This document shows positions 1-64,000 of a stretch of 64,000 bases of DNA, in pieces (the stretch's first letter is position 1; the number at the start of each line of letters is the position of its first letter). This DNA is from an uncultured Spirochaetales bacterium (GTDB taxonomy: Bacteria; UBP6; UBA1177; JAKLFG01), in contig CAYQBN010000004.1 in assembly GCA_964415795.1 (NCBI GenBank), forward strand, positions 35,144 to 99,143, in the 5' to 3' direction. A program made the translations under genes and the position numbers. The notes beneath the pieces are model-generated. The model was not told where the DNA came from and searched no databases. It saw only the letters and a list, made by a program, of their open reading frames with translations.

Positions 1-1
1 T

Positions 2-1078
2 TATCTTGCCTTCCAGATCGAGGAACTCGCTGCGTTCAACCCGCAGGAGGAAGAGGACGCCGACCTCGAACAGCGCATCCGCATCGCCGAGAACCGCAAG
101 AAACTGGAAGGGCTCGCCTCCCGCGCCGACGAGGCGCTTGCACAAGCCGACACAGCGCTCACTGCCGCCGACCGCGCATTCAGCGAGATGGCGCGGATCA
201 CCGATCTGAAAGACCTTTCCAGCCGTACTGCCGCGATCCTCATCGAGTGCCGCGACATCTCACGGACGCTTACCGATCTTGCCCAACGCCTCACAGCGGC
301 CGACGACGAGGAGGAACTGCGCACCCGCTATGACACCCTCAATCGCCTCCTCCTCAAACACGGTACCCGCGACGCCGCAGAACTCATCGCCGTATGGCGG
401 TCGCTCGAAAAAGAGGCTTCTGACCTTGCCGAGACTCCTGCCCGCATCGCTGCGCTCGAGGAAAAGGAACGCGCACTTCTTACGGTAGCACATGAAACGG
501 CAACCGCCATCCACGAGGCCCGAATGAAAGCGGCGCCAAAACTTGAAAAGAAACTTACTAGCCATCTCAAGACGCTCGGTATGCCGGAGGTCGTGTTCCG
601 TGTCGCGGTAACACCGCAGGAGGAACTCTCATCACAGGGCCTCGACACGGTGCGATTTCTGGTCAACACCATCGGTACCGGAGACCTCCGGGATATAAAG
701 ACCCTTTCCGGCGGCGAACTGTCGCGGCTTCTCCTCGCCCTGAAACTTGTTGACCAAGAGGAAGGAAAATTCATTCTTTTCGATGAGATAGACGCTAACA
801 TCGGCGGCGAAACGGCGGCACATGCGGCCGAGCAGTTGCGCGAGAGCGCTATACGCAACCAGATCCTCGTCGTCACCCACTTCCCACAGACGGCGGCCTG
901 TGCCGGCACCCACATCGTCGTCGAAAAGGTTTCCGAACGGGGAAGTCAGCCGGTCGAGACCCGGTTGCGTGAGGTTTCCGGTGACGAACGGGTTCGTGAA
1001 CTCGCCCGCATGATGGGCGACGCCGAGTCAAAAGAGAATCTGAAAGCGGCTCATAAACTGTTGGAGAAACGATCATGA
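2..1078 (+). CDS. recN: DNA repair protein RecN, C-terminal ~359 codons (5' end lies outside window)
   Basis: Frame 2 is open from nt 2. The ORF-track tail 188..1078 carries the SMC/RecN signature and Walker-B region (LSGGELSRLLLALKLV...ILFDEIDANIGG...VVTHFPQ). The stop overlaps the next start (ATGA at 1075-1078). Confidence 0.8.
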   Translation, partial: YLAFQIEELAAFNPQEEEDADLEQRIRIAENRKKLEGLASRADEALAQADTALTAADRAFSEMARITDLKDLSSRTAAILIECRDISRTLTDLAQRLTAADDEEELRTRYDTLNRLLLKHGTRDAAELIAVWRSLEKEASDLAETPARIAALEEKERALLTVAHETATAIHEARMKAAPKLEKKLTSHLKTLGMPEVVFRVAVTPQEELSSQGLDTVRFLVNTIGTGDLRDIKTLSGGELSRLLLALKLVDQEEGKFILFDEIDANIGGETAAHAAEQLRESAIRNQILVVTHFPQTAACAGTHIVVEKVSERGSQPVETRLREVSGDERVRELARMMGDAESKENLKAAHKLLEKRS

Positions 1079-1800
1079 ACACCCACCGAATCGCGGTGTG
1101 CATCCCGACCTACAACGAGCGGGAGAACATCCTCGCCATCGCGCAGGCGGTCCGCGAGGCGCTCCCGACGGCCGACATTCTCGTCGTGGACGACAACTCG
1201 CCTGACGGAACCGCCGACATCGTCCGCGAGTTCCAGAAGGAACACCCGTGGCTCAAACTTCATGTGCGGCAGGAGAAGAAGGGGCTTGGAGCGGCCTACA
1301 TAGATGGCTTTCAGCGGCTCATCGCGGCCGGCTACGACATCATCATCCAGATGGATGCCGATTTCTCGCATCAGCCGAAGTATCTCCCCCACTTCATCGA
1401 AGAGATCGACAAGGGTGCCGATGTCGTTATCGGCTCGCGCTACGTGAAGGGCGGTGGCACCGAGAACTGGAACCTTCTCCGGCGCATCATCTCGCGCGGC
1501 GGCAGTCTCTACTCACGCATCATCCTCTGCCTCAACCAGCACGATGTGACGGCTGGCTACAAGTGTTGGCGTGCCGAAACGCTCAAGAAGGTCATTGTCG
1601 GAGATCTCAAACTATCGGGGTTCGGCTTTCAGATAGAAATGTCGTTCCGCACCAAACTGGTGGGAGCGAAGATAAAAGAGTACCCGATCGTCTTCCCCGA
1701 CCGCGAAAAGGGGGTCTCAAAGATGAGTGGCAAGATATTCAAGGAAGCGCTCTTCGGGGTGTGGAAACTGCGTTTCATGGGCAGACGCGTGTTCGACTGA
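1075..1800 (+). CDS. GT2-family polyprenol-phosphate mannosyl/glucosyl-transferase (Dpm1-like)
   Basis: CIPTYNERENI...VVDDNSPDGT...QMDADFSHQP motifs are typical of DPM1/GtrB-like GT2 enzymes. GGAGAA RBS; ATGA coupling with recN. Confidence 0.75.
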   Translation: MNTHRIAVCIPTYNERENILAIAQAVREALPTADILVVDDNSPDGTADIVREFQKEHPWLKLHVRQEKKGLGAAYIDGFQRLIAAGYDIIIQMDADFSHQPKYLPHFIEEIDKGADVVIGSRYVKGGGTENWNLLRRIISRGGSLYSRIILCLNQHDVTAGYKCWRAETLKKVIVGDLKLSGFGFQIEMSFRTKLVGAKIKEYPIVFPDREKGVSKMSGKIFKEALFGVWKLRFMGRRVFD

Positions 1801-1803
1801 GGT

Positions 1804-2991
1804 TCAGTCGGTCGGGCGGATAAGCACCCGATCGTTCTTCTGAAAAACAAAGTAGCGTTCCTTATCCCACGCAACGACTTCGAGAGCGTGGTAATCGGCT
1901 CCTTCGGTCTCGCGGTCCTCCCAAAGACGCGCGAACGACGCATCGAATTTCATGATGACCAGTTCGGTTTCATGGGTCGTTATCTCACCGTACCCGCACC
2001 CGCTCCCGTGAACGGCGCGGTCGTTGGCGCCAATGAGGTAGAGGTCTCCCTCCACAAAACGCACATCGCGCTGATAGGAGATCCCCTCACTCGTATCGAG
2101 CGTCGCGAGCGTTTCGAGCGTGACGGCGCCAGCGACGGAAGCAAGGCGGTAGAGATTATCGTCTTCGCCGAACCAATAGAGGCCATCCTCGCGGAGCACC
2201 GCCGCGATGCCACGTGCACCCGTTTCCGGGTCAGGGTCGATCGTATCGCCGTCGTCGAGCGACACGGCATTCGTCACCGCTCCCTCGCCGTTGATGACAA
2301 GATAGCGATAGCCGCCCTCGCCGGTGCTCCGTACGAGGTGCACTGTGCCGCCGATCCCCGAAAGAAAAACCACGCGGCCTTCTTTCTCGGCAGGATATGG
2401 CCACCGCGCTCCTTCATCCTCGGATTCGGCATCGTGCCGTTCGATAAAAAGGGCTCCGGTATCATCGAGGCCGGCAAGGTAGAGGTCACCGGCGGCGGTG
2501 ACGAACGCGGCATGGATCTCGCGGCCGGCTATTGACGGGAAGGAAACGGCCCCCAGTTCGTCGAGCGCCGCCGAAAGCGTCACCACGGTGACATGGAAAA
2601 AGGGACGGGACTCGGTTGTGGCCAATAATGCCGCCGTGTCTCCCGTGCGCGCTGGGACATCAAACCACCGTTCATCTACGGCGACGAGGTAGTAACCGCC
2701 CGCCCCGCGTCTATACGCCGATACGCGGAGATCCACCGCAGGAAAGTCTTTTTCAAAAAGAGCAATGCGTCGAAATGAGTCGTCATAAAGCGCCGCTATC
2801 GCACGGCGGCAGTAGGTCATCGCCTCGGGACAAGAGAAATCCTCTCCCTCGATATCACGCCGTGCGCGGTCGGCGCCGGCAACGAGGAGCAGGTCCGAGG
2901 AAACGATGGCGTTCTGTCCTTCCATCGTGCCGAGGCTTGTTTCATGCTTTTCGCAGGAGATCGCTATAAAAAAAATCGCCAGAAAGGCCAT
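1804..2991 (-). CDS. hypothetical lipoprotein (lipobox IAIS-C, ISCEK), beta-rich, unknown function
   Basis: ORF 1804..3060, start placed at the internal Met (MAFLAIFFIAISCEK...) which gives a lipoprotein signal peptide. Lies directly downstream of and co-oriented with the 3006..4832 lipoprotein gene. Confidence 0.5.
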   Translation of the reverse strand: MAFLAIFFIAISCEKHETSLGTMEGQNAIVSSDLLLVAGADRARRDIEGEDFSCPEAMTYCRRAIAALYDDSFRRIALFEKDFPAVDLRVSAYRRGAGGYYLVAVDERWFDVPARTGDTAALLATTESRPFFHVTVVTLSAALDELGAVSFPSIAGREIHAAFVTAAGDLYLAGLDDTGALFIERHDAESEDEGARWPYPAEKEGRVVFLSGIGGTVHLVRSTGEGGYRYLVINGEGAVTNAVSLDDGDTIDPDPETGARGIAAVLREDGLYWFGEDDNLYRLASVAGAVTLETLATLDTSEGISYQRDVRFVEGDLYLIGANDRAVHGSGCGYGEITTHETELVIMKFDASFARLWEDRETEGADYHALEVVAWDKERYFVFQKNDRVLIRPTD

Positions 2992-3005
2992 CCGTTCAAT
3001 GAGAT

Positions 3006-4832
3006 TCACATTCCTCCTCCGTAAAGCGAGGCGTGACGCGCGCCCCGGTAGATGCGCCACCCGTTGAGGTCGGGCGCCGGATCGACAACTTCGAGATCGA
3101 ACACCTTCCGTTCCGGCGTCTCGCCGCGGGTCACCTCGATGACACGCGCCGACACCTTACAGTGCCAGAGATCATCGGTCGGTACGCCGTACTCATCGGT
3201 CGTGATGCCGCCGAACACGATGAGCACATTGCCGGTCACCGGCAGAAGATCGGCATCGCTGAGATACGGAGCATAGATCTTCTCGCCACCGCCGTTCCAC
3301 TCCCACACCTGAGACACCGTTCTCGCGTGCTCGTCAACCGCGAAGATAACGGCCCGGCTCCAGTTCTCCTCAGCAGGGAACATCGGATCGTAGGGGAATG
3401 CCCGATAGGCGCCGTTGTCGAACATGAGGATCGTGCCATCGAATAGTCGTTTCGGGGCATGCTGATAGTAATTCCACTGGAAGGGAAGACCAACCGGCGT
3501 CAGCAAAAGGGCGCTCCACGGTTCCTTCCAGTAGTCATGCGGCCCGAGAAGCCAACGCAATATGCCGTCATCGTACCCTATCTTCACGATAACCGACTGG
3601 TTTCGGAGCGATACCACGATCGTGTCGTCGCTTTCGTCGTAATAGACCGCGTTTGCGTGCGTCCACTGTTTGAACATCCGTATCGAAGTATAACCGATCC
3701 GATAGGGATCGAGAAGGTCAAAGAAATTCCACCGCTTCACCACTTCACCGGCCGGCGTGAACTCGACCACCTCGTCTCCCGTGACCACCGTCGTCTCGAG
3801 CGGCGCCGACGGATCGGTTTCACTCGTCGGCCAGTTCTCTATCATGCGCCGGTCGGTATCGAGCGACAGCCAATTCCCCCACGGGAGCAGGGTCACGGCG
3901 TGATGGAACACATCGACCGCGACGGGAATGCTCCCCTCTTCCAAGGGAAAATGATTCTTGGGGTGCCACGCCTGTTGCGTCTCACCGAGCAGATCGGTGA
4001 CAATGAGGCGGTAGAGGAACTGGATCATGAGACGACCATCGGGAAGCAGCGAGAAATCATAACAATCACCGCTGTCCCGAAAATACCAGCCGACGCGCCC
4101 TTCCGTATCCACGGCGACAAGAAGACATCCATAATTTTTGTCGGTCTGGGCACTTCCGGGAGACCGCGAGATGTTGAGAAGCGTCCACCCGGGTTCCATC
4201 GCGGCCGGATCGGTGCTTCGTATGGTAAGAGGGGGAAAATCGTCCGGCAGCGTCGGTGCTTCGAGCGTCACCGGCTCCCCCACCGGTTCGTATGCCCCTC
4301 CGATTTTTTTCTTCTCGACGGAAATAGTGTTCGCAACGCCGGGGAAAAGGCCGAGCACCGGAAAGCGGTGGAACGTGGCCGGCGGCGAAGGTATCTCGGC
4401 TGAGCGCGTTCCCTCGGATGAAACGATGGTCACCCGGAGCGTCACCGGTTCGGCGGTCTTCAGCGTCCCCACCGCAGCCAGCGGAACACGGGGATTGTCG
4501 TTGAGCACGATGGAGAGCTCATCCTTCTCTTCGATGCTCTCCTCATCGCCGTCGGTCACGAGTGCATCCGCCTCCGATGCCTCATCTTCGGTCGGAGAAG
4601 TTTCATCGTTTGCCGTTTCGCCTTCCGAAGAAACATCGGGAAACAACAGGGCATCATCGGTCTCTTTCCCCTCGATCTCTTCGATCGCGAACTCATCTTT
4701 GTCGTAAGGGACTTCCCCTTCATCGCGCAAAAGCACCGTGTCGCCATCTTCGGGTGGCTGTGAAGGGGTGCCCTTTTCACAGGAGATAACGAGAAACACC
4801 CCAAAGAATAGCGATGCGCCCAAGAAACGCAT
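3006..4832 (-). CDS. lipoprotein, possibly arylsulfotransferase (ASST)-like beta-propeller family
   Basis: Start placed at the internal Met (MRFLGASLFFGVFLVISCEK), preceded by AGGAGA-N6-ATG. The body has WxF/FDNG-type blade motifs (ILMFDNGAYRAF, VIVKIGYDDGILRW) recalled from the ASST/PF05935-like family; that call is inference. Confidence 0.5.
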   Translation of the reverse strand: MRFLGASLFFGVFLVISCEKGTPSQPPEDGDTVLLRDEGEVPYDKDEFAIEEIEGKETDDALLFPDVSSEGETANDETSPTEDEASEADALVTDGDEESIEEKDELSIVLNDNPRVPLAAVGTLKTAEPVTLRVTIVSSEGTRSAEIPSPPATFHRFPVLGLFPGVANTISVEKKKIGGAYEPVGEPVTLEAPTLPDDFPPLTIRSTDPAAMEPGWTLLNISRSPGSAQTDKNYGCLLVAVDTEGRVGWYFRDSGDCYDFSLLPDGRLMIQFLYRLIVTDLLGETQQAWHPKNHFPLEEGSIPVAVDVFHHAVTLLPWGNWLSLDTDRRMIENWPTSETDPSAPLETTVVTGDEVVEFTPAGEVVKRWNFFDLLDPYRIGYTSIRMFKQWTHANAVYYDESDDTIVVSLRNQSVIVKIGYDDGILRWLLGPHDYWKEPWSALLLTPVGLPFQWNYYQHAPKRLFDGTILMFDNGAYRAFPYDPMFPAEENWSRAVIFAVDEHARTVSQVWEWNGGGEKIYAPYLSDADLLPVTGNVLIVFGGITTDEYGVPTDDLWHCKVSARVIEVTRGETPERKVFDLEVVDPAPDLNGWRIYRGARHASLYGGGM

Positions 4833-4856
4833 AGAGAATCTCCTCTTACCTGATGA

Positions 4857-4885
4857 ACGATACGACCGCCACACCTCATTGTCAA
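4857..4885 (-). promoter_or_regulatory. sigma70-like promoter for the 3006..4832 lipoprotein gene (TTGACA-17-TATCGT on minus strand); the -35 lies inside the ATTGTCAATA motif
   Basis: Reverse complement of 4857-4885. Perfect -35 hexamer; 4/6 match at the -10. Confidence 0.4.
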
Positions 4886-4956
4886 TAGATGAACACTTTT
4901 CTTGCCCGCGAAAAGAGCCGCATTATACTTGCCGCGATCAGTGGCGGAGGAGTTCG

Positions 4957-5679
4957 ATGATCAGGCTTACAGCGCTGCTCTTTATCGGGATGTTCTGCCT
5001 GCCGCTCGCGGCAGAAGATGGATCGGACGGCCTGCCCGACACGACGACGGTCGTGGCAAAACTGCGGGCGAAGTATGCCCCGATCTATCGGCAATATGCC
5101 GGTTTCGAGACGACGCGCGACTTCACCACGAAGACCTATGACCCCGAAACAAAAAAACTCCTCTTCGCCGAGCACACTGTCGTCCGCAAGAAGGAATACT
5201 TCTACAAGGCGCCGGAGAGCACGGTCATCCGGTATGAGAAGGATGGCAAGCCGCAAGACCCCGATGACTACGACACCACCGAGATAGACCCCTTCTGGCC
5301 GCTCTTCGACGACCGGAGCACCGAGCACTACGAGTTCCGCGTCTCAGGAGAATACGCCCCGGGCTCAAAGGATCTGCTCCAGAAGCCTGCCCTCGTGCTC
5401 GATGTGATCCCGAAGAAGGAAGACTACCGTCACTTCAAAGGGCAAGCCTTCATCGATCCGAAGACGTACGATCTCCTCATGATCAAGGGAAGACCGGCAA
5501 AGCCGCACTGGGCGATGAAGGAGTTCGAGGTGCAATACCTCTACGAGCAGGTCGCCGGCGGCTACTGTCTCAAGAAGGCATGGGTGACCGCCCGCGTCTC
5601 ACTGTTTCTCATTAGACCCGATCGCATTCATGTGTACGAAGTGACCGGCTCCGACACGAAGCCGATACCGAAGAAATAA
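4957..5679 (+). CDS. hypothetical exported protein (signal peptide; LolA/RseB-fold-like size class)
   Basis: ORF-track 4738..5679 trimmed to the internal Met MIRLTALLFIGMFCLPLAAEDG, which has a GGAGGAG RBS 5 nt upstream. Typical cleavable signal peptide; no recognisable catalytic motif. Confidence 0.5.
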   Translation: MIRLTALLFIGMFCLPLAAEDGSDGLPDTTTVVAKLRAKYAPIYRQYAGFETTRDFTTKTYDPETKKLLFAEHTVVRKKEYFYKAPESTVIRYEKDGKPQDPDDYDTTEIDPFWPLFDDRSTEHYEFRVSGEYAPGSKDLLQKPALVLDVIPKKEDYRHFKGQAFIDPKTYDLLMIKGRPAKPHWAMKEFEVQYLYEQVAGGYCLKKAWVTARVSLFLIRPDRIHVYEVTGSDTKPIPKK

Positions 5680-5685
5680 CGCCTC

Positions 5686-6681
5686 CTATTCCATCGAGAA
5701 GAGCGGCCAGAGGTAGTAGAAGCCGGCGGGGAGGGAATCGCGTCCCGCGAGCGAGACGTTGATGAGGTGCGGCACCGCGCCGTCGCGGCTCACGCTGTTG
5801 TTGTAGTAGGAATCGTTCGCATACCGTTCCCGGCGATAGACGACAAGGCGCGCGTCGTCACCAGCACCCGCTATCTTTCGCGCAAGTGCCACCGCCTCGT
5901 CGAGGTAACCTATCTCGTCAATGAGACCGAGTTCCTTGGCCCGCCGCGGCAGGAAGACCGCCGCGGTCTTTACTTCCTTCATCGCCTCCTCGGAGAGTTT
6001 CCGGTGAAGCGCCACCTTCGCATAGAAATCGGCGGCGAGTTCGTCCACGATCTGCTGAAAAAACGCCTTCTCTTCGGGCGTCGTCGGGTTGAACGGCGAG
6101 CCGATGTCCTTCGCGTCGCCCGATTTGTCCACCTCGACCGCAACGCCGATCTTCTCCATGAGTCCGTGGAGTTTCGGCCGCATGAAGATGACGCCGACCG
6201 ACCCGGTCACCGTGGATGGGTGCGCCACGATCTTGTCCGCCGGAAGCGAGATGAAGTAGCCGCCCGAAGTCGCCATGTTCATCATGACGACGACCACCTT
6301 CCTGCCGGAACGCTCTTTGAACCGTTTTATCTCGTGGTAGAGCAAGTCGCTCGCCGTCACGGTGCCGCCGGGCGAATCAACGACGAGGAGCACCCCCTTC
6401 ACCGCCGGGTCCGACTCGGCGAGCGCGAGTTGCGCGACCGTCTCCTGCACGACGCTCGGCATCGAACGAAGAATCCCTTTATCCGGCTGATCGGTTATGA
6501 CCCCCTCGACACGGATGAGGGCTATCTTATCGCGCCCCGATCCCTCGAGCGTATATTCTCCCAGCGGATCGGTCCCGTCCTTGAAGAACTTTACCTGCGT
6601 CTGAAAGCAACCGGCCATAAGCAGAGATACCGCGGCGGCGAACAAACAACACCGCCCCGGTTTACGAAAGAAGTTTTTCAT
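5686..6681 (-). CDS. sppA: signal peptide peptidase SppA (36K type), lipoprotein
   Basis: ClpP/crotonase-fold SppA motifs (LLVVDSPGGTVTAS...MNMATSGGYFISL...GSVGVI). Lipobox LMAGC. AAGGAGG RBS. ATGA overlap with the upstream cNMP-binding gene. Confidence 0.8.
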   Translation of the reverse strand: MKNFFRKPGRCCLFAAAVSLLMAGCFQTQVKFFKDGTDPLGEYTLEGSGRDKIALIRVEGVITDQPDKGILRSMPSVVQETVAQLALAESDPAVKGVLLVVDSPGGTVTASDLLYHEIKRFKERSGRKVVVVMMNMATSGGYFISLPADKIVAHPSTVTGSVGVIFMRPKLHGLMEKIGVAVEVDKSGDAKDIGSPFNPTTPEEKAFFQQIVDELAADFYAKVALHRKLSEEAMKEVKTAAVFLPRRAKELGLIDEIGYLDEAVALARKIAGAGDDARLVVYRRERYANDSYYNNSVSRDGAVPHLINVSLAGRDSLPAGFYYLWPLFSME

Positions 6682-7124
6682 GAGGCCTCCTTGCCTTCAT
6701 ATTCCACGAGCCGCCGCGTGAGATTACGAATGCGGCGGTTGAGCACCTTGATGATGCCGATGGCGACCTCGTCGCGCTGTTTCATGATCTCATAGAAGTC
6801 GTCCCGTTCTATCTTGAGCAAAGTCACATCGGTGATCGCCACCACATCGGCCGAACGCGGCTGTGAATCAAGTATCGCCATCTCGCCGAAGTAGCCATTC
6901 TCGCGGATGGTGTCTATCTTGCGGTTCCCCGAAACCACTTCGACTTCGCCTTTCACGATGATGAAGAGTTCACGCCCCAGCTCCCCCTCATGAACGATAT
7001 AGGTACCACGATCGTAAGTCACCTCCTCGATGACGAAAGCGATATCGGCCAGCACATCGCCCGGAATGTCGCTGAACAGCTCGACATTCTTGAGCGCGAG
7101 AACCTTCTCAACCGTCGTAAGCAT
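6678..7124 (-). CDS. stand-alone cyclic-nucleotide-binding (CAP-effector) domain protein
   Basis: cNMP-binding beta-roll motifs (IVHEGELGRELFIIVKGEVEV...GYFGEMAIL...RSADVVA). GGAGG RBS. Overlaps the upstream transporter gene by 17 nt and sppA by 4 nt. Confidence 0.75.
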   Translation of the reverse strand: MLTTVEKVLALKNVELFSDIPGDVLADIAFVIEEVTYDRGTYIVHEGELGRELFIIVKGEVEVVSGNRKIDTIRENGYFGEMAILDSQPRSADVVAITDVTLLKIERDDFYEIMKQRDEVAIGIIKVLNRRIRNLTRRLVEYEGKEAS

Positions 7125-9957
7125 AATGCGCCTCCGTACTCATTCCGCTTCGAAGCGATGCCACATACCACGCCGCATAGGAAGAAACATTAGCCGCACT
7201 ATCGCTCAAGAGGAAGTTGACATCCTCTTCCGAGACTTCGCTCTTCAGGCGAGCGGCCGCATAGAGCGCCGTTTCCCGCACGATGGGCGACGGGTCGTAC
7301 ATGAAGATGCCCACTTTGTCGGCCATGTCGGTGATCCCCTCCGTGGCGATGAGGTACAGCGTCACCGCGCGTACCCAATCGTTGTCGTCGGTCAGGCATA
7401 TTTCGAGAATCTCGTGGTAATTATAGGTCTTTATCTTGAACGAGGCGAATCCCTGCGCGAGCTTCTCGCGTTCGTCGATCGCCTCGACGAGCGGCACGAG
7501 GATGCGCCGTATGTCCTTGTCGACGATGTTATCGATGAGTTCGACCGCCGCCGAACGCTGTTCCTTCGAAACATTCTTCTGCGAAAGATTGAAGTATATC
7601 GAGTCGAACAATTTCTGGCCGTAGATGATGGAAAGAAGAGAGAATATACGGTGTATGCACGAGAGGAGCTTTGACTCCATAACATCGACGAGATAGCGGT
7701 AACGGCTTCCCGCCCTGATCTTCTCCTTGTAGTAGAGATGCTGGAAATAGAGATAGAATTCGCGGTAAAGATAACGGCGTAGCAATGCCTGATCGAGCAG
7801 GACCGCATATTCGGTACGGGCCATGATCCGTTTGAGACTTTCGAGCAATGCGCTCCGCAGCTCGTCGGACTGGTTGTACAAATTTTCCATGAGAAGGGGT
7901 ACCACTTCCCGGGAAGGGATGTCACCGAGCATCTTGGCGACTGCCACCTTGAGTTCGAAGTTCTCGAGGTTGTTCTCGAGGATGCTCTTCGCCGGAGGGA
8001 TAACCCTATCTCCGAATGAGGTAAGCGCCTTTGCTGCGTCGAGACTTACCGCACGGTCGGTAAGCATGAACAACAGTTTAGGGATGACCCCTTCGGCCTT
8101 TACCTTGGTCGCCGCCTTCACCGCCTCGCGGCGCACCTGCGGATCGCGGTCATTGAGGAACTCGAATACCTGCTGCTGCATGTTCTGTTGTCCGATTTCG
8201 CCGAGGATATAGGCGGCAGCACTGCGTCGCTCCGGCTGTGGCGATTCGGCAAGTTTTTTGAGATACGGCGCCGCGGTCATGACACCGGTGATGCCGCAGT
8301 ACTTGATGAGCGCGATGATGGCCGAAGAAAGTATCGGCAGGCTCTCGCTTTCAAGAAAAGATGAGACGACCTTGTGTGACTTCTCCATTTGCATGTAGGC
8401 ATAGGTGAGGATCGCATCCTTGACGACCTCCTCATCCTCGCTCTTCATAAGACGAAGGATGTCGTAGGTGTAGAACCGCGACTCCATGGTGCGGAGGATG
8501 CGCAGTATCTTGGTCTTTACCTTCACCGAAACATTCTCCGAAAGGAGCGGCAGGAAATAGCGCCCGAGGTAGAAGTGGCGTCCTTTTTCGATGAGATCGA
8601 GGGCCATGAGCACCTCGTCCTCGTTCTCCGAGGTCATCGCTTCGACGATGACCGATTCGATCATCGTCTGTTTCACGACCATGTCGTCGCTGCCGATACG
8701 CTTTTTCTTGATGTTGTCCTGAAGAACGGCGAGGTATTCCTTCCGAAGAACGAATATGGCGACTCCCCACAATATGCCGCCGAGCACCACGACGATGCTG
8801 ATGTAGCGGTGCGCGACGCCGAAATAGGAAAAAGTGTAGATCATGAGACCGGCCACACCGGCGACGAGCGGTTTGAGCATGCCGTCAATGACCGCTTTGG
8901 CACGGCTTCGATACTTCTGATCGACGGGGATATAGAGCAATTGCACCGCCGCGTCGTTCACCGTGTAGCGGAACGCGAAATCGGAAGCACGCGCCATCGT
9001 GATGAACCAGATGCCTGGCATCACGAGGAAAAGTGTCGAGAAACCGGTGATCATGGCGGGAAGGATGAGCAGACTGAGGAAAATGCTCCAGCGCAGGAGC
9101 CACGAGGTCGCGACCACTTGGAAAAAGAGCGAGAAGAATCCGCTTGCGAAGGCGTACACCATACCGAAGAAACCGGCAAGTTCCTGTTCGCTGAAGTGCT
9201 CGCGCGCCTCCATCTTGAACTGGTAATCCACGAAGTTCACCAGCGTAAAGGTGAGAATGGTGATGAGCGCAATATGGCGGAAATAGGGCTGGTCGAAGAG
9301 GCGGACCGGCGTGTACGCTTTCGTCTTTTGCACCGAGCGTATCACGACGCTCCGTTGTAGTTTCGACTTGTATACGGCACCGATGCGATACACCAGATAG
9401 ATGCAGAGCCCCATGAACAGCACATTGATGAAGAGAAGGTTCTCGACCCGTACTACATGGACCAGCCACTTCACCGAATAACCGGCAACGAGGCTTGCGA
9501 TGATACCCCCTACCCCGATGAAACCAAGCGTCCGCTTCGCCTCCCGTGAATCGAGGAGTTCGTTGGTGAAACTCCAGAATTGGAAGGTCATGAATGCCCC
9601 GATGACCTCCACGAGCACATAGAGGCCGGGATAACTGAATCGAAACCCCGCATGGATAAGGGCAACGAATATGAGCGTCAGCGCTATGCTCAAAAAGAGG
9701 ACCGCGCGGATGAGGGTATCGAGACGGTAGAGCGAGCTGCGACGCGTATAGAACCAAGTGAGCACCGATACGCTCAGCGCGACCAGAATGTACATAAGCG
9801 GCAATTGGGTGATGTCATAGCGCTTCAGGAATAGCGTATCGCGGATGATGCGCCCCTGCACATAAGTAGCGACGACGAGGAAATTATAGAAGAAGAGCTG
9901 AATCGCCCGCCCCTGTTCCTCCTCACGAATGTTGAGCAGGCGGAAAAAGAACCTCAT
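7108..9957 (-). CDS. TLC/Npt1-like (ATP:ADP antiporter-family, MFS-like) membrane transporter fused to a C-terminal HEAT-repeat domain
   Basis: About 11-12 TM segments with FQFWSFTNE and FxGxG motifs, followed by repeated HEAT/PBS-lyase-like units (DPQVRREAVKAATKV, NDWVRAVTLYLIATEG, PSPIVRETALYAAARL). ATGA overlap with trmL. Confidence 0.65.
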   Translation of the reverse strand: MRFFFRLLNIREEEQGRAIQLFFYNFLVVATYVQGRIIRDTLFLKRYDITQLPLMYILVALSVSVLTWFYTRRSSLYRLDTLIRAVLFLSIALTLIFVALIHAGFRFSYPGLYVLVEVIGAFMTFQFWSFTNELLDSREAKRTLGFIGVGGIIASLVAGYSVKWLVHVVRVENLLFINVLFMGLCIYLVYRIGAVYKSKLQRSVVIRSVQKTKAYTPVRLFDQPYFRHIALITILTFTLVNFVDYQFKMEAREHFSEQELAGFFGMVYAFASGFFSLFFQVVATSWLLRWSIFLSLLILPAMITGFSTLFLVMPGIWFITMARASDFAFRYTVNDAAVQLLYIPVDQKYRSRAKAVIDGMLKPLVAGVAGLMIYTFSYFGVAHRYISIVVVLGGILWGVAIFVLRKEYLAVLQDNIKKKRIGSDDMVVKQTMIESVIVEAMTSENEDEVLMALDLIEKGRHFYLGRYFLPLLSENVSVKVKTKILRILRTMESRFYTYDILRLMKSEDEEVVKDAILTYAYMQMEKSHKVVSSFLESESLPILSSAIIALIKYCGITGVMTAAPYLKKLAESPQPERRSAAAYILGEIGQQNMQQQVFEFLNDRDPQVRREAVKAATKVKAEGVIPKLLFMLTDRAVSLDAAKALTSFGDRVIPPAKSILENNLENFELKVAVAKMLGDIPSREVVPLLMENLYNQSDELRSALLESLKRIMARTEYAVLLDQALLRRYLYREFYLYFQHLYYKEKIRAGSRYRYLVDVMESKLLSCIHRIFSLLSIIYGQKLFDSIYFNLSQKNVSKEQRSAAVELIDNIVDKDIRRILVPLVEAIDEREKLAQGFASFKIKTYNYHEILEICLTDDNDWVRAVTLYLIATEGITDMADKVGIFMYDPSPIVRETALYAAARLKSEVSEEDVNFLLSDSAANVSSYAAWYVASLRSGMSTEAHYAYDG

Positions 9958-10418
9958 GCCGACGCTCCGAAATCGTTTTGCCGAAGCGCCTCAAAAAGGA
10001 CGACCGCCGCGGCACTTGAAAGGTTGAGACTGCGCACGAGAAGGTTTTTCATCGGGATGTACCGCGTCCGTTCCTTGCACTTGTCGAGCAGGTCGGGAGA
10101 AAGCCCCCTTGACTCGTTGCCGAACACGAGCCAATCGCCGGGACGATACAGAGCCTTGTCATATCGGACCGCTCCGCGGGTCGAGAAGAAATGTATCGTC
10201 TCGACGGAGAGGTCCCGTATCAGTTCGTCGAGCGACTCCCAAAGGTTCACCGCGATATCCTCCCAATAGTCGAGACCGGCACGCCGCAAGTGGTAGTCGT
10301 CGAGAGAGAAACCGAGCGGTTTGACGAGGTGCAGTTTCCCGCCGGTGGCGAAAACGCTACGCGCGACATTGCCCGTGTTCGGCGGTATCTCGGGACTTAC
10401 GAGCACCACATTGAACAT
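9954..10418 (-). CDS. trmL: tRNA (cytidine/uridine-2'-O)-methyltransferase TrmL (SpoU class)
   Basis: MFNVVLVSPEIPPNTGNVARS...LVFGNESRGL...NLSSAAAVVLFEA aligns closely with E. coli TrmL as recalled. The ORF-track 5' extension starts on TTG and is rejected. Confidence 0.8.
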   Translation of the reverse strand: MFNVVLVSPEIPPNTGNVARSVFATGGKLHLVKPLGFSLDDYHLRRAGLDYWEDIAVNLWESLDELIRDLSVETIHFFSTRGAVRYDKALYRPGDWLVFGNESRGLSPDLLDKCKERTRYIPMKNLLVRSLNLSSAAAVVLFEALRQNDFGASA

Positions 10419-10448
10419 CGCTCGAGCGGCTCCACTTCTCAAATAGCA

Positions 10449-10480
10449 GAGGATTATATCCTAAGCGGCACCGCTTGCAA
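10449..10480 (-). promoter_or_regulatory. sigma70 promoter for the trmL-transporter-cNMP-sppA operon (TTGCAA-16-TATAAT, minus strand), preceded by a T8 tract after the S10-peptidase gene
   Basis: Minus-strand read: CGCCGGCCG-TTTTTTTT-GCAAGCGGTGCCGCTTAGGA-TATAAT. The -10 lies within the GGAT-TATA-TCC inverted repeat. About 27-nt leader to the trmL ATG. Confidence 0.5.
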
Positions 10481-10502
10481 AAAAAACGGCCGGCGAAATC
10501 CT

Positions 10503-12284
10503 TTACCTTCCCAGTGACTTATACCACGCCTCGACATCGGCGGCGTATTTGTCAGGCTCGCTCACGGTTACCGAGTGACCTGCCTTTTCGTAGCGTGGCC
10601 AAACGACCGTGCGGGTCACCCCCTCGCCTACCCCTTCGAAAGAGCCGGACACATAGGAGATAGTGAAAGAGTCCTCTCCGACCTCGACACCGGAAACTTG
10701 CGGAAACATCTTCGCCGCTTCGGGTATCGCAGGCGAAAAAATGACGAGATCGAGCGCGGCCTGCGTGATGAAAGTCTCGGTCACGAGAAGGTTCTCGAGG
10801 AACAGCTCGCCGAAGAGGTTGTTGAATGGGTGTATGGTGTGGCGGTAGAAGGCCTCGGTCACCTTTTCATTAAGACTTGCATAATAGGTATCGTAGTCGC
10901 TAAGTGTGCCAAACAGGGAGCGAAACTCTTCCTCGGGGTCATCCTCGCTCGGCGCAAAAAGAAGACGGAGAAGCCATATCTGTCGGTGCGCCCACGGCGA
11001 AAGTGGTTCCGGAGAAATCAGGGAGAATGGCGAAATGGACATGACCGGTGAGGCGATCTTATAGGCATTCTCGCGCTCCTTGGCATACATCGGCGCGATG
11101 AGCACCGGGTCATGGCCGATGAGCGCGACATAGTTCGTGCGGGTGAGAAGCCGCGGGACGATCGGCGTCATGAGGCCGTTCATCCAGCCATCCTCCTCGT
11201 CGTACTTGTAGAGGTCGCGCCCCAGACCGTTCACGAAGAGGATCGCGTTGTAGTACTTGTCGCACTCGGCGTCGTTCGGGTCGCACGGCGTGAAGGTCGC
11301 CCCCTCCTCCGCCGCTATCTGATAGACCACCGAACCGGGCTGTTCGAGCAGTTCGCCCGACGCGATGTTCTGCGCCTCACCAAAGAGAAGCGGCTGAATG
11401 AGCGCCGCATAGCCGAACTGCTTCGCCCGTTTCGCTGGCGTCATTTCTTCCTCGGGGAAAACGGCCGCGTAGTGCGCCGCGATCTCCGCCGCCAGCACCT
11501 CGTCGGTGTAGTATCCCCCCTTCCCCGCATACCGCTCCGGATTGAGCAGAAGGTTCTGGATCACGATGGTGCGGGTGCCGCCGTAGGACTCGCCCGCGAA
11601 GATGACCGGATTGCCGCGGATCGCCGGATGCTCCGCGAGGAACCGCAGGATCACCCGCACGAAATCGGCGCCATCGAGGAAGGGATTGAAGTTGCGGGTC
11701 GAAAATCCCTTCTGCGTCCCGATGATGCTGTAGGAGAAACCGGTGTTGCGCGCATCGATGTAGAGCACATTGGCGAAGCGGGTCCACGCGGCAGGGTTTT
11801 CGCCGACCGGCAGACCACCGTTGAACTTCTCGTCCATGCTCCGGCGGCCGGTGTTGAAGGTAAGCAAAAGCCCCGTCGCCGACCCGGGACCCCCATTGTA
11901 GAAGACGGCGAGCGGTCTTTCCTCCATCTTCTCCTCTGCCGGCACGAAGGCGTACCAGAGCCGCGCCTCGTCGCTCACATACTTCGCTCCGGAAGTACCG
12001 GGCGTCGTGCGGAGGTAATAGGTCACCGGCTCGATGGTAATGAATCCGCTCTCCCCCGCGAAATCACCCGGAATCGTCTCGACATCGGGCAAGAAGGCAT
12101 CGGCGTCATCGCCGCTTTCCTCGGATTCCTCGTCGGCAAGGAGCATATCTTCGTCGGAGGCGATAGCATCCTCTTCGACGACGGAGAGCGCATCCTCGTC
12201 GCTCTTTTGCTTCGAGGAACTCTCACATGAGAAGAGAAACAACGCGAGAAGCGCAAGAACAACCCGCCACGCGACGCGGAACAT
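10503..12284 (-). CDS. peptidase S10 (serine carboxypeptidase)-like lipoprotein
   Basis: Start placed at the internal Met MFRVAWRVVLALLALFLFSCESS with AAGGAGG-N6-ATG. S10 hallmark motifs FYNGGPGSA and IFAGESYGG. Acidic linker after the lipobox. Confidence 0.55.
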   Translation of the reverse strand: MFRVAWRVVLALLALFLFSCESSSKQKSDEDALSVVEEDAIASDEDMLLADEESEESGDDADAFLPDVETIPGDFAGESGFITIEPVTYYLRTTPGTSGAKYVSDEARLWYAFVPAEEKMEERPLAVFYNGGPGSATGLLLTFNTGRRSMDEKFNGGLPVGENPAAWTRFANVLYIDARNTGFSYSIIGTQKGFSTRNFNPFLDGADFVRVILRFLAEHPAIRGNPVIFAGESYGGTRTIVIQNLLLNPERYAGKGGYYTDEVLAAEIAAHYAAVFPEEEMTPAKRAKQFGYAALIQPLLFGEAQNIASGELLEQPGSVVYQIAAEEGATFTPCDPNDAECDKYYNAILFVNGLGRDLYKYDEEDGWMNGLMTPIVPRLLTRTNYVALIGHDPVLIAPMYAKERENAYKIASPVMSISPFSLISPEPLSPWAHRQIWLLRLLFAPSEDDPEEEFRSLFGTLSDYDTYYASLNEKVTEAFYRHTIHPFNNLFGELFLENLLVTETFITQAALDLVIFSPAIPEAAKMFPQVSGVEVGEDSFTISYVSGSFEGVGEGVTRTVVWPRYEKAGHSVTVSEPDKYAADVEAWYKSLGR

Positions 12285-12371
12285 CGGACACCTCCTTACA
12301 CTCAGAAAGCAAACCGACATCAAGACAAGCAACTTGATGCTCCCCACTTTTTTCTCGAATATCGGCAACCG

Positions 12372-12381
12372 ATTGTCAATA
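12372..12381. promoter_or_regulatory. second copy of the ATTGTCAATA motif (the other is at 4878-4887) in the divergent S10-peptidase / giant-protein control region
   Basis: Exact 10-mer shared by two divergent intergenic regions, both flanked by secreted/lipoprotein genes. An inverted repeat CATCAAG-N8-CTTGATG lies nearby at about 12318-12339. Confidence 0.3.
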
Positions 12382-12560
12382 CCAGAGTTAACAGCCACCG
12401 GAACCACATCGTATCTCTTAACCGCCATTTTTCTAACTTTTTCCTCTTGCAATTCATCTTCGTTTCGCATACCGTGATTTCATCAAGGGAACAATGACCG
12501 GTAGAAACAGTGCCTACGCACGATAAGCGGCGTTCATCAACTTTTTCGACGGAGGGCATC

Positions 12561-15500
12561 ATGCGTCGTCTTGCATCGTGGTTGCATCGCAGGGTGAGGA
12601 CTAGCGAGATTGGCGTAAACACTTCTCTTTTTCTGCTGGTGACGCTCTTTGTCTTGCTCGGAACATGGCCTGTAAATCTCTTTTCAGCCCCAACGCTTTC
12701 TCCGATAGAGATAGTGCCCGCACCGGTGGACAACGAGGTAGGCGTTTCTTCGGTAGTGGTGCGCGGAAGTTATTCGGGGGAAAGACCTCTTCGCATTGCC
12801 GTAAGCGGGTGCTTCTCTTCGCCGGTGTATGTTGATCGGGTCATCCGCATTACGAAAGAGGTTTTCGGATATTATGCCCATGGAGTTCCTCTGGGAACAG
12901 GTGGCCCCTGCACGATAACTCTTCAGGAACAAAAACCGAACGGTATGTGGTCAGCCGTGCCGGGGGCGACGACACAGGTTACCTACAATCCTGCCAACAC
13001 GCGTTCTCTTTGGGGGAGGATTGCGAATTCGGGGCCCCATTGGGGAGAAGAACAACGGGCGATTTACTTTTACGCTGGTCCGCGGATTATTGAAGAAAAC
13101 ATGACCATGAGTTATCCGGTAGCCGATGTTTCTCCTCTTTTTCCTCTATTTATCATCGAGCATGGGCGCTTACTTTACCTCCCGCAAAATGCTCCAATTA
13201 TTATTTCACGAAAAGACAATATCGACACCAAAGGCCCCGCTAATCCTCTCGAAGAGTACTGGTCTTCTCCCGAAGGTATCGCAATGTTGTTTCAGGAAAT
13301 AAAGGCTGCGGGTGTGAATATCATCATGTTCACTTGGTGGGGAGACCTTGAAGAGGAGATCTCCGAGGAATTCCCCTCTGCACCTGTAGGAATTCCGGAC
13401 AATTACTGGAAGATATATTCTGCGCCCACATTGCCTAAGACTTGCCGGTACGAACTACGCTTTGCTGAGAATTTTTGCACACAAATCACGGGAGGACTCC
13501 GTTTTGATGCCCCGGCATCGGAAGAGAATCCGGGGATACTCAAGAGATCTCCGTGTGAATGTCAGTGCTCCTGCGAAAATAACCCCTTATGCTGGTATGG
13601 GTTCTGTTCACAGTGCCAATGGAATCCAAACAAGGGCGAGTTTTTTTGTGGCGATGAGAATATGAGTTGTTATTTCAATCTCCTTTGCAAAAGAAAGTGT
13701 ATCTCTGCGGCAGACTGCTCCCCTGGTGAAGACTGTGTGGAAAACATAGTGGAGAACATATGCAAGAAACGCTGTACTAATCAGCCAACAGATTGTCCTG
13801 CCCAAGAAATTTGTGTGGAGGGCTACTGCGAGCCAAATTTTTGCCAACACTTCCCCTATTTTGAAGAAACTTCTTGTTATGAACCATTTAGCGAAGCGGA
13901 CTATCAACAGAGCGGCATCAATACCCACGGAAGACGGTATGATGTCATAGACCAGATGTTCAAAGCGGCCGTTGATGCGGGGCTTTTGGTAGTCCCCGTC
14001 ATGGAATACGATCCTTTTCACTATTTTCTCTACGAATTTCCTCACAATCTTGCGCCTATTCGGAAGAGAATTTCGCAACTTCTTACCAAATATGGTGATC
14101 ACCCTAACTGGCTTTACCTTTATGACAAGGAGGGGTATCCCCGCAAAGCCATTTATCTTTTACAGGCACTTTCGATAAGGCCTGGAATTTATAGAGAGAA
14201 TGGGGTTGATATAGTGATTGGTAAAGAGGACTACGCCAATGCTCTTGACAGCCTTGCGGAAGAGTTCTCTGTGGGATTTATTCTTGATCCTACCGCGCTG
14301 GGGCCAGACTATCAATACGAAAATATGCATACTCCATCGATTGATGAATATCTTCGCATTTCAAGTCTTCTTGCCGTGTCTCCGTTCGGACTGCCGTTCG
14401 CTCAACATCTCACCATTCGAGACAAAGTTCTTACTTGGGCCTCGTCTTCTTCCAGTCCTCTTGAACCAATAGATGAACCAATAGAAGATCATCTGATGAA
14501 TAAGGCGTGGCAGTGGGTGAGCGAATGGAAATCACCTACGGAGGGAAATAGGGTTCCTCTCGTGGTTAATGTGATTCCCGGTTTTGATGATCGCTGGCGT
14601 GCACCAATGTCTCCATCAGTATTCAATGTCTTCGGTGACAACCCTTCATGGCGTGAGCGGAATGCGGCACTCGCGTTCCTTTTTAATACCGCGGGAATTA
14701 GCCTTGCCATCTGGAACGGATATGGCGAAGGGTATGTATGGACCCCTTACCGGAAGCGGTTGTTTCTCCGTGATGAGAGATATCAAATAGACTCTTCTTA
14801 CCAGAGCGGTCCGCTTGCCATTCCGCAAGAGCGCCTCAATCTCATTTTTGCGACTCGGGGAAATCTTCCCCCCGATGATCCGCGGTATATCGGTGATAAG
14901 AACGATCCGCATTATAACGATCCCGTCCATGAAGATCATATCGTGACTGACAATTACTGTTACGCAGGGTACTTGTTCTCGCAAGACGCCGACGGCGACG
15001 GTGTGCCCGATGCCTGTGACAACTGCCCCACCATCCGCAACCCGATGGTGCTCGCGATGGGGGAGGTGGCGTTCGGGTACAACGGGCCTGACGACTATTC
15101 GAACGGGGCGCTGTTCAATCCGAAGACGCGGAAGCACACGAAGACGGTGTGGGGGAAGTTCGGAATTCCCAGTTACTACTGGCAGCCTGACCACGATCTC
15201 GACGGGGTGGGCGACGCGTGCGATCCCGATACGGCGTATGTGAAGCCGCTCGAGGTGGTTTCTCCGCCGATGAAGCAGGGTGCCGACTCATCGCGCACCT
15301 ACATCGCGAACGAATACCTCACGCTCAAGGTGCAGGCGACAACCACGCAGGAGAAGTCGGTTCCAAGCACCAACCGCTATTGCTGGATTACGAAGAACGA
15401 ATATCTCCGAGGTCTCTGGGGCACCCCCGGCTACTGTTCGGTCTACAGGCCGGAACCGGAACCGGGCAAGCCGTTCGTCTGGCAGGCAGGGCGCTCGTTC

Positions 15501-17972
15501 GGCTACAGCCATGGGAGCGAGATAGAACCTGTGCGTCTTGGTAAGCCCGTTTGGCACGAGATGTCGTGGACATTCGATCCCGGTCAGGCGACGACGGTGA
15601 GTCGTGGTGACAATCAGGACAACTTCCCTGCTTCTTTCTATTCCATACTCCTCGGGAAGAGCAGTATTCAGTGGGGTAAGTTCTCTCTCAACCTTGCCGC
15701 GCCGATCGTGCAACTCCACTGGAATTGGAGGGAAGATGTGGTAAAAGATAGAGAAGATTACGCAGCAAACCTTGTTGATGAAGAATTCGATCCGGAGCAT
15801 ACCTTCTACGAGCCTCCCTACCACATCTTCAACCTTGCCGACAACGACTTTTTCTTTGCCTTCTCGACCGGTCCGCGCGACGAGGATTCGGCCCTGAACT
15901 ATCTCAAACCGGAGAACCTTCCCGGCAATGCCAAGGTAAACGAATTCTATTTCCGGCTCAATTCGACCGAAACGACGGGTGGCCCCTATTATCTTCCGCT
16001 GCCGCTCAAGCAGTATGCACGGAGCATCCGGCTCCAGAGCGAACCGATAGGCATCTCGTATCGGCAATTCATCATTGACTCTTCAGCGTTTCTTCAACCA
16101 CCCATTTATTACGATCACTTCAAAGCGAAATGGCGTTACCTTGGACTTATTGATTTTTCCCGTGATCCCGGGCTTGACCATTCAGCCGCCCGTCGCTGGG
16201 ATCTCGTGGAGAACAGCATCGTCGCCCTCGCGAAGTACCACGACGAAAAGATGCTCACGCTCATCGCGGGCGATGATGGCATCACCTACGGCATCCGTCC
16301 CGACGACGATCCGGAGACGCCGGCGACCTTCTGGATCGTGCAGAACCTGCCGACGAGCACAGGCGACTGGGAGCCGATCGGCGTCTTCACCCTGCCGCAC
16401 ACCGACTACGAACTCCTCACCGCGGCCCAGCACGGGGAGGCCTTCTATGCGATCCTCAAGGAGGCGGGCGCGCCAGCGCTCGTTGAAGCGACGCTGAGCG
16501 ACCCCGAGACGGGCGAGTGGACGCTTGCGACGCTTGCGGCGGTGCCGGCGGCGCTCACAAGCCCGACGATCCACTGGCTGGGAGAGACGCTCCATGTGCT
16601 CGGTAGCGACCCATCGGGCATGAAACTCTACCGGCTCGACGGCGGCAACCTCGTGGCGGTGACGGGCGCGCTCGTGCCGCCAACCCGCGACTTCTACAAC
16701 GCCTACGCCTCCGGCGACGCTCTCTACCTCGCCGGCGGGAAGAAGTCGGGCGACATCGTGACCTACCCGAAGGACATCTGGCGCTACACCGCGGGCGCCG
16801 GCTGGGTGAAACTGGCCGACAATGTCAGTAGCGACCTCTTCAAGACCTTCATGCGCGTTTCGGGGAACAGCCTCATCCTCGTCAATCAAGCGCTCGTCGA
16901 AGGGAACATTGCCAGTCGAGTGACCGTTGACCTCACCGCGCCGATCGGGAGTAATGTGACGGTGGACACCGTCGAGGTCTTCGGTCTCTCTCCGGCAGGC
17001 GAGAGCGCCTACTGCCTCGACGAGAACGACGGACTCGTAAAAGGCGGCACGCGCATCGGCGGCTTCTGCCAGCCCTTCACCCACCCGTGGTACCAGTCCT
17101 TCTCGGTCGGCACGACCATCTACAGCGTCGCCGGCAAGGGCAGCCGCCTCTATGTCGGGACGAACTCCACGATCCGCATCTACGACATCTCCGACCCGAA
17201 CGCGCTCACCCTCAAGTACACCTTCACGACCAACAAGCGGGTCTATGACCTCGAGGTGGTGGGTGACACCCTCTACGCGGCGACGAGCGGCGGTCTCTAC
17301 AAGTTCAGCATCGCAAACCCCGACACCCTCGTCCAAGAGAAGTTCCTGAGCACCCCGTACAACTACCAGTACCGGCTCGAGTACTACGACGGGAAGCTCT
17401 ATGTGGGCGATGACAACGGGATCAACATCCGCGACAAGGACACCTTCGCGCGGCTCGCCTATGTGAACTTTGGCTCGGTAGTTGACTTTGCGATAGCGAA
17501 CGGGGAGATAGCGCTCTACTGGTACGTCTTCTGGGACGAAGGGGTGCAGATACGGAATGTCGCGAACCTTGCCCTCAAGGCGTGGGAGTATGGGTACTGC
17601 TCGAGCGGAGAACTGACGACCGACCACGGGGCATTCTACCTCTCCTGCGACAACTACGAGTACCGCTTCGCGGGACGCCCCGACACCTACATTGACTTCT
17701 ACCCGCTCGACGGCGACTGGCGCGAGATGCAGGAGAACCACCTCTACAACGGGTGGGTCTACATCCCAGACGGGAACAAGGTGAAACTCTCGACGAATAG
17801 CGCGGTTCCGAGCATCTGCGGGAACGGGATCGTGGAGCCGGGCGAGGTCTGCGACGGGAACAGTATTGCCTGCGGCGAACTCGACCCGAACCAGTGGAAC
17901 GGCGGCACGGCGACTTGCAACTCGACCTGCACCGGCTACAATACGACTAACTGCTACTGGGGAGGATGCTAA
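12561..17972 (+). CDS. giant (~1804 aa) secreted mosaic surface protein: EGF-like Cys-rich region, thrombospondin type-3 Ca-binding repeats, Kelch/LVIVD-like beta-propeller, C-terminal Myxococcus-type Cys-rich repeat
   Basis: GGAGGG RBS then ATG at 12561 (MRRLASW...SLFLLVTLFVLLG signal/anchor). Cys cluster CECQCSCENNPLCWYGFCSQCQW...CEPNFC. TSP3 repeats DADGDGVPDACDNCPTIRNP and DHDLDGVGDACDPD. LVIVD-like LYVGTNSTIRIYDISDPNAL. C-terminal CGNGIVEPGEVCDGNSIACGE...C. Confidence 0.7.
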   Translation: MRRLASWLHRRVRTSEIGVNTSLFLLVTLFVLLGTWPVNLFSAPTLSPIEIVPAPVDNEVGVSSVVVRGSYSGERPLRIAVSGCFSSPVYVDRVIRITKEVFGYYAHGVPLGTGGPCTITLQEQKPNGMWSAVPGATTQVTYNPANTRSLWGRIANSGPHWGEEQRAIYFYAGPRIIEENMTMSYPVADVSPLFPLFIIEHGRLLYLPQNAPIIISRKDNIDTKGPANPLEEYWSSPEGIAMLFQEIKAAGVNIIMFTWWGDLEEEISEEFPSAPVGIPDNYWKIYSAPTLPKTCRYELRFAENFCTQITGGLRFDAPASEENPGILKRSPCECQCSCENNPLCWYGFCSQCQWNPNKGEFFCGDENMSCYFNLLCKRKCISAADCSPGEDCVENIVENICKKRCTNQPTDCPAQEICVEGYCEPNFCQHFPYFEETSCYEPFSEADYQQSGINTHGRRYDVIDQMFKAAVDAGLLVVPVMEYDPFHYFLYEFPHNLAPIRKRISQLLTKYGDHPNWLYLYDKEGYPRKAIYLLQALSIRPGIYRENGVDIVIGKEDYANALDSLAEEFSVGFILDPTALGPDYQYENMHTPSIDEYLRISSLLAVSPFGLPFAQHLTIRDKVLTWASSSSSPLEPIDEPIEDHLMNKAWQWVSEWKSPTEGNRVPLVVNVIPGFDDRWRAPMSPSVFNVFGDNPSWRERNAALAFLFNTAGISLAIWNGYGEGYVWTPYRKRLFLRDERYQIDSSYQSGPLAIPQERLNLIFATRGNLPPDDPRYIGDKNDPHYNDPVHEDHIVTDNYCYAGYLFSQDADGDGVPDACDNCPTIRNPMVLAMGEVAFGYNGPDDYSNGALFNPKTRKHTKTVWGKFGIPSYYWQPDHDLDGVGDACDPDTAYVKPLEVVSPPMKQGADSSRTYIANEYLTLKVQATTTQEKSVPSTNRYCWITKNEYLRGLWGTPGYCSVYRPEPEPGKPFVWQAGRSFGYSHGSEIEPVRLGKPVWHEMSWTFDPGQATTVSRGDNQDNFPASFYSILLGKSSIQWGKFSLNLAAPIVQLHWNWREDVVKDREDYAANLVDEEFDPEHTFYEPPYHIFNLADNDFFFAFSTGPRDEDSALNYLKPENLPGNAKVNEFYFRLNSTETTGGPYYLPLPLKQYARSIRLQSEPIGISYRQFIIDSSAFLQPPIYYDHFKAKWRYLGLIDFSRDPGLDHSAARRWDLVENSIVALAKYHDEKMLTLIAGDDGITYGIRPDDDPETPATFWIVQNLPTSTGDWEPIGVFTLPHTDYELLTAAQHGEAFYAILKEAGAPALVEATLSDPETGEWTLATLAAVPAALTSPTIHWLGETLHVLGSDPSGMKLYRLDGGNLVAVTGALVPPTRDFYNAYASGDALYLAGGKKSGDIVTYPKDIWRYTAGAGWVKLADNVSSDLFKTFMRVSGNSLILVNQALVEGNIASRVTVDLTAPIGSNVTVDTVEVFGLSPAGESAYCLDENDGLVKGGTRIGGFCQPFTHPWYQSFSVGTTIYSVAGKGSRLYVGTNSTIRIYDISDPNALTLKYTFTTNKRVYDLEVVGDTLYAATSGGLYKFSIANPDTLVQEKFLSTPYNYQYRLEYYDGKLYVGDDNGINIRDKDTFARLAYVNFGSVVDFAIANGEIALYWYVFWDEGVQIRNVANLALKAWEYGYCSSGELTTDHGAFYLSCDNYEYRFAGRPDTYIDFYPLDGDWREMQENHLYNGWVYIPDGNKVKLSTNSAVPSICGNGIVEPGEVCDGNSIACGELDPNQWNGGTATCNSTCTGYNTTNCYWGGC

Positions 17973-19676
17973 ATGATGAAAAGGAACATGATACGCGGGG
18001 GCGGCGATGCCGCCCCCAACTCACCCCAAGCCCCTCTCTTGGCAAGAGAGGGGAAGCGGTTCCCCGGAACGCGGGGTGAGTTCGGATGGGGGATTTTGCT
18101 CTTCTTGTTCCTCGTTGCCTGTTCTTCGACGAAACCGACGACGACCGACGAGAGCGCGTCGGTATGCGCTGGACGGTGCGGGATGGCAGAGGGTGTTCAG
18201 TGCGGTCCGTGCGGCTACGGATACGCCTGCAACGAGAAGGGCTACTGCGTGGAGATTGAGGGGAATGAGAGCGAGAGTGTTGGGAGGAGTGAGGAAGAAT
18301 CTTCCCCTGACGAAGAGAAAGACGAACATCCCGATGCTGACCGTGACACCTACGATCCCGACTGTCCGCCGCTTCTCGAGGCGCAGTTTCCGTTCTACCG
18401 CGAGGATGGGACGATCCACTTCTGCCGGAAGTGTGACACACCGACCGAGAAGGATCCGCAGTGCGTGCAGAATCTCTGGAGGGAGTTAAATCAAAAACTA
18501 GCGCATGATCATCCTGATGTCAGCTGTTACCCCTATCCGTGCGAGATGCCATCTATTACCTCGATGACGAAAGAGGAAGTAGAAGCGGTGTACACCACCT
18601 ATTCCATGCATGAATGCGATTTAATGCTTAATGAGTACGGATGGGTCAATGACTCGACCGGTGGTCAAATCAAGCACTGGAACCTGAGCGGCGGGAAAAT
18701 AGGGTTCTTGATGGATGACAGGATGGAAGTGGATATAACCAAGTATGCCATAGCGGACCAATTCTTTCTCTATGATACCTCATCCACGAAATATTCCGTG
18801 ATAAGTCCCAGCGAGAAGGGTTTCGTTTATCAAAATGGGAAAGCCCTTCTTTATTTCAGAGACAGCCGAAGTTTTGAACTGGGTTTTCCCTACATATATG
18901 TTGGTTATTTCGGCACAGACGGCACCTACCGGGTGGTATTCGACAAGCCGATCTACTCGATACTCTACACGCCTGCTTTGAACGAGAAGTGGGCGTTTGC
19001 GAACATCAATTTCGTGAAGAACGGTACCTCGACGATGTACTACGCGAAGGTGGGCGAATGGAAGTGGACGGCGCTGGGGCAAGGGGTGGCATATTATCCC
19101 GATGTAAAAGGAGACATGCTCGGTTTTTACGACAGCGGAGAAGGGGGGTATATTTGCGATTTATCCCAGAAACCGACCTCGGTGGAATCTTGTCGGAAGG
19201 TGAATCGTGAAGGCGAACCGGCACGAGACATCGTGTTCGATAAGGAGCGTGATGGGATAGCGGCCTATACGAATCTCAGCACGGTATTTTTGGTACGATA
19301 TGACAAGGATCCGATGGAACGCACGGAACTGTTTTCGGACTACACGGGGAAAGCGGAGCATTTTTTGGGTTTCATCGTAAACATGCTGAGAGGTGATGTG
19401 CTGTCGTACACCGAGGTTTATTTCTACGGTGGCGACACCTATGGAGGCCGTGCCTGCTTCTATCGTTTGGACACGAAGAAACGGTACTGCATGAACAAGA
19501 TGGAAGATGACAAGCAGTACTCGGACGGAACGGTGGTTTATCCTTATGGTGACGCCGAATTTGAAGGCAAGTGGTTTCTCTACCAAAAGCAGAACAACTC
19601 CCCGCTCATTCTGCGCGACATGGACTGCTACTGCGCGAAGGAAGGGGTGTGTCCGTTCGAGGGGTTGAAGCGGTAG
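17973..19676 (+). CDS. Cys-rich hypothetical lipoprotein (lipobox LVAC-S), probable partner of the giant protein
   Basis: Starts 1 nt after the giant gene's TAA. N-terminal CxxxC/CGPCGYGYAC cluster, acidic linker, then an aromatic-rich beta domain. Lower-GC segment 18.48-19.7 kb. Confidence 0.6.
   Translation: MMKRNMIRGGGDAAPNSPQAPLLAREGKRFPGTRGEFGWGILLFLFLVACSSTKPTTTDESASVCAGRCGMAEGVQCGPCGYGYACNEKGYCVEIEGNESESVGRSEEESSPDEEKDEHPDADRDTYDPDCPPLLEAQFPFYREDGTIHFCRKCDTPTEKDPQCVQNLWRELNQKLAHDHPDVSCYPYPCEMPSITSMTKEEVEAVYTTYSMHECDLMLNEYGWVNDSTGGQIKHWNLSGGKIGFLMDDRMEVDITKYAIADQFFLYDTSSTKYSVISPSEKGFVYQNGKALLYFRDSRSFELGFPYIYVGYFGTDGTYRVVFDKPIYSILYTPALNEKWAFANINFVKNGTSTMYYAKVGEWKWTALGQGVAYYPDVKGDMLGFYDSGEGGYICDLSQKPTSVESCRKVNREGEPARDIVFDKERDGIAAYTNLSTVFLVRYDKDPMERTELFSDYTGKAEHFLGFIVNMLRGDVLSYTEVYFYGGDTYGGRACFYRLDTKKRYCMNKMEDDKQYSDGTVVYPYGDAEFEGKWFLYQKQNNSPLILRDMDCYCAKEGVCPFEGLKR
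18031..18053. repeat. near-perfect 11-bp inverted repeat CCCCTCTCTTG-g-CAAGAGAGGGG (strong hairpin) inside the first ~80 nt of the lipoprotein ORF
   Basis: Read directly from the sequence at 18031-18053. The arms are exact reverse complements. Confidence 0.6.
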
Positions 19677-19688
19677 CGCCGAAAAGAT

Positions 19689-19717
19689 TTGACAAGTGCT
19701 TTCTCTTCGGGTAGTAA
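19689..19717 (+). promoter_or_regulatory. sigma70-type promoter for tRNA-Val (TTGACA-17-TAGTAA)
   Basis: TTGACA at about 19689-19694, 17-nt spacer, TAGTAA at about 19712-19717, roughly 12 nt upstream of the tRNA 5' end. Confidence 0.45.
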
Positions 19718-19729
19718 GGGTCTGTGCGT

Positions 19730-19805
19730 GGGCGATTAACTCAGCTGGTAGAGTGTCTGCGTCACATGCAGGAAGTCGCAGGTTCGAGTCCTGCATCGCC
19801 CACCA
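19730..19805 (+). tRNA. tRNA-Val (anticodon CAC)
   Basis: Hand-folded cloverleaf. Acceptor GGGCGAT/ATCGCCC, D-stem ACTC/GAGT, anticodon loop GUCACAU, T-loop TTCGAGT, encoded CCA. 76 nt. Confidence 0.85.
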
Positions 19806-19837
19806 CTCCTTTTCTTACCTGACCAAGGGAGGAAACG

Positions 19838-20245
19838 ATGTCCGTACCGCTTTCCGAAGAGTATCGCGTGAACATCAGGGTGCTCGACGAACACCATGAG
19901 CGACTCTTCAACATGATCGAACGCCTGCGAGCCGCCGTCGCCGAAGGCAGAGGCCGCGAAGAGGCCGAAAAGATCCTCGGAGAACTGTGCGACTACGCCG
20001 AAGAGCACTTCTCGGTGGAAGAAGGAATGATGAAAGAAGCGAAGTATGCCGCCCTTTCGGCACACCGGGTCGCCCACCGCGAGTTCATTAGCCAAGTAAG
20101 AGAGATGATGACCGAATCGGCAAAAGGAAAAAAGAATACGCTTTCTCTTGAAATTGCCGCATTTCTCAACGACTGGCTCCGGAAGCACATCCGGATAGCC
20201 GACCAACAGTATGCTCCGCTACTGAAATCAAAAGGCTATAAATAA
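19838..20245 (+). CDS. bacteriohemerythrin (single-domain O2/NO-binding hemerythrin)
   Basis: Four-helix hemerythrin H...HxxxE...H...HxxxxD ligand pattern (HHERLF, HFSVEE, HRVAHREF, HIRIAD). GGGAGG RBS. Confidence 0.75.
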   Translation: MSVPLSEEYRVNIRVLDEHHERLFNMIERLRAAVAEGRGREEAEKILGELCDYAEEHFSVEEGMMKEAKYAALSAHRVAHREFISQVREMMTESAKGKKNTLSLEIAAFLNDWLRKHIRIADQQYAPLLKSKGYK

Positions 20246-20276
20246 CAGATAGTTATAAATTTTTACAATTCCCCGA

Positions 20277-20308
20277 TTGACTTTTGTCCACCATTAGACT
20301 ATAAGTCT
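20277..20308 (+). promoter_or_regulatory. sigma70 promoter of the efflux operon (TTGACT-17-TATAAG) with a 5-bp inverted repeat AGACT-ATA-AGTCT overlapping the -10 (candidate TetR operator)
   Basis: Sits in the AT-rich 115-nt gap upstream of the TolC-like gene. The inverted repeat was read directly from the sequence. Confidence 0.5.
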
Positions 20309-20360
20309 TACCGACTTTTTTATTTTTTTGGTCTTTCATTATAATCGTTGTGAGGTATCC

Positions 20361-21725
20361 ATGCGTTGGAAGAAATCTTGCCTACCAATGCTGGTCGCCC
20401 TGTGCGGACTAGCTATGCCTCTTTTCGCTCAAGAGCGCCTGAGTCTCGACCAGTGCATCGCCATCGTCACGCGGGAAAGCGAAACGCTCCGCTCCGCCGC
20501 CGTCTCGAAAGAAGCGGCGCAGTTCGACGCCGACGCCACCTTCTGGAACTACTTCCCTACCGCCTCGATCAGCGTCAACTACCTCAAACTCTACTTCGAG
20601 CCTGAGCCGGAAAAGATAGAGATACCGAGCATCCCCGGAGTGACCGACGGTCTTTCGGGGGCCTTCGACATCCCCGAATGGAACCGCACGCTCGACATCA
20701 CGGTGGCCCAACCGGTCACGCCGCTCTGGAGCGTCTGGAAGGGACACGACGCCAAACGACTGGCCGCCGAGATAGCCGCCTTCAAACAGCAGGCGACCAC
20801 CGCCCAGATCGCCGCGCAGACCGCGGAGTACTTTTACTCCTATCTCATGCTCGAACGCTTCGAGGCGCTCATCGCCGAAAGCGAAAAGCAACTTGACCGC
20901 TACGCCGCGCAGGCGCAGAACTTCGTGGACGCCGGCCTTACCGACAAACGGGCGGTGCTCAAGGTTTCCATCGAGAAAGCGAAACTCGCCAAGGAGAAGG
21001 AGCAGGTGCGCGGCAACAAGGCGCTCGTCCGGCGCGCGCTCGCACTGCTCATGAACCGCGCCGAGGAGAGTTTCGAACTCGAGTATCACGAGGCCGATCT
21101 CGTGCCGCTCGCCATCGACCGGACGGAACTGACCGCTCTTCAGAAGAAGAACCGCCCCGAACTGCGGATGCTCGAACGGCTCGACCGGATCGCGGACGAC
21201 CTTTCCGACATCGCGGTACAGCCGCTCGTGCCAACCGTGGCGCTCACCGGCGGCTACCGGCACAACTTCGACTCGTCGCTCGTGAGCCCGGAGGGCACCT
21301 TCTTCGTCGGCGCCGTCCTTTCGTGGAACTTCGGCTTCGACACCCTCAAGAACATCGCCGCCTACCGCAAGGCGCGGAGCGAGAAGACCGCAACCCTGCT
21401 CGCCAACATCGACGCCCGCAAGCAGATGGACCTCCAGTTGTCGAGTCTCCACAGCGACCTCATGGTCAAGGAAAAGGAGATCGCCATCGCACAGGCCTCC
21501 ATCGAGGCGGCGGCGGAGAACCTCCGCATCGAAGAGGCGAAGTATCAGGAGAAGATGACCACCGAGACCGACCTCCTCGCGGCGAACCTGCAGGAGCGGC
21601 AGGCGAAGACCTCCTACATCACCGCGGTCTTCCAGTACAAGATAGCGCTCTGGAAACTCGCCGCCGTCATTGGCGTTCCGGTCGAACGGCTCACCGGCGC
21701 ATCGAACAAGGGAGGTGAACGATGA
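20361..21725 (+). CDS. TolC-family outer-membrane efflux protein
   Basis: Signal peptide MRWKKSCLPMLVALCGLAMPLFAQ. Duplicated coiled-coil/beta-barrel OEP architecture. The ORF-track start at 20328 is a TTG and is rejected. Confidence 0.7.
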   Translation: MRWKKSCLPMLVALCGLAMPLFAQERLSLDQCIAIVTRESETLRSAAVSKEAAQFDADATFWNYFPTASISVNYLKLYFEPEPEKIEIPSIPGVTDGLSGAFDIPEWNRTLDITVAQPVTPLWSVWKGHDAKRLAAEIAAFKQQATTAQIAAQTAEYFYSYLMLERFEALIAESEKQLDRYAAQAQNFVDAGLTDKRAVLKVSIEKAKLAKEKEQVRGNKALVRRALALLMNRAEESFELEYHEADLVPLAIDRTELTALQKKNRPELRMLERLDRIADDLSDIAVQPLVPTVALTGGYRHNFDSSLVSPEGTFFVGAVLSWNFGFDTLKNIAAYRKARSEKTATLLANIDARKQMDLQLSSLHSDLMVKEKEIAIAQASIEAAAENLRIEEAKYQEKMTTETDLLAANLQERQAKTSYITAVFQYKIALWKLAAVIGVPVERLTGASNKGGER

Positions 21726-22399
21726 ACGACCTTTCCGAAAAGAAGGACCTCATCATCGCCAACTTCATCAAACTGGTGCAGGAGTACGGCATCAACCGGG
21801 TGACACTCTCCGATGTCGCCCAGCGGAGCGGCCTCACCAAATCGGGGCTCTACTACTACTTCGATTCGAAAGAAGGGCTCTTTCTCGAGACGCTCAATAC
21901 GGTCTACACGAAGATACGGCAGATCGTCGAACGAGATATCGAGCCGATCGCCGATCCCATCGCCAAGATCCATCACTTCATCACCCTGCAGGTGGAGATA
22001 TTCTCCGACGAATCGCTCGGCCTGTCGTTCCTGTCCCACTGTTCTCTTGACATGATGGAAGAGATAGAGCGATTCATCTTCAGTTCTCCGGCACTCGTCG
22101 CGCGCATGACCGAAATACACCGATCCGAGCAACGCTATCTGGAACAACTGCTTTCACCGATACTCGTTCCGCGCGGCATCCCTGAAGCAGAGATACGGCG
22201 GCGCGCATCGCTCTTGTTCCTGCTCATCGAAGGATTTCTCTACATGAGTCGAAAGGTCGCCTCGGTAGCGCACACGGCGGACGATGTCCGTGAGATCGTC
22301 GGTGATGCCGATATCGCGTCCTTTCTTGCCGAGACTTTGGCGACCGGCGTGGTGGGAGAGGCGTTTCGTTCCCAAGATCAACGGAGGATCAATCCATGA
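21722..22399 (+). CDS. TetR/AcrR-family transcriptional regulator
   Basis: N-terminal HTH (VTLSDVAQRSGLTKSGLYYYFDSKEGLF). ATGA overlap with the tolC-like gene. GGGAGG RBS. Confidence 0.8.
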   Translation: MNDLSEKKDLIIANFIKLVQEYGINRVTLSDVAQRSGLTKSGLYYYFDSKEGLFLETLNTVYTKIRQIVERDIEPIADPIAKIHHFITLQVEIFSDESLGLSFLSHCSLDMMEEIERFIFSSPALVARMTEIHRSEQRYLEQLLSPILVPRGIPEAEIRRRASLLFLLIEGFLYMSRKVASVAHTADDVREIVGDADIASFLAETLATGVVGEAFRSQDQRRINP

Positions 22400-23547
22400 A
22401 AACGAGCAATTACCCCCTCATCGTCCTTTTGTGTGGAGCGGCTCTTGCCCTCTCCTCATTCGCCTGCTCGACCGAAGCATCAGCCGAGAATGGCTCTCCC
22501 GCACCGGCGGTCGTCATCACAAAACCCGAAAAGAAAAAGTTCAGCCGCTCGTTCGAGACCGCCTCGACGGCGATGGCGTTCCGCACCGCATACCTCAATC
22601 CGAAGGTTCCGGCGACCATACGCCGTTTCCTCGTCAAAGAGGGTGATCCCATCAAAGAAGGACAATTGCTCGCGCAGCTCGATGAAAGCGATTATGCCGT
22701 CGCGGTGAACGCCTCACGATCGCAACTCGAAGCGGCTGATGCCGGCGTTCAGCAGGCAGAGGCCGCCTTTGCTAAGATAAGCGCCGACTACGAGCGATTC
22801 AAAAAACTGCACGAGAACGGCAACGTCTCCGAAAGTGAGTTTGAACAGGTAAAAACCGGCTATCAACAAGCCCAAGCGGCACTCGCGCTCGCCAAGGCCC
22901 AGCGCAATGTGGCGGCAACGGCGCTCGAGGGAAACCTTCGCCAGATGAGGTACACCGCCATCACCTCCCCCTTCTCCGGCCATGTCGCGGCGCGCAACGG
23001 GGAGATCGGAGAGATGGCATCCCCCGCGAGTCCGCGCCCCCTATTCGAGATCGTCCAAGCCGATAAACTGAGGATACAGATATTCGTCAGCGAGCTCGAG
23101 ATCGGCGGCATATCTCCTGAGACCACCGCTCAAGTGATCTTCGATCCATTCCCTGACGATCCGGTCTCCGCGAAGGTCAACTTCATCAACAGCAAGGTGG
23201 ACCCGACAACCAAGAGCGTAAAGGTCGAGTTGCTTGTCGATAATCCCCACATGAAATTCAAACCGGGCATGACGGTGAGGGTCCGTATCGCATTGCCCGA
23301 ACGCGAGTATCTTGTCATCCCGCGCAACGCCGTCTTTACCCGAGACAACGAAGCGGGGGTCGTCTATGTGAAGGACGCCGAGGACCGTGTGTTCCCCAAG
23401 GACATCTTTCTCGGTGGCGGCGTCGAGGGCTTCGCGATAGTCGCTGGCGGACTTACGGGAAACGAAGAGATCGTCGTCGGCGGCGGCCGGCGGCTCGAAA
23501 CGGGACAGAAGGTTACGGTCGTCACACCGGCGACCTTGGGCAAATAG
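22396..23547 (+). CDS. RND efflux periplasmic adaptor (membrane fusion protein), lipoprotein
   Basis: Lipobox LSSFAC. Coiled-coil hairpin plus beta-barrel MFP architecture. GGAGGA RBS. Confidence 0.8.
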   Translation: MKTSNYPLIVLLCGAALALSSFACSTEASAENGSPAPAVVITKPEKKKFSRSFETASTAMAFRTAYLNPKVPATIRRFLVKEGDPIKEGQLLAQLDESDYAVAVNASRSQLEAADAGVQQAEAAFAKISADYERFKKLHENGNVSESEFEQVKTGYQQAQAALALAKAQRNVAATALEGNLRQMRYTAITSPFSGHVAARNGEIGEMASPASPRPLFEIVQADKLRIQIFVSELEIGGISPETTAQVIFDPFPDDPVSAKVNFINSKVDPTTKSVKVELLVDNPHMKFKPGMTVRVRIALPEREYLVIPRNAVFTRDNEAGVVYVKDAEDRVFPKDIFLGGGVEGFAIVAGGLTGNEEIVVGGGRRLETGQKVTVVTPATLGK

Positions 23548-23557
23548 GGAGGCGATC

Positions 23558-26500
23558 ATGAATCTTCCGCGCTTCGCCGTTCGGCGACCGGTCCTCGTTT
23601 CGGTCATCTTCACCATAATGGCGCTTTTCGGAATCTACTCGCTCATCGATCTTCCGATAGACTTCATGCCCGATGTCGAGGCTCCTTACATCTCGGTCAT
23701 CACCGTCTATCGGGGTGCCGGCTCCGAGGAGGTGGAAGAGAAGGTCACCAAGGTGATCGAAGCAGCCCTCTCCTCGACCTCCGGCGTGAAGAACATCTAC
23801 AGCCGCTCTTTGGAGAATGTCTCTACCGTCACCTGCGAGTTCTCCTACGGGACCAATCTTGACGAGGCGACCAACAACATTCGGGATGTCCTCAACATGG
23901 CGAAGGGGTTCCTTCCCGACGGTACCGACGATCCTCTCATCTTCAAGTTCGACCTCAGCATGATGCCGATCGTCTTTCTCGCGGTCACCTCATCGACCGA
24001 AGACATCCGTTACAAGTTCGATGAGATAGACGACATCATCATCAGCCCCCTCGAGCGGATCCCCGGCGTCGGCTCGGTCATGACCTTCAACCAAATGGAG
24101 AAGCAGATCGTCGTCTCCATCGACAAGCAGCGACTTGCGGCCCTCAATCTTTCTCTCAGCGACATCACGAGCACCATCCGCGCCGAGAATCTTTCGCTCC
24201 CCGCTGGTAACATCGAGATCGGTGACATCGATTACACCATACGGGTTCCCGGCGAGTACAAGGACCCGGTAGAGATAGAGGAAACCATCATCGCGAGCAC
24301 CCCCGTCGGTCTCATCAGGATAAAGGATGTCGCGCGGGTATTCTGGGGAAGCGAGGACAGCCGCCAGTTTGCTCTCAAGGATGGCGAGTACATGGTTTTC
24401 GGCATGGTCCAAAAACAGTCGGGCGCCAATACCGTCGCCATCGCCGACGCCGTAAAGAAGAAGCTCGCCGAGATAGAACCGCGCCTTCCCGAGGGATTCA
24501 AGGTGACCATTCTCCTCGACACCTCGGAGTTCATCGTCAAGATGGTGAAAAACCTCTCCAACGCCGTGATTGCCGCATGTTTCTTCGTGCTTGTCGTCGT
24601 CGTCTTTTTCCTCCGACGGTTCCGATCGAGCTTCATCGTCCTCCTTTCGATACCTGCCTCGATGATCATCGCCTTCGCCTTCCTCTACGGATTCGGCTAT
24701 ACACTCAACATGGTATCCCTCATGTCCCTTTCTCTCGCGATCGGCATGGTGGTGGACAACTCGATCGTCGTGCTCGACAACATCACGCGCCATATCGAGG
24801 GTGGCGCATCGAAGATGGATGGAGCGGTGAACGGCACGAATGAAGTGGGAAGCGCGATCCTCGCCTCGACTCTCACTACCATCGTGATATTCACACCGCT
24901 CTTTTTCGTAAAAGGCCTCGTCGGCGTGCTCTTCGGACAACTCGCCGGCGTCATCATCCTCACTCTCTCGGCATCGCTCCTCTGCGCCCTCCTTCTCACT
25001 CCAATGACGAGTTCGCGCATCCTCGATATCTCGGGAAACACGCAACGCACCGACAACTGGTTCTTCCGGTTCGGCGAACGCTTTCTCGACAGGGCGGAGA
25101 GCATCTACACCCGCCTCATCGAAATGGCGCTTCGCCACCGCAAGAAGACCATCGCGGCGGCGGCATCCATATTCGTTCTTTCGCTTCTCCTCATCCCCGT
25201 GATCGGTACCGACTTCATCCCGGAATCGGACGAAGGGTTCCTTCAGATAGACTTTGAACTGCCGCTCGGCACCCGAAGCGAACAGACCCTCGCGGTCGGC
25301 CAACGCATCGAACGCATCATTCGCGAGGAGATACCCGCGCGTCATCTTGTACGGACATTCCTTCGCGGAGGTCCCGACGATTCGGGTTTCGCCCAGAAGG
25401 TGCAAGACACCAATTCGGGAACCGCGGGCGCAAAACTCGTCTCTCAATCGGAGCGGGACCGGAGCGTCAAATACTATGCTCAACGGATACGCGAACGAAT
25501 TACCCGCGAGATACCGGGCATCGAGAAACTTGATATCGTTACTACCTCTCCCATTATGTCAGGCATCGCCGGGGGAGGCGAAAAGCCGATCACCGTCAAA
25601 CTGACCCATAAGGATTTCCACAAACTTTCCGAATCGGCACAGCGTCTTCAATTGGAACTGAGCAAGATACCGGGACTTATCGATCTCTCGAACGATGCCG
25701 AATCGTTCAAACCACAGATAGAAATCAAGATAGACCGCGTACGCGCAAGTCAGGTCGGTCTCAAGACGGCCATGATCGCGAGCGCGGTGAGAAGCGCCTT
25801 TTATGGCGATACCGCGTCGGTGTTTCGCAAAGAAGGCGACGAGTTCGACATCATGGTGCGTTATCAGAAATCGGACCGGACGAACCTCGAGCAACTCAGG
25901 GAGCTCGAACTGAAGACGCTCTTCGGCACCACCGTCAAACTCAAGGACGTCGCCACCGTAACCGAAGGGATAACCTCTCTCGTCATCAACCGCCAGAATC
26001 GGGAACGAATCGTGACCGTCGGCGCACGACTCGAAGGCGATACACCTATCAGCAAGGTGGCGCAGGAGGTGAAAAAGGCGGTCTCCCGCGCCAAGATACC
26101 CGCCGATGTCGGAATACTATACGGAGGAAACCTGAAACAGGAACAGGAAACGACCGGCGACCTTTTGCGTCTGCTTTTGCTCGGCATTCTCCTCGTCTAT
26201 CTCGTGATGGCGGCGCAGTTCGAGTCGCTCATTGACCCCCTCGTCATCATCGTTTCGATACCCTTTGCCATAAGCGGCGTTCTCCTCGGACTTCTCATGA
26301 CCGGCTACTCGCTCTCGGTCCCCGCCTTCCTCGGCATGGTCATCCTCGTTGGTATCGTCGTCAACAACGCCATCGTCCTGATAGACTACACCAAGATACA
26401 GCGGGAAAAGCACAAATTTACCACCGACGAGGCGCTCATTTTCTCCGGCGCGCGCCGTCTCCGCCCCATTCTCATGACCGCGACCACCACCATCTTCGGC

Positions 26501-26695
26501 ATGATACCGCTCGCCATCATGCGCGGAGAATCGCACGAGGTCTTCAATCCGATGGGTATCGCCGTCGTCTTCGGCCTTACCTTTTCAACGCTGATTACGC
26601 TGATACTCGTCCCAAGCATATACTCGATGGTGGACGAGTTCCTCCGGAAACGTGGCTGGCGAAAGGAGACGACGGAACTCAATTCTTCAGTTTGA
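23558..26695 (+). CDS. RND-family efflux permease (AcrB/HAE1-like), 1045 aa
   Basis: 12-TM AcrB topology with two large periplasmic loops. Conserved TM4 region (GMVVDNSIVV). GGGAGG RBS. Confidence 0.85.
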   Translation: MNLPRFAVRRPVLVSVIFTIMALFGIYSLIDLPIDFMPDVEAPYISVITVYRGAGSEEVEEKVTKVIEAALSSTSGVKNIYSRSLENVSTVTCEFSYGTNLDEATNNIRDVLNMAKGFLPDGTDDPLIFKFDLSMMPIVFLAVTSSTEDIRYKFDEIDDIIISPLERIPGVGSVMTFNQMEKQIVVSIDKQRLAALNLSLSDITSTIRAENLSLPAGNIEIGDIDYTIRVPGEYKDPVEIEETIIASTPVGLIRIKDVARVFWGSEDSRQFALKDGEYMVFGMVQKQSGANTVAIADAVKKKLAEIEPRLPEGFKVTILLDTSEFIVKMVKNLSNAVIAACFFVLVVVVFFLRRFRSSFIVLLSIPASMIIAFAFLYGFGYTLNMVSLMSLSLAIGMVVDNSIVVLDNITRHIEGGASKMDGAVNGTNEVGSAILASTLTTIVIFTPLFFVKGLVGVLFGQLAGVIILTLSASLLCALLLTPMTSSRILDISGNTQRTDNWFFRFGERFLDRAESIYTRLIEMALRHRKKTIAAAASIFVLSLLLIPVIGTDFIPESDEGFLQIDFELPLGTRSEQTLAVGQRIERIIREEIPARHLVRTFLRGGPDDSGFAQKVQDTNSGTAGAKLVSQSERDRSVKYYAQRIRERITREIPGIEKLDIVTTSPIMSGIAGGGEKPITVKLTHKDFHKLSESAQRLQLELSKIPGLIDLSNDAESFKPQIEIKIDRVRASQVGLKTAMIASAVRSAFYGDTASVFRKEGDEFDIMVRYQKSDRTNLEQLRELELKTLFGTTVKLKDVATVTEGITSLVINRQNRERIVTVGARLEGDTPISKVAQEVKKAVSRAKIPADVGILYGGNLKQEQETTGDLLRLLLLGILLVYLVMAAQFESLIDPLVIIVSIPFAISGVLLGLLMTGYSLSVPAFLGMVILVGIVVNNAIVLIDYTKIQREKHKFTTDEALIFSGARRLRPILMTATTTIFGMIPLAIMRGESHEVFNPMGIAVVFGLTFSTLITLILVPSIYSMVDEFLRKRGWRKETTELNSSV

Positions 26696-26999
26696 CGACA
26701 AGCACCCGAAGTACTTCGCTCGACTCGTTCGCCCAACCGCGCTCGATGCCGGCAGGACATTCAACGAGTGTTCCCGCCGTGTAGCGATCGGCGCCGCCGG
26801 CGGTGCAAAGCGTGCCAGTCCCTTCAATGACGAAGAAAAGGACCGGCATCGGCATCGTGTGAAGCGGAAGCCTCCGCTTTGGCTGAATGGTAAGGTGGAC
26901 GACTTCGGCCTTCGGGTGAGTCGCCAGTCCTTTTCCGATCATACCCTCCTGCGAAAAAACGACTGGGGCATCGTCAAGTGTCGTGTGAGTAAGCACCAT
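26679..26999 (-). CDS. small cupin-domain protein (third gene of the hcp operon)
   Basis: Cupin_2-like beta-barrel motifs (HTMPMPVLFFVIEGTGTL...YTAGTLVECPAG). Its 3' end overlaps the convergent RND gene by 17 nt. Confidence 0.5.
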   Translation of the reverse strand: MVLTHTTLDDAPVVFSQEGMIGKGLATHPKAEVVHLTIQPKRRLPLHTMPMPVLFFVIEGTGTLCTAGGADRYTAGTLVECPAGIERGWANESSEVLRVLVVKLKN

Positions 27000-27003
27000 T
27001 ATC

Positions 27004-28659
27004 TCACTTCCCCGCCAGCATCGCGACGATGTCGGTTTCCGGATTCGTCATCGGTTTGATGTCGAACCGCTCAACGAGCACCTTGGCGACCGAGGGTGAG
27101 AGGAACCCGGGAAGCGTCGGCCCGAGCCGGATACCCTTCACGCCGAGATGAAGGAGCGCGAGGAGCACGAGCACCGCCTTCTGTTCGTACCACGCGATGT
27201 CGAAACTGATGGGCAGTTTGTTGATGTCGTCGAGTCCGAAGACCTCCTTTAGTTTGAGCGCGATGACCGCAAGCGAGTAAGAGTCGTTGCACTGACCGGC
27301 GTCGAGAACGCGCGGAATGCCACCGATGTCGCCGAGCGGCAGTTTGTTGTAGCGGTACTTCGCACAGCCGGCAGTGAGGATCACTGTATCCTGCGGCAAT
27401 TTCTCGGCGACCTGCCGGTAGTAGTCGCGCTCCTTGTGGCGACCGTCGCAGCCCGCCATCACGATGAACCGCTTGATCGCACCCGATCTCACCGCGCCGA
27501 CCACCTTGTCGGCGACCGCGAGCACTTGGTTGCGGGCAAAGCCACCGACGATCTTTCCATCTTCCAATTTCTCGGGCGCCTTGCAGGTTTTGGCAAGGGC
27601 GATGATCTGCGAAAAGTCCTTCATCTGTCCCGGCTTCCGGTCAGGGATGTGCGTACACCCATCAAAGCCGACGACGCCGGTCGTGAAGATGCGCCCTTTG
27701 AGCGAATCCTTCGGCGGAACGAGACAGTTCGAGGTGAGCAGTATCGGGCCGTTGAACTTCTCGAACTCCTCCCTCTGGTGCCACCACGAACCGCCGTAGT
27801 TGCCGACGAGGTTGTCGTACTTCTTGAAGAACGGATAATAGTGCGCCGGCAACATCTCGGAGTGAGTGTAGACATCGATGCCGGTCCCCTTTGTCTGCTC
27901 GAGCAGATCGTGCAGGTCGCGCAAGTCGTGGCCGCTGATGAGGATAGCCGGGTTATTGCGTACACCGGTGAACACCTCGGTCATCTGAGGATGGCCGTAG
28001 GTCGTCGTATTCGCCTCGTCAAGGAGAGCCATCACCTGCACCCCCATCGCACCGGTCCTCATCACGAAGGCGGTGAGTTCGTCGGCAGACTTGGTGTCAT
28101 CGATGATCGTCGTGAGCGCCTCGAACACGAACTCGAAGATCTCCCGCCTGTGAAAACCGAGTGCATAGGCGTGCTCGCCGTAGGCCGCGATCCCCTTGAG
28201 GCCGTAAAGGATGATGGCCCGGAGCGACCGGACATCCTCGTTCTCGATGGTAAGCCAGCCGCCGCGTCCCGATGCGGCCGCCGCCTTGATTTCTTCATCG
28301 TTTTTCGGGCTCCACGCCGCCTCGGGTGGTAAGGTCGCGAGCTTTACGCCCTGCTTTTCGCATTCGGTAGCAAAGCGACGCTTTATCTCCTGACCTTCCC
28401 TGATCCAGCGGACGAAATCATGTTCATCGAAATTGGCGTTGGTGATCGTCGCAAACAGTCCCTTGATGACGAAGAAGGCGCCCGCCTCGTCGTAAAAGTC
28501 TTTCTTGGCGAGCGCATGACCATAGAAACCGATCCCCTTGAGGGTGTAGATGAGAAGGTCCTGCAGATTGGCCACCTTCTCGTTCTTACCACACACGCCG
28601 ACCTTGTCGCAACCGACATTACGAGCCGTTTCTTGACACTGATGACAGAACATACCCAT
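27004..28659 (-). CDS. hcp: hybrid-cluster protein / hydroxylamine reductase Hcp
   Basis: N-terminal [25 protein letters not shown] Cys motif matches Hcp. AGGAGG RBS for the ATG at 28659 (Met3 at 28653 is an alternative). Full-length prismane-like protein. Confidence 0.85.
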
Positions 28660-28668
28660 GATCTCCTC

Positions 28669-29580
28669 CTATCGTTTGTTACCGTCTATAGCGATGGTGA
28701 CCACCTCGAACGGCATCACCTCTCCCGCATTCTTTATCGCTTGCTTTACGATCTCGACGATGCCACCGCAACACGGGACCTCCATGCGCACCACCTTGAT
28801 GCTCTTAGGCTTACCGACGCGAATGATCTCGCTCATCTTGTCCACATAAGCCGCCGCATCATCGAGTTTGGGACATCCGATGAGAACCACGCGATCCTTG
28901 ATGAACTCGGCATGGGCGTTCGCATAGGCATAGGCGACGCAGTCGGCAATGACCGTAAGATCGGCCTCCTTGAAGTATGGCGCATAGGGATTGGCAAGAT
29001 GGATCTGCACCGGCCAATTTCTCAATTCCGATCCCCCTTTCTCCGTATGGGGAAACGGCGGTTGCCCAACTCCTTCCCCACCATGCATCACCTTTTTCAG
29101 ATCAACTACCTTCGAACCGGGACATCCGCCACCGTGATGATGGCCGTGGGGATCCTTCTTGCCATGGTCACCGCAACCGCAGGCGTCGCCGTCTGCTTCC
29201 CCGTGAACGATCTCCTTCGGGTCCATTCCGTGCTCCCGAAGCACCGTAAAAGCCTCCTGCAAAAGATCCATCGCACCGTGGTCACGGAGGTGAAGAAGAT
29301 GGGCACGGATGGTGTTGCGTCCTGCCGGCATGATGTTCTTCTCCATCACCTTTCTTTCATTGTACGGCTCAGCCTCGCGCTCCTCGACAGTGATGGCACC
29401 CTCGGGACAGTGACCAAGGCATGCCCCCAAACCATCGCAGAACAGATCGCTGATGAGCCGCGCCTTGCCATCGATGATCTGCAAGGCACCTTCGGCACAG
29501 TTGGGAACGCATAGGCCGCAACCACTACACTTCGCTTCGTCTATCTTGATAATCTTTCGTTTTGCCATTGATTCCTCCAT
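28669..29580 (-). CDS. 2x[4Fe-4S] ferredoxin-domain protein with a His-rich (HGHHHGGGC) segment and C-terminal CxxC...PCCGG domain; hcp-associated electron carrier
   Basis: CSGCGLCVPNCAEGA and CDGLGACLGHCPEGA ferredoxin motifs. His/Cys-rich stretch DGDACGCGDHGKKDPHGHHHGGGCPG. An alternative start at Met5 (29568) has GGAGGA-N4. Confidence 0.6.
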   Translation of the reverse strand: MEESMAKRKIIKIDEAKCSGCGLCVPNCAEGALQIIDGKARLISDLFCDGLGACLGHCPEGAITVEEREAEPYNERKVMEKNIMPAGRNTIRAHLLHLRDHGAMDLLQEAFTVLREHGMDPKEIVHGEADGDACGCGDHGKKDPHGHHHGGGCPGSKVVDLKKVMHGGEGVGQPPFPHTEKGGSELRNWPVQIHLANPYAPYFKEADLTVIADCVAYAYANAHAEFIKDRVVLIGCPKLDDAAAYVDKMSEIIRVGKPKSIKVVRMEVPCCGGIVEIVKQAIKNAGEVMPFEVVTIAIDGNKR

Positions 29581-29774
29581 TACGGACTCCGAAGTCTAAT
29601 TTACGGAGAAAAACAAAAAAGTCAATAATTAGGAGTAGATTTTCTTTATTTAGGACTAAAATGTTTGAATTTCTTGGAAGATTTTTTTCTTCTATTCCTT
29701 CATCTGCTTTCTTGCTTTCTTCCCTTCTTGCCGATAGAACCATATCGTTGCAAACGGGATGGAGAAAAAAACGA

Positions 29775-30788
29775 ATGGCCACCATCGCCATCCTCCACAC
29801 GGGCGGCACCTTCGCCATGGAGAAGGACTCAGGAGGCAAATTGCGGCCGGGCGAATACGCTTTTTCCTACATCGAGCGCTCGGTATATCCGCTCTACAGT
29901 GACACCATCCGCCAATACCGTCTCTTCAACCTTGATTCCTCCCTTTTCACTCCCAACCACTGGAAGATGATCGCCGAAAAGATCACCGAACTTTACCACG
30001 CTTACGACGCATTCATCATCATCCACGGCACCGACACGATGGCCTACACCGCGGCGGCGCTCTCCTTTTTCCTTCAAAACCTCGGCAAGCCAGTCATCCT
30101 TACCGGATCGCAGATACCACTCAAAGACCGCCGTTCCGATGCGCTTCAGAACCTCCTTGCGGCGATCGAGGTGGCGCTCCACGGCGGGCTCAACGAGGTC
30201 GTCGTGGTCTTTCACCATTCAGTGTTCCGCGGGAATCGCATAAAAAAACGCGACACATGGGATTTTGACGCTTTTCATAGTCCGAACTACCCGCGCCTTA
30301 TCAAACTTGGCATCGATATGGAGCGGATAGGACGCCTCTTCCTGCCGAAGCCGCGAAAAACTTTCACGACAAATACCGCGCTCGACGAACAGGTGCTCCT
30401 TGTCCCTCTCTTCCCCGGATTCGACATTTCGATGATACTGCCGGTCATCCGCGACGAACGGATTCATGGCATCGTACTCGAGGCCTATGGTGCCGGCAAT
30501 CTTCCCGCCAACAACCCGGCGCTCGACGAGATATTCCGCGAGGCAGCCGCCCACCGCTTCCCCATCGCCGTCTGCAGTCAGTCACCGGCGGGACGCGTTG
30601 ACCTTGGCCTCTACGAGGCAGCATCGAAGGCATCGTTCTACGGCCTCATCCCCGCCGCTGACATGACGCGCGAAACGACCCTCGTCAAATTGATGGTCGC
30701 TCTCGGGAGATTCGGCACCGACCTTAAAAAGATACGTAAGTTCATGACAACCGCTATCGCCGGGGAATTGTCGGAAGAACCATGCTGA
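29775..30788 (+). CDS. ansA: L-asparaginase, type I (cytoplasmic AnsA-like)
   Basis: Start at the internal Met MATIAILHTGGTFAM, which carries the catalytic TGGT threonine motif. The ORF-track 5' extension through the AT-rich intergenic region is rejected. Confidence 0.75.
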   Translation: MATIAILHTGGTFAMEKDSGGKLRPGEYAFSYIERSVYPLYSDTIRQYRLFNLDSSLFTPNHWKMIAEKITELYHAYDAFIIIHGTDTMAYTAAALSFFLQNLGKPVILTGSQIPLKDRRSDALQNLLAAIEVALHGGLNEVVVVFHHSVFRGNRIKKRDTWDFDAFHSPNYPRLIKLGIDMERIGRLFLPKPRKTFTTNTALDEQVLLVPLFPGFDISMILPVIRDERIHGIVLEAYGAGNLPANNPALDEIFREAAAHRFPIAVCSQSPAGRVDLGLYEAASKASFYGLIPAADMTRETTLVKLMVALGRFGTDLKKIRKFMTTAIAGELSEEPC

Positions 30789-31711
30789 AGGAACGGCTTT
30801 CCCACAGCGGATTCGTTGCCGTCGTCGGCGCACCGAACACGGGGAAGTCCACATTCATCAATACGGTACTTGGAAAGAAAGTGACTATCGTCTCGCCCAA
30901 GGTGCAAACGACGCGAACGCCGATCCGCGGCATTTACACTACCGAAGAGGCGCAACTTGTCTTCGTGGACACCCCCGGCATCACTCCCACCGATCTCGGC
31001 AAAGAACTTAACCGCTGGATGAACCGTACCGCAACGGCGCGCGCCAAGGAGGCCGATCTCGTCCTTTTTTTTGTAGACGCCACTCTTCAGCATCCCGAAC
31101 AAGGAGTTATTGAAGAAGACCGTGCAGCCCTTGAAAAGATAACGACCTCGGCGCCGATCTACCTTGTGGTCAACAAATGCGACGCTGTCAAAAAGATGCG
31201 TGTCGATGACACCATTGCCGTGCTCTCAAAAGCATACCCCTTTGCCGGATCGTTTCGCATCAGCGCGCTCTCCGGCGATGGGATACCGTCGCTCCTCACG
31301 AGGGTCATCGAGCACCTCCCCGAAGGCCCGCAATACTTCGAGGCCGATGTTTCCTCCGACCTCCCCGATGAACAGTTCGCCGCAGAGATCATTCGCGAAA
31401 AGATCTTCCTCACCCTTCACCAAGAACTTCCCTACCACACCGCGGTCACCGTCGAAGAGATAACCGATCATGAAACGCGTCCCGACATACTCATCATCCG
31501 CGCCACCATTCATGTCGCTCGTTCGTCGCAGAAGGCTATCGTCATCGGCGAGAAGGGTAGCATGCTCAAGAAGATAGGCTCTTTTGCCCGAGAGGAGTTG
31601 GAACACCTCTTCGGGAAGAAGATCTTTCTCCATCTCCATGTTCGCGTAGAAGAAAAATGGTTCGACAACGAGCGTCTGTTGCGCAAGATGGGATTCGAGG
31701 AAGAACCATGA
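30782..31711 (+). CDS. era: GTPase Era
   Basis: G1 GAPNTGKST and G3 DTPGI motifs; C-terminal KH domain. Overlaps the ansA stop. Confidence 0.85.
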   Translation: MLKERLSHSGFVAVVGAPNTGKSTFINTVLGKKVTIVSPKVQTTRTPIRGIYTTEEAQLVFVDTPGITPTDLGKELNRWMNRTATARAKEADLVLFFVDATLQHPEQGVIEEDRAALEKITTSAPIYLVVNKCDAVKKMRVDDTIAVLSKAYPFAGSFRISALSGDGIPSLLTRVIEHLPEGPQYFEADVSSDLPDEQFAAEIIREKIFLTLHQELPYHTAVTVEEITDHETRPDILIIRATIHVARSSQKAIVIGEKGSMLKKIGSFAREELEHLFGKKIFLHLHVRVEEKWFDNERLLRKMGFEEEP

Positions 31712-32319
31712 GGATGACGCCTCTTCTCGTTCTTGCGATGCTTTTCGATGCACTCCTCGCTGACGCCCAGACCACAGGACGCCCCAGCGAAGCGGAGATC
31801 CGTTTCTACGAACGGGTCATCGCGACCCGTGACGAGGCACGAAAGATATGTGCGGAAACGGTGCTTATCATGAAAAGCAACCTTGATCTCTATACCGCCC
31901 TCGACAAGAAAGTGTCGCATCCCGACGACAAGGCGGCCGTCGACATAGCCAAGATGCGCATGAACGAGGCAAGCGTCCTTGCCGTCCCCATCTGTGAGGC
32001 CTTTTCTCTTCTCGACGACGACCGTGCCGCCGAGATCACCAAAAAAGACTTTCCCCGTTTCCAGAAAGAAAAGATGCCGGCCGACACCCGATCCTTCTAT
32101 ATCAACCTTTATAAGCTGGCGCTTCTCGATATCCACGATGCGCTCCTCTGGTGGAACCGGCACATGATCGCCATGAACGAGTCCGCGAAGAAAAAACCGC
32201 AACCCCTCGTCATCAAAGAACTGCTCACCGGCATCGTTCAAGACGCCGCCGAAATGAAACGACGCCTCGACCTCATAAAAGACCGTTACCCCATTCTTTC
32301 GGAACCGGCTCGCCCATGA
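31708..32319 (+). CDS. hypothetical exported protein (signal peptide), unknown function
   Basis: Internal Met MRMTPLLVLAMLFDALLADAQ; ATGA overlap with era. The ORF-track start at 31657 is rejected. Confidence 0.45.
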   Translation: MRMTPLLVLAMLFDALLADAQTTGRPSEAEIRFYERVIATRDEARKICAETVLIMKSNLDLYTALDKKVSHPDDKAAVDIAKMRMNEASVLAVPICEAFSLLDDDRAAEITKKDFPRFQKEKMPADTRSFYINLYKLALLDIHDALLWWNRHMIAMNESAKKKPQPLVIKELLTGIVQDAAEMKRRLDLIKDRYPILSEPARP

Positions 32320-33668
32320 AACGCGCCCCTAACAACATAAAACCGATTATCGCCATCATCGGACGCCCCAATGTCGGCAAATCGACCTTGTTCAATCAGC
32401 TGCTCGGCAAGAACGCCGCCATCGTCGACGACCGACCCGGCGTCACCCGCGATCTCCACTACGAAGAGATGATCTACGATGACAAGCCCTTCACGCTCAT
32501 AGACACCGGTGGTTTCCACATAGATGAGGAAGGAGACGCCATCACGATCGGTATTCGTCGCCAAATAGAAGAAGTTCTGTCTTCGGTTGACGGCGTCATG
32601 CTCGTCGCCGATGGCATGGCCGGCCTTCACCCGAGCGATCGTGAGATCCTCGATATCCTCCGCCGCGACGAGATACGCCACTGGATGGTCGTCACCAAGG
32701 TAGACGGCGAGCATCTCGAAGCACAGAGCGCCGAGTTCTACCAGACCGGCGTCGAAGAGGTATGGCCCGTATCCGGCAAGACGGGATACGGCATCCGCGA
32801 TCTGCTCGACGATGTGACGAAAGACTTCTGGACCCGCAAAGAGATCGCCGAGAAACTCCCGCCCCCCGCCGACGAGATACGCGTCGCCGTCATCGGCCGC
32901 CCCAATGTCGGCAAATCAACGCTCGTCAACGCCATCCTCGGCGAGGAACGAATGCTCGTTTCGCCGATCCCGGGCACGACGATGGATCCGATAGACTCGC
33001 TCTTTCGTCACGGCGACCGCATCTTTCGGCTCGTGGATACCGCCGGCATCCGACGGAAGAAGAACATCGTCCACACCATGGAAAAAGCGGCGGTCATCCG
33101 CACCTTCGCGGCGATAGACCGAAGCGACATCGTCCTCTTCCTCATGGACCCTACCGAGATCGGGACCGATCAGGATCTCAGGATACTCGGCATGGTCCAC
33201 GAGAAGAACCGCGGCCTCATCATCGTCGTCAACAAATGGGATCTCGTCGAGAAGGATGAAAAGACCTTCGACCGTCTCGTAAAGGACCTTCGCGGTCGTA
33301 TCCGGTTCGCCCCCTATGCCCCTATCGTCTCCATCTCGGCGCTCGAAAGGCTGCGCATCGAACGACTGCTTTCGCTTGTGGAAACGACCTTCGATCGCTA
33401 CACCCACGCCGTTGACGAGGAAACGCTCACCGACTGGCTCCTGCGCACCGTCACCCACACGCCACCGCCGCTCGGGCGATCGCACAAGCCGCTTCTCTTC
33501 TCACGGGCAACAATGCCCTCGACACGACCCCCGGTGCTCCTCATCACCGTCAACCGTCCGTCCGAGGTCCACTTCTCCTACGAGCGGCACCTTCTCAACA
33601 GCTTTTACCGTTCATTCGACTATACCGGCGTCCCGGTAAAGATCTCCTTCAAGCGGGGAAACCGATGA
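32316..33668 (+). CDS. der: ribosome-associated GTPase Der/EngA (tandem GTPase domains)
   Basis: Two G-domains (GRPNVGKSTLFN and GRPNVGKSTLVN) plus a KH-like C-terminus. Start at the internal Met MKRAPNN; ATGA coupling. Confidence 0.85.
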   Translation: MKRAPNNIKPIIAIIGRPNVGKSTLFNQLLGKNAAIVDDRPGVTRDLHYEEMIYDDKPFTLIDTGGFHIDEEGDAITIGIRRQIEEVLSSVDGVMLVADGMAGLHPSDREILDILRRDEIRHWMVVTKVDGEHLEAQSAEFYQTGVEEVWPVSGKTGYGIRDLLDDVTKDFWTRKEIAEKLPPPADEIRVAVIGRPNVGKSTLVNAILGEERMLVSPIPGTTMDPIDSLFRHGDRIFRLVDTAGIRRKKNIVHTMEKAAVIRTFAAIDRSDIVLFLMDPTEIGTDQDLRILGMVHEKNRGLIIVVNKWDLVEKDEKTFDRLVKDLRGRIRFAPYAPIVSISALERLRIERLLSLVETTFDRYTHAVDEETLTDWLLRTVTHTPPPLGRSHKPLLFSRATMPSTRPPVLLITVNRPSEVHFSYERHLLNSFYRSFDYTGVPVKISFKRGNR

Positions 33669-34594
33669 ACCGAGTCATCGAACGGTTCCGCCGCCTTGCC
33701 GAAAAACTGCTCTCCTACATCGACGCACGCCGCCCGCTCCGCATCCTCTGGCGAACGGGGAACGACTTCATCGACGACGGGTGCCTCGACAACGCCGCCG
33801 CGCTCGCCTTTTACGCCCTCCTCTCCTTCATACCATTTCTCATCATCGTTGGCGCCATCATCGGTATCGTCATAGACCGGTTCGCAGGAACCGCTCAACC
33901 GTCCGACCTTCTCGAATCGGTCAAAGAGTACCTGAAGGCCATCATCCCTTACCTGCAGGACGACCTTTTACGCGGTTTCCTCTCGCTATCGCGTCACACG
34001 GCAAGTCTCTCCACCATCGGTCTCGTCTCTCTCGCGATATCGGCCTCTCTTCTCTTTTCAACCCTGAGCACCACCATCGCCCGGATCTTCGGAACGAAGT
34101 CGGTGAATTTCGTGCTTACGCGCCTCATCGGTGTCGTGATCATCGTGGCTGTCACCATCGTCCTTTTCTTTCTCCACTACTTCGCGGCGCTTGCTTTTTC
34201 TCTCATCGCTATCGTGCAAGACCGCTTTCCTTACTTCCAAGAAGCGCTTTCCCTCCTTACCGGCAACGGTCTTCTCTGGAGTATGCTGCTCATCACCCTT
34301 TTCATCATCGGCCTCTTCATTCTCCTTCTCCGCCTCTTTGCTGTCGGCATACGGATATCGTTCCTGCCCATTCTATTGGGGGCACTAACCTTTTCAGGCC
34401 TCTGGAACGGTGCGAAATATCTTTTCAATATCTATATCACGAAGCTCTCTTCATACAGCATCATCTACGGGTCGGCGACATGGTTCGCCGCGGCGATTCT
34501 CTGGGTGTACTACAGCATGACGCTTCTGCTTCTCGCCATGGAGCTCATCAAAGTGATGCACCGAGAAATAATCAGTAGTGGAGGAGATCGATGA
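33665..34594 (+). CDS. YihY/BrkB-family membrane protein (ribonuclease BN-like superfamily)
   Basis: Six predicted TM segments. N-terminal AALAFYALLSFIPFLII motif of the YihY family. Confidence 0.7.
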   Translation: MNRVIERFRRLAEKLLSYIDARRPLRILWRTGNDFIDDGCLDNAAALAFYALLSFIPFLIIVGAIIGIVIDRFAGTAQPSDLLESVKEYLKAIIPYLQDDLLRGFLSLSRHTASLSTIGLVSLAISASLLFSTLSTTIARIFGTKSVNFVLTRLIGVVIIVAVTIVLFFLHYFAALAFSLIAIVQDRFPYFQEALSLLTGNGLLWSMLLITLFIIGLFILLLRLFAVGIRISFLPILLGALTFSGLWNGAKYLFNIYITKLSSYSIIYGSATWFAAAILWVYYSMTLLLLAMELIKVMHREIISSGGDR

Positions 34595-36393
34595 GAACAG
34601 CGATGATCCTTGCCACGATCTTCCTGTTGTCGGTATCAGTGCAGGCCTTCTACGACCAACCAGCCTTCACCTACGAGGGGGCGTACGACTACTTCATCCT
34701 CTCCAAGTCGCTCCTCGCCGACAACCAAAGCCAGCCGTATGAAAAAGAGGGACGCGTACCTCAAGGAGATACCTCTCTCGGCGTCTCTGGAACCACCGCG
34801 ACGCTCGGCGCCGACGATGTGCCACCCGACGCCTTGGTTGAGCGGGCGATCCTTGTCTGGGTCGTCTCGAAAGACAGCTCTGACAAGAACGCCGTCGGCG
34901 ACCAAATGGTGACCCTCGTGACCCCCGATGGCGAAGAACACCTCGTCACGGCACCTCTCGCCGGAAACAGTGCGACGCCCCCCTCACTCGAATTCGAGGC
35001 CTACGCGAGCGGCAGCTACTACTACTACCTCTATCGCACCGATGTCACCGACATCCTGAAAACCTATCAGGCCGACAGTCCCGATCCTTCCGTTTCCCAA
35101 TCGCTTACCGGCAACTATACGGTCAAAGGAGTCGACGACATCTACGATTGCCTTGCGAACGAGGGCCATGTCTACTGCTCGTCCGCATCGATGGTGGGAG
35201 GCTGGCAACTTATTCTCGTCTACTCTTCAAAACAGATAGCGCGCAAAAGGATCTACTTCTATCACGGCATGGAGTGGAGTTCGAGCACGATGACCAACCC
35301 GCTCACCATCCACATCACCGGCTTCGAACTGCCCGAAGAGGCGGTAGTGAAACTGTCGGTGGTCACGAGCGACGGCGATGATGTCGAGACCGCCAAGGAG
35401 TTCCTCCGAATCAAAGGGAACGCGACGACCAACACCTACCTCGTGCTCGCCGATCCCTGCAACCCGCCCGATTTTCCCTTCAACAACAAGTTCCTCAACT
35501 ACAACTACAAGAAAGAGCCTTCTCCCGACTGCCTCATCGAACTTTCGTACGATGTCGACACCTTTCTGCTCCAATACGATCCGAACGACACACAGGGACT
35601 CATCAACGAGCACATCAAGGTCGGTACCACCGCCTTCGATTTCCAGATCGGCACTGGGTCCGACATCGTCCTCACCAACTACGTGATGATGTCGGTGGAT
35701 ACCAAACTGCCGGCATTCGACATACCCGGCATGGATGAGAAGTTCCTTCGCACCAATTCTCTCTCCCCCATTCACCTATGTCATGACCGCGACAGCGCCT
35801 ACGAGATATGGGTAGAGAACCACGGGCAGGAAACGGCACAGATGGTCATGGTACGTGATCCACTTCCCGAAGGACTCAAATATGTCGCCGGAACGACGCA
35901 GATAGATCGCACCGGAACCGGGAATTGCTTCGAGCCGGTCGCCGACATAAATGGAGAATCGCCCCTGTTCAGCGGCATGCTCGTCGCCGAATCGCTCGGC
36001 ATCTGCCACGATGCGAGCGACTGCCCGCGGGTGATTCTCCGATTCAAGGTGCGTCCGCTCGACGGGCTTCCCAAGAACGCGCTCTTCCAAAACACTGCCC
36101 TTATCTGGGACGCCGTGCTGGGCGAAGGAGCGGCCTACCGTTCCAATCAAGGGCTTGCGCTGCGGAGTTTCCTCGACCAGTCGTGCCCCGACACCATCAC
36201 CGACCCCTATCCCACCGGCACCACCTGCGGGGAGGTCCCGGACACCGATAGCGTCACCGACGAGGACTCAAGCATTCCTGATACAGAGAATGTCGAGAAC
36301 GAATGGGAAAACGCCGATCCCTCGGGATCGCTTGACGACGATATCATTTGGGAAGACGAAGAGAGCGGCTGCGCCTGCGCGCTCATCCCCTGA
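34591..36393 (+). CDS. secreted protein with a DUF11-type (conserved-repeat) Ig-like domain and an acidic C-terminal tail ending ...ESGCACALIP
   Basis: Signal peptide MRTAMILATIFLLSVSVQA. DUF11-like AYEIWVENHGQETAQMVMVRDPLPEGLKYVAGTT. D/E-rich C-terminal tail of about 45 residues. GGAGGAG RBS. Confidence 0.55.
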   Translation: MRTAMILATIFLLSVSVQAFYDQPAFTYEGAYDYFILSKSLLADNQSQPYEKEGRVPQGDTSLGVSGTTATLGADDVPPDALVERAILVWVVSKDSSDKNAVGDQMVTLVTPDGEEHLVTAPLAGNSATPPSLEFEAYASGSYYYYLYRTDVTDILKTYQADSPDPSVSQSLTGNYTVKGVDDIYDCLANEGHVYCSSASMVGGWQLILVYSSKQIARKRIYFYHGMEWSSSTMTNPLTIHITGFELPEEAVVKLSVVTSDGDDVETAKEFLRIKGNATTNTYLVLADPCNPPDFPFNNKFLNYNYKKEPSPDCLIELSYDVDTFLLQYDPNDTQGLINEHIKVGTTAFDFQIGTGSDIVLTNYVMMSVDTKLPAFDIPGMDEKFLRTNSLSPIHLCHDRDSAYEIWVENHGQETAQMVMVRDPLPEGLKYVAGTTQIDRTGTGNCFEPVADINGESPLFSGMLVAESLGICHDASDCPRVILRFKVRPLDGLPKNALFQNTALIWDAVLGEGAAYRSNQGLALRSFLDQSCPDTITDPYPTGTTCGEVPDTDSVTDEDSSIPDTENVENEWENADPSGSLDDDIIWEDEESGCACALIP

Positions 36394-36399
36394 CGCGGC

Positions 36400-38517
36400 T
36401 TAGGAGGAAAAGTCCTCCCAGCGCGTCTGCTTCTGTTTGAGCATCTTGCGAAGTTTCATCACCGCCTTTGCTTCTATCTGGCGGATACGCTCGCGGGTGA
36501 CCCCCATATCCTTCCCGATCTCCTCGAGCGTGTAGGTCTCCGGCTCACCAATGCCGAACCGCATACGGATGACCTTCTCCTCGCGCGGCGTGAGTCCCGA
36601 AAAGAGATCTCGGATGATCTCGGCCATGTTCTGCCGCGCAGCATACTCTTCTGGCCCCATCGTTTTGGGGTCCTCGACGAAATCCTGCAGCTGGCTGTCC
36701 TCGTCCTCACCAATAGGGGTCTCCAGCGAGATCGTCTCGCGGGCCGATCGCCACACCTTGCGGATCTTGTCTTCGGGGATGTTCATCGCCTTCGCGACAT
36801 CGGCGATGCTCGGCTCGTATCCATTCTTGTTGGTGAGTTCCTTGATGGTCTTGTTTATCTTGTTCATCATCTCGATCATGTGGACCGGGATACGTATCGT
36901 CCGGCCCTGATCGGCGATGGCACGGGTAATGGACTGACGGATCCACCACGTTGCATAAGTCGAGAACTTGTAGCCGCGGCTATACTCGAACTTGTCGACC
37001 GCCTTGATGAGGCCGATATTCCCCTCGGCGATGATGTCCTTGAAGTCGAGGCCGCGATTGTTGTACTTCTTCGCGATGGAAACGACGAGACGAAGATTCG
37101 CTTGGATAAGTTTGTTCTTTGCGGAGCGAACCGTCTCCTCGGCGCACTTGAGCCGCTCTACCGCCGCCCGAAGATCCTCACGCGAAAGACCAGTTTCCGC
37201 TTCAAGCTTCTTGATGCTTCGTCGGGTTTGCGCTATGAGCGTGTACTTTTCCTGGACCTCGCTCATTCTCCGACGATCCAGCAACGGGAACTTGCGCGGG
37301 TTCGACAAAACGGCGTTCATCTCACCGAAACTCATCCCGAAAGATCGTTCGATCTGATCTATGTTCTGCTCCAGCCGATCGACCTTCTCCTGATAGCCCC
37401 TGAGACGCTCCCCGAGCGTGTAGAGGTAATTCTTGTTGAGGCGCATGTCCATGATAACCCCAACCATTCGTTCGAGTATCTCGGCGGCCTCTTTCTGCTT
37501 CGGCTCGGGATTACGGACGGTCGCAGCCTGCTTGAGCAGCCGCTCCCGCTCGCGGCTCAGTTGCTTAAGTTTATCTATGTGGCGAGACAATCCTTCGACA
37601 GCGAGGCGCACCTTCTCGACGGCAGGATCCACTCCCGGTTCTTCCGACCTCCGTTCCGCCGACATGTCGGCAACGACCGCGGCGCCCTCTTTCCCCGTCT
37701 CCTCGCGATCGACCGTCACTTCGTCATCTTCATCGGCATCGTCTTCGCCCTCGTCTTCTTCGTCGTCCTCCCCTTCGTCCGCCCTCTCCATATCCGCAAG
37801 GATCTCGTCTTCCTCGCTTTCCTTTTCGGATTCCTCCTCGACCTCTTCTTCGGACTCGTCACCTTCTTCTTCGCCGAGGTCCTCATCACTTTCCCGTATG
37901 ACCTCTTTGAGCGTCACCTGCTCGTTCATGAGCTTCTCGGGGATTGCAACGATCTCTTTGAAAGTAATGAACACCGACAACAGAGTGCGAATGATCTCTT
38001 TCTCGCCCTCTTCGATGCGCTGTGCGATGGCGACCTCGCCTTCCTTCGTGAGCAGTGGTACCGATCCGATGGTCAGCATGTACATACGGAGAGGATCCTT
38101 GCGTCCCCGTTCGGCCGGCACTACCGGCTTCTTAACGACCGGCAGATCGGTGAGAATCGTTTCTTCATCGCTCTTCTCAGTGACGACCGGGATCTTGAAC
38201 TCGTCGAGGACATTGAAAAGAAGGTCCATGTCGTCAACCGAGAAATCCACATTGTCGGGGAAAAGCGCATCTATCTCTTCATAGGTGATATCGCCGCTGC
38301 TTTTGATGATGGCGTCAATGACATCAACCAATTGGGGATTGCTGAGATCGTCCCCGCCGACCCTTTTGATCGCTTCGATGATCCTCCTGCGATCTACTGC
38401 CTCCCCTTTGTTCTCCCGGGGAGTCTCCGGGCGCCCATCGAGGCGCATACGCATCTTTTTCCGTCGTTTCAGAAAATCTCGGTCCCGTCTTGTCGGCATT
38501 CTTCTCCTCACGGTCAT
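36400..38517 (-). CDS. rpoD: RNA polymerase sigma-70 factor RpoD with a long poly-acidic non-conserved region
   Basis: Regions 2-4 are conserved ([35 protein letters not shown]...). About 130 aa of E/D-rich low-complexity sequence between regions 1.2 and 2. ATGA coupling with dnaG. Confidence 0.85.
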
Positions 38518-40313
38518 TTGCCTGTGGTGTTCTCGATAAGCGTTTCCCGCAATCTCTTTTTCTCCTGTTTGAGCCGCTGTATTTCGGCGATCGCCTCGGG
38601 CGACCCATCGGAGGAGAGATCGCTCACCGTCCGGTCGATGTCCGCTATCCTCATATTCAAAAGAAGCAGGTGGAAGCGACGCCGAGCGGCAGTATCGTCC
38701 ATCCGCGCGAACGCCGCGGCCTCCTCACCGTCCGACGACAGACGCTCTATCACCGCCCGCAACGCTTCGGCATCGTCGGCGTCGTGCGCCGCAAGGAGCG
38801 CGGCACGCAACTGCGATTTGTCATACTTCCCCAGAAAGGCGCATTCGCGGCTGTCAAGAGCCGGAATAAGGACCGGATGCGTCGCAACGACGAGGAGCAA
38901 CTCACGATAACCCGCCGCGGGATCGTCTTCTGGTCCCTTCCGATCCGGCGCCGCATCCTCCGACCGTCCCCCACGCGCGAGCCCGCCTTGTTCCTTCCGC
39001 ATAAGGTCCTGCAGGTGGCGCACCAGCTGCTTTGCCTCCCCCGCCTTAACAGAGGAATGCGTGGACGCGACCTTTTCGACGAAACCAAGATACTCTTCGC
39101 GCCTATAGGGGAGCACCGATCGTAAAAGGCGCGCCATCTCGATCTTCGCCGCCTCCCGTTCAGGGATGGGATCCGCCGAGAACACCCGGGCGGTCAAGTC
39201 GGCGAGATAATGTTGGAGGATGTCTCTCCGTGCCCCGGAGAGGATCTCTTCGATCCGTCGCCGCCCATCGGGACGCCGAACAAGGGAATCAGGGTCTTCC
39301 TTTTCATCGCCGCTCTCGATAAAGGCGGCGCGGAGATCCATCTTCTCCGGTCTCTTGAGTTCCAATACGCGACGCATCGCGGCACGCCCTGCCGCATCGC
39401 CGTCGAGAAGCATCACGACCGGCACACCAAAGCGCTCAAGTAAGGCGAGATGCTCCTCGGTAACCGCCGTACCAAGCGCCGCGACCGCGGTGGAAAACCC
39501 ATGGACATGCAACGAGATGACATCGAAGTACCCCTCGGTGACGATGATGTAGCGATGCTCTTTGAGTCCCTCGCGGACGAGGTTGATGCCGAACAGGCTG
39601 GATCGCTTGGAGAACACCGGAGTCTCCGGCGTATTGAGGTATTTCGGTTCACCATCGCCAAGGATACGCCCGCCGAAGCCGATAACTTGCCGTCGCTGAT
39701 TGACGACCGGTATCATGATGCGATTATAGAAAAAAGAGCGTATTCGACCGCTAGCATCGATGCGTGCAAGTCCTCCCCGTTCCATTGTCTCCCCGGAGAC
39801 GCCGTTTGACCTCAGGAAAGAAACCAGTTCGTCACCGTCACCGACCCAGCCAAGGCCGAATCGCTTAACCGCATCCGATGTGACACCACGGCTCTCGAGA
39901 TAGGATGACACCTGCGGCGCTGTGGCGAGTTTGCGGTGAAAAAAAAGAGCCGCGAGTCGGTTCGCCGCTATGATGAGGCGCCGTTCCTCCTCCGCGCGGC
40001 CCGCAGCCGGTGTCGTCGTCTCCTCCAACAGTTCGCGAACGCCGAACTCGGATCCGATCTTACGAACCGCCTCGCGGAACGAAAGCGATTCGATCATCAT
40101 CAGGAATGTGATCGCGTTGCCATGTGCACCACACCCGAAGCAGTGGTAGAACTGCCGTTCCTCGTTCACCGAGAAAGAGGGGGTTTTCTCTTTATGAAAC
40201 GGGCAGAGCCCCACATACCGTCGTCCAGTTTGCTGGAGTTTCACATGGCGACGCACTACATCGACGATATTGACGCGCTCCTCTACGATACGGTTTGCGT
40301 CCACGAGTGCCAC
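38514..40313 (-). CDS. dnaG: DNA primase DnaG
   Basis: Zinc ribbon [40 protein letters not shown] (EGYFDVIS...DGDAAG). GTG start inferred at 40313. Confidence 0.85.
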
Positions 40314-40519
40314 AGAAGATCGCCGCTCAAAAAATTCTGTGGCATTATAGTGTAGGGCACCTAAAAGTCAAAAATTGCATATCATCGGTCGTTTTTAGCA
40401 TTTTGTTAGAGATTCGAGACTGTTGGGAATTCGTCTTGACTTTTGACGGGAAAGGGAGGCCAAGAATATGGAGGAGAGAGAGGTACGGAGTTTTATCACC
40501 TTTCATCAACGGAGGTACC

Positions 40520-40981
40520 ATGAGCCACACGACCGACCTGCTCAAAAAGATCGAGCCCGATCGAAGTAACCTCATCAAGGCATTACAGACGGTGCAAGAA
40601 GATGTCGGCTATGTGTCCGACGAAGCCATCGAGGCCATAGCTCGCCACTTCTCCGTCGCACCGGTCGAGGTCGAGGGTATCGTTAGTTTCTACGCCCAAT
40701 TCAAGCGGGTAAAACCGGGGAAGTACCGCATCTCGGTCTGCGACGGTACCGCTTGTCACATCAAAGGGGCAACGCTCGTCTCGGGATGGATCACCGAAGA
40801 ACTCGGCATCAAAGGAGGCGAGACCGACAAGGAGGGGCTCTTCTCACTCGAGGTGGTGGCCTGCCTCGGCTGCTGCAGCCTCGCGCCCGTCATCTCGATC
40901 AACGGGAAAGTGTACGGCAACCTTGAACGCAAGACAGTACTGAAAATCCTCAAAGACTACCGAAAGGGAGGTGCCGCATGA
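40520..40981 (+). CDS. NuoE/HydC-like thioredoxin-fold [2Fe-2S] subunit
   Basis: CDGTACHIKG...ACLGCCSLAP cluster motif. Internal Met with GGAGGT RBS. The ORF-track 5' extension through the intergenic region is rejected. Confidence 0.75.
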   Translation: MSHTTDLLKKIEPDRSNLIKALQTVQEDVGYVSDEAIEAIARHFSVAPVEVEGIVSFYAQFKRVKPGKYRISVCDGTACHIKGATLVSGWITEELGIKGGETDKEGLFSLEVVACLGCCSLAPVISINGKVYGNLERKTVLKILKDYRKGGAA

Positions 40982-42714
40982 CCATTCGTCGCATCAACAT
41001 CGGTGTCAGTTCGTGCGGTATCGCCGCCGGCGCAAGTGAAACGGCCGCGTTCCTCAAGAAGGAGATAACCGACATTCCCATCGTCGAAGTGGGCTGCATC
41101 GGTCACTGCTACGCCGAGCCGCTCGTCGAGGTGGTGACCGACAAGGGGTCGGTGTTCTATGAAAAGGTCCTCCCCAAGAAAGAACACCTCGACCGCATCC
41201 TCGGCCTGAAGGATGAAGGACGCCTTACCATGCGATCTCAGCGCACCGAGCGGGAGAAAATAAAAGTGCTCGCGCTCGCGGGGCGCATCGCAATGACCTC
41301 GATCGACGAGTACATTTCACACGATGGCTACCAAGGCCTGAAAAAGGCGCTCGCCATGAAACCGGCCGACATCGTGGAGGAAGTCAAAAAATCGGGACTT
41401 CGTGGCCGCGGCGGCGGCGGATTCCCGACGGGAACGAAATGGGGGTTCCTCGCGGCGAAACAGGCACCGGAGAAGGTGCTCATCTGCAACGCGGATGAGG
41501 GTGACCCGGGGGCGTTCATGGACCGTTCCCTCATGGAATCGGTACCCCATCAGGTCCTCGAAGGCATGCTCATCGGCGCATGGGCGACCGGCGCAACGAA
41601 ACTCTTCATCTACTGCCGCGCCGAGTACCCACTTGCAATTAAAAACCTTAAGATCGCCATCTCCCAAATCTACGAACGGAAGCTCAATGACCTCAATGGT
41701 CGCATTGTCGAATTCAAACTGAAGGAAGGAGCCGGTGCCTTCGTGTGCGGCGAAGAAACGGCGATGATCCATTCGCTCGAAGGAAAACGCGGCACGCCGC
41801 GGTTCCGTCCCCCCTACCCGACCGACAGCGGCTACCACGGATATCCCACCGCGATAAACAATGTCGAGACCTTCGGCAACATTCCCCTTATCCTGCGCGA
41901 AGGAGGCGAGGAGTTCGCGAAACTCGGTACCGCCGGATCGAAAGGCACCAAACTGTTCGCTCTCGCCGGCGATGTCAAGTATCCGGGACTCGCCGAGGTC
42001 CCAATGGGGGTCACCATCGGCGACATCGTCTACGAGATCGGTGGCGCCGACCGCGACGCGGTCAAGGCGGTTCAGATCGGCGGCCCGTCAGGTGGCTGTA
42101 TCCCCGCCGAAAAGTTCGACGCTGTCGTCGACTATGACTCGCTCAAAAGCCTCGGCGCCATCATGGGCTCCGGCGGTCTCATCGTCATCGGCAAGAACCG
42201 CTGTATGGTGGAGACGGCGCGCTACTTCCTCGAGTTCACGACGCGCGAATCATGCGGCAAGTGCACCTTCTGCCGCATCGGCACCAAACGAATGCTCGAA
42301 CGGCTCGAGAAGATAACGCAGGGAAAAGGCACCGACGAAGATGTCGCGTTCCTCGCCGATCTCGGTCCCAAGGTCATCAGGGGATCGCTCTGCGGCCTCG
42401 GCCAAACGGCGCCGAATCCGGTCATCTCGACGCTCCGCTACTTCCGGCACGAATACGACGCTCACACCAAGGAAAGCATATGTCCGGCGCTCCAGTGCAA
42501 CGCCCTTTCCGATGTCTCCATCGATCTCGAGAAATGCGTGAAGTGCGGACTGTGCGTCAAAACCTGCCCAGTCAAGGCGATAAGCAAGGATTTCGTCGTA
42601 GACAACGCCATCTGCACTCGATGCAACTCCTGCATCGAGGTATGTCCCAAGAAAGCGATCAGCCGGGTGAAGAAAGGAACGGGGTTCTACGGCACGAAAG
42701 GAGGCGCACAATGA
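40978..42714 (+). CDS. NuoF/HydB-like NAD(H)- and FMN-binding subunit with N-terminal thioredoxin-like domain and C-terminal 2x[4Fe-4S]
   Basis: FMN site GLRGRGGGGFPTGTKWGF. SLBB/4Fe-4S CGKCTFCRIG. C-terminal ferredoxin motifs CVKCGLCVKTCP and CTRCNSCIEVCP. Confidence 0.8.
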   Translation: MTIRRINIGVSSCGIAAGASETAAFLKKEITDIPIVEVGCIGHCYAEPLVEVVTDKGSVFYEKVLPKKEHLDRILGLKDEGRLTMRSQRTEREKIKVLALAGRIAMTSIDEYISHDGYQGLKKALAMKPADIVEEVKKSGLRGRGGGGFPTGTKWGFLAAKQAPEKVLICNADEGDPGAFMDRSLMESVPHQVLEGMLIGAWATGATKLFIYCRAEYPLAIKNLKIAISQIYERKLNDLNGRIVEFKLKEGAGAFVCGEETAMIHSLEGKRGTPRFRPPYPTDSGYHGYPTAINNVETFGNIPLILREGGEEFAKLGTAGSKGTKLFALAGDVKYPGLAEVPMGVTIGDIVYEIGGADRDAVKAVQIGGPSGGCIPAEKFDAVVDYDSLKSLGAIMGSGGLIVIGKNRCMVETARYFLEFTTRESCGKCTFCRIGTKRMLERLEKITQGKGTDEDVAFLADLGPKVIRGSLCGLGQTAPNPVISTLRYFRHEYDAHTKESICPALQCNALSDVSIDLEKCVKCGLCVKTCPVKAISKDFVVDNAICTRCNSCIEVCPKKAISRVKKGTGFYGTKGGAQ

Positions 42715-44744
42715 GCATCACGATAACGATAGACGGCAAGAGATTCACCGCCGAAAAAGGCGAGACCATTCTCAAAGTCGCCGAGCGGAACGGCATCGCC
42801 ATTCCGACGCTCTGTTTCAGCGAGAAGGTCACCAAGAACACCGCATGCTTCGTGTGTGTCGTCAAAGACCTCAAGACAGGACGCTTCGTCCCCTCTTGCG
42901 CCATGGAGGTGACCGACGGCATGGAAGTCGCCTCCGACGTACCGGAAGTTCGCGAAATGCGGCTCACGGCGCTCAATCTCATTCTCTCGGAGCATCGCGG
43001 CGACTGCGAAGCACCCTGCACGATAGCCTGTCCGGCGCATGCTCAGGTCGAAGAGTATGTTCGCGAAGGGCGTAAGGGAAACTTTCTCGAGGCGCTTAAG
43101 ATCATCAAACAGCGCATCCCGCTTCCCCTCTCGATCGGCCGCGTCTGCCCGCGTTTCTGCGAGAAAGATTGCCGCCGCAATGTCGTCGACAAAGAGGCGG
43201 TCGCCATCAATGACTTCAAGCGGCTCGCCGCTGACCTCCACTATGATTCGTACCTCGAGGATCTGCCGCCGCTTACCGGCAAAAAGGTCGCTGTGGTCGG
43301 CGCCGGTCCCGCCGGTCTCTCGGTCGCTTATTTCCTGCGTCTGAACGGCGTGGCAAGCGACCTCTACGACAAGATGCCAGCGGCAGGCGGCATGCTCCGC
43401 TACGGTATCCCCGAGTACCGCCTCCCCAAAGCGATCCTCGACAAGGAGATCGCTCATTTCACCAAAATGGGTGGCATTTCGTTCATATTCAACAAAAAGA
43501 TCGGGAAAGACCTCTCTCTGGACGACCTCAAAAAGAAATACGACGCGATCGCCATCACCGTCGGCTCATGGAAATCGAGCGCGGCCGGGGTTGAGGGAGA
43601 GGAACTCACCATCGGCGGCATCCAGTTCCTCGAAAAGATAGCCCGCGCCGGCTGGAAAGGCGACAATCCCGGCAAGACGATCGTCATCGGCGGCGGCAAC
43701 ACGGCGATGGACTGTCTGCGCACCTCGGTCCGCCTCGGCTCGAAGGATGTCACCTGCTTCTACCGCCGCACCGAGGCCGAGATGCCTGCCGAAAAGATAG
43801 AGATCCACGAGGCGAAGGAGGAAGGAGTAAAGTTCGAGTTCCTCGTCGCGCCGGTAAGACTGCGCCGCGAGAACGGGAGACTCGTCCTCACGAGCCAACG
43901 GATGAAACTCGGTGAACCGGACGCATCAGGACGCCGTAAGCCGATACCGATCCCCGGGTCGGAGTTCGATACCGTCGCCGACACCGTCATTGCGGCGATC
44001 GGCCAAAAAACGGTGGTTCCTCTCGGCATCAAGGCGACCAAGTGGGGCGATGTGGAGGTCAACAAGGATGACTGCCGCATGGAGGGAGCGGTCTTCGCGG
44101 CGGGCGACTGCGTGAGCGGCCCGGCCACGGTCGTCGAGGCGGTCGCCGGCGGACGGCGGACGGCGTTGTCGATCCTTGCGCACCTCGCGGGACAGCCTTT
44201 CAAGGAACCCTATCTTCTCAATGTCTCCCGCGGCAAATGGCAGAGCCTCGCGAAAGACGATCTTGTGTTCCTCAAAGAACCGCCCGAACGGAAACGGACA
44301 CCGCAACGGCTCATCCCGATAAAAGAACGAACTGCCACCTTCAAAGAGGTCGCCTTCACCTTCACGCCTGAAGAGATCAAAAAGGAGGGCGAACGCTGTA
44401 TCGAATGTTCCTGCACCGCCAAGGGTGACTGTTTGCTCAAGAAGCACAGTGAGACCTATGTCGCCAAACCGGAGGCGATCGTTGGAGAAAAGCCGAAGTT
44501 CGGTTACGATGCGCGTCACCCCGAGATCATCCTCGACCGTGGCAAATGCATCAAGTGCGGCATCTGTGTCAAGGTGTGTTCCGAGGTCGTGAACCAAAAC
44601 CTCCTCGGTTTCAAGTTCCGCGGTTTCGCGACCCGCATCGACACCGCCTTCTCACGCCCGCTCCCCTCGCCGCTCTGCCGCGATTGCGGGAAATGCATCG
44701 AGGAATGCCCGGTCGGTGCCCTCGATTGGAAGGTAAAGAAATAG
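42711..44744 (+). CDS. fusion of NuoG-type N-terminal [2Fe-2S] domain, GltD/NfnB-like NAD(P)H flavin oxidoreductase and C-terminal 2x[4Fe-4S] ferredoxin domains
   Basis: Start ATG 42711 with AAAGGAGG RBS; ATGA-style overlap with the preceding gene. CFVCV...C 2Fe-2S. Dinucleotide-binding KKVAVVGAGPAGLSVAYFL. Ferredoxin motifs CIKCGICVKVC and CRDCGKCIEECP. The ORF-track upstream extension (42252) is rejected. Confidence 0.7.
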   Translation: MSITITIDGKRFTAEKGETILKVAERNGIAIPTLCFSEKVTKNTACFVCVVKDLKTGRFVPSCAMEVTDGMEVASDVPEVREMRLTALNLILSEHRGDCEAPCTIACPAHAQVEEYVREGRKGNFLEALKIIKQRIPLPLSIGRVCPRFCEKDCRRNVVDKEAVAINDFKRLAADLHYDSYLEDLPPLTGKKVAVVGAGPAGLSVAYFLRLNGVASDLYDKMPAAGGMLRYGIPEYRLPKAILDKEIAHFTKMGGISFIFNKKIGKDLSLDDLKKKYDAIAITVGSWKSSAAGVEGEELTIGGIQFLEKIARAGWKGDNPGKTIVIGGGNTAMDCLRTSVRLGSKDVTCFYRRTEAEMPAEKIEIHEAKEEGVKFEFLVAPVRLRRENGRLVLTSQRMKLGEPDASGRRKPIPIPGSEFDTVADTVIAAIGQKTVVPLGIKATKWGDVEVNKDDCRMEGAVFAAGDCVSGPATVVEAVAGGRRTALSILAHLAGQPFKEPYLLNVSRGKWQSLAKDDLVFLKEPPERKRTPQRLIPIKERTATFKEVAFTFTPEEIKKEGERCIECSCTAKGDCLLKKHSETYVAKPEAIVGEKPKFGYDARHPEIILDRGKCIKCGICVKVCSEVVNQNLLGFKFRGFATRIDTAFSRPLPSPLCRDCGKCIEECPVGALDWKVKK

Positions 44745-44751
44745 GATTTGT

Positions 44752-44779
44752 TTGACAACGGCGCATTCCTCGCTATAAA
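44752..44779 (+). promoter_or_regulatory. sigma70 promoter for tRNA-Ala (TTGACA-16-TATAAA)
   Basis: Near-consensus hexamers about 15 nt upstream of the tRNA 5' end. Confidence 0.55.
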
Positions 44780-44794
44780 AGGGCGCAAGTGCGT

Positions 44795-44870
44795 GGGGCT
44801 GTAGCGCAGTTGGGAGCGCGCTAGAATCGCACTCTAGAGGTCACCGGTTCGATCCCGGTCAGCTCCACCA
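44795..44870 (+). tRNA. tRNA-Ala (anticodon CGC), G3:U70 identity pair present
   Basis: Hand-folded. Acceptor GGGGCTG/CAGCTCC with G3-T70 wobble. Anticodon loop AUCGCAC. T-loop TTCGATC. Encoded CCA. Confidence 0.85.
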
Positions 44871-44894
44871 CTTCTTTTTCCTCGCTTTTACTCC

Positions 44895-44923
44895 TTGCAA
44901 AGTCGTTCGCTCCCCGCTATAAG
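44895..44923 (+). promoter_or_regulatory. sigma70-like promoter for the urocanase-like gene (TTGCAA-17-TATAAG)
   Basis: Located between tRNA-Ala and the hutU-like start; followed by a GAGGAGAGAG RBS. Confidence 0.45.
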
Positions 44924-44960
44924 TGCCGGGTGAGTGTCCATGAACAGAGGAGAGAGCATC

Positions 44961-46994
44961 ATGATGAGTAACCAAGAGATCGCAAGCGCCATGACGGTGC
45001 AGTTGGACGCGGTACTGCCGTCTGCGCCCACATTTGATCCACGTATCCGGCGTGCCCCCAAGCGTGAGCTTACCCTCAGCAAGAAAGAGATCACCCTTGC
45101 CCTCAGGAACGCACTTCGCTATGTACCGGAGGAACTGCACGAGACGCTCGCACCCGAATTCCTCGACGAACTGCTCACTCGAGGCCGCATCTACGGTTAC
45201 CGTTTTCGTCCTCAGGGACGCATCTGGGGAAGACCGATAGAGGAATACCGAGGCAACTGCATCGAAGGGAAGGCCTTTCAAGTAATGATAGACAACAATC
45301 TCGACTTCGAGATCGCCCTCTATCCCTATGAACTCGTCACCTATGGCGAAACCGGGCAAGTCTGCCAGAACTGGATGCAGTACCGACTCATCAAGAAGTA
45401 CCTCGAGGTCTTGACGCGCGAACAAACGCTTGTCATCCACAGCGGGCATCCGCTGGGTCTTTTCAAGTCGAAACCCGACGCCCCGCGCGTCATCACGACC
45501 AACGGCCTCATGGTAGGACTGTTCGATAACCCTGCCGATTTCAACCGCGCCGCAGCGCTCGGGGTGGCCAACTACGGCCAGATGACCGCCGGCGGCTGGA
45601 TGTATATCGGGCCGCAAGGCATCGTGCACGGCACCTACAATACGCTACTCATCGCCGGACGGCTCAAACTCGGCGTACCAAGCGATGAGAATCTCTCGGG
45701 GAAACTCTTCGTTTCGTCGGGACTCGGCGGGATGAGCGGGGCACAGGGAAAGGCCTGTTGGATCGCTGGCGGCGTCGCCGTCATCGCCGAAGTTGACCAG
45801 AGCCGCATCGAAACGCGCCACTCTCAGGGATGGGTCACCCATGTCACCGGAACGGCGAAAGAGGCGTTCGATCTGGCGATTGGCATGACGAAGAAAAAGG
45901 AACGAGCGGCGATAGCGTTCCACGGGAACATCGTCGACCTCCTCGAATACGCGGTAAAAGAAAAGGTCGCGATAGATCTCCTTTCTGACCAGACCTCGTG
46001 CCACGCGGTGTACGAGGGCGGCTATTGTCCGCAGGGACTCACCTTCGCGGAACGCACCGAACTGCTTGGAAAGGACAAGCCGAAGTTCATCGAGATGGTG
46101 AACCGGAGCCTCCGCCGCCACTTCGAGCTCATCAAAACGCTCACCGGACGCGGCACCTACTTCTTCGACTACGGCAACTCGTTCATGAAGGCGGTCTTCG
46201 ACGCGGGGGTGAAGGAGATAGCACGCAACGGCATCAATACCTACGATGGCTTCATCTGGCCCAGTTATGTCGAGGATATCCTCGGACCGGAACTTTTCGA
46301 CTACGGTTACGGCCCCTTCCGCTGGGTTTGCCTGTCAGGGAAGGAAGAAGATCTCGTCAAGACCGACGCGGCGGCGGCGGAATATATCAAGAACTGCCGC
46401 AACCCGCTCCGCTATCAGGATCGCGACAATTACCTCTGGGTACGCGACGCGATGAAGAACAAACTGGTCGTCGGCACCAAGGCACGGATACTCTATCAGG
46501 ATGCGTGGGGACGCACCGCGATCGCTCTCAAGTTCAACGAGATGGTGCGCAAGGGCGAGGTCGGCCCCATAATGCTCGGACGCGATCACCACGACACCGG
46601 CGGCACCGACAGCCCGTTCCGCGAGACCTCGAACATCAAGGACGGGTCGAATGTGATGGCCGACATGGCGACCCATATTTTTGCCGGGAACGCAGCGCGC
46701 GGCATGAGCCTCGTCGCGCTCCACAACGGCGGCGGCGTCGGCATCGGCAAATCGATAAACGGCGGCTTCGGCATGGTGCTCGACGGCTCGGAGCGAGTGG
46801 ATAACATCCTCAAAACGGCGATGCCGTGGGATGTCATGGGGGGCGTCGCGCGCCGTGCGTGGGCCCGCAATGAGCATGCCATAGAGACGAGCATCCTCTA
46901 CAACCGCGAGAATGCGGGCCTCGACCATATCACCCTCCCCTTTGTTCCTAACGAAGAACTCATCGAGAAGACGGTCGCCGCAAAGGTGAAGTGA
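44961..46994 (+). CDS. hutU: urocanate hydratase-like protein (long, ~677-aa form)
   Basis: Urocanase core motifs (GGMSGAQGKA, NAD-binding fold, GRDHHDTGGTDSPFRETSNI) preceded by an N-terminal extension of about 110 aa. Start chosen at the ATG after the RBS (44961); the ORF-track GTG at 44934 is rejected. No hutH/hutI/hutG nearby. Confidence 0.7.
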   Translation: MMSNQEIASAMTVQLDAVLPSAPTFDPRIRRAPKRELTLSKKEITLALRNALRYVPEELHETLAPEFLDELLTRGRIYGYRFRPQGRIWGRPIEEYRGNCIEGKAFQVMIDNNLDFEIALYPYELVTYGETGQVCQNWMQYRLIKKYLEVLTREQTLVIHSGHPLGLFKSKPDAPRVITTNGLMVGLFDNPADFNRAAALGVANYGQMTAGGWMYIGPQGIVHGTYNTLLIAGRLKLGVPSDENLSGKLFVSSGLGGMSGAQGKACWIAGGVAVIAEVDQSRIETRHSQGWVTHVTGTAKEAFDLAIGMTKKKERAAIAFHGNIVDLLEYAVKEKVAIDLLSDQTSCHAVYEGGYCPQGLTFAERTELLGKDKPKFIEMVNRSLRRHFELIKTLTGRGTYFFDYGNSFMKAVFDAGVKEIARNGINTYDGFIWPSYVEDILGPELFDYGYGPFRWVCLSGKEEDLVKTDAAAAEYIKNCRNPLRYQDRDNYLWVRDAMKNKLVVGTKARILYQDAWGRTAIALKFNEMVRKGEVGPIMLGRDHHDTGGTDSPFRETSNIKDGSNVMADMATHIFAGNAARGMSLVALHNGGGVGIGKSINGGFGMVLDGSERVDNILKTAMPWDVMGGVARRAWARNEHAIETSILYNRENAGLDHITLPFVPNEELIEKTVAAKVK

Positions 46995-46997
46995 CCG

Positions 46998-47795
46998 TCA
47001 ATATCCCCGGATAAAGAGCAGGAGCGCGACGCCGACGAAGAAGAGGCCAAGAAGGCGGCGGATACGGTTGGAGTGGCTCTGGACCGTCCAGCGGGCGCCG
47101 ACCATCGAGCCAAGTGCCGCCATGAGAGCGCCTAACAGCATGAAATTCCAAGGAACGCTCGCGTGAGAAAGGCGGCTCGTGAAACCGCCGATGCCGGTCG
47201 CGAAGGCAAGGAAAGAACTTGTCGCGATAGCCGCCTTGACAGGGAATCGAAGGATGACCACCATGAGCGGAAGCATCACGATACCACCACCGATCCCTAC
47301 CATGCCCCCAAAGAGACCCGAAAGAAACGCGATCGGCACCGCAAGCGGCAGATCGACGACAACCCGTTCCCCTGCTATCGTCCGTTCGAAACACAACCGA
47401 CGGCCGATGAAAGGAGACTCGTAACAGCCCTCGCGAATGTCGGAAAAGGCAAGGTGCATCCCATTGATGAGCAAAAAGAACGAAAAGAGACCAAGGAGCA
47501 CCGGTTCGGGAATAAGCCCGGCACTCCATCCACCGAGCATACTTCCTATGAAAGAGAAGAAAGCGATCGTTCCCACGACCACCCAGTCTATCAGCCCCGC
47601 CCTCAGATACACTATCCCCGACGAGATCGACGTGACCGCGATGAGGAAAAGGCTCACCGTCGCCGCTTCGTTGAAGGAGACTCCCATGAACAGCTGTATC
47701 GGTGTATAGACCGCGCCACCACCTACTCCGAACATGCCGAACAGCACAGAAAAAAGGAGGAAGAGCACCAAGGCGACGAGATGTGGAACGGTCAT
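46998..47795 (-). CDS. TSUP-family (TauE/SafE) membrane permease
   Basis: 8-TM protein with duplicated GxGGG motifs (FGVGGGAVY / VGIGGGIVM). Confidence 0.7.
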   Translation of the reverse strand: MTVPHLVALVLFLLFSVLFGMFGVGGGAVYTPIQLFMGVSFNEAATVSLFLIAVTSISSGIVYLRAGLIDWVVVGTIAFFSFIGSMLGGWSAGLIPEPVLLGLFSFFLLINGMHLAFSDIREGCYESPFIGRRLCFERTIAGERVVVDLPLAVPIAFLSGLFGGMVGIGGGIVMLPLMVVILRFPVKAAIATSSFLAFATGIGGFTSRLSHASVPWNFMLLGALMAALGSMVGARWTVQSHSNRIRRLLGLFFVGVALLLFIRGY

Positions 47796-49045
47796 GGCCG
47801 CTCCTTGGCGAGCGTATGGGTCCGGCGCACCTCGACGATCGCATCGAGGAGGGCGTCGGCAAGCGCCTCCTGATAAGCGAGCTTGCGCATCAGATCGCGC
47901 TCTTTCGGGTTGCTGAGATAACCGATCTCGACGAGCAGAGAGGGCATCCGGGCACCAACCAGCACAAAAAAGAGGGCGCCGCGTTGCCAGCCGCGCAGGC
48001 GCACATCAAACTTCGGCAACGTTTTTTCGAGACGGATCCCGAAAGCGTCGGCGAACTTACGCGAGTCCTCGGTATAGAAACTCATCGTCATATCAACGAG
48101 GATCGTGTTGAGAAGCGAGCTATCGTTCGTTATCTGGTTCTCGACCCGCGCCAGCTTGTCAGTATACTCATCGCTTCGGTTGTCGAGGTGATAGATCTCC
48201 ACCCCGCCGATCGTCGGATCGCTGTAGGCGTTCGTATGGAGCGATACGAACAAGTCACCATTCTGACGATTCGCGATGATCGCCCGCTCCTCAAGTGGCA
48301 CGAAGCGATCGTCGTTCCGAGTAAGCACCACGGTAATGTCGGGATAACGCACCGCAGCGCGTTTGCGGATCGTTCGCGCGAAAGAAAGGACGACATCCTT
48401 CTCGGCGATCCCTTTCCGCAATGCACCGGGATCCTTGCCGCCATGCCCCGGATCCAGCACGAGAACGAACGGCCGCTTTGGCGGCTTCGACGGCTTCGGG
48501 ACCGTCTTTGGCTCAGCCGCGGTGGAGGGAACGGCAACCTTTTTTTCCGGCATGAGGATGGGACGCTGAGGCTCGGCAGGAACCGTCTCGTCGGGCGGCG
48601 GTCCACCGATGTAGTCTATGACGATGCGCCACGGATCATCGAGCACAATCACATTGTATTTCTCCACCGCGCCGATGTCGAAGACGATGCGGATCCCCTC
48701 AGGTCGCTTCCCCAGTCTGATCCCCTTGAGAAAGCCACCGCTCTCTATCTTCGGAAGGATGAACCCTTCCGCGGTCGTTCCTCCCCGTAAGTCGACATAG
48801 ATGCGGTCCTTCCCCTCCCCGACGAGGAGATCATATTTGAACTCGACCTTCTCGCTCGGCACGATGACCACCCGGACCGCATCCTTGGAAGGATACAACG
48901 ATATTTCCTTCAACCGAGGCGTTGCGGCTTTCTGAGCAATAATATCCCCGAGAGAAGAGTTAGCACGATCCATCTCAGCAGCATCGAGTGCAAAAAAGAA
49001 GAAAAAGGAAATCACGACCCCCGGTAGTACGCAACGCATCCTCAA
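47792..49045 (-). CDS. N-acetylmuramoyl-L-alanine amidase (Amidase_3, AmiC-like) with N-terminal AMIN-type domain
   Basis: VLDPGHGGKDPGA...SLHTNAY...GVEIYHL zinc-amidase motifs. Signal peptide. Start overlaps the upstream OMP gene stop. Confidence 0.75.
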   Translation of the reverse strand: MRMRCVLPGVVISFFFFFALDAAEMDRANSSLGDIIAQKAATPRLKEISLYPSKDAVRVVIVPSEKVEFKYDLLVGEGKDRIYVDLRGGTTAEGFILPKIESGGFLKGIRLGKRPEGIRIVFDIGAVEKYNVIVLDDPWRIVIDYIGGPPPDETVPAEPQRPILMPEKKVAVPSTAAEPKTVPKPSKPPKRPFVLVLDPGHGGKDPGALRKGIAEKDVVLSFARTIRKRAAVRYPDITVVLTRNDDRFVPLEERAIIANRQNGDLFVSLHTNAYSDPTIGGVEIYHLDNRSDEYTDKLARVENQITNDSSLLNTILVDMTMSFYTEDSRKFADAFGIRLEKTLPKFDVRLRGWQRGALFFVLVGARMPSLLVEIGYLSNPKERDLMRKLAYQEALADALLDAIVEVRRTHTLAKERP

Positions 49046-50427
49046 AACCCGTATGATGCCGCGAATCCGAGACCAAAAAGAAGCTCGGAGCGATATGCTC
49101 CATGAGTCCCAACCATACGATCGAGCCGATAGCCGTTCCCCAAGCGGGCTGACACTGACATATAATCGCTTATCCGAAACGAGAGTAACGCGGAGAGGAG
49201 CGAACGGGTTCCAGTGACATCGAAGAATCCGCCGTGTCCCGCATCGGCCCGCGTGAAGAAGAGCGACAAACGGAACCGCTCGAACAGTGCGAGGTCACCA
49301 AAGAGGTTCACCCCGAAGCGGCCCTTGCGAACGCCGCCTGCCTCAATGTCGAGGTATTCGTTCCACTCGAATGATCCGCCGATGGCAAAAAGGCCAGTTA
49401 TGTGGAGGACGGCGTCGCCATACCAACCGGTGTACCACGGACCGCTTCCGAGGAGTGATGAGGTGTGCACCCGATATTTGGTCTCGTCGAAGGCGTAATA
49501 CTCGCGCTCTATGTCGTAAAAGGTCCCGAAATACTGTGGAGAATAGTTCCGCTCGTACACCCGTCCTTCGAGTGTCGTATCGAGGTGGATCTCATCGTCG
49601 GGAAGCGGTATCGTGAAACAATTTTTGAATCCGACATGAATGCCGTTCCCGGCAAACCGCAAAAGATTCCAGTCGACATAGGGCGTCGCGTGCCACCAGC
49701 GAAAGGCGGCGATGCGAAACGACGCATCGAGTCCTACCGCCGAATCGAACACACGGTCTATGTGGCGATCCCCCTCGAGGTCGCGCGTTATCTCCTCCGG
49801 CATGAAGATATCGGAGAGCCAAGTCACCCCTAGTTCAAAATTATTGAGATACGACTCTTTTTCGACGAAACTCCACGGCTTGAGGGAGACACGACCCCCG
49901 ACGACCTCCGGTGGCGTGACATCGTTCGTGAACAGCTCTCCCCCTGCCCAATCGGTTTGGAGGAGCGCATAGATGCCGCGGCTCGGACGATCGAGGCGTA
50001 TCTCGTTGAAGTAGCCGCCGAGGAGCGTCCCGTGACCAAGGTAGCGGTTTTCATGCGGTCCGAAATAGAGGTACACCTCGTCGCCGGGATGACCGTAGTA
50101 CGCAGAGGTCACAAGCCGAACATAGTCGCGTACCTCGTCCCAATCGTAGGTCGGCATTCCCATTACGGTATCGGTGTCATCGTTCTTGTCGTAAACGAGC
50201 CACCGGAGCGGCACGAGAAAGCCGAAGCCAGCCGGCTCCCAGCGAAAGTCACCGAAGAGAGAAACCCCAAAGAGTTCATCGTCGTACTCATGGGAGAACC
50301 CGGCAGAACCACCGATGGTCTTTCGCTCATCGAAGCGTTCGAGCGGACGGTCGAAATCGAAGTCGACGGCATAGAGAAATGTCGCTGTCGTTATCAAAAG
50401 AAGGCCGAGTGCACCCCTCATCGGCAC
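49042..50427 (-). CDS. putative outer-membrane beta-barrel protein (signal peptide, C-terminal Phe)
   Basis: MPMRGALGLLLITTATFLYA signal. Aromatic-rich alternating pattern. Terminal ...LGFAASYGF. Confidence 0.45.
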   Translation of the reverse strand: MPMRGALGLLLITTATFLYAVDFDFDRPLERFDERKTIGGSAGFSHEYDDELFGVSLFGDFRWEPAGFGFLVPLRWLVYDKNDDTDTVMGMPTYDWDEVRDYVRLVTSAYYGHPGDEVYLYFGPHENRYLGHGTLLGGYFNEIRLDRPSRGIYALLQTDWAGGELFTNDVTPPEVVGGRVSLKPWSFVEKESYLNNFELGVTWLSDIFMPEEITRDLEGDRHIDRVFDSAVGLDASFRIAAFRWWHATPYVDWNLLRFAGNGIHVGFKNCFTIPLPDDEIHLDTTLEGRVYERNYSPQYFGTFYDIEREYYAFDETKYRVHTSSLLGSGPWYTGWYGDAVLHITGLFAIGGSFEWNEYLDIEAGGVRKGRFGVNLFGDLALFERFRLSLFFTRADAGHGGFFDVTGTRSLLSALLSFRISDYMSVSARLGNGYRLDRMVGTHGAYRSELLFGLGFAASYGF

Positions 50428-50442
50428 CTCGCTGCGGAAAGG

Positions 50443-51375
50443 TTAGAAGAGGATCTTGATGATGCTCGTGGCGCGGCGCGCCTTGAGCCAGTTCTCGAAA
50501 GCCTTGTTCTGATTCATCTGGTAAAACATGAATCGCAACTTGTCCCGCACCTCCTCAAATGGCGGTGGATCGTTCCGTTCGGCCTTTTCGAGCCGCGCGA
50601 TGTGCCATCCGAACTTGGTACGGAAGGGACGCGAGATCTGTCCCGCCGCGAGTTCAGCGACCTTTTCGGAGAACTTGGGATCCATCTCTCCGAAACGGAA
50701 ACTCGGCAGATGTCCTCCCTGAGCAGAAGAAGGATCCTCGCTCCACCGTTTCGCCGCCTCCTCGAAGGACAATTCTCCCGCAGTAATGGCACGATATATG
50801 TCGCTGATGCGCTCGTACACCTCGGCATCGCCCTGAGGCGAGTCCACGCGCAAGAGGATGTGCGACGCCGTGTAGAGAACTCCCCCCGAAAAATGACGCT
50901 TGTAGAGGTCCCGAAGTGTCGTCTCGTCCACATCGAGCGTCGCCATCGCGATATCGCGTTTCAGCGAGAGAACCTCGAGCTGTTTGCGAAGCACCTCGTT
51001 CCGATAGGTCTCCCATGATACCCCTTGGGCCGTTATCTCCTCTTTCAATTTATCGACCGTGATACCGTTCTGCTCGGCGACATTCTCAATAGCCCGGTCG
51101 AGCTCTGTGTCGCCTACCGTGATGCTACGCCGCTTTATCTCTTGTTTTACGAGACGATCGGCAATAAGGCGGTCAGCCGCATCCGTGCGGTGAGCTGCTA
51201 TCTCTCGATCACTGACTCCATCCGGCGCATTGGGCGCTATCTCGCGCTTGACCTCGTAGAGTGTTATGAAGTCGTCATTGACGATGATCGCGATGGTATT
51301 GAGTAACCTCTCACCGGCGAGGACCGGACCCCACCCCAGAAAAATCGTCACGAAGAAAACAAAGAACGGCATCAA
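50443..51375 (-). CDS. SurA-like periplasmic chaperone / parvulin-type PPIase
   Basis: SurA N-terminal domain plus one PpiC domain (ASHILLRV...GGHLPSFRFGEMDPKFSEKV...FGWHIARL). Confidence 0.65.
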   Translation of the reverse strand: MMPFFVFFVTIFLGWGPVLAGERLLNTIAIIVNDDFITLYEVKREIAPNAPDGVSDREIAAHRTDAADRLIADRLVKQEIKRRSITVGDTELDRAIENVAEQNGITVDKLKEEITAQGVSWETYRNEVLRKQLEVLSLKRDIAMATLDVDETTLRDLYKRHFSGGVLYTASHILLRVDSPQGDAEVYERISDIYRAITAGELSFEEAAKRWSEDPSSAQGGHLPSFRFGEMDPKFSEKVAELAAGQISRPFRTKFGWHIARLEKAERNDPPPFEEVRDKLRFMFYQMNQNKAFENWLKARRATSIIKILF

Positions 51376-51380
51376 TTCCC

Positions 51381-52454
51381 TTACTTCTGAGGAGCCTTCT
51401 CTGCCGGCGGCACCGGGGCTACCGGCTTGGGAAGAGCCGCGGGAGCCGGAGCATTCGGCGCCGGTATCGGCGGACGGCCCTTATCGAATTCCTGCGTGCT
51501 CTTCTCGATGTTCTCGGGAACACCAAGATCAAGTTTCGCGAGCGCCTCTTTGTTGAACTTGAAACCGAGGCTCTTCTTGATGTTCTCAAGCATCTCGTCA
51601 TTCATCCCCTTCCTCTTCTCGGCCTTGAGGGTGGCCTCGATGCGCGCCTTGACCTCTTCGAAGGTCTTTTCGCTCTTTTCGCGACGTGCAGTCAACTTGA
51701 TGATGTGGAAACCGAACGGCGACTCGACGATGTCGCTAACATCCCCGACATTCTTGAGCGCAAAGGCGGCATCGGAGAACTCCTTGGCCATGCGGCCGCC
51801 TTCTTCGGTCCGCTCGAAGAAACCGACATCGCCTCCACGCCGCTTGCTTCCCTCATCTTCAGAGTATTTCTCGGCGATCTGATTGAACGAGTTGGGATCG
51901 CTTGCCTTCTTCTTCACCTCGACAAGGATCTTCTTGGCCTGCGCCAGTTTCGCCTCGCGATCACCCTGCTTGCTCTTATCGAACTTGATGAGGATGTGAC
52001 TCGCCTTGACCTTCTCAGGCTGTACATATTCCTTCTTGTGTTCTTCGAAGTACTTCTTCATCTCCTCGTCAGAAATCTTGATCGTGCTCTCGATCTCTTT
52101 CTGGAGCGTGACACTCTGGTAGTGACGCGAAATGGTGGACTTGAGCTTGGTAAGGAGGACCGGATCATTCAATGCACCCTTCTTAAGCGCCTCGCGGGCG
52201 AGGATCTCGCCTTCGAGTATCTTAGCAACGAGTTCCTCTTTCTTCTCTGGCGAGTTGTACCGCGCCTTGAGATAAGGATTGAGCTGATCGATATATGCCT
52301 TGAGATACTGGTCGGTTATCTTCACGCCATCGAACTCGGCAATGACCTCACCGCCGCTTGCGGGAAAAAGGTCAATGCTGCCCGAAGAACCCTTACAACC
52401 GACCATCAGAATCGTGAACACTGATACCACGACAAAGAGAGCCGCTTTCCTCAT
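51381..52454 (-). CDS. PpiC/PrsA-type parvulin PPIase lipoprotein with Pro/Ala-rich C-terminal tail
   Basis: Lipobox LMVGC. Parvulin motifs ASHILIKF...GGDVGFF...FGFHIIKL. AAGGAGG RBS. Confidence 0.65.
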   Translation of the reverse strand: MRKAALFVVVSVFTILMVGCKGSSGSIDLFPASGGEVIAEFDGVKITDQYLKAYIDQLNPYLKARYNSPEKKEELVAKILEGEILAREALKKGALNDPVLLTKLKSTISRHYQSVTLQKEIESTIKISDEEMKKYFEEHKKEYVQPEKVKASHILIKFDKSKQGDREAKLAQAKKILVEVKKKASDPNSFNQIAEKYSEDEGSKRRGGDVGFFERTEEGGRMAKEFSDAAFALKNVGDVSDIVESPFGFHIIKLTARREKSEKTFEEVKARIEATLKAEKRKGMNDEMLENIKKSLGFKFNKEALAKLDLGVPENIEKSTQEFDKGRPPIPAPNAPAPAALPKPVAPVPPAEKAPQK

Positions 52455-52576
52455 GACTCATACCTCCTTATTTTTCTTACAGTTACCGGAATCTCCCTTT
52501 CTGCCATCACACCTAGTGAACGCGCTTTCTTCTAGTGCAAAAGAAAGACCCTGTCAAGGATATCGGTACGTTTCAC

Positions 52577-53701
52577 TTAGTCGCTCCCCGACAAATGTCT
52601 ATCGAAATCGGCGACCACCTTCCGGAAAGATTCTTCATCGCGCTGAGGAATGCGCGTCTTCACGCTCCCATGATGCTTGAAAGGATCGATGACCCCCTTT
52701 CGGCCAAGTCCCACCCGCTCGAGTTGGTAGTGGAGATGCGGCGCGAAGGAGCGGCCGGTGTTGCCGACATCGGCGATGTGCATACCTGCCCCAAACCGTT
52801 GTCCCGGCTTTACATATACCTTGTCAAGATGCAACAGGATCATCTGCAACGGCGGATCGGTATCGAGCCGCGCCGACACCGAATGGCCATTGTAGCGCAT
52901 CTTCCAATTCACCCGTTCGACGACACCGCTCCACGGAGCATAGACCGGCGTGCCGACCGGCGCCTTGAAATCTATGCCGTCGTGCCGCGGGCGACGGTCA
53001 CGGAGAAGAGAGGTTATCTGTATCCATCCCTTGATCGGCGCATTCTTCATCATCGGCTCGACACGGGTCCCGTCAGCATAGTAGTAGGCAGGGAATGGCC
53101 AATCGGACGCATGGAACTGATAGATGCTCAGCCCCTTTCCCAGACGCACCGAACGGTAACGCATTGCGAGAATTTCTATCTCATCAGGGAGATCCTTACG
53201 CGTCTGCTGTTCCTCGCTGGGAACGATGCGAAAAACAAGGTCGAGCATGTCTCCCGGATAGACCTCCTTGCGCATGTCGAGGCTCCATACGAGGTTACGC
53301 GCCACATGAGCCGATAGGCGCTCGGCAAGCCTTTTTATTCCTGCCTCCTGCGCAATGCGGGCGACATCCTCGTTATCCGAAAAAGTATCAAAGAACGACG
53401 ACTTGACGGCCATTGAAAGACGATAGCGTTCTAGCCGCGCCGGAAGAGAAGGAGGTGACGATGGGCGCGGTAAGGTATCGGTCACTCGATCATCAGGAGC
53501 GACCGGATTTTCCTTATCCGGAGAAGGAACGACATCTTCGGCCCTACCCGACGCGTTGTCCGGACGGGTCGCAACAACCATTGCGGCAAGGATAAGGAAC
53601 GCACCGAGCGCAACCCCGAATAGGAATGGCCACCGAACACTCGACCGTAGAGGGGACTTTCCTTCAGGTATCTGGTATCCTTCGGTCATTTCGGTCTCCA
53701 T
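52577..53701 (-). CDS. M23-family metalloendopeptidase with N-terminal membrane anchor
   Basis: HxxxD and HxH motifs of the LytM fold (HDGIDFKAPVGTPVYAPWSG...HLHYQL). Confidence 0.75.
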   Translation of the reverse strand: METEMTEGYQIPEGKSPLRSSVRWPFLFGVALGAFLILAAMVVATRPDNASGRAEDVVPSPDKENPVAPDDRVTDTLPRPSSPPSLPARLERYRLSMAVKSSFFDTFSDNEDVARIAQEAGIKRLAERLSAHVARNLVWSLDMRKEVYPGDMLDLVFRIVPSEEQQTRKDLPDEIEILAMRYRSVRLGKGLSIYQFHASDWPFPAYYYADGTRVEPMMKNAPIKGWIQITSLLRDRRPRHDGIDFKAPVGTPVYAPWSGVVERVNWKMRYNGHSVSARLDTDPPLQMILLHLDKVYVKPGQRFGAGMHIADVGNTGRSFAPHLHYQLERVGLGRKGVIDPFKHHGSVKTRIPQRDEESFRKVVADFDRHLSGSD

Positions 53702-55581
53702 ATCCGGTCGGCCTCTATCAATTTCTGATTGAGATAAACGACCTGCAGAAGGCTCTTCAGCCGTTCCTGAAACGCCGAAACGACCTTACCGGCAAGGTTA
53801 TTGCGTTCATTGGGATCCTCACGAAGGTCGTAAAGATACTCCCGGTTGCTCCGGAGGTGATGGACATACTTCCAACGCCCCCCCTCAAGAACGCCGAGGT
53901 AGGTGCCGTTGTAGGGCTGAATGAGGAATATCGGCTGCTGCGGCTTAGCAGAAAACATCGAGACTCCGCGGAAATGATGTCGCTCCAGGCGAATCCCCAC
54001 AAGATCGAGGAGGGTCGGCGCAATGTCCATTTGGCAGAACGCGTGATCGGTCACCCGCGTCGGCTTGAATCTCCCCGGCGCAATGAGAAGGAAAGGAGTG
54101 CGGAAAAACTCTTCATACCATGCCGACTCGTTGTGAAAGTAGCCATGTTCGCCGAGCGGATAACTATGATCGCCGGTTACGACGACGATGGCGTCCTTGA
54201 ACTGAGGCCGCTTTGACAACTCCTCGAAGAAAACAGGAAGTTGTTCGTCCGTCAGGCGAATACTATTCGCATAGTGCTGCGGCAGGTTCTTCGCTTCGGG
54301 ATAAATGCGCCGCTTCTCGACCGGGACCTTGTCGAAACGCATGTGGTTCATGACGGTGTGGAGGACCACAAATGCCGGCTTAGTTCCTTCGGCAACCTCC
54401 TTTTTACCATCAAGATACTCAAACACCCGGCGGTAGAAAACCTGATCTTCCATACCCCAGCCCCAGATCTGCGACTTCTCCTCCTCGCTGAGGAACGGCA
54501 GAGCCGAGAGTGCCTCATCGAACCCGTTCTTCTTGACGAAGTTCCCGGTGTTATCAAAATTTATGTTCTTGTATGCCTTGAAAAAAACGGTGTAGTACCC
54601 GTTGTCCCGCAGAACCTGCGCAAGCGATTGAAAATGGGTGTTGGTGTAACTCGTGAAAACCTTCTGCTTGAAACTGGGAATGAGTGAAAAGAGCGTTGCG
54701 AACTGTCCTTTCGATGACTGAATGGAATTACTGTAGAAGCGTTCAACATAGAACCCTTCTTTTATCTTTTCGTTGAAGAAGGGGGTGTATATCTCGCCGT
54801 TGGGCGCTTTCGTCTCGACGACTTTCGCAGAAAAGGACTCTATTTCCAGAAGGAATATCGAAGGGAAGCGCTCCGGCGGCCGCGAGGTCAATAGCTTGTT
54901 CTCGGTGGTTATAAAAGGGTAGGAATCGGGATCGATGTCGGCGGAGAGATGGTACATCTCATCGCGGCGCAGGTAATCGTATGACGAACGGAGCAACATG
55001 CCAAAGTCGTCATGGAGATTGTAAGAGCTAAGTAAGAGGAGGACATAGAGGGGGATCGCGGCACCGGCCGCGATATAGCGCTTCCAGTTCACCGTCCACT
55101 CCCCCATGACGCGGCGGCGAGGATAGGGGATGGCACACACGGAGGCGATAAGCGCGACGCCGATGAGGAGGACATGAACGCTGATGCTGTCCACGATGAC
55201 CAGCAGCGCCTCCTCGTTGAACGTTTCCTCGGCGTTATCGAGGAAAAGCGCGATGTCGAACGGTATCTTGGCGCGGAAATGGTAGGTGGCGAAGAGGTGG
55301 TAGAGCGCCGCATAGAACCCCCACAGCACGAGATACGAGCGGCGCCCCCATGAAAAGAGAGACCCGATGACGAACCAACCGAGGAGCACGCCGACGAAAC
55401 TTCCTGCGATGAGAGCGATGTCCTCGAGGGTGAAAGAGGGATGGATGACCCCGGAACGAGTCTGAAACGAAAGGTAGTTGAACCAAAAAAGGATCGTCAG
55501 TACAAGAAACGAAAACGGGATTTTCATCAAAACACGCAAAAGGCTCTCTTTTACCCGTCCCCAATCAACACGATGAAGCAT
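53686..55581 (-). CDS. LTA-synthase/phosphoglycerol-transferase family membrane sulfatase (LtaS/MdoB-like)
   Basis: 5 N-terminal TM segments plus an extracellular alkaline-phosphatase-like domain (VVTGDHSYPLGEHGYFHNES). Start chosen to avoid overlap with cysE; exact start uncertain (alternative 55527). Confidence 0.65.
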   Translation of the reverse strand: MLHRVDWGRVKESLLRVLMKIPFSFLVLTILFWFNYLSFQTRSGVIHPSFTLEDIALIAGSFVGVLLGWFVIGSLFSWGRRSYLVLWGFYAALYHLFATYHFRAKIPFDIALFLDNAEETFNEEALLVIVDSISVHVLLIGVALIASVCAIPYPRRRVMGEWTVNWKRYIAAGAAIPLYVLLLLSSYNLHDDFGMLLRSSYDYLRRDEMYHLSADIDPDSYPFITTENKLLTSRPPERFPSIFLLEIESFSAKVVETKAPNGEIYTPFFNEKIKEGFYVERFYSNSIQSSKGQFATLFSLIPSFKQKVFTSYTNTHFQSLAQVLRDNGYYTVFFKAYKNINFDNTGNFVKKNGFDEALSALPFLSEEEKSQIWGWGMEDQVFYRRVFEYLDGKKEVAEGTKPAFVVLHTVMNHMRFDKVPVEKRRIYPEAKNLPQHYANSIRLTDEQLPVFFEELSKRPQFKDAIVVVTGDHSYPLGEHGYFHNESAWYEEFFRTPFLLIAPGRFKPTRVTDHAFCQMDIAPTLLDLVGIRLERHHFRGVSMFSAKPQQPIFLIQPYNGTYLGVLEGGRWKYVHHLRSNREYLYDLREDPNERNNLAGKVVSAFQERLKSLLQVVYLNQKLIEADRIWRPK

Positions 55582-55586
55582 GCTGA

Positions 55587-56471
55587 TCAGTGCCCTCCGT
55601 GCACCTTTGCGTGAGGAGGCACATCCTCGGTGACCCAAGTGTTACCGCCGATGACGGCATGGTGTCCGATGGTGATACGACCAAGTACCGTCGCGTTGGC
55701 ATAGATGACGACCTCGTCCTCGACAATGGGGTGACGCGGGATGCCTTTGATGGGTCTTCCGTTCTCATCGAGCGGGAACGACTTGGCACCGAGGGTGACT
55801 CCCTGATAGATCTTCACCCCTTTGCCGATGATCGAAGTTCCTCCCACAACGATACCGGTGCCGTGGTCCATAAAGAACTTCTCCCCTATCTTCGCTCCCG
55901 GGTGGAGATCTATGCCGGTCTTGGTGTGCGCCATCTCGGTGATGATGCGCGGGATGAGCGGCACCTCGAGCTCGTGGAGTTCGTGGGCGATGCGGTAGTT
56001 GGTCATCGCATAAATGGAAGGATAGCAATAGATCGTCTCGCCGCGGCTCGTCGCGGCCGGATCGCCTTCGTACGCCGCCTCGACATCGGTTGCGAGCAAA
56101 CGCCGCACCTCAGGAAGGCGGGTGATGAATTTTTCGGCGACTTCGCGAGACCATTCCTCGCACCGGCGGCATTCCTCCTCGCAGGAGACCTCGCACGAGA
56201 AACACTTCCCGCGGAGGATCTCCTCGCGCAAGGACGCATGTACGCGGTTCAACTTCGCGCCGATCGCGTAACGGAGCGTCTCGGGGGTGAAATCGTTTTC
56301 GCCGAAGTAACCGGGGAAAAGGACCTGACGAAGCAGTTCAACGATCTCGGCGAGCCGCTCGACCGAGGGCATCGGGCGGTTGTTGCGTGACAGATGCGCG
56401 AGCGAAGCGTACCCGCAGATGCTGGAAAGTTCGGCGACCACCGCGTCGAACGGGTGTTTGTTTCCGGCCAT
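55587..56471 (-). CDS. cysE: serine O-acetyltransferase CysE
   Basis: SATase N-terminal helical domain plus hexapeptide LbH repeats (GIVVGGTSIIGKGVKIYQGVTLGA...HHAVIGGNTWV). Confidence 0.75.
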   Translation of the reverse strand: MAGNKHPFDAVVAELSSICGYASLAHLSRNNRPMPSVERLAEIVELLRQVLFPGYFGENDFTPETLRYAIGAKLNRVHASLREEILRGKCFSCEVSCEEECRRCEEWSREVAEKFITRLPEVRRLLATDVEAAYEGDPAATSRGETIYCYPSIYAMTNYRIAHELHELEVPLIPRIITEMAHTKTGIDLHPGAKIGEKFFMDHGTGIVVGGTSIIGKGVKIYQGVTLGAKSFPLDENGRPIKGIPRHPIVEDEVVIYANATVLGRITIGHHAVIGGNTWVTEDVPPHAKVHGGH

Positions 56472-56501
56472 GACGACCTCCCGCGTTCGTTTGCGGGGGT
56501 C

Positions 56502-56529
56502 ATTCTAGAAAAAGAGACTCCGAAGTCAA
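56502..56529 (-). promoter_or_regulatory. sigma70 promoter for cysE (TTGACT-16-TAGAAT on minus strand)
   Basis: Read on the minus strand within the 169-nt gap. Followed by a CCCGC-N8-GCGGG hairpin that overlaps the GGAGG RBS. Confidence 0.45.
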
Positions 56530-56640
56530 CGATGAGGAGAAACTATTTGTGGGAAACAGCAAACACGGACCCCTTCCCTCCATCCCGTTCCTGCACTTGG
56601 CGATGTCCATCAGAGAGGATACGATGTTATTTCGCGTTTC

Positions 56641-59600
56641 CTATCCCCGTCTCCGCGGGTAGCGGATATAGGGACGGATCTTCTCGTTGATGTTCTTTGA
56701 GGTCCCGTCGTAGTTGAGCGTGACGACGGGGATGCCGGCGAACTGCTCGATGTGCGGGACCATCGCCTCGGTGACAAGGCCGGCGCAACAGAAGGCAGGG
56801 TTCACCTGCACGAAGAGCGCAAGGTCAGGATAGTGCTTCACCAAGGCGGCTATCTTCACGAGGTTGTCGAGCGATTCTCCGGCATGGTGGGGCGTGAGGA
56901 AGAACTCCCTGAGCACGGCATCGTGGTCGATATCGGGAAGCGCAAGCGGTTCGTCGAAGAGTTCACTGAACAGGCGATAATAGGACTTCTCAAGTTGCCC
57001 GACGAGCGTCATGACCGTCTTGGCGAACAGGATGTCGCCATAGTGGCCGCCGGCGAACCAGCGCTTGATGTAGCTCGGCAACGCCAGTCTGATGAGTTCG
57101 GTGAACGGCGTCGTCACCGCCTCGCCGCCGTATTCCTCGATACAGCGGATGAGGTGCTGGTTGAAGACATCGTTGTCGCGGGCATACATGTCCCCGAAGA
57201 TGGCCACTTGAGGCCGCCTTCGGGTCTCATCCGTACCAATGGCCTTGAGCCGTGCAACGATCCGCGCGACCGCATCCTCCTTTTCGGCACCGCCGATGAA
57301 TGTGTTGTAGAGAAGGTTCAGCGCATCGGCAAGCACCCTGTCGGTCTCTCCCTTCTGTTTTTCATAAGGTCGTATCCGGCACCCCGCTTTGCGAAGCATT
57401 CCGCCGAAGAGATTGGCGAAGTAGGTGTCCACCGACGCCGGTACCGACAAGTCGTTCATGGTCAGTTCGCCGAGATAAACCTCCACCTTCTCCATGCCGC
57501 CATCGTATGTTTCGAGAAGACTCTTTATCAGGTGCGGATACATCGGGATGTTGCAGGGAATGTAACTTTCGAACATCCACACCGCGGTCATTGCCGGATC
57601 GAGTCCTTGATCTTCGATGTAATCGGCATAACTCTGGGCGATGATGGTGACCGGGAGGCACTGGCCCGTGTGTTTCCGGATCCCCCGTTTGATCGTCCGA
57701 TCGGTGAGCGGGACCAGGCGCGCATCGACCCCTTCCTTGATGAAGATCGCCTCGTACAATTTTGACACAAAGGGATCTATGCACGGGAACAGGAGCGTCT
57801 TGCGCTGAGGTAATTTCGTCGCAATCGTTGGGACCACCGGAAGCGGCTCACGCTTGTGGGGCGCTGAGGTCCCGCGCACCGCATGGTTACGGAAGGCGCG
57901 CACCGCCGCTTCGATGCGGGTCTCGTAGCCGACATTCGAGTCGTGCTCATCTACTTCGAGAACGAGGTAAGGCTTGCCGTAGTGCTCCATGATGCGCCGG
58001 AAATACTCGAGCGCGAACGAGTCGGGGGCACACTTGAACGAGGTGACATAGACAGGATAGAGTCCCGGTGTATGCGCGGCGAAGAGCGCTGCCTTGAGTA
58101 TCTTCGCCGCATAGTTCCAGTGAAGTCGTTTGAGAAGCGGATCTATCTCGGCGATCTCCTCCTTTCGGTACGGAAGCATGTCCTGCGAGAAGACCGAAAT
58201 GCCGAGACGCGAGAAGATGTCGGGCACCCCCTTGTTCATGGCAGGCTGGAGCACCGTATAGGGACGACCGAGAAGGACGACCGCGATATCGTTCTTGCCC
58301 TTCCGTGGCATCGTCTCGCGCTCATAGATGTTACGGAGGCGTCCCTTGCGTTCCTCGAAGAACGACCGTGCGCTCTCGTAGGCGTTGTAGATCTCCCAGT
58401 AGTTGCGGTTGAGGTGGGGCTTGAGCGCGCGGAACAGATCTATCTTCGCTTGGAACGACTGGTGGTCCACCACCGGCGAGATGACACGCCGACGGATCGG
58501 CTCTTCGAGTGCGCCAAGGACCAGCGCGGCGGCATACTGCGTGTAGTAGCAGTAGAAGCGGCGCACCTCGCGATCCTTCTCTCTCGCCTCGAACGACGAA
58601 GGAAGAAAGATGAGGTCGCACTTGTCAGCGAGATGGGCCACATGGCCGAAGAAGGCCTGCATCGGCGCACAGAACTCGGCACGCGACAACCGTTTTCCCT
58701 CCGCGACCGCTTCGACGAAGTTCTCGCTCGTGACGGTCTCGATGCCGAGAGCGCCAAAGAAGAAACGCCAGAACGGCATCTCTTCGGCAAGGTAGAGAGC
58801 ATTCGGTATGCCGACCTTCAGCGACGCTTCTCGCCGCGGAGAAAAGGCGGGAATCTGGAACACGGCGCGCCGCTCACGGATGAGATCGTAGGCGGCACGA
58901 TCGGGACCGACATAGCGCCGCGTATCGTAATCGCGACCGCACAGGAAGCCGAAGGCGACCGTCTCGCCCTGCACGGTGATCTTCGTTATCTTGCAGTGGT
59001 TGTGACAAAGTTCGCACACCTCGTGTTCGAGCGGTATCTCCTCCCGCCACATACCCGTCCCGCGGAAGGAAGAGCCGTTCGCCCGGTTCTCGGCGAGGAT
59101 GAGCGCGCACCCGAGCGCCCCGGTAAGGTGACAGAACTTCGAAACGAAGATCGGCTTCTTCAATCGCTGCTCGAACGCGGCCACGAGCGCCTTGTTGCGC
59201 GCCGTTGCCCCTTGAAAGCAGATGTTCTCACCGATGTGCGCCTCTACCGCGACCTTGGAAAGATAGTTCTCGCGTACCGCGTGGAGCACCGCCGCGAGCA
59301 CCTCGTCGGTCGTGTACCCTTCCATGAGATAGGTGGTGATATCGCGTTCCATGAACACGGTGCACCGGTCGTTCGCCGCCGGCGCCGGTTTTTCGAGGGC
59401 CCGATCGGCGTATGCAGAAAGCGGTACGCCGAGCCGCTTCGCCTGTTCCTCCACAAAACTGCCGGTCCCGGCGGCGCAGACGGTGTTCATCACCGAGAGG
59501 GTGACCATCCCCTCCTTCATCGTCGTGAATTTCGCGTCCTGCCCCCCGATCTCGATAATGGTGTCCACGGCGGGATTGAGTTCGTAGGCGGCACGGGCAT

Positions 59601-60828
59601 GCGCCGTTATTTCGTCCACTACCAGATCGGCGGCGATGATGCGCCCGATGAACTTGCGCCCCGAACCGGTCGTCCCGACGCCGCGGAAGGAAAACGAAGT
59701 TCCCTGCCGCGCCGCAAGGTCATCGATCGCCGCGAAAAGAGCCTGCACCGCGTTCAGCGGCCGTCCTGAGGTATAGGTATAAAAACCGGCGATCACCCTC
59801 CCGTCAGCGCGCGTGAGAACCGCCTTGGTGCTCGTCGACCCAATGTCTATCCCGAGATAGACCTCCTCGTGCGGAGCAAGCGACTCATAGAGGTCGCATT
59901 CAACCGGCGCAGGACCACGCTGAGGCTCGAAGACCCGATGTTCCCTCGAAGAGAAGTCGGGATATGGCGAACGCTCTAACTGAAGGGGCGGGTATGCGTA
60001 GGCGCGCGTACGACGTTCCTCGACGAACAGATCGTTCCACGAAACGACTCCGATCGGCGGCAGGCTTCCCTCCTCCCAGAGAAGCAGTGCCGCCCCAATC
60101 GCCGGATAGAGATGCGCATGTTCGCCGACGATCGGTTCGATGGAAAGGAGCCGTGAGAGGTGCCGCACCACCGCCTTGTTGAGCGCGACACCCCCCGCGA
60201 GAACGAGCGGCTGACGCAGTTCTCGGTCGAGCCCGAGCGTGTCGATGATGTTCTTCGCAAGGCCTTCACAGAGGCCGTCGCTTATTTGACCGACCGAGTA
60301 GCCCTCCTGTTGGGCGTGGATGAGATCGGTTTTGGCGAAGACGGCGCATCGCGTCGCGATCTTCGGCGCGAGCCCTTCGTTGCAAAAAGCGACGGTGCTG
60401 AGCACCGCAGCGCTCCGCAGGTTGAGCCGCCGCGCTTGCTGATCGAGGAATCCGCCCGTTCCGGCGGCACACGAGGAGTTCGATCGGAAGCGTTCGTATT
60501 CCCCCGCGGCATTGAAAGTGATGAGACCGAAGTTCTCGCCGCCGACGAACAGAAGCGAGCCAACATCGGGATGAAAGCGCTTCACCGCCGCGATCATGGC
60601 GACCTGCGTATCAAAACGGGGGACATCCCGGAGCAGTTCGGGGCCGGAAAGGGTCGCCGCGACCGCCGAAACCGAAGCGATGTCAATCTCCTCGAGCAGG
60701 CTCTGCAAGGCCGTTCGGATCGCCCCTTCATGGGGACGATAGGCGGTGAAAAGCACCCTCCCCTCTTCGTTCACGACGGCAAGGGAAACGGCCACCGAAC
60801 CGACATCGACGCCAAGCACCTGTTTCAC
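56641..60828 (-). CDS. 1395-aa fusion: two BcrA/BadF/HgdC-type ('CoA-substrate-specific enzyme activase') ATPase domains plus DUF2229-like and 2-hydroxyglutaryl-CoA-dehydratase D-component-like C-terminal domains
   Basis: GTG start with AAGGAG-N6. Two ASKHA ATPase units (LGVDVGSVAVSLAVV... and LGIDIGSTSTKAVL...) each with the CxxGTG[GS]F motif (SSCAAGTGGFL, NTVCAAGTGSF). Large Cys-containing C-terminal region. Confidence 0.75.
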   Translation of the reverse strand: MKQVLGVDVGSVAVSLAVVNEEGRVLFTAYRPHEGAIRTALQSLLEEIDIASVSAVAATLSGPELLRDVPRFDTQVAMIAAVKRFHPDVGSLLFVGGENFGLITFNAAGEYERFRSNSSCAAGTGGFLDQQARRLNLRSAAVLSTVAFCNEGLAPKIATRCAVFAKTDLIHAQQEGYSVGQISDGLCEGLAKNIIDTLGLDRELRQPLVLAGGVALNKAVVRHLSRLLSIEPIVGEHAHLYPAIGAALLLWEEGSLPPIGVVSWNDLFVEERRTRAYAYPPLQLERSPYPDFSSREHRVFEPQRGPAPVECDLYESLAPHEEVYLGIDIGSTSTKAVLTRADGRVIAGFYTYTSGRPLNAVQALFAAIDDLAARQGTSFSFRGVGTTGSGRKFIGRIIAADLVVDEITAHARAAYELNPAVDTIIEIGGQDAKFTTMKEGMVTLSVMNTVCAAGTGSFVEEQAKRLGVPLSAYADRALEKPAPAANDRCTVFMERDITTYLMEGYTTDEVLAAVLHAVRENYLSKVAVEAHIGENICFQGATARNKALVAAFEQRLKKPIFVSKFCHLTGALGCALILAENRANGSSFRGTGMWREEIPLEHEVCELCHNHCKITKITVQGETVAFGFLCGRDYDTRRYVGPDRAAYDLIRERRAVFQIPAFSPRREASLKVGIPNALYLAEEMPFWRFFFGALGIETVTSENFVEAVAEGKRLSRAEFCAPMQAFFGHVAHLADKCDLIFLPSSFEAREKDREVRRFYCYYTQYAAALVLGALEEPIRRRVISPVVDHQSFQAKIDLFRALKPHLNRNYWEIYNAYESARSFFEERKGRLRNIYERETMPRKGKNDIAVVLLGRPYTVLQPAMNKGVPDIFSRLGISVFSQDMLPYRKEEIAEIDPLLKRLHWNYAAKILKAALFAAHTPGLYPVYVTSFKCAPDSFALEYFRRIMEHYGKPYLVLEVDEHDSNVGYETRIEAAVRAFRNHAVRGTSAPHKREPLPVVPTIATKLPQRKTLLFPCIDPFVSKLYEAIFIKEGVDARLVPLTDRTIKRGIRKHTGQCLPVTIIAQSYADYIEDQGLDPAMTAVWMFESYIPCNIPMYPHLIKSLLETYDGGMEKVEVYLGELTMNDLSVPASVDTYFANLFGGMLRKAGCRIRPYEKQKGETDRVLADALNLLYNTFIGGAEKEDAVARIVARLKAIGTDETRRRPQVAIFGDMYARDNDVFNQHLIRCIEEYGGEAVTTPFTELIRLALPSYIKRWFAGGHYGDILFAKTVMTLVGQLEKSYYRLFSELFDEPLALPDIDHDAVLREFFLTPHHAGESLDNLVKIAALVKHYPDLALFVQVNPAFCCAGLVTEAMVPHIEQFAGIPVVTLNYDGTSKNINEKIRPYIRYPRRRG

Positions 60829-60867
60829 GCATTACTCCTTCAGAAAAAAATGAAGCGGCAACGGTGC

Positions 60868-61077
60868 CTAGTGGTCGTGAGTGCAACCGGGGCAACACCT
60901 CTTCGCGCCGGCAGGACACACCGACGCCGCCTCCTTCGTGATGACCGCCCCGAGCGACACCTTCTTCGCGAGCTCACCGCCGCACCGTTCGCATACGGTC
61001 AGCGGCGCATCGCTCATCTTTTGCGTCACCTCGAATTCGGCCCCGCACGACCGGCACACATACTCGTAAATAGGCAT
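60868..61077 (-). CDS. FmdB-family zinc-ribbon protein (CxxC...CxxC)
   Basis: MPIYEYVCRSCGAEFEV...CERCGG matches the FmdB/TIGR02605-type N-terminus. AGGGAG RBS. The ORF-track upstream Met is rejected. Confidence 0.6.
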   Translation of the reverse strand: MPIYEYVCRSCGAEFEVTQKMSDAPLTVCERCGGELAKKVSLGAVITKEAASVCPAGAKRCCPGCTHDH

Positions 61078-61091
61078 TGCACGACTCCCTG

Positions 61092-61553
61092 TCACCGCCC
61101 CGTATGCCCGAACCCACCGGCACCGCGCCCCGACGCCGCGAGATCCTCTGTAGGCACGAACACCGCCTTCTCGACCCTCGCGAGAACAAGTTGCGCGATC
61201 CGGTCACCCTTCTTCACTACGAACTCCTTATCGGAAAGGTTGGCGAGGATTACTTTCACCTCTCCGCGATAGTCGCTGTCTATGGTGCCGGGAGAATTGA
61301 GCACGAATATGCCCTCACGGAGCGCAAGCCCCGACCGCGACCTGACCTGCAGCTCCCAACCCGTCGGAATCTCACAAAAAAGACCGGTCGGAACGACACC
61401 CCATCCATGAGCAGGAATGACCGCATCTGTTGCGGCGCAGACATCGGCACCTGACGCCCCCTCGGTTTGGTAGGCAGGGATCGGCAGAGCGGCACCAGCC
61501 CTTGCTATCTTAACGGAAATACCGTCAGCCGACTTTAGGGTGTTTCTTGGCAT
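61092..61553 (-). CDS. dut: dUTP diphosphatase
   Basis: Internal Met MPRNTLKS...ISVKIARAGAALP...GASGADV...GTIDSDYRGEV...AGGFGHTG motifs align with E. coli Dut. The ORF-track 5' extension is rejected. Confidence 0.8.
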   Translation of the reverse strand: MPRNTLKSADGISVKIARAGAALPIPAYQTEGASGADVCAATDAVIPAHGWGVVPTGLFCEIPTGWELQVRSRSGLALREGIFVLNSPGTIDSDYRGEVKVILANLSDKEFVVKKGDRIAQLVLARVEKAVFVPTEDLAASGRGAGGFGHTGR

Positions 61554-63822
61554 CGCCGTGCGGTTTACGGTCACGATGTTTGTCCTCGCGGCGATCGTTC
61601 TTGTGATCGCGGGAATGCTCGCGGTCGCCGTCGCGCCGGTCGCGTTCAGCGTGCCGTTCACGGCGCGGCTCTTCCTCAGTGCTCTCGCTGGAGAAGTCGC
61701 GTTCGAAATCGGAAGGCTTCATACTCAGGCGGAACTTTCCACCCGGCTCCACCTCGACGCAGATGACGCGGACCTTCTGACCTATCGAAAGGACATCGCG
61801 CACATCCTCTATGCGACGGTCGGCGATGCGACTGACATGGAGCAACCCGACGACGCCCGGCAGGACCTCGACGAAGGCACCATAGTCCTCGATGCGGGTA
61901 ACGGTCCCCTCGTATATCTTTCCTTTTTCGGCCTCGTCGGTGAACGAACGAACCAACGCGATCGTGGCCTCGAGGACCGACGCGTCGCGCGCCGCGATGA
62001 GCACCGAACCGTCCTGCTGCACCTCTATCTCGGCGCCGGTCTTGTCTATGATGGACTTAATGTTCTTGCCGCCGACGCCGATGAGGTCCCGTATCCGCTC
62101 GGGATTTATCTGGATGGTCACCAGCTTGGGGGCGAGCGGCGAGAGTTCCGGGCGATGCGCTGGAAGCGCCTTCTCCATCTCCCCGATGATGTGGAGACGG
62201 CCTTCCCGCGCCTGAGCAAGCGCCCGTTCCATCACCTCGCGCGGCAAACCGTGTATCTTGATGTCCATCTGTATGGCGGTGATGCCGTCGCGTGTTCCAG
62301 CCACCTTGAAATCCATATCACCGAGATGGTCCTCGTCACCCATGATATCGGAAAGGATCGCGTAGTTCTCGTTCTCCTTGATGAGGCCCATCGCGATGCC
62401 GGCGACATGCTTCTTATAAGGTATTCCTGCGTCCATGAGCGCGAGGCACCCCGAGCAGACGCTCGCCATCGAAGAGGAACCGTTCGACTCGAGTATCTCC
62501 GAAACGACACGGGTAGTGTAAGGAAACTCTTCAGAAGTGGGCATGAGCGGCTTGAGCGCCCGTTCGGCGAGGTTCCCGTGACCGATCTCGCGGCGTCCCG
62601 GAGCCTTGAGACGGCTTACTTCGCCAACGGAGAATGGTGGGAAGTTGTAGTGGAACATGAATTTCTTGCTCGTCTCCTCGACGACGGTGTCTATCCGCTG
62701 TTCGTCGGAACCGACCCCGAGCGTTATCGTACCGAGCGATTGCGTCTCTCCTCGAGTGAAGATGGCGGAACCATGCACATTAGGAAGCACCCCGACCTCG
62801 ATCCAGATCGGACGGATATCGGTAGTGCCGCGGCCGTCTATCCGTTGCCCCTTCTCGGTGATCATGCGGCGCATGGTCCGCTTGAGGATCTCCTCAAAGA
62901 GTTTGTGCGCCCGCACCGTGGTCTTTTCGAGGTCTTCGCCTTCAATGAAGATGGTGCCGCTCTCGACCGCCTCTTTGATGCGTGCATCGACCTCGGCTTT
63001 GATCGTATCGATCGCCGCATAGCGTGCCAGTTTCTCACGAATAATAAGTGCTTCCGGTATCTTATCTGCGACGAAGAGTTCAATGAAGTTACGAAGGGCA
63101 GAGTCATCCTTGATTTCTGGAGGCTGCCGTTTCACCGGAGCCACTTGGGCAACGAGTGACTCTTGCAGAGTAATGAGCGGCTGGATCGCCTGATGACCAA
63201 AGGCAAGCGCCTCGGTCATCTCGGCCTCGGTCGCCTCGCGTGCCTCCCCCTCCACCATGATGATAGAGTCGCGGTTCGCTGCCATGACGATGTTGAGGCG
63301 CGCATCCTTTTGAAGTTCCGGAGAGGGGTTGATAAGATAATGCCCCTCCTTTAGGACGACGCGGACCGCTCCGATGGGACCGAGGAATGGGATGTCGGAG
63401 ACCATGAGGGCCGCCGAAGCGGCGGTGACCGCGGCGACACGGGGATCAGCGTTCTCGTCATGGGAGAGCAGCGTCACGATGATCTGTGTCTCGTTGCGAT
63501 ACCAGTCAGGGAACAGCGGGCGTATCGGACGGTCTATGATGCGCGCCGACAGCTTTTCGTCGGTGTTCGGCTGGCTTTCACGTTTCAAGAATCCACCGGG
63601 GAAACGGCCGGCGGCATAGAACTTCTCGATGTAATCGACCGAAAGGGGGAAGAAATCCTGCTCCGCGGGCGCTTCGCCCTTCGCGGCGACCACCGTAGCC
63701 AATAGGACGGTGTTGCCGTAGCGGCACCAGACGGCGCCGTCAGCTTGTTTGGCGTACTTGCCGGTCTCCAATGTGAAAGGAAGACCTTGAAAGTCAATGG
63801 ACTTGGCATGATGCGTTTTCAT
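61525..63822 (-). CDS. pnp: polyribonucleotide nucleotidyltransferase (PNPase) with an unusual ~55-aa Arg/Asp/His-rich C-terminal tail
   Basis: Two RNase-PH domains, KH and S1 (canonical MKTH...LETGKYAKQADGAV start). The tail RRERHAERDRRDGDREHSRDHKNDRREDKHRDRKPHGDAKKH overlaps the dut start by 29 nt. Confidence 0.9.
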   Translation of the reverse strand: MKTHHAKSIDFQGLPFTLETGKYAKQADGAVWCRYGNTVLLATVVAAKGEAPAEQDFFPLSVDYIEKFYAAGRFPGGFLKRESQPNTDEKLSARIIDRPIRPLFPDWYRNETQIIVTLLSHDENADPRVAAVTAASAALMVSDIPFLGPIGAVRVVLKEGHYLINPSPELQKDARLNIVMAANRDSIIMVEGEAREATEAEMTEALAFGHQAIQPLITLQESLVAQVAPVKRQPPEIKDDSALRNFIELFVADKIPEALIIREKLARYAAIDTIKAEVDARIKEAVESGTIFIEGEDLEKTTVRAHKLFEEILKRTMRRMITEKGQRIDGRGTTDIRPIWIEVGVLPNVHGSAIFTRGETQSLGTITLGVGSDEQRIDTVVEETSKKFMFHYNFPPFSVGEVSRLKAPGRREIGHGNLAERALKPLMPTSEEFPYTTRVVSEILESNGSSSMASVCSGCLALMDAGIPYKKHVAGIAMGLIKENENYAILSDIMGDEDHLGDMDFKVAGTRDGITAIQMDIKIHGLPREVMERALAQAREGRLHIIGEMEKALPAHRPELSPLAPKLVTIQINPERIRDLIGVGGKNIKSIIDKTGAEIEVQQDGSVLIAARDASVLEATIALVRSFTDEAEKGKIYEGTVTRIEDYGAFVEVLPGVVGLLHVSRIADRRIEDVRDVLSIGQKVRVICVEVEPGGKFRLSMKPSDFERDFSSESTEEEPRRERHAERDRRDGDREHSRDHKNDRREDKHRDRKPHGDAKKHPKVG

Positions 63823-63885
63823 TTGGATTACCTCGTTGTCGGGGATGAGGACGGTGTGGATGTTCGTGGGACACGAATCTGTTCG

Positions 63886-64000
63886 TTACTTGCGGAGCCC
63901 GAGCTCCTTGATGAGGTCGTTGTAGCGCGCGAAATCGTTGTCCTTGAGATACTTGAGCAGTTTCATGCGCTTGCCGACCATTTTGAGCAGGCCGACCCGT
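63886..64000 (-). CDS. rpsO: ribosomal protein S15, C-terminal 38 codons (5' end outside window)
   Basis: The reverse translation ends ...[25 protein letters not shown], matching the S15 C-terminus. Canonical rpsO-pnp order. Confidence 0.7.

Follow-up and report, generated by a model that had tools for sequence, protein, structure and literature searches.

A candidate modular surface hydrolase and its lipoprotein partner, encoded by a recombining gene pair of an uncultured bacterium

INTRODUCTION

What is the function of a gene pair that encodes an exported protein of 1,803 amino acids, assembled from very different modules, and directly behind it a cysteine-rich lipoprotein? The pair lies within a stretch of 64,000 nucleotides (the window). 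The reading that we prefer, whose chances we judge to be evenly balanced, is that the two genes are one co-expressed unit comprising a modular, exported, surface-associated hydrolase (the giant) and its cognate lipoprotein partner, and that this unit is recombining. Alternative readings are weighed below, each beside the evidence that bears on it.

RESULTS

The gene pair and its neighbours

The giant gene occupies positions 12561-17972 of the forward strand, and its product is identical to the database protein P0001. Its TAA (17970-17972) abuts the ATG of the lipoprotein gene at 17973, leaving a gap of 0 nt, and the latter gene (17973-19676, forward strand) then encodes 567 aa. Both open reading frames, and their direct succession, are as given in the preliminary description. 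The Shine-Dalgarno sequence of the lipoprotein gene, GGGAGGA, can be read at 17959-17965 of the forward strand, within the last codons of the giant gene. Co-expression is proposed because of the 0-nt gap and the position of this element, and from this layout the genes are predicted to be translationally coupled.

On the 5′ side a region of 276 nt, read from the sequence (12285..12560), separates the giant gene from a divergent gene on the reverse strand (10503..12284); a promoter scan of this region found no consensus sigma-70 site. The divergent gene encodes the S10 serine-carboxypeptidase-like lipoprotein that had been noted there. It matches Pfam PF00450 (Peptidase_S10) with an E-value of 3.6e-21 (76.5 bits, cutoff 21.9), with only profile positions 21-149 of 420 aligned, and has both a GESYGG motif (catalytic serine) and a lipobox, LFLFS-C. 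A tblastn search of 16 related loci found no match to it, and from the gene order in these loci we place it outside the giant-lipoprotein unit. On the 3′ side tRNA-Val(CAC), found by ARAGORN and Rfam, lies at 19730-19805 of the forward strand, just after the lipoprotein gene as described earlier, at a spacing of 53 nt from the stop; it is a neighbour, linked to the unit by position alone. The flanks are housekeeping genes.

Export and the N-terminal head

The translation of the giant begins with a signal peptide (aa 1-47; 12561..12701, forward strand) that has a basic n-region and a hydrophobic core and ends in LFSA before a proline; relatives have a classical signal peptide, MKKIIFLI...IFA, at the aligned position. 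Export of both proteins is proposed because of this signal peptide and the lipobox of the partner, and for the giant would proceed by Sec. The giant itself lacks a membrane anchor, and no sorting signal known to direct proteins across an outer membrane was found in it; HMM searches for a type IX secretion C-terminal domain were negative. A diderm cell is indicated by genes for a TolC-like OEP and an RND pump in the genome.

After the signal peptide comes what would be an interchangeable head, composed of a small β domain and a large barrel. The first (aa 48-147; 12702..13001, forward strand) is probably a β-sandwich; AF2 model 1 places its strands within residues 50-142 at low confidence (pLDDT 46-83), and in the identity profile it is 94-98% identical to that of the closest relative, L007. 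The barrel (aa 148-806; 13002..14978, forward strand) was modelled with a pTM of 0.83, and a fold search with the predicted model identified a (β/α)8 fold closest to solved GH99 structures, so that the glycosidase-like α/β region suspected earlier is borne out at the level of fold. Its conserved acids are E482, D522, D576, D676/D677 and E723, and the near-invariant E482, D576, D676/D677 and E723 are located at or just past the predicted strands 476-481, 571-575, 667-671 and 712-715. The barrel is common to ∼95 representative clusters at 50% identity. Stand-alone homologues bear CBM6, CBM35, LGFP, dockerin, Por_Secre_tail and PEP-CTERM modules, assigned by sequence, which are typical of secreted carbohydrate-active enzymes.

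While the fold resembles that of GH99, the sequence does not. Identity is 12-15%, the profile of the barrel family matches PDB GH99 sequences with an E-value of just 0.3, and Pfam Glyco_hydro_99 (PF16317) gives no match to the window protein even at E ≤ 10; among 50 remote homologues three match this model, all below threshold (best 23.5 bits, cutoff 33). A weak HMM alignment sets PGFDDRWR opposite GPGYIDTRIR and WNGYGEG opposite FNEWHEG. In BxGH99 the general base E333 and the acid E336 are contained in the motif NEWHEG (PMC6055899). In the weak alignment, E336 corresponds to the invariant E723, and E333 to G720, which is near-invariant throughout the family of 57 sequences; in the window motif W718-N-G720-Y-G-E723-G the acid is kept and the base is replaced by glycine. 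Since the GH99 general base is absent, activity, mechanism and substrate are not transferable from GH99, and if the barrel is an enzyme its mechanism and substrate would be new. The barrel could instead be a non-catalytic glycan-binding domain. In the reading that we prefer, the head would cleave or bind an extracellular glycan.

The barrel differs from GH99 also in being fused to a scaffold of 1,000 aa and in carrying a cysteine-rich insertion of 126 aa with 20 cysteines (aa 315-440; 13503..13880, forward strand), modelled with low pLDDT. These are the clusters formerly called EGF-like; the cysteines are there, but none of the EGF-family HMMs of Pfam and NCBIfam matched aa 315-455 at E ≤ 10.

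The C-terminal scaffold

The remainder of the giant would form a conserved scaffold behind the head. It starts with two thrombospondin type-3 calcium-binding repeats (aa 807-892; 14979..15236, forward strand), DADGDGVPDACDNC and QPDHDLDGVGDACD, with DxDxDGxxDxxDxC motifs at aa 809 and 877. The preliminary description had counted at least two such repeats, and these two pass Pfam TSP_3 (PF02412) with 41.4 bits against a cutoff of 25, the matches covering aa 809-829 and 875-890 (nt 14985-15047 and 15183-15230). The motif is that of eukaryotic thrombospondin and COMP; the giant differs in having two repeats only, and searches with Pfam detected no EGF, TSP-1 or C-terminal lectin-like thrombospondin domain in it.

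The repeats lead into a middle domain (aa 893-1210; 15237..16190, forward strand), delimited by alignment, that contains the invariant motifs FGYSHG and WNWR.D and has no match in PDB or Pfam. Two propellers follow. The first is a Kelch-type β-propeller region (aa 1211-1490; 16191..17030, forward strand), whose family profile matches the solved Kelch domains of KLHDC3 (E 6.5e-9) and KLHDC10 (E 1.8e-6); relatives score above the cutoffs of Kelch_1 and Kelch_4, and the window sequence alone has no Pfam match there. The second, probably an LVIVD-type β-propeller (aa 1491-1750; 17031..17810, forward strand), is better conserved than any other part of the family, with 52-80% identity to relatives. 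LVIVD (PF08309) scores 12.5 bits in the window copy against a cutoff of 20.2, and matches nine of nine orthologous segments at E ≤ 1 (best E 5.5e-7). The propeller previously described as Kelch or LVIVD thus stands at the level of the family and not for the window copy by itself.

The protein terminates in a small module, a putative cysteine knot (aa 1751-1803 plus the stop codon; 17811..17972, forward strand), with seven cysteines in an invariant pattern, CGNGIVEPGEVCDG.... Its earlier assignment as a Myxococcus-type repeat is not supported: TIGR02232 scores 17.9 bits, below its cutoff of 20.8, aligns positions 4-20 of 38, about half of the repeat, and is present in a single copy where this repeat (TIGR02232/PF13948) normally occurs as several in tandem; PF13948 gives an E-value of 1.7.

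Exchange of the head among relatives

The same scaffold is found behind other heads. These are papain-like (Peptidase_C1) in L017 and L089, gingipain-like (Peptidase_C25), propeptide included, in L026, L035 and L044, and of no known type in L013, L020, L033, L048 and L082. Since the recognized N-terminal modules are all hydrolase folds (GH99-like, C1 and C25), surface-displayed enzymes are favoured; for the papain-like and gingipain-like heads the substrate would be protein. Gingipain-type proteases are likewise large exported proteins, in which a catalytic module precedes adhesin or binding domains. The giants share this order, an exported hydrolase fold followed by non-catalytic binding domains, but differ in having a TSP3/Kelch/LVIVD scaffold, an adjacent lipoprotein gene and no detected type IX secretion domain.

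Of the functions suggested in the preliminary description, the heads thus support the processing of a matrix or other substrate, and adhesion or aggregation is less favoured. A polymorphic adhesin or kin-recognition receptor, with a lectin barrel, the variable segments V1 and V2 (described below) setting partner specificity and the lipoprotein as co-receptor, is in our view rather unlikely. There is a precedent in Myxococcus, where polymorphic TraA together with TraB sets partner specificity in outer-membrane exchange. The giant shares with MtsC, TraA, TraB and TIGR02232 proteins of Myxococcus the TSP3 repeats and a CGNG..E..E.CD-type cysteine motif, and both are polymorphic, recombining surface-type proteins with an adjacent partner gene. 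TSP3 repeats, propellers and cysteine-rich modules are typical of adhesion, close relatives differ in hypervariable recombining segments, a partner gene adjoins every giant locus for which flanks are available, and the general base of GH99 is absent from the barrel. The best NCBIfam match of the giant is indeed the cell-cohesion protein MtsC (NF047638), but its 26.7 bits are far below the cutoff of 350; the TIGR02232 cutoff is not reached either, and the giant has neither MYXO-CTERM nor another sorting tag. The hydrolase folds are a further difference from the Myxococcus proteins, and catalysis fits better both with peptidase folds as alternative heads and with acids on the face of the active site that are invariant across V1 alleles of 31-37% identity.

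The lipoprotein and its pairing with the giant

The translation of the partner contains the lipobox LFLVA-C50-SS, with C50 invariant in 43 homologues, and the protein is on this basis a bacterial lipoprotein with predicted lipid modification. An acidic linker and 13 further cysteines, all invariant in the family, complete its recognizable features. Its family numbers 214 clusters or more and has no Pfam domain, and a profile of 43 sequences found no match in PDB. The lipoprotein too is mosaic; compared with P0118, aa 281-360 are 100% identical and aa 401-480 are 23-38% identical.

Every giant locus for which flanks are available has a homologue of the lipoprotein gene directly beside the giant gene. 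The pair is thus conserved and exported by prediction, in keeping with the earlier proposal of an unannotated unit. Seen from the lipoprotein the association is looser. Among 80 metagenome loci retrieved by means of the lipoprotein a scaffold gene was adjacent in 26, with the gene order of the window in 19 of these; at 12 of 38 fully informative lipoprotein loci there was no scaffold gene within 10 kb, and a close homologue (63% identical) adjoins a 5′-nucleotidase gene instead. The lipoprotein is thus not exclusive to these giants.

Lipoprotein identity correlates with that of the middle and Kelch segments of the giant (Spearman 0.71 and 0.81) and not with that of the C-terminal module (0.28), a co-variation with middle and Kelch that is confounded by shared ancestry; L012, L048, L004 and L013 are discordant. 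Within the clade of the window it is loose: compared with L005 the lipoprotein is 52% identical and the middle segment 24%. This pattern is consistent with the preferred reading, in which the lipid-anchored, disulfide-rich lipoprotein would bind the scaffold in its middle and Kelch part, and may thereby hold or position the enzyme on the surface of the cell.

The pairing also recalls polymorphic toxins, with variable hydrolase heads directed at competitors and the lipoprotein as an immunity protein that protects the producer. Like Rhs, CdiA and MAF systems, the family has exchangeable enzymatic modules on a conserved carrier beside a small-family partner gene, recombination between lineages and occasional tandem arrays (L082), and some copies lie beside mobile-element genes (IS21 and a resolvase at L017; an insertion with a 722-bp repeat on either side at L001). 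We nevertheless consider this explanation very improbable. The variable toxin module of Rhs, CdiA and MAF-type toxins is C-terminal, whereas here it is N-terminal, straight after the Sec signal peptide. At 500-600 aa the lipoprotein is large, it is often found where there is no giant, and its type does not follow that of the head: GH99-like heads occur with both lipoprotein classes, and the lipoprotein of the C1-head locus L017 is 57% identical to that of the window. The marks of a toxin-immunity pair, a C-terminal variable toxin and an immunity gene that co-varies with it, are thus not seen. Nor is there evidence of a phage origin or a defence function; PADLOC gave no match, and IMG/VR contained no scaffold or lipoprotein relatives.

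Mosaic composition and recombination

The patchy GC content that had been remarked upon is real, and is seen at synonymous sites. Calculated per 100 codons, GC3 of the giant gene is 0.40-0.55 over aa 1-800 and 0.81-0.94 over aa 1201-1803; the background, taken from the 32 other genes of the window, is 0.713 ± 0.079, and just two of its 166 blocks are at or below 0.50. Compared with L007 the gene consists of three blocks of 89-95% nucleotide identity, parted by two variable segments for which blastn found no nucleotide similarity. V1 (∼aa 171-668; 13073..14565, forward strand) has a GC content of 0.46 and a GC3 of 0.45, and V2 (∼aa 1008-1208; 15584..16184, forward strand), inside the middle domain, a GC content of 0.51. 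The steps in GC3 agree with this block pattern in two independent assemblies, those of the window and L007.

V1 is 31-37% identical in amino acids to every relative. However, V1 of L007 and that of L005 are 74% (amino acid) and 78% (nucleotide) identical where the flanks of L007 and L005 are just 52-54% identical, so a segment of V1 type has moved between lineages. Elsewhere the converse is observed; P0004 and P0006 are 88-98% identical over the C-terminal 300 aa and 4-37% in their middle regions. These comparisons strongly support domain shuffling or horizontal acquisition. That explanation had been offered for two AT-rich stretches, and it can be located for one of them: the stretch at 13.1-14.5 kb is exactly the segment replaced relative to L007, while that at 18.5-19.7 kb could not be linked to the variable segment of the lipoprotein. 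In the preferred reading the family evolves as recombination reassorts three or more units: first the head (or just V1, its core), second the middle and Kelch segments along with the lipoprotein, and third the C-terminal propeller plus cysteine module. Surface-exposed proteins that face diversifying selection or changing substrate demands typically evolve as mosaics of this sort.

Two other origins of the composition were weighed. The pair might have been newly acquired on a mobile element integrated at tRNA-Val, which it adjoins, and cassette mobility is indicated in other genomes (L001 and L017). We regard this as highly improbable. The annotated neighbours within the window include no integrase, the 3′ end of the tRNA is not directly repeated in its 64 kb with up to three mismatches allowed, the flanks are housekeeping genes, a cluster of RND efflux genes lies beside the giant in both the window and L003, and there are no relatives in viral contigs. 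The anomaly is moreover intragenic, block-wise and common to L007, with GC3 of the C-terminal half above the genome mean. An integrase gene and such a repeat would be the marks of a tRNA-integrated island.

The mosaic might alternatively be chimeric, since all family sequences are metagenome assemblies of uncultured organisms, in which several paralogues may be present per genome or sample and conserved blocks might mislead assemblers into joining paralogues or strains. This we think quite improbable. The frame of 1,803 codons is unbroken, the domain order is complete in all members of the family, GC3 follows the same block-wise pattern in the two independent assemblies, and mosaic relations are found among many independent assemblies of different studies. 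The shared blocks are merely 89-95% identical and therefore offer few long exact k-mers.

DISCUSSION

If the preferred reading is true, the pair is a new surface-enzyme architecture in abundant uncultured anaerobes, in which a shared scaffold and a matching lipoprotein receive plug-in catalytic heads. Such giant-lipoprotein display would be distinct from cellulosomes, from type IX secretion cargo and from Sus-like systems. The ∼95 clusters of the barrel would be a candidate new glycosidase family, and the lipoprotein family, which no Pfam model or solved structure matches by sequence, would be an untouched one. The giant gene would further provide a clear case of module-level recombination between lineages inside one gene, with a compositional footprint visible by eye.

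A bolder version, possible but in our estimate doubtful, is that the pair represents a display system not recognised before, in an unplaced bacterial lineage found in rumen, sludge and other metagenome samples. The TSP3-Kelch-propeller scaffold held by the lipoprotein would be a platform for recombined hydrolase heads, one of which founds a GH99-related family with a different catalytic apparatus, and the near-identical C-terminal propeller and cysteine module would be a handle for some machinery of export or attachment.

Gene organization and genomic context

The gene layout put forward in the preliminary description is borne out by the ORF table, translation and tRNA scan. The giant gene runs from an ATG at 12561 to 17972 and encodes 1,803 aa. 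Its TAA (17970–17972) abuts the ATG of the gene for the 567-aa Cys-rich lipoprotein (17973–19676), giving the 0-nt gap that had been reported. The GGGAGGA Shine–Dalgarno sequence of the lipoprotein gene is embedded in the last codons of the giant gene, and from this and the abutting codons, co-translation of the two from a single mRNA is almost certain. A tRNA-Val(CAC) lies next to the pair (19730–19805), and on the other side a gene for a 593-aa S10-like protein is transcribed divergently from a start at 12284 (Peptidase_S10, E = 3.6e-21, with a GESYGG motif and a lipobox). The promoter scan found no consensus promoter in the spacer between the divergent genes, and synteny of the S10 gene is not kept in relatives.

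The remaining genes are housekeeping genes (rpoD, dnaG, pnp, der and others) together with an RND efflux operon, and the window is thus chromosomal DNA of a diderm anaerobe. The only Rfam elements in the window are two tRNAs. A 135-aa ORF (19838–20245) located 33 nt past tRNA-Val appears hemerythrin-like by eye, and an AT-rich region (20001–20400, GC about 0.44) precedes the RND efflux operon (20328–26695). Another of the few stretches with GC below 0.47 (29401–29700, GC 0.44–0.45) lies where two divergent ORFs meet, at 28669–29580 (−) and 29562–30788 (+). The 949-aa protein encoded at 7108–9957 (−) is an unusual fusion in which HEAT repeats are joined to a TLC ATP/ADP-transporter domain. The window also contains genes for an arylsulfotransferase (3006–4874, −) and a sulfatase (53686–55638, −), which hint at the handling of sulfated substrates.

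Conservation of the giant–lipoprotein pair

The giant has few full-length relatives, nine clusters with 30–41% identity among 5.8 billion proteins. Each is from a metagenome-assembled genome, yak rumen being one source, and the closest record bears the label 'uncultured Spirochaetales bacterium'. Homology searching with a profile of the scaffold, i.e. the unit from the thrombospondin type 3 (TSP3) repeats to the C-terminus, returned at least three proteins. Publicly, family members are annotated as 'hypothetical protein' or 'thrombospondin type 3 repeat-containing protein'.

The pair is conserved as a unit, as had been proposed, with a lipoprotein homologue directly beside the giant gene in every related locus with flanking DNA. 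The lipoprotein gene is upstream of the giant gene in loci L001–L004 and L009–L013, whereas L005 and L017 have it downstream, the order seen in the window. The lipoprotein family is the larger of the two, with at least 214 clusters. In a survey of 80 metagenome loci retrieved via the lipoprotein, a scaffold-type giant was adjacent in 26, with the window gene order in 19 of these 26 and giants on both sides or in tandem in four. Twelve of the 80 had no giant despite flanks of at least 3 kb on each side, and a further 42 were informative on at most one side. The giant is therefore always found with the lipoprotein, but the lipoprotein is not always found with the giant. In L018 (142–6873) a 63%-identical lipoprotein homologue is clustered, without a giant, with a 5′-nucleotidase gene and two further genes for lipoproteins, and one of these two contains an internal duplication. 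A single contig in L082 (1–17606) carries the tandem arrangement lipoprotein, giant, lipoprotein, giant (with a GH99-like head), lipoprotein. That the two proteins form a toxin–immunity pair seems to us highly improbable; PADLOC returned no match.

Co-variation was analyzed for 15 giant–lipoprotein pairs (105 pairwise comparisons, confounded by shared ancestry). Lipoprotein identity tracks that of the middle (Spearman 0.71) and Kelch (0.81) segments of the giant, with a coefficient of 0.28 for the C-terminal module. The discordant loci are telling. L012 combines a class-I lipoprotein and middle and Kelch segments like those of L001–L003 with a C-terminal module shared with L048. In L004 and L013 the lipoprotein is of class II, yet the C-terminal module is that of L001–L003, at 92–93% identity. 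These sequence correlations, confounded as they are by common descent, suggest the middle/Kelch part of the giant as the working partner of the lipoprotein.

Domain architecture

Several of the modules named in the preliminary description are present. Two TSP_3 repeats (at aa 809 and 877) pass the Pfam cutoff (41.4 bits against 25), and the family profile of the Kelch propeller matches solved Kelch domains (E = 6.5e-9). The LVIVD segment scores 12.5 bits against a cutoff of 20.2 in the window copy, and each of the nine orthologous segments gives a match (best E = 5.5e-7). Two further assignments fell short of the HMM thresholds. The C-terminal CGNGIVEPGEVCDG module, described as a Myxococcus-type repeat, reaches 17.9 bits against 20.8 for TIGR02232 and comprises only half a repeat; the supposed EGF-like cluster is a 126-aa insertion (aa 315–440) with 20 Cys that no EGF model matches. 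Against PDB sequences the middle-domain profile found nothing, and the sole match of the C-terminal profile was a WD-repeat (E = 0.022). The lipoprotein has no relative in Pfam, NCBIfam or the PDB (the last searched with 5- and 43-sequence profiles), and hhalign detected no relationship between it and the scaffold.

The barrel head

A profile of aa 436–808, searched against 1.84 billion proteins, yielded 95 representative clusters, mostly of stand-alone proteins of 400–550 aa. Among the accessory modules they carry are LGFP, CBM6, CBM35, dockerin, Por_Secre_tail and PEP-CTERM, and by these they look like secreted carbohydrate-active enzymes. The shared domain has no Pfam model, and a broad barrel profile matched nothing among PDB sequences. 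AlphaFold2 modelling of the N-terminal half (aa 1–894) with a 7-sequence alignment gave a pLDDT of 47.7, and was replaced by a model of aa 144–810 based upon 57 sequences (pLDDT 73.4, pTM 0.83). In a Foldseek search with this model the first 37 matches were all GH99, in keeping with the glycosidase-like region that had been suspected. The predicted head is GH99-like in fold and constitutes a distinct, uncharacterised family.

By sequence the similarity to GH99 is a hint only (E = 0.3), with PGFDDRWR aligned over GPGYIDTRIR and WNGYGEG over FNEWHEG. In BxGH99 the general base is E333 and the acid E336 (PMC6055899). In the weak alignment the acid position corresponds to the invariant E723 of the head, whereas the place of the base is taken by a glycine that is nearly invariant in the 57-sequence family. 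Further near-invariant acids are E482, D522, D576 and D676/D677, each of which except D522 sits at a predicted strand of the barrel or immediately past one. Neither activity nor substrate can be inherited from GH99.

We consider it about an even chance that the locus encodes a co-expressed exported pair, in which a modular hydrolase on a scaffold of TSP3 repeats and Kelch propeller would act, probably at the surface, with a lipid-anchored, disulfide-rich partner. The lipoprotein would probably tether or position the giant. A polymorphic adhesion or recognition receptor, with the barrel acting as a lectin, is unlikely. The components of the hydrolase–lipoprotein pair are familiar (secreted multidomain hydrolase, lipoprotein, mosaic surface gene); the scaffold, partner family, barrel family and mode of recombination appear undescribed, and we found no account of this domain combination in the literature searched.

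Exchange of heads and segments

The heads of scaffold proteins differ, and the unit from TSP3 to the C-terminus is thus a scaffold that various hydrolase heads share. The L013 protein (1,552 aa) has only aa 809–1803 of the window protein in common (34% identity), with a different N-terminal part. Papain-like Peptidase_C1 heads occur in L017 and L089, and gingipain-like Peptidase_C25 heads with a propeptide in L026, L035 and L044; those of L013, L020, L033, L048 and L082 match nothing. Two serpin genes directly follow the giant gene in L013 (17918–20791), which is curious given the cysteine peptidase heads found elsewhere in the family.

Compared by blastn with L007, the closest relative, the window has three blocks of 89–95% nucleotide identity (12548–13072, 14566–15583 and 16185–17161). 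Between them lie the variable segments V1 (13073–14565) and V2 (15584–16184), which have no nucleotide similarity to L007 and amino acid identities of 20–48% and 32–44%, respectively. The AT-rich stretch noted previously is real and corresponds to V1, which is low in GC in both alleles (0.46 and 0.44; GC3 0.45 and 0.42). GC3 is 0.87 and 0.85 for the conserved C block in the two assemblies, against a background of 0.713 ± 0.079; GC is clearly not uniform, even when amino acid composition is allowed for. In every relative examined (L001, L003, L005 and L006) GC3 climbs along the giant gene, from its 5′ head to its 3′ end, despite differing genome GC, for example from 0.24–0.36 to 0.44–0.48 in L001 and from 0.37–0.54 to 0.78–0.89 in L005.

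V1 of the window is equally distant from every known relative (31–37%). V1 of L007 is 74% identical in amino acids and 78% in nucleotides to that of L005, compared with only 52–54% for the flanks, and this is direct evidence that the segment was transferred between lineages. Together with the swapped heads it upholds the suggestion of domain shuffling or horizontal acquisition. The related proteins P0004 and P0006 are 88–98% identical in their last 300 residues and 4–37% in the middle, and the lipoprotein is itself a mosaic relative to P0118 (100% in aa 281–360, 23–38% in aa 401–480). That assembly chimeras account for such mosaics is improbable. Whole modules are exchanged as the family diversifies. 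Local gene conversion, as in antigenic-variation systems, is unsupported within these 64 kb, where neither gene has a paralogue or silent cassette to act as donor.

Mobility

A tRNA-linked island deserves very little credit as an explanation of the locus, for despite the adjacent tRNA-Val the window contains neither an integrase nor a repeat of the tRNA 3′ end. No relatives of the pair were found on viral contigs. An RND efflux cluster is a neighbour of the pair here and in L003 alike, an arrangement that speaks for a long-standing chromosomal position in this clade. Outside the window the cassette does look mobile, at L001 and L017. In L001 the 3′ end of valS occurs twice, as a direct repeat of 722 bp (4183–4904 and 15478–16199, 94.5% nucleotide identity) that brackets a 10.5-kb segment. 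A SIR2_2 gene accompanies the lipoprotein and giant genes in this segment, which from its sequence resembles an insertion with duplication of the target. In L017 the pair, a giant gene with a papain-like head and its lipoprotein gene, directly follows an IS21 element (transposase and IstB) and a gene for a resolvase at 169–4288.

Follow-up and report, generated by a model that had tools for sequence, protein, structure and literature searches.

The locus analyzed here lies in a 64,000-nucleotide stretch of DNA from an uncultured Spirochaetales bacterium (hereafter, the window) and consists of three genes, whose coordinates are given in Table 1 together with those of the domains they encode. 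Gene 1 starts with an ATG codon preceded by GGAGG, both gene junctions are 4-bp ATGA overlaps, and the three genes are translationally coupled; an independent gene call on a public contig returned the identical three genes. The preliminary description had placed here a NuoE/NuoF/(2Fe2S-GltD-4Fe4S) cluster between dnaG and a tRNA-Ala gene, with no catalytic hydrogenase, formate dehydrogenase (Fdh) or Nuo membrane gene adjacent. Its coordinates proved correct, the Pfam domains agree with it, both neighbors were found as described, and when the remaining large ORFs of the 64-kb window were all scanned against Pfam, none matched a hydrogenase, an Fdh/molybdopterin protein or a membrane subunit of Nuo.

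Table 1. Genes, neighbors and encoded domains of the three-gene locus (positions in the window; residue numbers refer to the respective protein).
Feature	Position	Strand	Size, evidence or remark
dnaG	38514-40313	-	divergent from operon
Gene 1, nfnC/stnA-like (NuoE-like)	40520..40981	+	153 aa
Gene 2, nfnB/stnB-like (NuoF-like, extra ferredoxin domain)	40978..42714	+	578 aa
Gene 2: NfnB N-terminal thioredoxin-like domain, B5 metal site Cys13, Cys40, His43, Cys44	40978..41277	+	alignment
Gene 2: FMN/NADH-binding Rossmann-like domain of NfnB	41383..41886	+	Pfam PF01512 Complex1_51K, residues 136-303, E 7e-45
Gene 2: four-helix bundle with B1 [4Fe-4S], Cys426, 429, 432, 472	42214..42465	+	Pfam PF10589, residues 413-496, E 1e-30
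Gene 2: C-terminal 2x[4Fe-4S] ferredoxin-like domain of NfnB, B3 and B4	42514..42660	+	Pfam Fer4 families, residues 513-561
Gene 3, short nfnA/stnC-like (2Fe-2S / GltD-like flavoprotein / Fe-S domains)	42711..44744	+	677 aa
Gene 3: N-terminal [2Fe-2S] domain, cluster A1, Cys35, 46, 49, 63	42714..42938	+	Pfam PF13510, residues 2-76, E 1e-17
Gene 3: H95xxxC99xxxC103xxxC107P motif, Cys146/150/154 and Lys170	42993..43241	+	Pfam PF14691, residues 99-177
Gene 3: FAD and NADP(H) Rossmann domains	43281..44153	+	Pfam PF07992, residues 191-481, E 4e-26
Gene 3: C563xxC566xC568xxxxxC574, second half of split NuoG-type cluster motif	44397..44432	+	direct sequence reading
Gene 3: 2x[4Fe-4S] NuoG/Nqo3-type ferredoxin-like domain	44523..44723	+	Pfam PF22117 Fer4_Nqo3, residues 605-671
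tRNA-Ala(CGC)	44795-44870	+	downstream of gene 3; urocanase next

All three products find their best or near-best matches (E 1e-33 to 1e-186) among the subunits of the cryo-EM-solved Caldicellulosiruptor (Csac) NfnABC, Sporomusa StnABC and Thermococcus NfnABC. Gene 1 encodes a NuoE-type thioredoxin-like [2Fe-2S] domain (Pfam PF01257, 2Fe-2S_thioredx, E 7e-46), in which the cluster C1 ligands Cys74, 79, 115 and 119 are invariant in 65/65 family members; among solved structures its top match is Thermococcus sibiricus (Tsi) NfnC (9n5u_C, E 5e-41), with Sporomusa StnA (8oh5_A, E 4e-35) next. The gene 2 product is a NuoF-type subunit for FMN and NAD(H) that belongs to the bifurcating (Bfu) type and is closest to Csac NfnB (9bov_B, E 2e-186, 624 bits), Tsi NfnB (9n5u_B, E 2e-185) and S. 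ovata (Sov) StnB (8oh5_B, E 7e-178), with the HydB subunits of bifurcating hydrogenases ranked below. In its B5 domain, which aligns from residue 5 onward with the NfnB proteins of Csac and Sov from their residue 2, the three cysteines are kept in 71-72 of the 73 members and His43 in 71, a position occupied by Met or Leu in the solved NfnB proteins; judged by its ligands, the site may hold either a [2Fe-2S] cluster or Zn. The B1 cysteines, within the NADH_4Fe-4S match, are kept in 72-73/73 members. A Cys502/Cys507 pair forming the B2 (Zn) site precedes the B3/B4 domain, which is the proposed ferredoxin site, and all ten cysteines of the B2-B4 region are invariant (73/73).

The product of gene 3 combines the Pfam domains Fer2_4, Fer4_20, Pyr_redox_2 and Fer4_Nqo3, and its residues 3-671 align with residues 4-671 of both Csac NfnA (9bov_A, 1178 aa, E 3e-180, 47.5% identity) and Sov StnC (8oh5_C, 1172 aa, E 1e-162), while the match to Tsi NfnA (9n5u_A) has an E value of 1e-154. 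A Foldseek search with its AF2 model (pLDDT 88) gave TM scores of 0.87-0.89 to the same three chains; normalisation on the query gives 0.89 and normalisation on the target 0.52. The preliminary description had rightly recognized a fusion of 2Fe-2S, GltD-like and Fe-S parts, although this fusion, which it called unusual, is not unusual in itself, being the hallmark of StnC/NfnA.

Conservation of cofactor ligands extends along the whole of gene 3. The A1 cysteines are invariant in the family alignment, and so are, in short and long forms alike, the ligands of the following region, with Lys170 present in 19/20 and 125/126 sequences. This region carries both [4Fe-4S] clusters that belong to the GltD/NfnL-like domain, together with the first half of the split His-cluster motif known from NuoG. 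The FAD and NADP(H) motifs (GxGxxG 197-202, GGGNTA 327-332, Y351-R352-R353 and Arg237) are invariant as well, and from these motifs the protein would be expected to prefer NADP(H) over NAD(H). Lys170 and Arg237 correspond to K170 and R239 of Sporomusa StnC, where mutating either residue impaired activity, whereas StnC Cys114 is replaced by Val in gene 3, a cysteine also absent from most long forms. The second half of the split motif is invariant in 170/170 aligned sequences; the His half has been described in StnC, and the CxxCxCxxxxxC half in StnC and NsoC (PMC7483475). The eight cysteines of the Fer4_Nqo3 domain are invariant within the short-form clade, and the protein stops 6 residues beyond this domain.

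Because its top NCBIfam hit, PRK12814, is named "putative NADPH-dependent glutamate synthase small subunit", gene 3 could instead be read as a glutamate synthase small subunit, or as a sulfide dehydrogenase/Nso-type NADPH oxidoreductase, a view to which the homologous Thermococcus litoralis NsoABC, first described as an NADPH:sulfur oxidoreductase (PMC7483475), lends some weight; the physiological acceptor would then not be NAD+ and ferredoxin but, for example, polysulfide, Fe(III) or GltB. However, PRK12814 scores 629 bits against a cut-off of 916, both GltD models (TIGR01317, TIGR01318) fall far short of theirs, and the GltD-like part matches NfnL of T. maritima (4ylf) and P. furiosus (5jca) better (255 and 233 bits; E 1.5e-74 and 7e-68) than true GltD (195 bits). 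The outcome that the preliminary description had named as refuting, a third protein that clusters with bona fide glutamate synthase small subunits, is therefore not seen. In addition, there is no gltB nearby, this reading gives no reason why the gene is invariably linked to NuoE/NuoF-type genes, and the authors of the Stn study consider Nso likely to be Nfn-type (PMC7483475). We regard this reading as very improbable.

The part of gene 3 that resembles NfnL is the GltD-like FAD/NADPH domain. NfnAB/NfnSL is an unrelated complex whose NfnS subunit has no counterpart in the operon, and it bifurcates at the NfnL FAD, whereas Nfn-Bfu enzymes do so at the FMN/B1/C1 site of a NuoEF-like core; NfnL has Glu as the ligand of the proximal cluster, gene 3 has Lys. 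The overall reaction is expected to be the same. In the bifurcating [FeFe]-hydrogenase HydABC, HydC and HydB are homologous to genes 1 and 2 (E down to 1e-165), and the HydA N-terminus to the 2Fe-2S and ferredoxin-like parts of gene 3, but the H-cluster domain is absent here (NCBIfam FeFe_hydrog_A6 score 154 versus a cut-off of 765).

The new feature, which the preliminary description had missed, is what gene 3 lacks, namely the formate-dehydrogenase-like tail of about 500 residues present in all versions characterised to date: the protein terminates where the C-terminal NuoG/FdhF-like domain of StnC/NfnA starts (equivalent residue ~671 in Csac NfnA; residues 683-1172 form the FdhF-like region of Sov StnC). 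A tblastn search with 116 long-form C-terminal domains found no match in the window or in 80 homologous loci. This result bears on the idea that the three proteins form an electron-input module docking on an unlinked hydrogenase, formate dehydrogenase or SfrA-like partner that replaces the missing domain. The missing region is indeed homologous to a catalytic (FdhF/NuoG) domain, and the gene search covered 64 kb of the genome; yet the window holds no such gene, no fourth gene is conserved beside the triad across the 80 loci, and gene 3 has a substrate site of its own, FAD/NADP(H). We give this arrangement very little credence.

The missing domain lies off the electron path. In Sporomusa StnC, electrons follow the clusters C7-C6-C5-C4-C3, whereas the C1/C2 branch, assigned to the C-terminal FdhF-like region, has been called a non-functional remnant (PMC10482914); the C7-C3 path is contained wholly in the portion kept by gene 3. 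Gene 3 is a natural minimal large subunit, with every on-pathway cofactor site kept but neither the domain nor the A4 [4Fe-4S] cluster that it carries in the Sporomusa and Caldicellulosiruptor enzymes. In both of these the domain also mediates the tetramer, so the short enzyme is expected to lack an FdhF-mediated tetramer and may be a single ABC heterotrimer. On the other hand, deleting the FdhF-like domain from Sporomusa Stn yielded no active complex (PMC10482914), and in the Csac enzyme (PDB 9bov/9bp5), where the Fdh/NuoG-like domain is one protomer lobe, the NfnC N-terminal domain sits in a cleft partly made by it (PMC11829005), so that the assembly of the short form must differ and activity is not a given.

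The same parts could instead work as a non-bifurcating NADH:NADP+ transhydrogenase or NADPH:ferredoxin oxidoreductase lacking energetic coupling, if domain loss had altered how the mobile NuoE-like subunit is anchored and thereby abolished gating. The missing domain helps to hold the NfnC N-terminal domain in place in the Csac structure, and the gene 1 N-terminus is about 20 residues shorter than those of Csac NfnC (176 aa) and Sov StnA, both of which would fit such a change; T. sibiricus NfnC, however, has 154 aa and its enzyme bifurcates, and B2-B5, absent from non-bifurcating NuoF homologues (PMC11829005), are all present here. We consider loss of bifurcation unlikely, if somewhat less so than the two readings above. 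The closest functional analogy to the reduced NfnA is in fact the archaeal Tsi NfnABC/T. litoralis NsoABC (PDB 9n5u; PMC12018979), which lacks the A4 cluster of the bacterial NuoG/Fdh-like domain and is not a tetramer, although Tsi NfnA (963 aa, ~39% identity to gene 3 by structural alignment) retains about 290 residues of this domain.

The short form is not restricted to this genome. In a midpoint-rooted neighbor-joining tree, built without support values, it forms a tight monophyletic clade whose members, among them Spirochaetota, Lentisphaerota, Neomarinimicrobiota and Halanaerobiales, consistently carry the same set of three genes, and the gene order is identical in about 70 of the 80 homologous loci across many phyla. 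Neither the published survey table of Stn nor the published list of phyla with Nfn-Bfu includes it. The triad is followed after ~20 bp by folD, which encodes a protein with an NAD(P)-binding domain, in seven Halanaerobiales loci, and in six loci, mostly of Neomarinimicrobiota, it is preceded by a divergent gene for glutamate dehydrogenase; these neighborhoods weakly favor an NADPH-supplying role.

Taken together, the operon probably (about 0.78) encodes a soluble heterotrimeric Fe-S flavoenzyme of the BfuABC family, of the Nfn-Bfu (= Stn) type, with a minimal large subunit. This bears out the first suggestion for the locus, an Stn-type NADH/NADPH/ferredoxin oxidoreductase that works by flavin-based bifurcation, StnABC/NfnABC subunits being the best solved relatives. 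It shares with Csac NfnABC the three-subunit composition, Fe-S ligand motifs, and FAD and NADP(H) motifs (PMC11829005), and is homologous subunit by subunit to S. ovata StnABC (PDB 8oh5/8oh9; PMC7483475, PMC10482914). The bifurcation hallmarks (the NfnB thioredoxin-like domain, B1, the B2 pair, B3/B4 and the NfnC [2Fe-2S]) are present and conserved across 65-73 members. Since conservation covers all Fe-S ligands, the motifs for flavin and NADP(H), and the residues whose function has been tested, this is a known kind of enzyme rather than a new one.

By analogy with the solved homologues, NADP(H) would exchange hydride with the FAD of gene 3, from which single electrons would pass first through the pair of GltD-type [4Fe-4S] clusters, then through the composite His/Cys cluster and the [2Fe-2S] cluster, and finally through one ferredoxin-type [4Fe-4S] cluster to the FMN/B1/C1 "flavobicluster" to which genes 2 and 1 contribute. 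At this site the two electrons would part: one would go to NAD+ at the FMN, while the other would pass via the mobile [2Fe-2S] domain of gene 1 and then B3/B4 of gene 2 to ferredoxin.

NfnABC/StnABC enzymes balance NADH, NADPH and ferredoxin in anaerobes, and the short form is a minimal natural variant of this enzyme. In a fermentative spirochaete the likely direction would be confurcation, in which NADH, reduced ferredoxin and 2 NADP+ would yield 2 NADPH for biosynthesis.

The cluster under study, here called the triad, consists of an nfnC/stnA-like gene of the NuoE type (gene 1), an nfnB/stnB-like gene of the NuoF type (gene 2) and a short nfnA/stnC-like gene (gene 3). Our own reading of the open reading frames and the public annotation of the identical contig, which calls the same three genes, show that the preliminary description had their plus-strand coordinates exactly right; its placement of dnaG upstream and tRNA-Ala downstream likewise holds. 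The gene 1/2 and gene 2/3 junctions are 4-bp ATGA overlaps, a typical mark of translational coupling. Together with the recurrence of the same gene order in about 70 of the best 80 genome loci, wherever upstream sequence exists, they give the triad the one-operon organization of the Nfn-Bfu type (also called Stn), the BfuABC-family bifurcating NADH/NADPH/ferredoxin transhydrogenase. A promoter and terminator scan of the plus strand returned nothing beyond shuffled expectation. Beyond tRNA-Ala(CGC) follow a urocanase gene, a TauE-family permease gene and an amidase gene, in this order; the urocanase ORF has an N-terminal extension, with its urocanase domains starting as late as residue ~99.

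Features of the window discussed in the text, with coordinates, strand, length and content
Feature	Position	Strand	Length	Content and remarks
ASST gene	3006-4874	-		arylsulfotransferase
Fusion ORF	7108-9957	-	949 aa	TLC-type ATP/ADP transporter-like (97-408); HEAT repeats (from ~565)
Two consecutive ORFs	12510-19676	+	1820 aa, then 567 aa	1820-aa ORF: sole Pfam match thrombospondin type-3 repeat; 567-aa ORF: no Pfam match
tRNA-Val(CAC)	19730-19805			after the 567-aa ORF
Hybrid-cluster protein gene	27004-28659	-		Pfam Prismane, E 5e-164
rpoD	36400-38517	-		upstream, divergent from triad
dnaG	38514-40313	-		upstream, divergent from triad
Gene 1	40520-40981	+	153 aa	2Fe-2S_thioredx (PF01257), E 7e-46; GGAGG ahead of ATG
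Gene 2	40978-42714	+	578 aa	Complex1_51K (PF01512), SLBB, NADH_4Fe-4S (PF10589), C-terminal 2x[4Fe-4S] domain
B5 site of gene 2	40978-41277	+		residues 13-44
Gene 3	42711-44744	+	677 aa	Fer2_4, Fer4_20, Pyr_redox_2, Fer4_Nqo3
tRNA-Ala(CGC)	44795-44870			downstream of gene 3
Urocanase ORF (hutU)	44934-46994	+	686 aa	677 aa in public gene call; starts ~90 bp past tRNA-Ala
Sulfatase-family gene	53686-55638	-		
BcrAD/BadFG ORF	56641-60828	-	1395 aa	two BcrAD/BadFG ATPase stretches fused to DUF2229 'CoA enzyme activase' domain

Among the other gene products of the window, the hybrid-cluster protein is a marker of anaerobic or nitrosative-stress metabolism, and the arylsulfotransferase and sulfatase-family genes hint at the metabolism of sulfated compounds. 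The 1395-aa BcrAD/BadFG protein may serve to activate an enzyme of the 2-hydroxyacyl-CoA dehydratase type; none of the genes beside its ORF was recognised as encoding a dehydratase. The 949-aa ORF represents an unusual fusion, and the 1820-aa and 567-aa ORFs probably encode surface proteins.

Each of the three triad proteins was compared against all solved structures. For gene 3, the top matches were 9bov_A (NfnA of Caldicellulosiruptor saccharolyticus; E 3e-180), 8oh5_C (StnC of Sporomusa ovata; E 1e-162) and 9n5u_A (NfnA of Thermococcus sibiricus; E 1e-154), followed by NfnL of the NfnAB/NfnSL type, an unrelated enzyme (255 and 233 bits), and, after these, true glutamate synthase small subunits (195 bits). 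Gene 2 matched NfnB/StnB of the same three complexes best (E 2e-186, 2e-185 and 7e-178), with HydB of bifurcating hydrogenases behind, and the top structure for gene 1 was T. sibiricus NfnC (E 5e-41). The AlphaFold2 model of gene 3 (pLDDT 88, pTM 0.87) aligns to Caldicellulosiruptor NfnA and Sporomusa StnC with a query-normalised TM of 0.89. The preliminary description had called for a phylogenetic placement; with the solved structures as reference set, all three subunits group with Nfn-Bfu/Stn, and not with GltD or hydrogenases. Its suggestion of a bifurcating NADH/NADPH/ferredoxin oxidoreductase of the Stn type is therefore supported by homology to known, characterised and solved enzymes. 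The triad is a known enzyme kind, not a new system; this kind has been characterised biochemically, and its structure was solved three times between 2023 and 2025.

Competing assignments were weighed against the same gene content. Gene 3 is not a GltD, as it scores far below the cut-off of each NCBIfam model considered (TIGR01317, 180 versus 448; TIGR01318, 310 versus 483; PRK12814, 629 versus 916), and no gltB that could provide a GltB partner is present in the window. The NfnAB/NfnSL type was rejected because the neighbours within the triad are of the NuoE/NuoF type and no NfnS-like gene (FAD plus [2Fe-2S]) lies within the window. A HydABC hydrogenase or an NAD-dependent formate dehydrogenase would require an H-cluster or molybdopterin Pfam domain, and none occurs in any window ORF; the FeFe_hydrog_A6 model scores 154 against a cut-off of 765. 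Pfam scans of all other large ORFs in the 64-kb window turned up neither hydrogenase nor molybdopterin/Fdh nor Nuo membrane subunits, which confirms the earlier observation that none of these adjoins the cluster. The Geobacter NADPH oxidoreductase SfrAB pairs a GltD-like SfrB with an Fdh-like SfrA subunit. Here the comparison was one of gene content: no Fdh-like gene adjoins the triad, either in the window or at the 80 loci.

In the solved enzymes, the bifurcating core comprises FMN and the B1 [4Fe-4S] cluster, both in the NuoF-like subunit, and the C1 [2Fe-2S] cluster, which sits on a mobile domain of the NuoE-like subunit. A B3/B4 ferredoxin-like domain, a B2 site (Zn) and a thioredoxin-like domain at the N-terminus (B5) assist this core; B2-B5 are missing from non-bifurcating NuoF homologues (PMC10482914, PMC11829005, PMC12018979). 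Gene 1 carries the C-terminal thioredoxin-like [2Fe-2S] site C1, with Cys74/79/115/119 present in 65/65 members. Gene 2, which aligns to NfnB/StnB over residues 5-560, has the FMN/NAD(H) site and the conserved B1 ligands Cys426/429/432/472 (PF01512, PF10589), and it carries all core features including B2-B5: C13/C40/C44, C502/C507 and both CxxCxxCxxxC motifs are kept in 71-73 of 73 members. The B5 and B2 metal sites are assigned here by their ligands in the sequence. The B5 site reads C13...C40-I-G-H43-C44 (a CIGHC motif). His43 is retained in 71/73 members of the short-form family and is one candidate peculiarity of the short-form clade; Met or Leu takes its place in all three solved NfnB/StnB proteins. 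The site could be Cys3His and hold Zn or an unusual [2Fe-2S] cluster.

Gene 3 has a GltD/NfnL-like FAD/NADP(H) domain inserted in a NuoG/HydA-type N-terminal Fe-S module, and the conservation of its sites was judged both within the clade to which it belongs and among 126 relatives of the long form, which has the C-terminal NuoG/FdhF-like domain of StnC/NfnA. Conserved in both groups are the [2Fe-2S] ligands, the split motifs H95xxxCxxxCxxxCP and C563xxCxCxxxxxC, of the form described for StnC and NsoC (PMC7483475), the GxGxxG and GGGNTA motifs, the Y-R-R past the second Rossmann strand, and the eight cysteines of the NuoG-type dicluster domain. Lys170, an unusual ligand of the FAD-proximal cluster, and Arg237 are also conserved; they correspond to StnC K170 and R239, mutation of either of which impairs activity (PMC10482914). 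Loss of StnC Cys114, the partner of K170, was discarded as a short-clade trait, given that only 18/126 long forms have Cys at that column.

What sets gene 3 apart is its length. It aligns to residues 4-671 of bacterial enzymes of 1172-1178 residues and then ends; the target-normalised TM of its model is only 0.52, and the NuoG/FdhF-like C-terminal domain (StnC residues 683-1172) is absent. All three solved, characterised Nfn-Bfu enzymes have this domain, and each of the 24 StnC proteins that Kremp et al. 2020 list in their Table 1 is, at 891-1241 aa, long enough for at least part of one. It is a trait of the characterised members and lies outside the cofactor-based Bfu definition of Schut et al. 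2022. Truncation of gene 3 by the assembly or by the tRNA is ruled out by the uniformly short length of its homologues: the best 120 in a collection of 5.8 billion proteins (62-100% identity) are 671-694 aa long, and the best 80 genome loci all encode the short form (670-737 aa, median 677). The missing domain is not the ORF past tRNA-Ala, which is urocanase, and tblastn with 116 long-form C-termini found no match to it in the window or in 81 loci.

The short form is distributed over a wide range of hosts. Among the best 80 loci these are Spirochaetota, Neomarinimicrobiota/Fidelibacterota, Lentisphaerota, Kiritimatiellota, Verrucomicrobiota, Halanaerobiales, Zixibacteria and Desulfurellales, with Victivallis vadensis DSM 14823 and Lentisphaerota strain zth2 among the cultured carriers; by gene 3 identity, the nearest loci come from MAGs assigned to an uncultured Spirochaetales (95%), to Treponemataceae (79%) and to Spirochaetota (78%). 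The source of the window, which also encodes the hybrid-cluster protein and the BcrAD/BadFG-type activase, is accordingly most likely an anaerobe of the Spirochaetota. Clustering of the flanks of the 80 loci revealed no fourth conserved gene, the commonest flanking cluster being present in 13 loci, and the flanks consist of lineage-specific housekeeping genes (dnaG, folD, gdh, dxs, an ispA-like polyprenyl synthase gene, xseA). In seven Halanaerobiales loci (L019, L022, L024, L026, L028, L042 and L048), folD lies ~20 bp past the short nfnA-like gene and is followed by xseA, the polyprenyl synthase gene and dxs, and in six loci, mostly of Neomarinimicrobiota/Fidelibacterota (L011, L016, L017, L020, L032 and L075), a glutamate dehydrogenase gene lies divergently upstream. 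These folD and gdh neighbours are weak circumstantial hints that the enzyme may be tied to NADP(H)-using enzymes. In one Kiritimatiellota MAG locus (L057; gene 3 homologue at 3209-5224), tblastn finds no NuoE/NuoF-like genes in more than 3 kb of upstream sequence; this locus may depart from the conserved three-gene unit, or its contig may be rearranged or mis-assembled.

When 1.84 billion representative proteins were searched, 4143 representatives matched at E <= 1e-30. The query clade accounts for one of them (57% identity, 683 aa); most of the matches ranked next (38-46% identity) are long forms with lengths of 930-1400 aa, and ~15 further short representatives are dispersed among them. A neighbour-joining tree built from the 677 columns that the sequences share places the 20 sampled members of the query clade in one monophyletic group, which has its own stem and is nested within long forms that include Caldicellulosiruptor NfnA and Sporomusa StnC; the other short forms are placed elsewhere. 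On the simplest reading, the domain was lost once at the base of the query clade, and the short forms found elsewhere reflect independent losses or partial gene calls; we infer this from a tree that is midpoint-rooted and carries no support values.

[quoted passage not shown] The electron path of StnC from FAD to the StnAB core runs through clusters C7, C6, C5, C4 and C3 (PMC10482914), wholly inside the portion retained by gene 3. By cysteine count, gene 3 keeps sites A1-A3 and A5-A7, so that it lacks only the A4 [4Fe-4S] site, which in the Sporomusa and Caldicellulosiruptor enzymes resides in the NuoG/Fdh-like domain. The T. sibiricus enzyme (NfnA of 963 aa) has the same set of cluster sites; its domain is reduced, it lacks A4 and is not a tetramer, and it still bifurcates (PMC12018979), whereas gene 3 has no scaffold domain at all. 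Since the Sporomusa deletion is not trivially tolerated, compensating changes would be expected in the short form.

By analogy with the solved enzymes, NADP(H) would react at the FAD of gene 3, and electrons would pass singly down the Fe-S chain of this protein until they reach the FMN/B1/C1 site, which genes 2 and 1 provide and where the pair would be divided between NAD+ and ferredoxin, a partition presumably gated by movement of the gene 1 [2Fe-2S] domain toward B3/B4. For a spirochaete that ferments sugars, the reaction would probably be useful in the direction NADH + reduced ferredoxin + 2 NADP+ -> 2 NADPH.

The short architecture is apparently undescribed. The literature and supplements searched contained nothing specific on the short form or its phyla; Schut et al. 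2022 report Nfn-Bfu in Euryarchaeota, Firmicutes, Synergistetes and Bacteroidetes, and Spirochaetes, Lentisphaerae and Halanaerobiales go unmentioned in a supplementary file of that paper. Databases list the short proteins as 'FAD-dependent oxidoreductase', as 'formate dehydrogenase major subunit' or under a glutamate synthase name ('glutamate synthase beta-subunit-like', 'glutamate synthase small subunit'). Kremp et al. 2020 found neither Stn nor Nfn in Treponema primitia and asked about a 'third, so far unknown' complex. The short form, which is found in Treponemataceae MAGs, could be that complex for organisms such as T. primitia, because the StnC survey table of Kremp et al. contains only proteins of at least 891 aa.

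We tentatively propose, at a probability of about one in three, that the short clade is a self-sufficient minimal Bfu transhydrogenase, probably a single ABC heterotrimer, and the main NADH/NADPH/ferredoxin balancer of several anaerobic phyla outside the Firmicutes: Spirochaetota, Lentisphaerota, Neomarinimicrobiota, Kiritimatiellota and Halanaerobiales. A self-sufficient short form would mean that bifurcation needs neither the FdhF/NuoG-like domain nor its off-pathway cluster. Because the enzyme class itself is well characterised by now, what is gained is incremental. Thousands of database proteins would be reannotated correctly, to the benefit of metabolic reconstructions from Spirochaetota, Lentisphaerota and Marinimicrobia MAGs. 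Nfn-Bfu/Stn enzymes govern how anaerobes balance NADH, NADPH and ferredoxin, and they are the simplest models of non-canonical 'flavobicluster' bifurcation. A natural version ~500 residues smaller, with all on-pathway cofactor sites kept, would reveal how small the catalytic architecture can be, allow a test of whether the FdhF-like domain is, as claimed, a mere structural remnant, and offer a smaller target for structural and engineering work.

Follow-up and report, generated by a model that had tools for sequence, protein, structure and literature searches.

The product of one gene within the 64-kb window (the whole stretch of DNA that was analyzed) is probably an ATP-dependent, oxygen-sensitive reductase of glycerolipid esters, contained in a single polypeptide and belonging to the PlsA/Ger family, which lies within the benzoyl-CoA reductase (BCR)/2-hydroxyacyl-CoA dehydratase (HAD) radical-enzyme superfamily. 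This assignment builds on the architecture of the protein, its metal-ligand cysteines, its fold, and its full-length homology to a pls gene, as found in this analysis. An earlier note on this DNA had placed the protein in an uncharacterized enzyme class whose substrates are unknown. Judged by its sequence, it is instead a real, intact, and ordinary PlsA/Ger-family member: its architecture is the published one of these enzymes, and it aligns over its full length with the pls homolog of Listeria.

The three open reading frames described in the earlier note, encoding an FmdB zinc ribbon, the 1395-aa protein, and a serine O-acetyltransferase, were confirmed, all on the minus strand; a dUTPase gene between pnp and the zinc ribbon gene had been overlooked. 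The features of the region, in positions of the window, are the following.

56641..60828, minus strand: PlsA/Ger-family gene, complete (1395 aa, 155.5 kDa)
60049..60828, minus strand: ATPase domain 1, residues 1-260 (Pfam, motifs, alignment)
59083..59865, minus strand: ATPase domain 2, residues 322-582 (Pfam, PDB sequence matches, motifs)
58939..59016, minus strand: Cys4 motif C605-x2-C608-x3-C612-x17-C630 (alignment, structure model)
57829..58851, minus strand: catalytic module 1, residues 660-1000 (DUF2229 and HGD-D-like tail; predicted HgdA/B-like fold)
56644..57828, minus strand: catalytic module 2, residues 1001-1395 (predicted HgdA/B-like fold)
60868..61077, minus strand: FmdB-family zinc ribbon, 69 aa, 39 nt upstream of the large gene
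55587..56471, minus strand: serine O-acetyltransferase (EpsC/CysE type), 294 aa, 169 nt downstream of the large gene
61092 to ~61553: dUTPase gene

The large open reading frame starts with GTG, 6 nt downstream of a ribosome-binding site (AAGGAG). It is uninterrupted, and more than 100 homologs of 1387 to 1464 aa among the matches listed are collinear with it; the closest of them belong to Smithella, Syntrophales, and Desulfobacterota MAGs. Among the Pfam families to which the earlier note had pointed, BcrAD_BadFG (PF01869; two stretches, 213 bits, cutoff 31.5) and DUF2229 (PF09989; residues 671-885, directly after the activases, 147 bits, cutoff 29.4) were found above cutoff, and HGD-D (PF06050) gave a weak match below it (residues 926-974, about 50 residues, 19.1 bits, cutoff 28.4). 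The NCBIfam model CoA_E_activ scored 243 bits, and this score and those of BcrAD_BadFG and DUF2229 are far above chance. Two HgdC-type ATPase domains and DUF2229 are present in one polypeptide, as had been claimed. No transmembrane segment was predicted in the 1395-aa protein. Membrane insertion was rejected, with a maximum 19-residue hydropathy of 1.75, located within ATPase domain 2.

ATPase domain 1 contains the phosphate-1 motif GVDVGS and the cluster ligands C120 (SSCAAGTG) and C161 (TRCAVFAK), and its phosphate-2 motif is degenerate, reading FVGGENF versus D/E-IGG-x-D in relatives. ATPase domain 2, with MbdQ, HadI, and HgdC as its best PDB sequence matches, has the canonical motifs GIDIGSTSTK and EIGGQDAKF and the cluster ligands C451 and C489. 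Each ATPase unit retains its cluster-helix cysteine along with the second one, and both pairs match the cluster ligands of HgdC, HadI, and MbdQ in the alignment. The clade of the window protein, whose members among the matches listed are 45-63% identical to it, includes Syntrophales, other Desulfobacterota, Spirochaetota, and Bacteroidota. Throughout this clade, domain 2 is strictly canonical and the phosphate-2 motif of domain 1 (FVGGENF or VGGEKF) is devoid of acidic residues. As read from these alignments, the clade-specific loss is one small novelty. Since acidic residues were lost in domain 1 and domain 2 stayed canonical, one may speculate that the archerases of this clade are asymmetric, having a single active site and another ratio of ATP to electrons, and/or that its members reduce a substrate other than the sn-1 phospholipid acyl ester, a conceivable but unlikely scenario.

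The Cys4 motif is kept family-wide, including in Listeria PlsA, and was modeled, at low confidence, as beta-hairpins. Lying between the activase and catalytic modules, the motif probably binds a metal (Zn or Fe-S). Catalytic module 1 has the invariant cysteines C720, C760, and C933, and module 2 has C1057, C1092, and C1347, in addition to C1150, which is conserved within the closer clade only. Residues 1001-1395 form a second HgdA/B-like module in a high-confidence structure prediction and are collinear with the C terminus of the Listeria homolog; the counterpart of this module in Clostridium perfringens is a separate protein, PlsR (PMC12838417). The best 120 homologs retain the four cluster ligands of the activases, the Cys4 motif, and the 3+3 catalytic cysteines, as do Planctomycete-type relatives and Listeria PlsA. 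In the predicted structure, HadBC and BzdNO were the best fold matches of the catalytic modules, with HadB and BzdN scoring at least as high as the double-cubane-cluster protein (DCCP). A profile of each module retrieved no match from the PDB, and no HAD or BCR subunit, so the modules are tied to HAD, BCR, and DCCP by fold comparison only. The earlier note had named two observations that would speak against its reading, namely, ATPase units devoid of Walker/cluster-helix residues and a C-terminal half devoid of conserved cysteines or of an HgdB-like fold. Neither was made, since the cluster cysteines are kept and the C-terminal half combines conserved cysteines with a predicted HgdA/B-like fold.

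Ger, a glycerol ester reductase (AGL49404, SHJ90043), and PlsA, a plasmalogen synthase (C. perfringens Q8XL48/Q8XL47, Enterococcus faecalis Q835P9), were validated genetically between 2021 and 2025, both by expression in Escherichia coli. In both, two activase domains are combined with DUF2229 and HGD-D-like remnants; for Ger, BBDHDDH and BBDHDHDH have been published as architectures (PMC13159169, PMC11150832, PMC12838417). By BLASTP, residues 6-1394 of the window protein aligned with residues 5-1402 of the Listeria monocytogenes homolog (L083:4192-8616, the only one found by tblastn in the 2.9-Mb Listeria record) at 26% identity (E = 1e-107), a value that refers to this homolog. Listeria is reported to carry pls orthologs and to produce plasmalogens anaerobically (PMC9702350). 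As a rule of thumb, Ger-type proteins have no second reduction-domain match (bioRxiv 10.64898/2026.06.23.733905), and the single DUF2229 stretch of the window protein fits this Ger-type pattern. At present, Ger and PlsA cannot be told apart from sequence alone (PMC13274423); we lean slightly toward the Ger outcome, an alkyl ether, over the PlsA outcome, a vinyl ether.

The likeness to DCCP-type reductases put forward in the earlier note gave way at the level of the cysteines. The DCCP reductase 7yyl_E does match the ATPase domains, and, as in DCCPs, whose archerase is either separate or fused, an HgdB-like fold goes together with an archerase in the predicted structure. However, the DCCP motif CX19CX18-19CX29CX166-170CX32-34CX32C, which comprises seven cysteines within about 400 aa, six of them binding the [8Fe-9S] cluster (PMC7317905), is absent, and C720/C760/C933 and C1057/C1092/C1347 follow the HAD/BCR pattern of three invariant cysteines per module. 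DCCP membership was rejected on this motif. Considering also that HadB and BzdN fit the fold at least as well, and that DCCPs, at 380-420 aa plus a separate reductase or about 550 aa when fused, are not four-module proteins of 1400 aa, a DCCP-type, ATP-driven reductase whose substrates would be small molecules or unknown compounds appears very unlikely. The cysteine pattern and the best fold matches, HadBC and BzdNO, would agree with a fused 2-hydroxyacyl-CoA dehydratase or benzoyl-CoA-reductase-like enzyme that carries its own activator and uses a CoA thioester as substrate, as would the database names of homologs ("acyl-CoA dehydratase activase" and "2-hydroxyacyl-CoA dehydratase") and the fermentation of aromatic and fatty acids by Syntrophales, relatives of the host. 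Yet the HGD-D score of 19 bits stays below the cutoff of 28.4, the benzoyl-CoA reductase equivalog models of NCBIfam are far under theirs (BzdQ, 113, cutoff 380; BcrA, 87, cutoff 578; BcrD, 70, cutoff 313), and the module profiles bring up no HAD or BCR subunit from the PDB. No CoA-transferase, 2-hydroxyacid dehydrogenase, or aromatic-degradation genes were found near the large gene, and the tested members with the PlsA/Ger architecture make ether lipids. Membership among the CoA-ester dehydratases and reductases was therefore rejected by model cutoffs and gene context, and we regard such a function as highly improbable.

A closer rival is a PlsA/Ger-like paralog that would use the same ATP-driven chemistry on another substrate or position, such as the sn-2 ester or another acylated lipid, or would have a partner-dependent role, which may also hold for the inactive Ger2 (SHK01260.1) of Desulfatibacillum alkenivorans. 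This close paralog of a proven Ger yielded no ether lipids in E. coli (PMC11150832), so homology alone is no guarantee of activity. The identity to the plasmalogen-type enzyme, the Listeria homolog, is at most 26%, the family falls into several deeply separated clades, more than one of which contains Desulfobacterota among the matches listed, deltaproteobacteria often carry several homologs (PMC13159169), and the phosphate-2 motif of domain 1 is clade specific. On the other hand, the window protein has its full architecture and every metal ligand in common with the pls-type enzyme, the 64-kb window contains no second homolog, and Ger by itself forms ethers at sn-1 as well as sn-2 (PMC11150832). 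Taken together, we consider a divergent paralog rather unlikely and retain the assignment as a glycerolipid ester reductase of the PlsA/Ger family.

The zinc ribbon and acetyltransferase genes are incidental neighbors of the large gene. The zinc ribbon protein scored well with FmdB TIGR02605 (66.7 bits, cutoff 31.3) and Zn_ribbon_8 (65 bits), and its gene is probably cotranscribed with the large gene. The acetyltransferase matched the EpsC-type model NF041874 (155 bits, cutoff 150) and remained under the cutoff of the cysE model TIGR01172 (164 bits, cutoff 211). As to the separate cysE promoter suggested earlier, a sigma-70-like site (TTGACT-16-TAGAAT, 56529-56502) is present in the 169-nt gap before this gene, but one such site in the scanned region is no more than in shuffled sequences (mean, 1.6). 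The zinc ribbon, acetyltransferase, pnp, or sulfatase gene was found near the homolog in none of 83 related loci, and the neighborhood that the earlier note had proposed to check for conservation is thus not conserved. These loci ruled out a functional link of the large protein to the zinc ribbon and acetyltransferase, which were left out of the system because they are not conserved neighbors. A lipid-related context occurs in relatives: in 7 to 10 of the related loci, the homolog lies next to Mla-like ABC-transporter genes, which were recognized by eye rather than by a family search. Other neighbors in the window encode Pnp, Dut, a sulfatase-family protein, an M23 peptidase, and PPIases, and no lipid-gene context was found within the 64 kb. 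A hybrid-cluster (prismane) protein and several ferredoxin-type Fe-S proteins are likewise encoded in the window and, together with the anaerobe-type closest homologs, support a strictly or facultatively anaerobic host.

The substrate, electron count, and product of the proposed reaction come from the literature or are inferred. The two fused HgdC-like ATPase domains might form an internal pseudo-dimer, in which one [4Fe-4S] cluster would be held by C120/C161 and C451/C489. Reduced ferredoxin or flavodoxin would donate one electron to this activase cluster, and ATP binding and hydrolysis, in the clade of the window protein probably mainly in domain 2, would drive electron transfer to the catalytic half at very low potential. 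There, each of the two HgdA/B-like modules would contain a [4Fe-4S] cluster on three cysteines, a ligation that would leave one iron open. The sn-1 acyl ester carbonyl of a membrane phospholipid (PE or PG) might bind to this open iron and undergo ketyl-type radical reduction. Two electrons and two protons, followed by dehydration, would give a vinyl ether, i.e., a plasmalogen, the PlsA outcome, and two further electrons would lead to a saturated 1-O-alkyl ether, the Ger outcome. To our knowledge, in vitro reconstitution has yet to be achieved for any member of the family, and our PDB searches found no solved structure of its catalytic modules.

The ATP-driven iron-sulfur enzymes PlsA and Ger convert ester-linked membrane lipids to ether lipids in anaerobic bacteria. 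If the assignment holds, an uncultured anaerobe whose closest listed homologs are of the Syntrophales type can make ether-linked membrane lipids; a literature search retrieved nothing relevant on such lipids in Syntrophales or Smithella. Among the environmental and palaeoclimate biomarkers in wide use are non-isoprenoid alkyl glycerol ethers and branched GDGTs, of which only some producers are known. Ger homologs have already been surveyed as widespread in deltaproteobacteria, and the gene described here adds one more candidate producer rather than a new principle.

Among known systems, DCCP and its reductase DCCP-R (E. coli YjiM/YjiL) have the fold superfamily and an ATP-dependent archerase partner in common with the window protein but differ from it in the cysteine motif, size, and subunit organization. 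HadBC/HadI, HgdAB/HgdC, BzdNOPQ, and MbdONPQ are related through their activases (E = 1e-13 to 1e-29 for HadI, HgdC, and MbdQ), and HAD and class I BCR enzymes likewise have three cysteines per catalytic module. However, their subunits are separate, whereas in the window protein all four are fused in one chain with an extra Cys4 motif; the catalytic modules are not detectably related by sequence profile, and the CoA-ester gene context is missing. The tested PlsA/Ger members act on membrane glycerolipids.

Listeria PlsA is collinear with the window protein over the whole length (Act1-Act2-Red1-Red2), has all activase, Cys4, and 3+3 catalytic cysteines in common with it, and belongs to the same superfamily with the same presumed ATP-driven ketyl chemistry. 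It differs in being 80 aa longer, in having two DUF2229 stretches instead of one and no HGD-D match, in its canonical domain-1 phosphate-2 motif (ELGGEDAK versus FVGGENFG), and in the absence of a counterpart of C1150. PlsA/PlsR is encoded by two genes in C. perfringens (CPE1194/1195), and single-gene forms occur in Enterococcus faecalis, Lactococcus cremoris, and Bifidobacterium longum. The Ger proteins of Thermotoga maritima (Tmari_0479/AGL49404) and D. alkenivorans (SHJ90043), likened here by their published descriptions, are single polypeptides of about 1400 aa, as is the window protein. Like it, Ger has two BcrAD_BadFG domains, a single DUF2229 stretch, and HGD-D-like remnants; the masses of D. 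alkenivorans Ger and Ger2, 159 and 153 kDa (PMC11150832), compare with 155.5 kDa for the window protein, and an anaerobic Desulfobacterota-type host is a further trait in common.

The 1395-aa ORF is part of a run of three minus-strand ORFs at 55587-61077, found as the earlier note had described them. This region comprises the following features:

53686-55638, minus strand: sulfatase-family protein, 650 aa (PF00884), directly downstream of the acetyltransferase
55587-56471, minus strand: serine O-acetyltransferase, 294 aa (EpsC model, 155 bits; cutoff, 150)
56641-60828, minus strand: large ORF, 1395 aa, GTG start
60868-61077, minus strand: FmdB-type zinc ribbon, 69 aa (TIGR02605, 66.7 bits)
61092-61553, minus strand: dUTPase gene (PF00692, 106 bits), between pnp (61525-63822) and the zinc ribbon

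An AAGGAG site lies 6 nt ahead of the GTG of the large ORF, whose start is 39 nt from the zinc-ribbon stop. The acetyltransferase had been regarded as a separately promoted cysE. The 169-nt gap between it and the large ORF indeed contains a promoter-like site, but this count of one is not above that expected from shuffled sequences, and the protein scored under the cutoff of the cysE model. Its N-terminal extension of ~125 aa, outside the coverage of the EpsC and CysE models, holds a cysteine-rich stretch, CFSCEVSCEEECRRC (residues 90-104; window 56160-56204, minus strand). The longest ORF of the sulfatase-family gene shares 52 nt with the acetyltransferase; its product may be an LtaS- or phosphotransferase-type enzyme using lipid head groups, and it is followed downstream by an M23 peptidase, two SurA-like PPIases, and an AmiC-type amidase. 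The dUTPase gene, absent from the earlier reader's account, would overlap the pnp stop by ~29 nt if an upstream ATG were used. The region around the large ORF encodes pnp, dut, rpoD, dnaG, era, der, a hybrid-cluster protein, and ferredoxin-type proteins, and is the ordinary core chromosome of an anaerobe.

The large protein (155.5 kDa, with no predicted transmembrane segment) contains two BcrAD_BadFG domains (Pfam, 213 bits), DUF2229 at residues 671-885 (147 bits), and a sub-threshold HGD-D match at residues 926-974. In a sequence search of the PDB, both ATPase domains aligned with HadI, HgdC, MbdQ, and DCCP reductase, with E-values as low as 1e-18 (domain 1) and 1e-29 (domain 2). In these alignments, C120 and C161 of domain 1 match two [4Fe-4S] ligands of the activators, and C451 and C489 are their equivalents in domain 2; each is kept in 118-120 of the best 120 matches and also in distant relatives. 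Downstream of the ATPase domains follow a Cys4 motif, C605-x2-C608-x3-C612-x17-C630, invariant family-wide, and two modules with three invariant cysteines each (C720/C760/C933 and C1057/C1092/C1347), which remain invariant even in alignments extended to the Listeria homolog and to relatives of Planctomycete type (29-36% identity). With 76 aligned sequences as input, AlphaFold2 modeled residues 585-1395 at a mean pLDDT of 86.5 and a pTM of 0.86, the Cys4 hairpins being the sole poorly defined part. The modeled fold and the invariant cysteines together identify the C-terminal 800 residues as two HgdA/B-like modules fused to each other. Pfam, PDB matches, conserved cysteines, and model thus agree with the proposed architecture of two ATPase domains and an HgdB-like, cysteine-rich half; the latter lacks neither its cysteines nor the fold, and the ATPase domains retain their cluster residues.

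Resemblance to double-cubane cluster proteins (DCCPs), suggested previously, holds at the superfamily level only: what defines a DCCP is a 7-Cys motif contained in ~400 residues, with six of the cysteines as ligands of the [8Fe-9S] cluster, and catalytic subunits of 2-hydroxyacyl-CoA dehydratases (HAD) and benzoyl-CoA reductases (BCR) carry three cysteines apiece (PMC7317905). In the window protein, the pattern is 3+3, and DCCP identity was therefore rejected. An identity as CoA-ester dehydratase or reductase was also rejected, since HGD-D and all BCR equivalog models scored under their cutoffs. Profiles of the catalytic modules found no relative in the PDB by sequence, and no CoA-ester metabolism genes were present in the context of the large gene.

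The architecture is instead that of PlsA and Ger, so that the large gene, thought to represent an uncharacterized class, is a further member of a family already known and genetically characterized. The Clostridium perfringens plasmalogen synthase PlsA-PlsR belongs to the BCR/HAD family and is represented in many bacteria by a single gene of ~1400 aa; E. coli makes plasmalogens when given the single-gene form of E. faecalis, L. cremoris, or B. longum, and the predicted structures of these proteins are arranged as Act1-Act2-Red1-Red2 (PMC12838417, PMC9702350). At the family level, we consider a function as PlsA/Ger ether-lipid synthase reasonably probable. By analogy with the family, the fused ATPase pseudo-dimer would carry one [4Fe-4S] cluster, supplied with an electron by reduced ferredoxin or flavodoxin, and ATP would push this electron on to the catalytic modules and their three-cysteine clusters. 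A phospholipid ester carbonyl at the open iron might then be reduced through a ketyl-type radical, with reduction plus dehydration giving a vinyl ether and more reduction an alkyl ether; reduction followed by dehydration is the scheme put forward for PlsA (PMC8788747).

The two ATPase domains differ in their phosphate-2 motif. That of domain 1 is FVGGENF (residues 94-100; domain at window 60049-60828, minus strand) and VGGEKF in close relatives. HadI and HgdC have DIGGQD at this position, and Listeria and Planctomycete-clade proteins have E-I/L-GGED. The domain 1 motif is degenerate in the clade of the window protein and variable across other clades. In domain 2, EIGGQD(A/S)K occurs in all sequences examined. 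This suggests an asymmetric pair with domain 2 as the putative main hydrolytic site.

A check on whether the zinc ribbon and cysE are conserved neighbors had been proposed. The 83 related loci examined comprised 2 by exact protein, 80 from a genome scan, and that of Listeria; no homologs of the zinc ribbon, acetyltransferase, pnp, or sulfatase-family genes were present within the flanks fetched, and a motif search detected no FmdB-type ORFs adjacent to the homolog. The zinc ribbon and acetyltransferase are not conserved partners of the large gene. The sole recurring neighbors, identified by eye in 7-10 loci (L017, L019, L023, L043, and others, with examples from Desulfobacter and Desulfobacula records), were Mla-like ORFs encoding an ABC ATPase, permease, MCE protein, and VacJ-like lipoprotein. 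These are lipid-related, yet may simply reflect shared ancestry. A ComEC-like gene, also recognized by eye, flanks the homolog in these loci as well.

Elsewhere in the window, at 12510-19676 (plus strand), an 1820-aa ORF with a thrombospondin type 3 repeat as its only Pfam match is followed by a 567-aa ORF without Pfam match; the two may form a large pair of surface or secreted proteins. In a 949-aa ORF (7108-9957, minus strand), HEAT repeats accompany a weak TLC ATP/ADP-transporter match, an odd pairing in a free-living anaerobe. A thioredoxin-like [2Fe-2S] ferredoxin protein (40295-40981, plus strand) and a protein of 830 aa containing flavin, [2Fe-2S], and 4Fe-4S domains (42252-44744, plus strand) are together a candidate low-potential electron-supplying module. 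A hybrid-cluster (prismane) protein and an adjoining 4Fe-4S ferredoxin-domain protein (27004-29580, minus strand) fit an anaerobic lifestyle.

Among the matches listed, the closest proteins are 59-64% identical to the window protein, and those named derive from Smithella, Smithellaceae, or 'Deltaproteobacteria' MAGs. In a neighbor-joining tree, the window protein groups with these relatives within a large clade whose sequences come from Desulfobacterota, Spirochaetota, and Bacteroidota and are 45-52% identical to it; Planctomycete and other clades follow at 28-36%, and Listeria lies far outside. As a pls-type reference we used Listeria monocytogenes, from a genus reported to have pls orthologs and to form plasmalogens under anaerobic conditions (PMC9702350). 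Its record, chromosomal DNA filed as plasmid and found by tblastn against plasmid records, contains a single homolog of 1475 aa. BLASTP aligned window residues 6-1394 with Listeria residues 5-1402 (26% identity, E 1e-107), and the activase, Cys4, and 3+3 cysteines are all kept, whereas C1150 is not. The end-to-end alignment and retained cysteines are direct sequence evidence for full-length, though distant, homology with a pls-type gene.

Ger, short for glycerol ester reductase, is the name given to the 'modified PlsA' of Thermotoga maritima and Desulfatibacillum alkenivorans; in anaerobic E. coli it produces 1-O-alkyl glycerol ethers, to which a later study added diethers (PMC13159169, PMC11150832). 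According to current literature, Ger and PlsA cannot be distinguished by primary sequence (PMC13274423), although as a rule of thumb the second reduction-domain match is missing in Ger-type proteins (bioRxiv 10.64898/2026.06.23.733905). One DUF2229 stretch in the window protein, versus two in the Listeria protein, mildly favors the Ger type over the PlsA type. Published Ger domain strings are BBDHDDH and BBDHDHDH (B, PF01869; D, PF09989; H, PF06050), with masses of 159 kDa for D. alkenivorans Ger and 153 kDa for Ger2 (PMC13159169, PMC11150832); the string of the window protein is B-B-D-H, and its size is the same.
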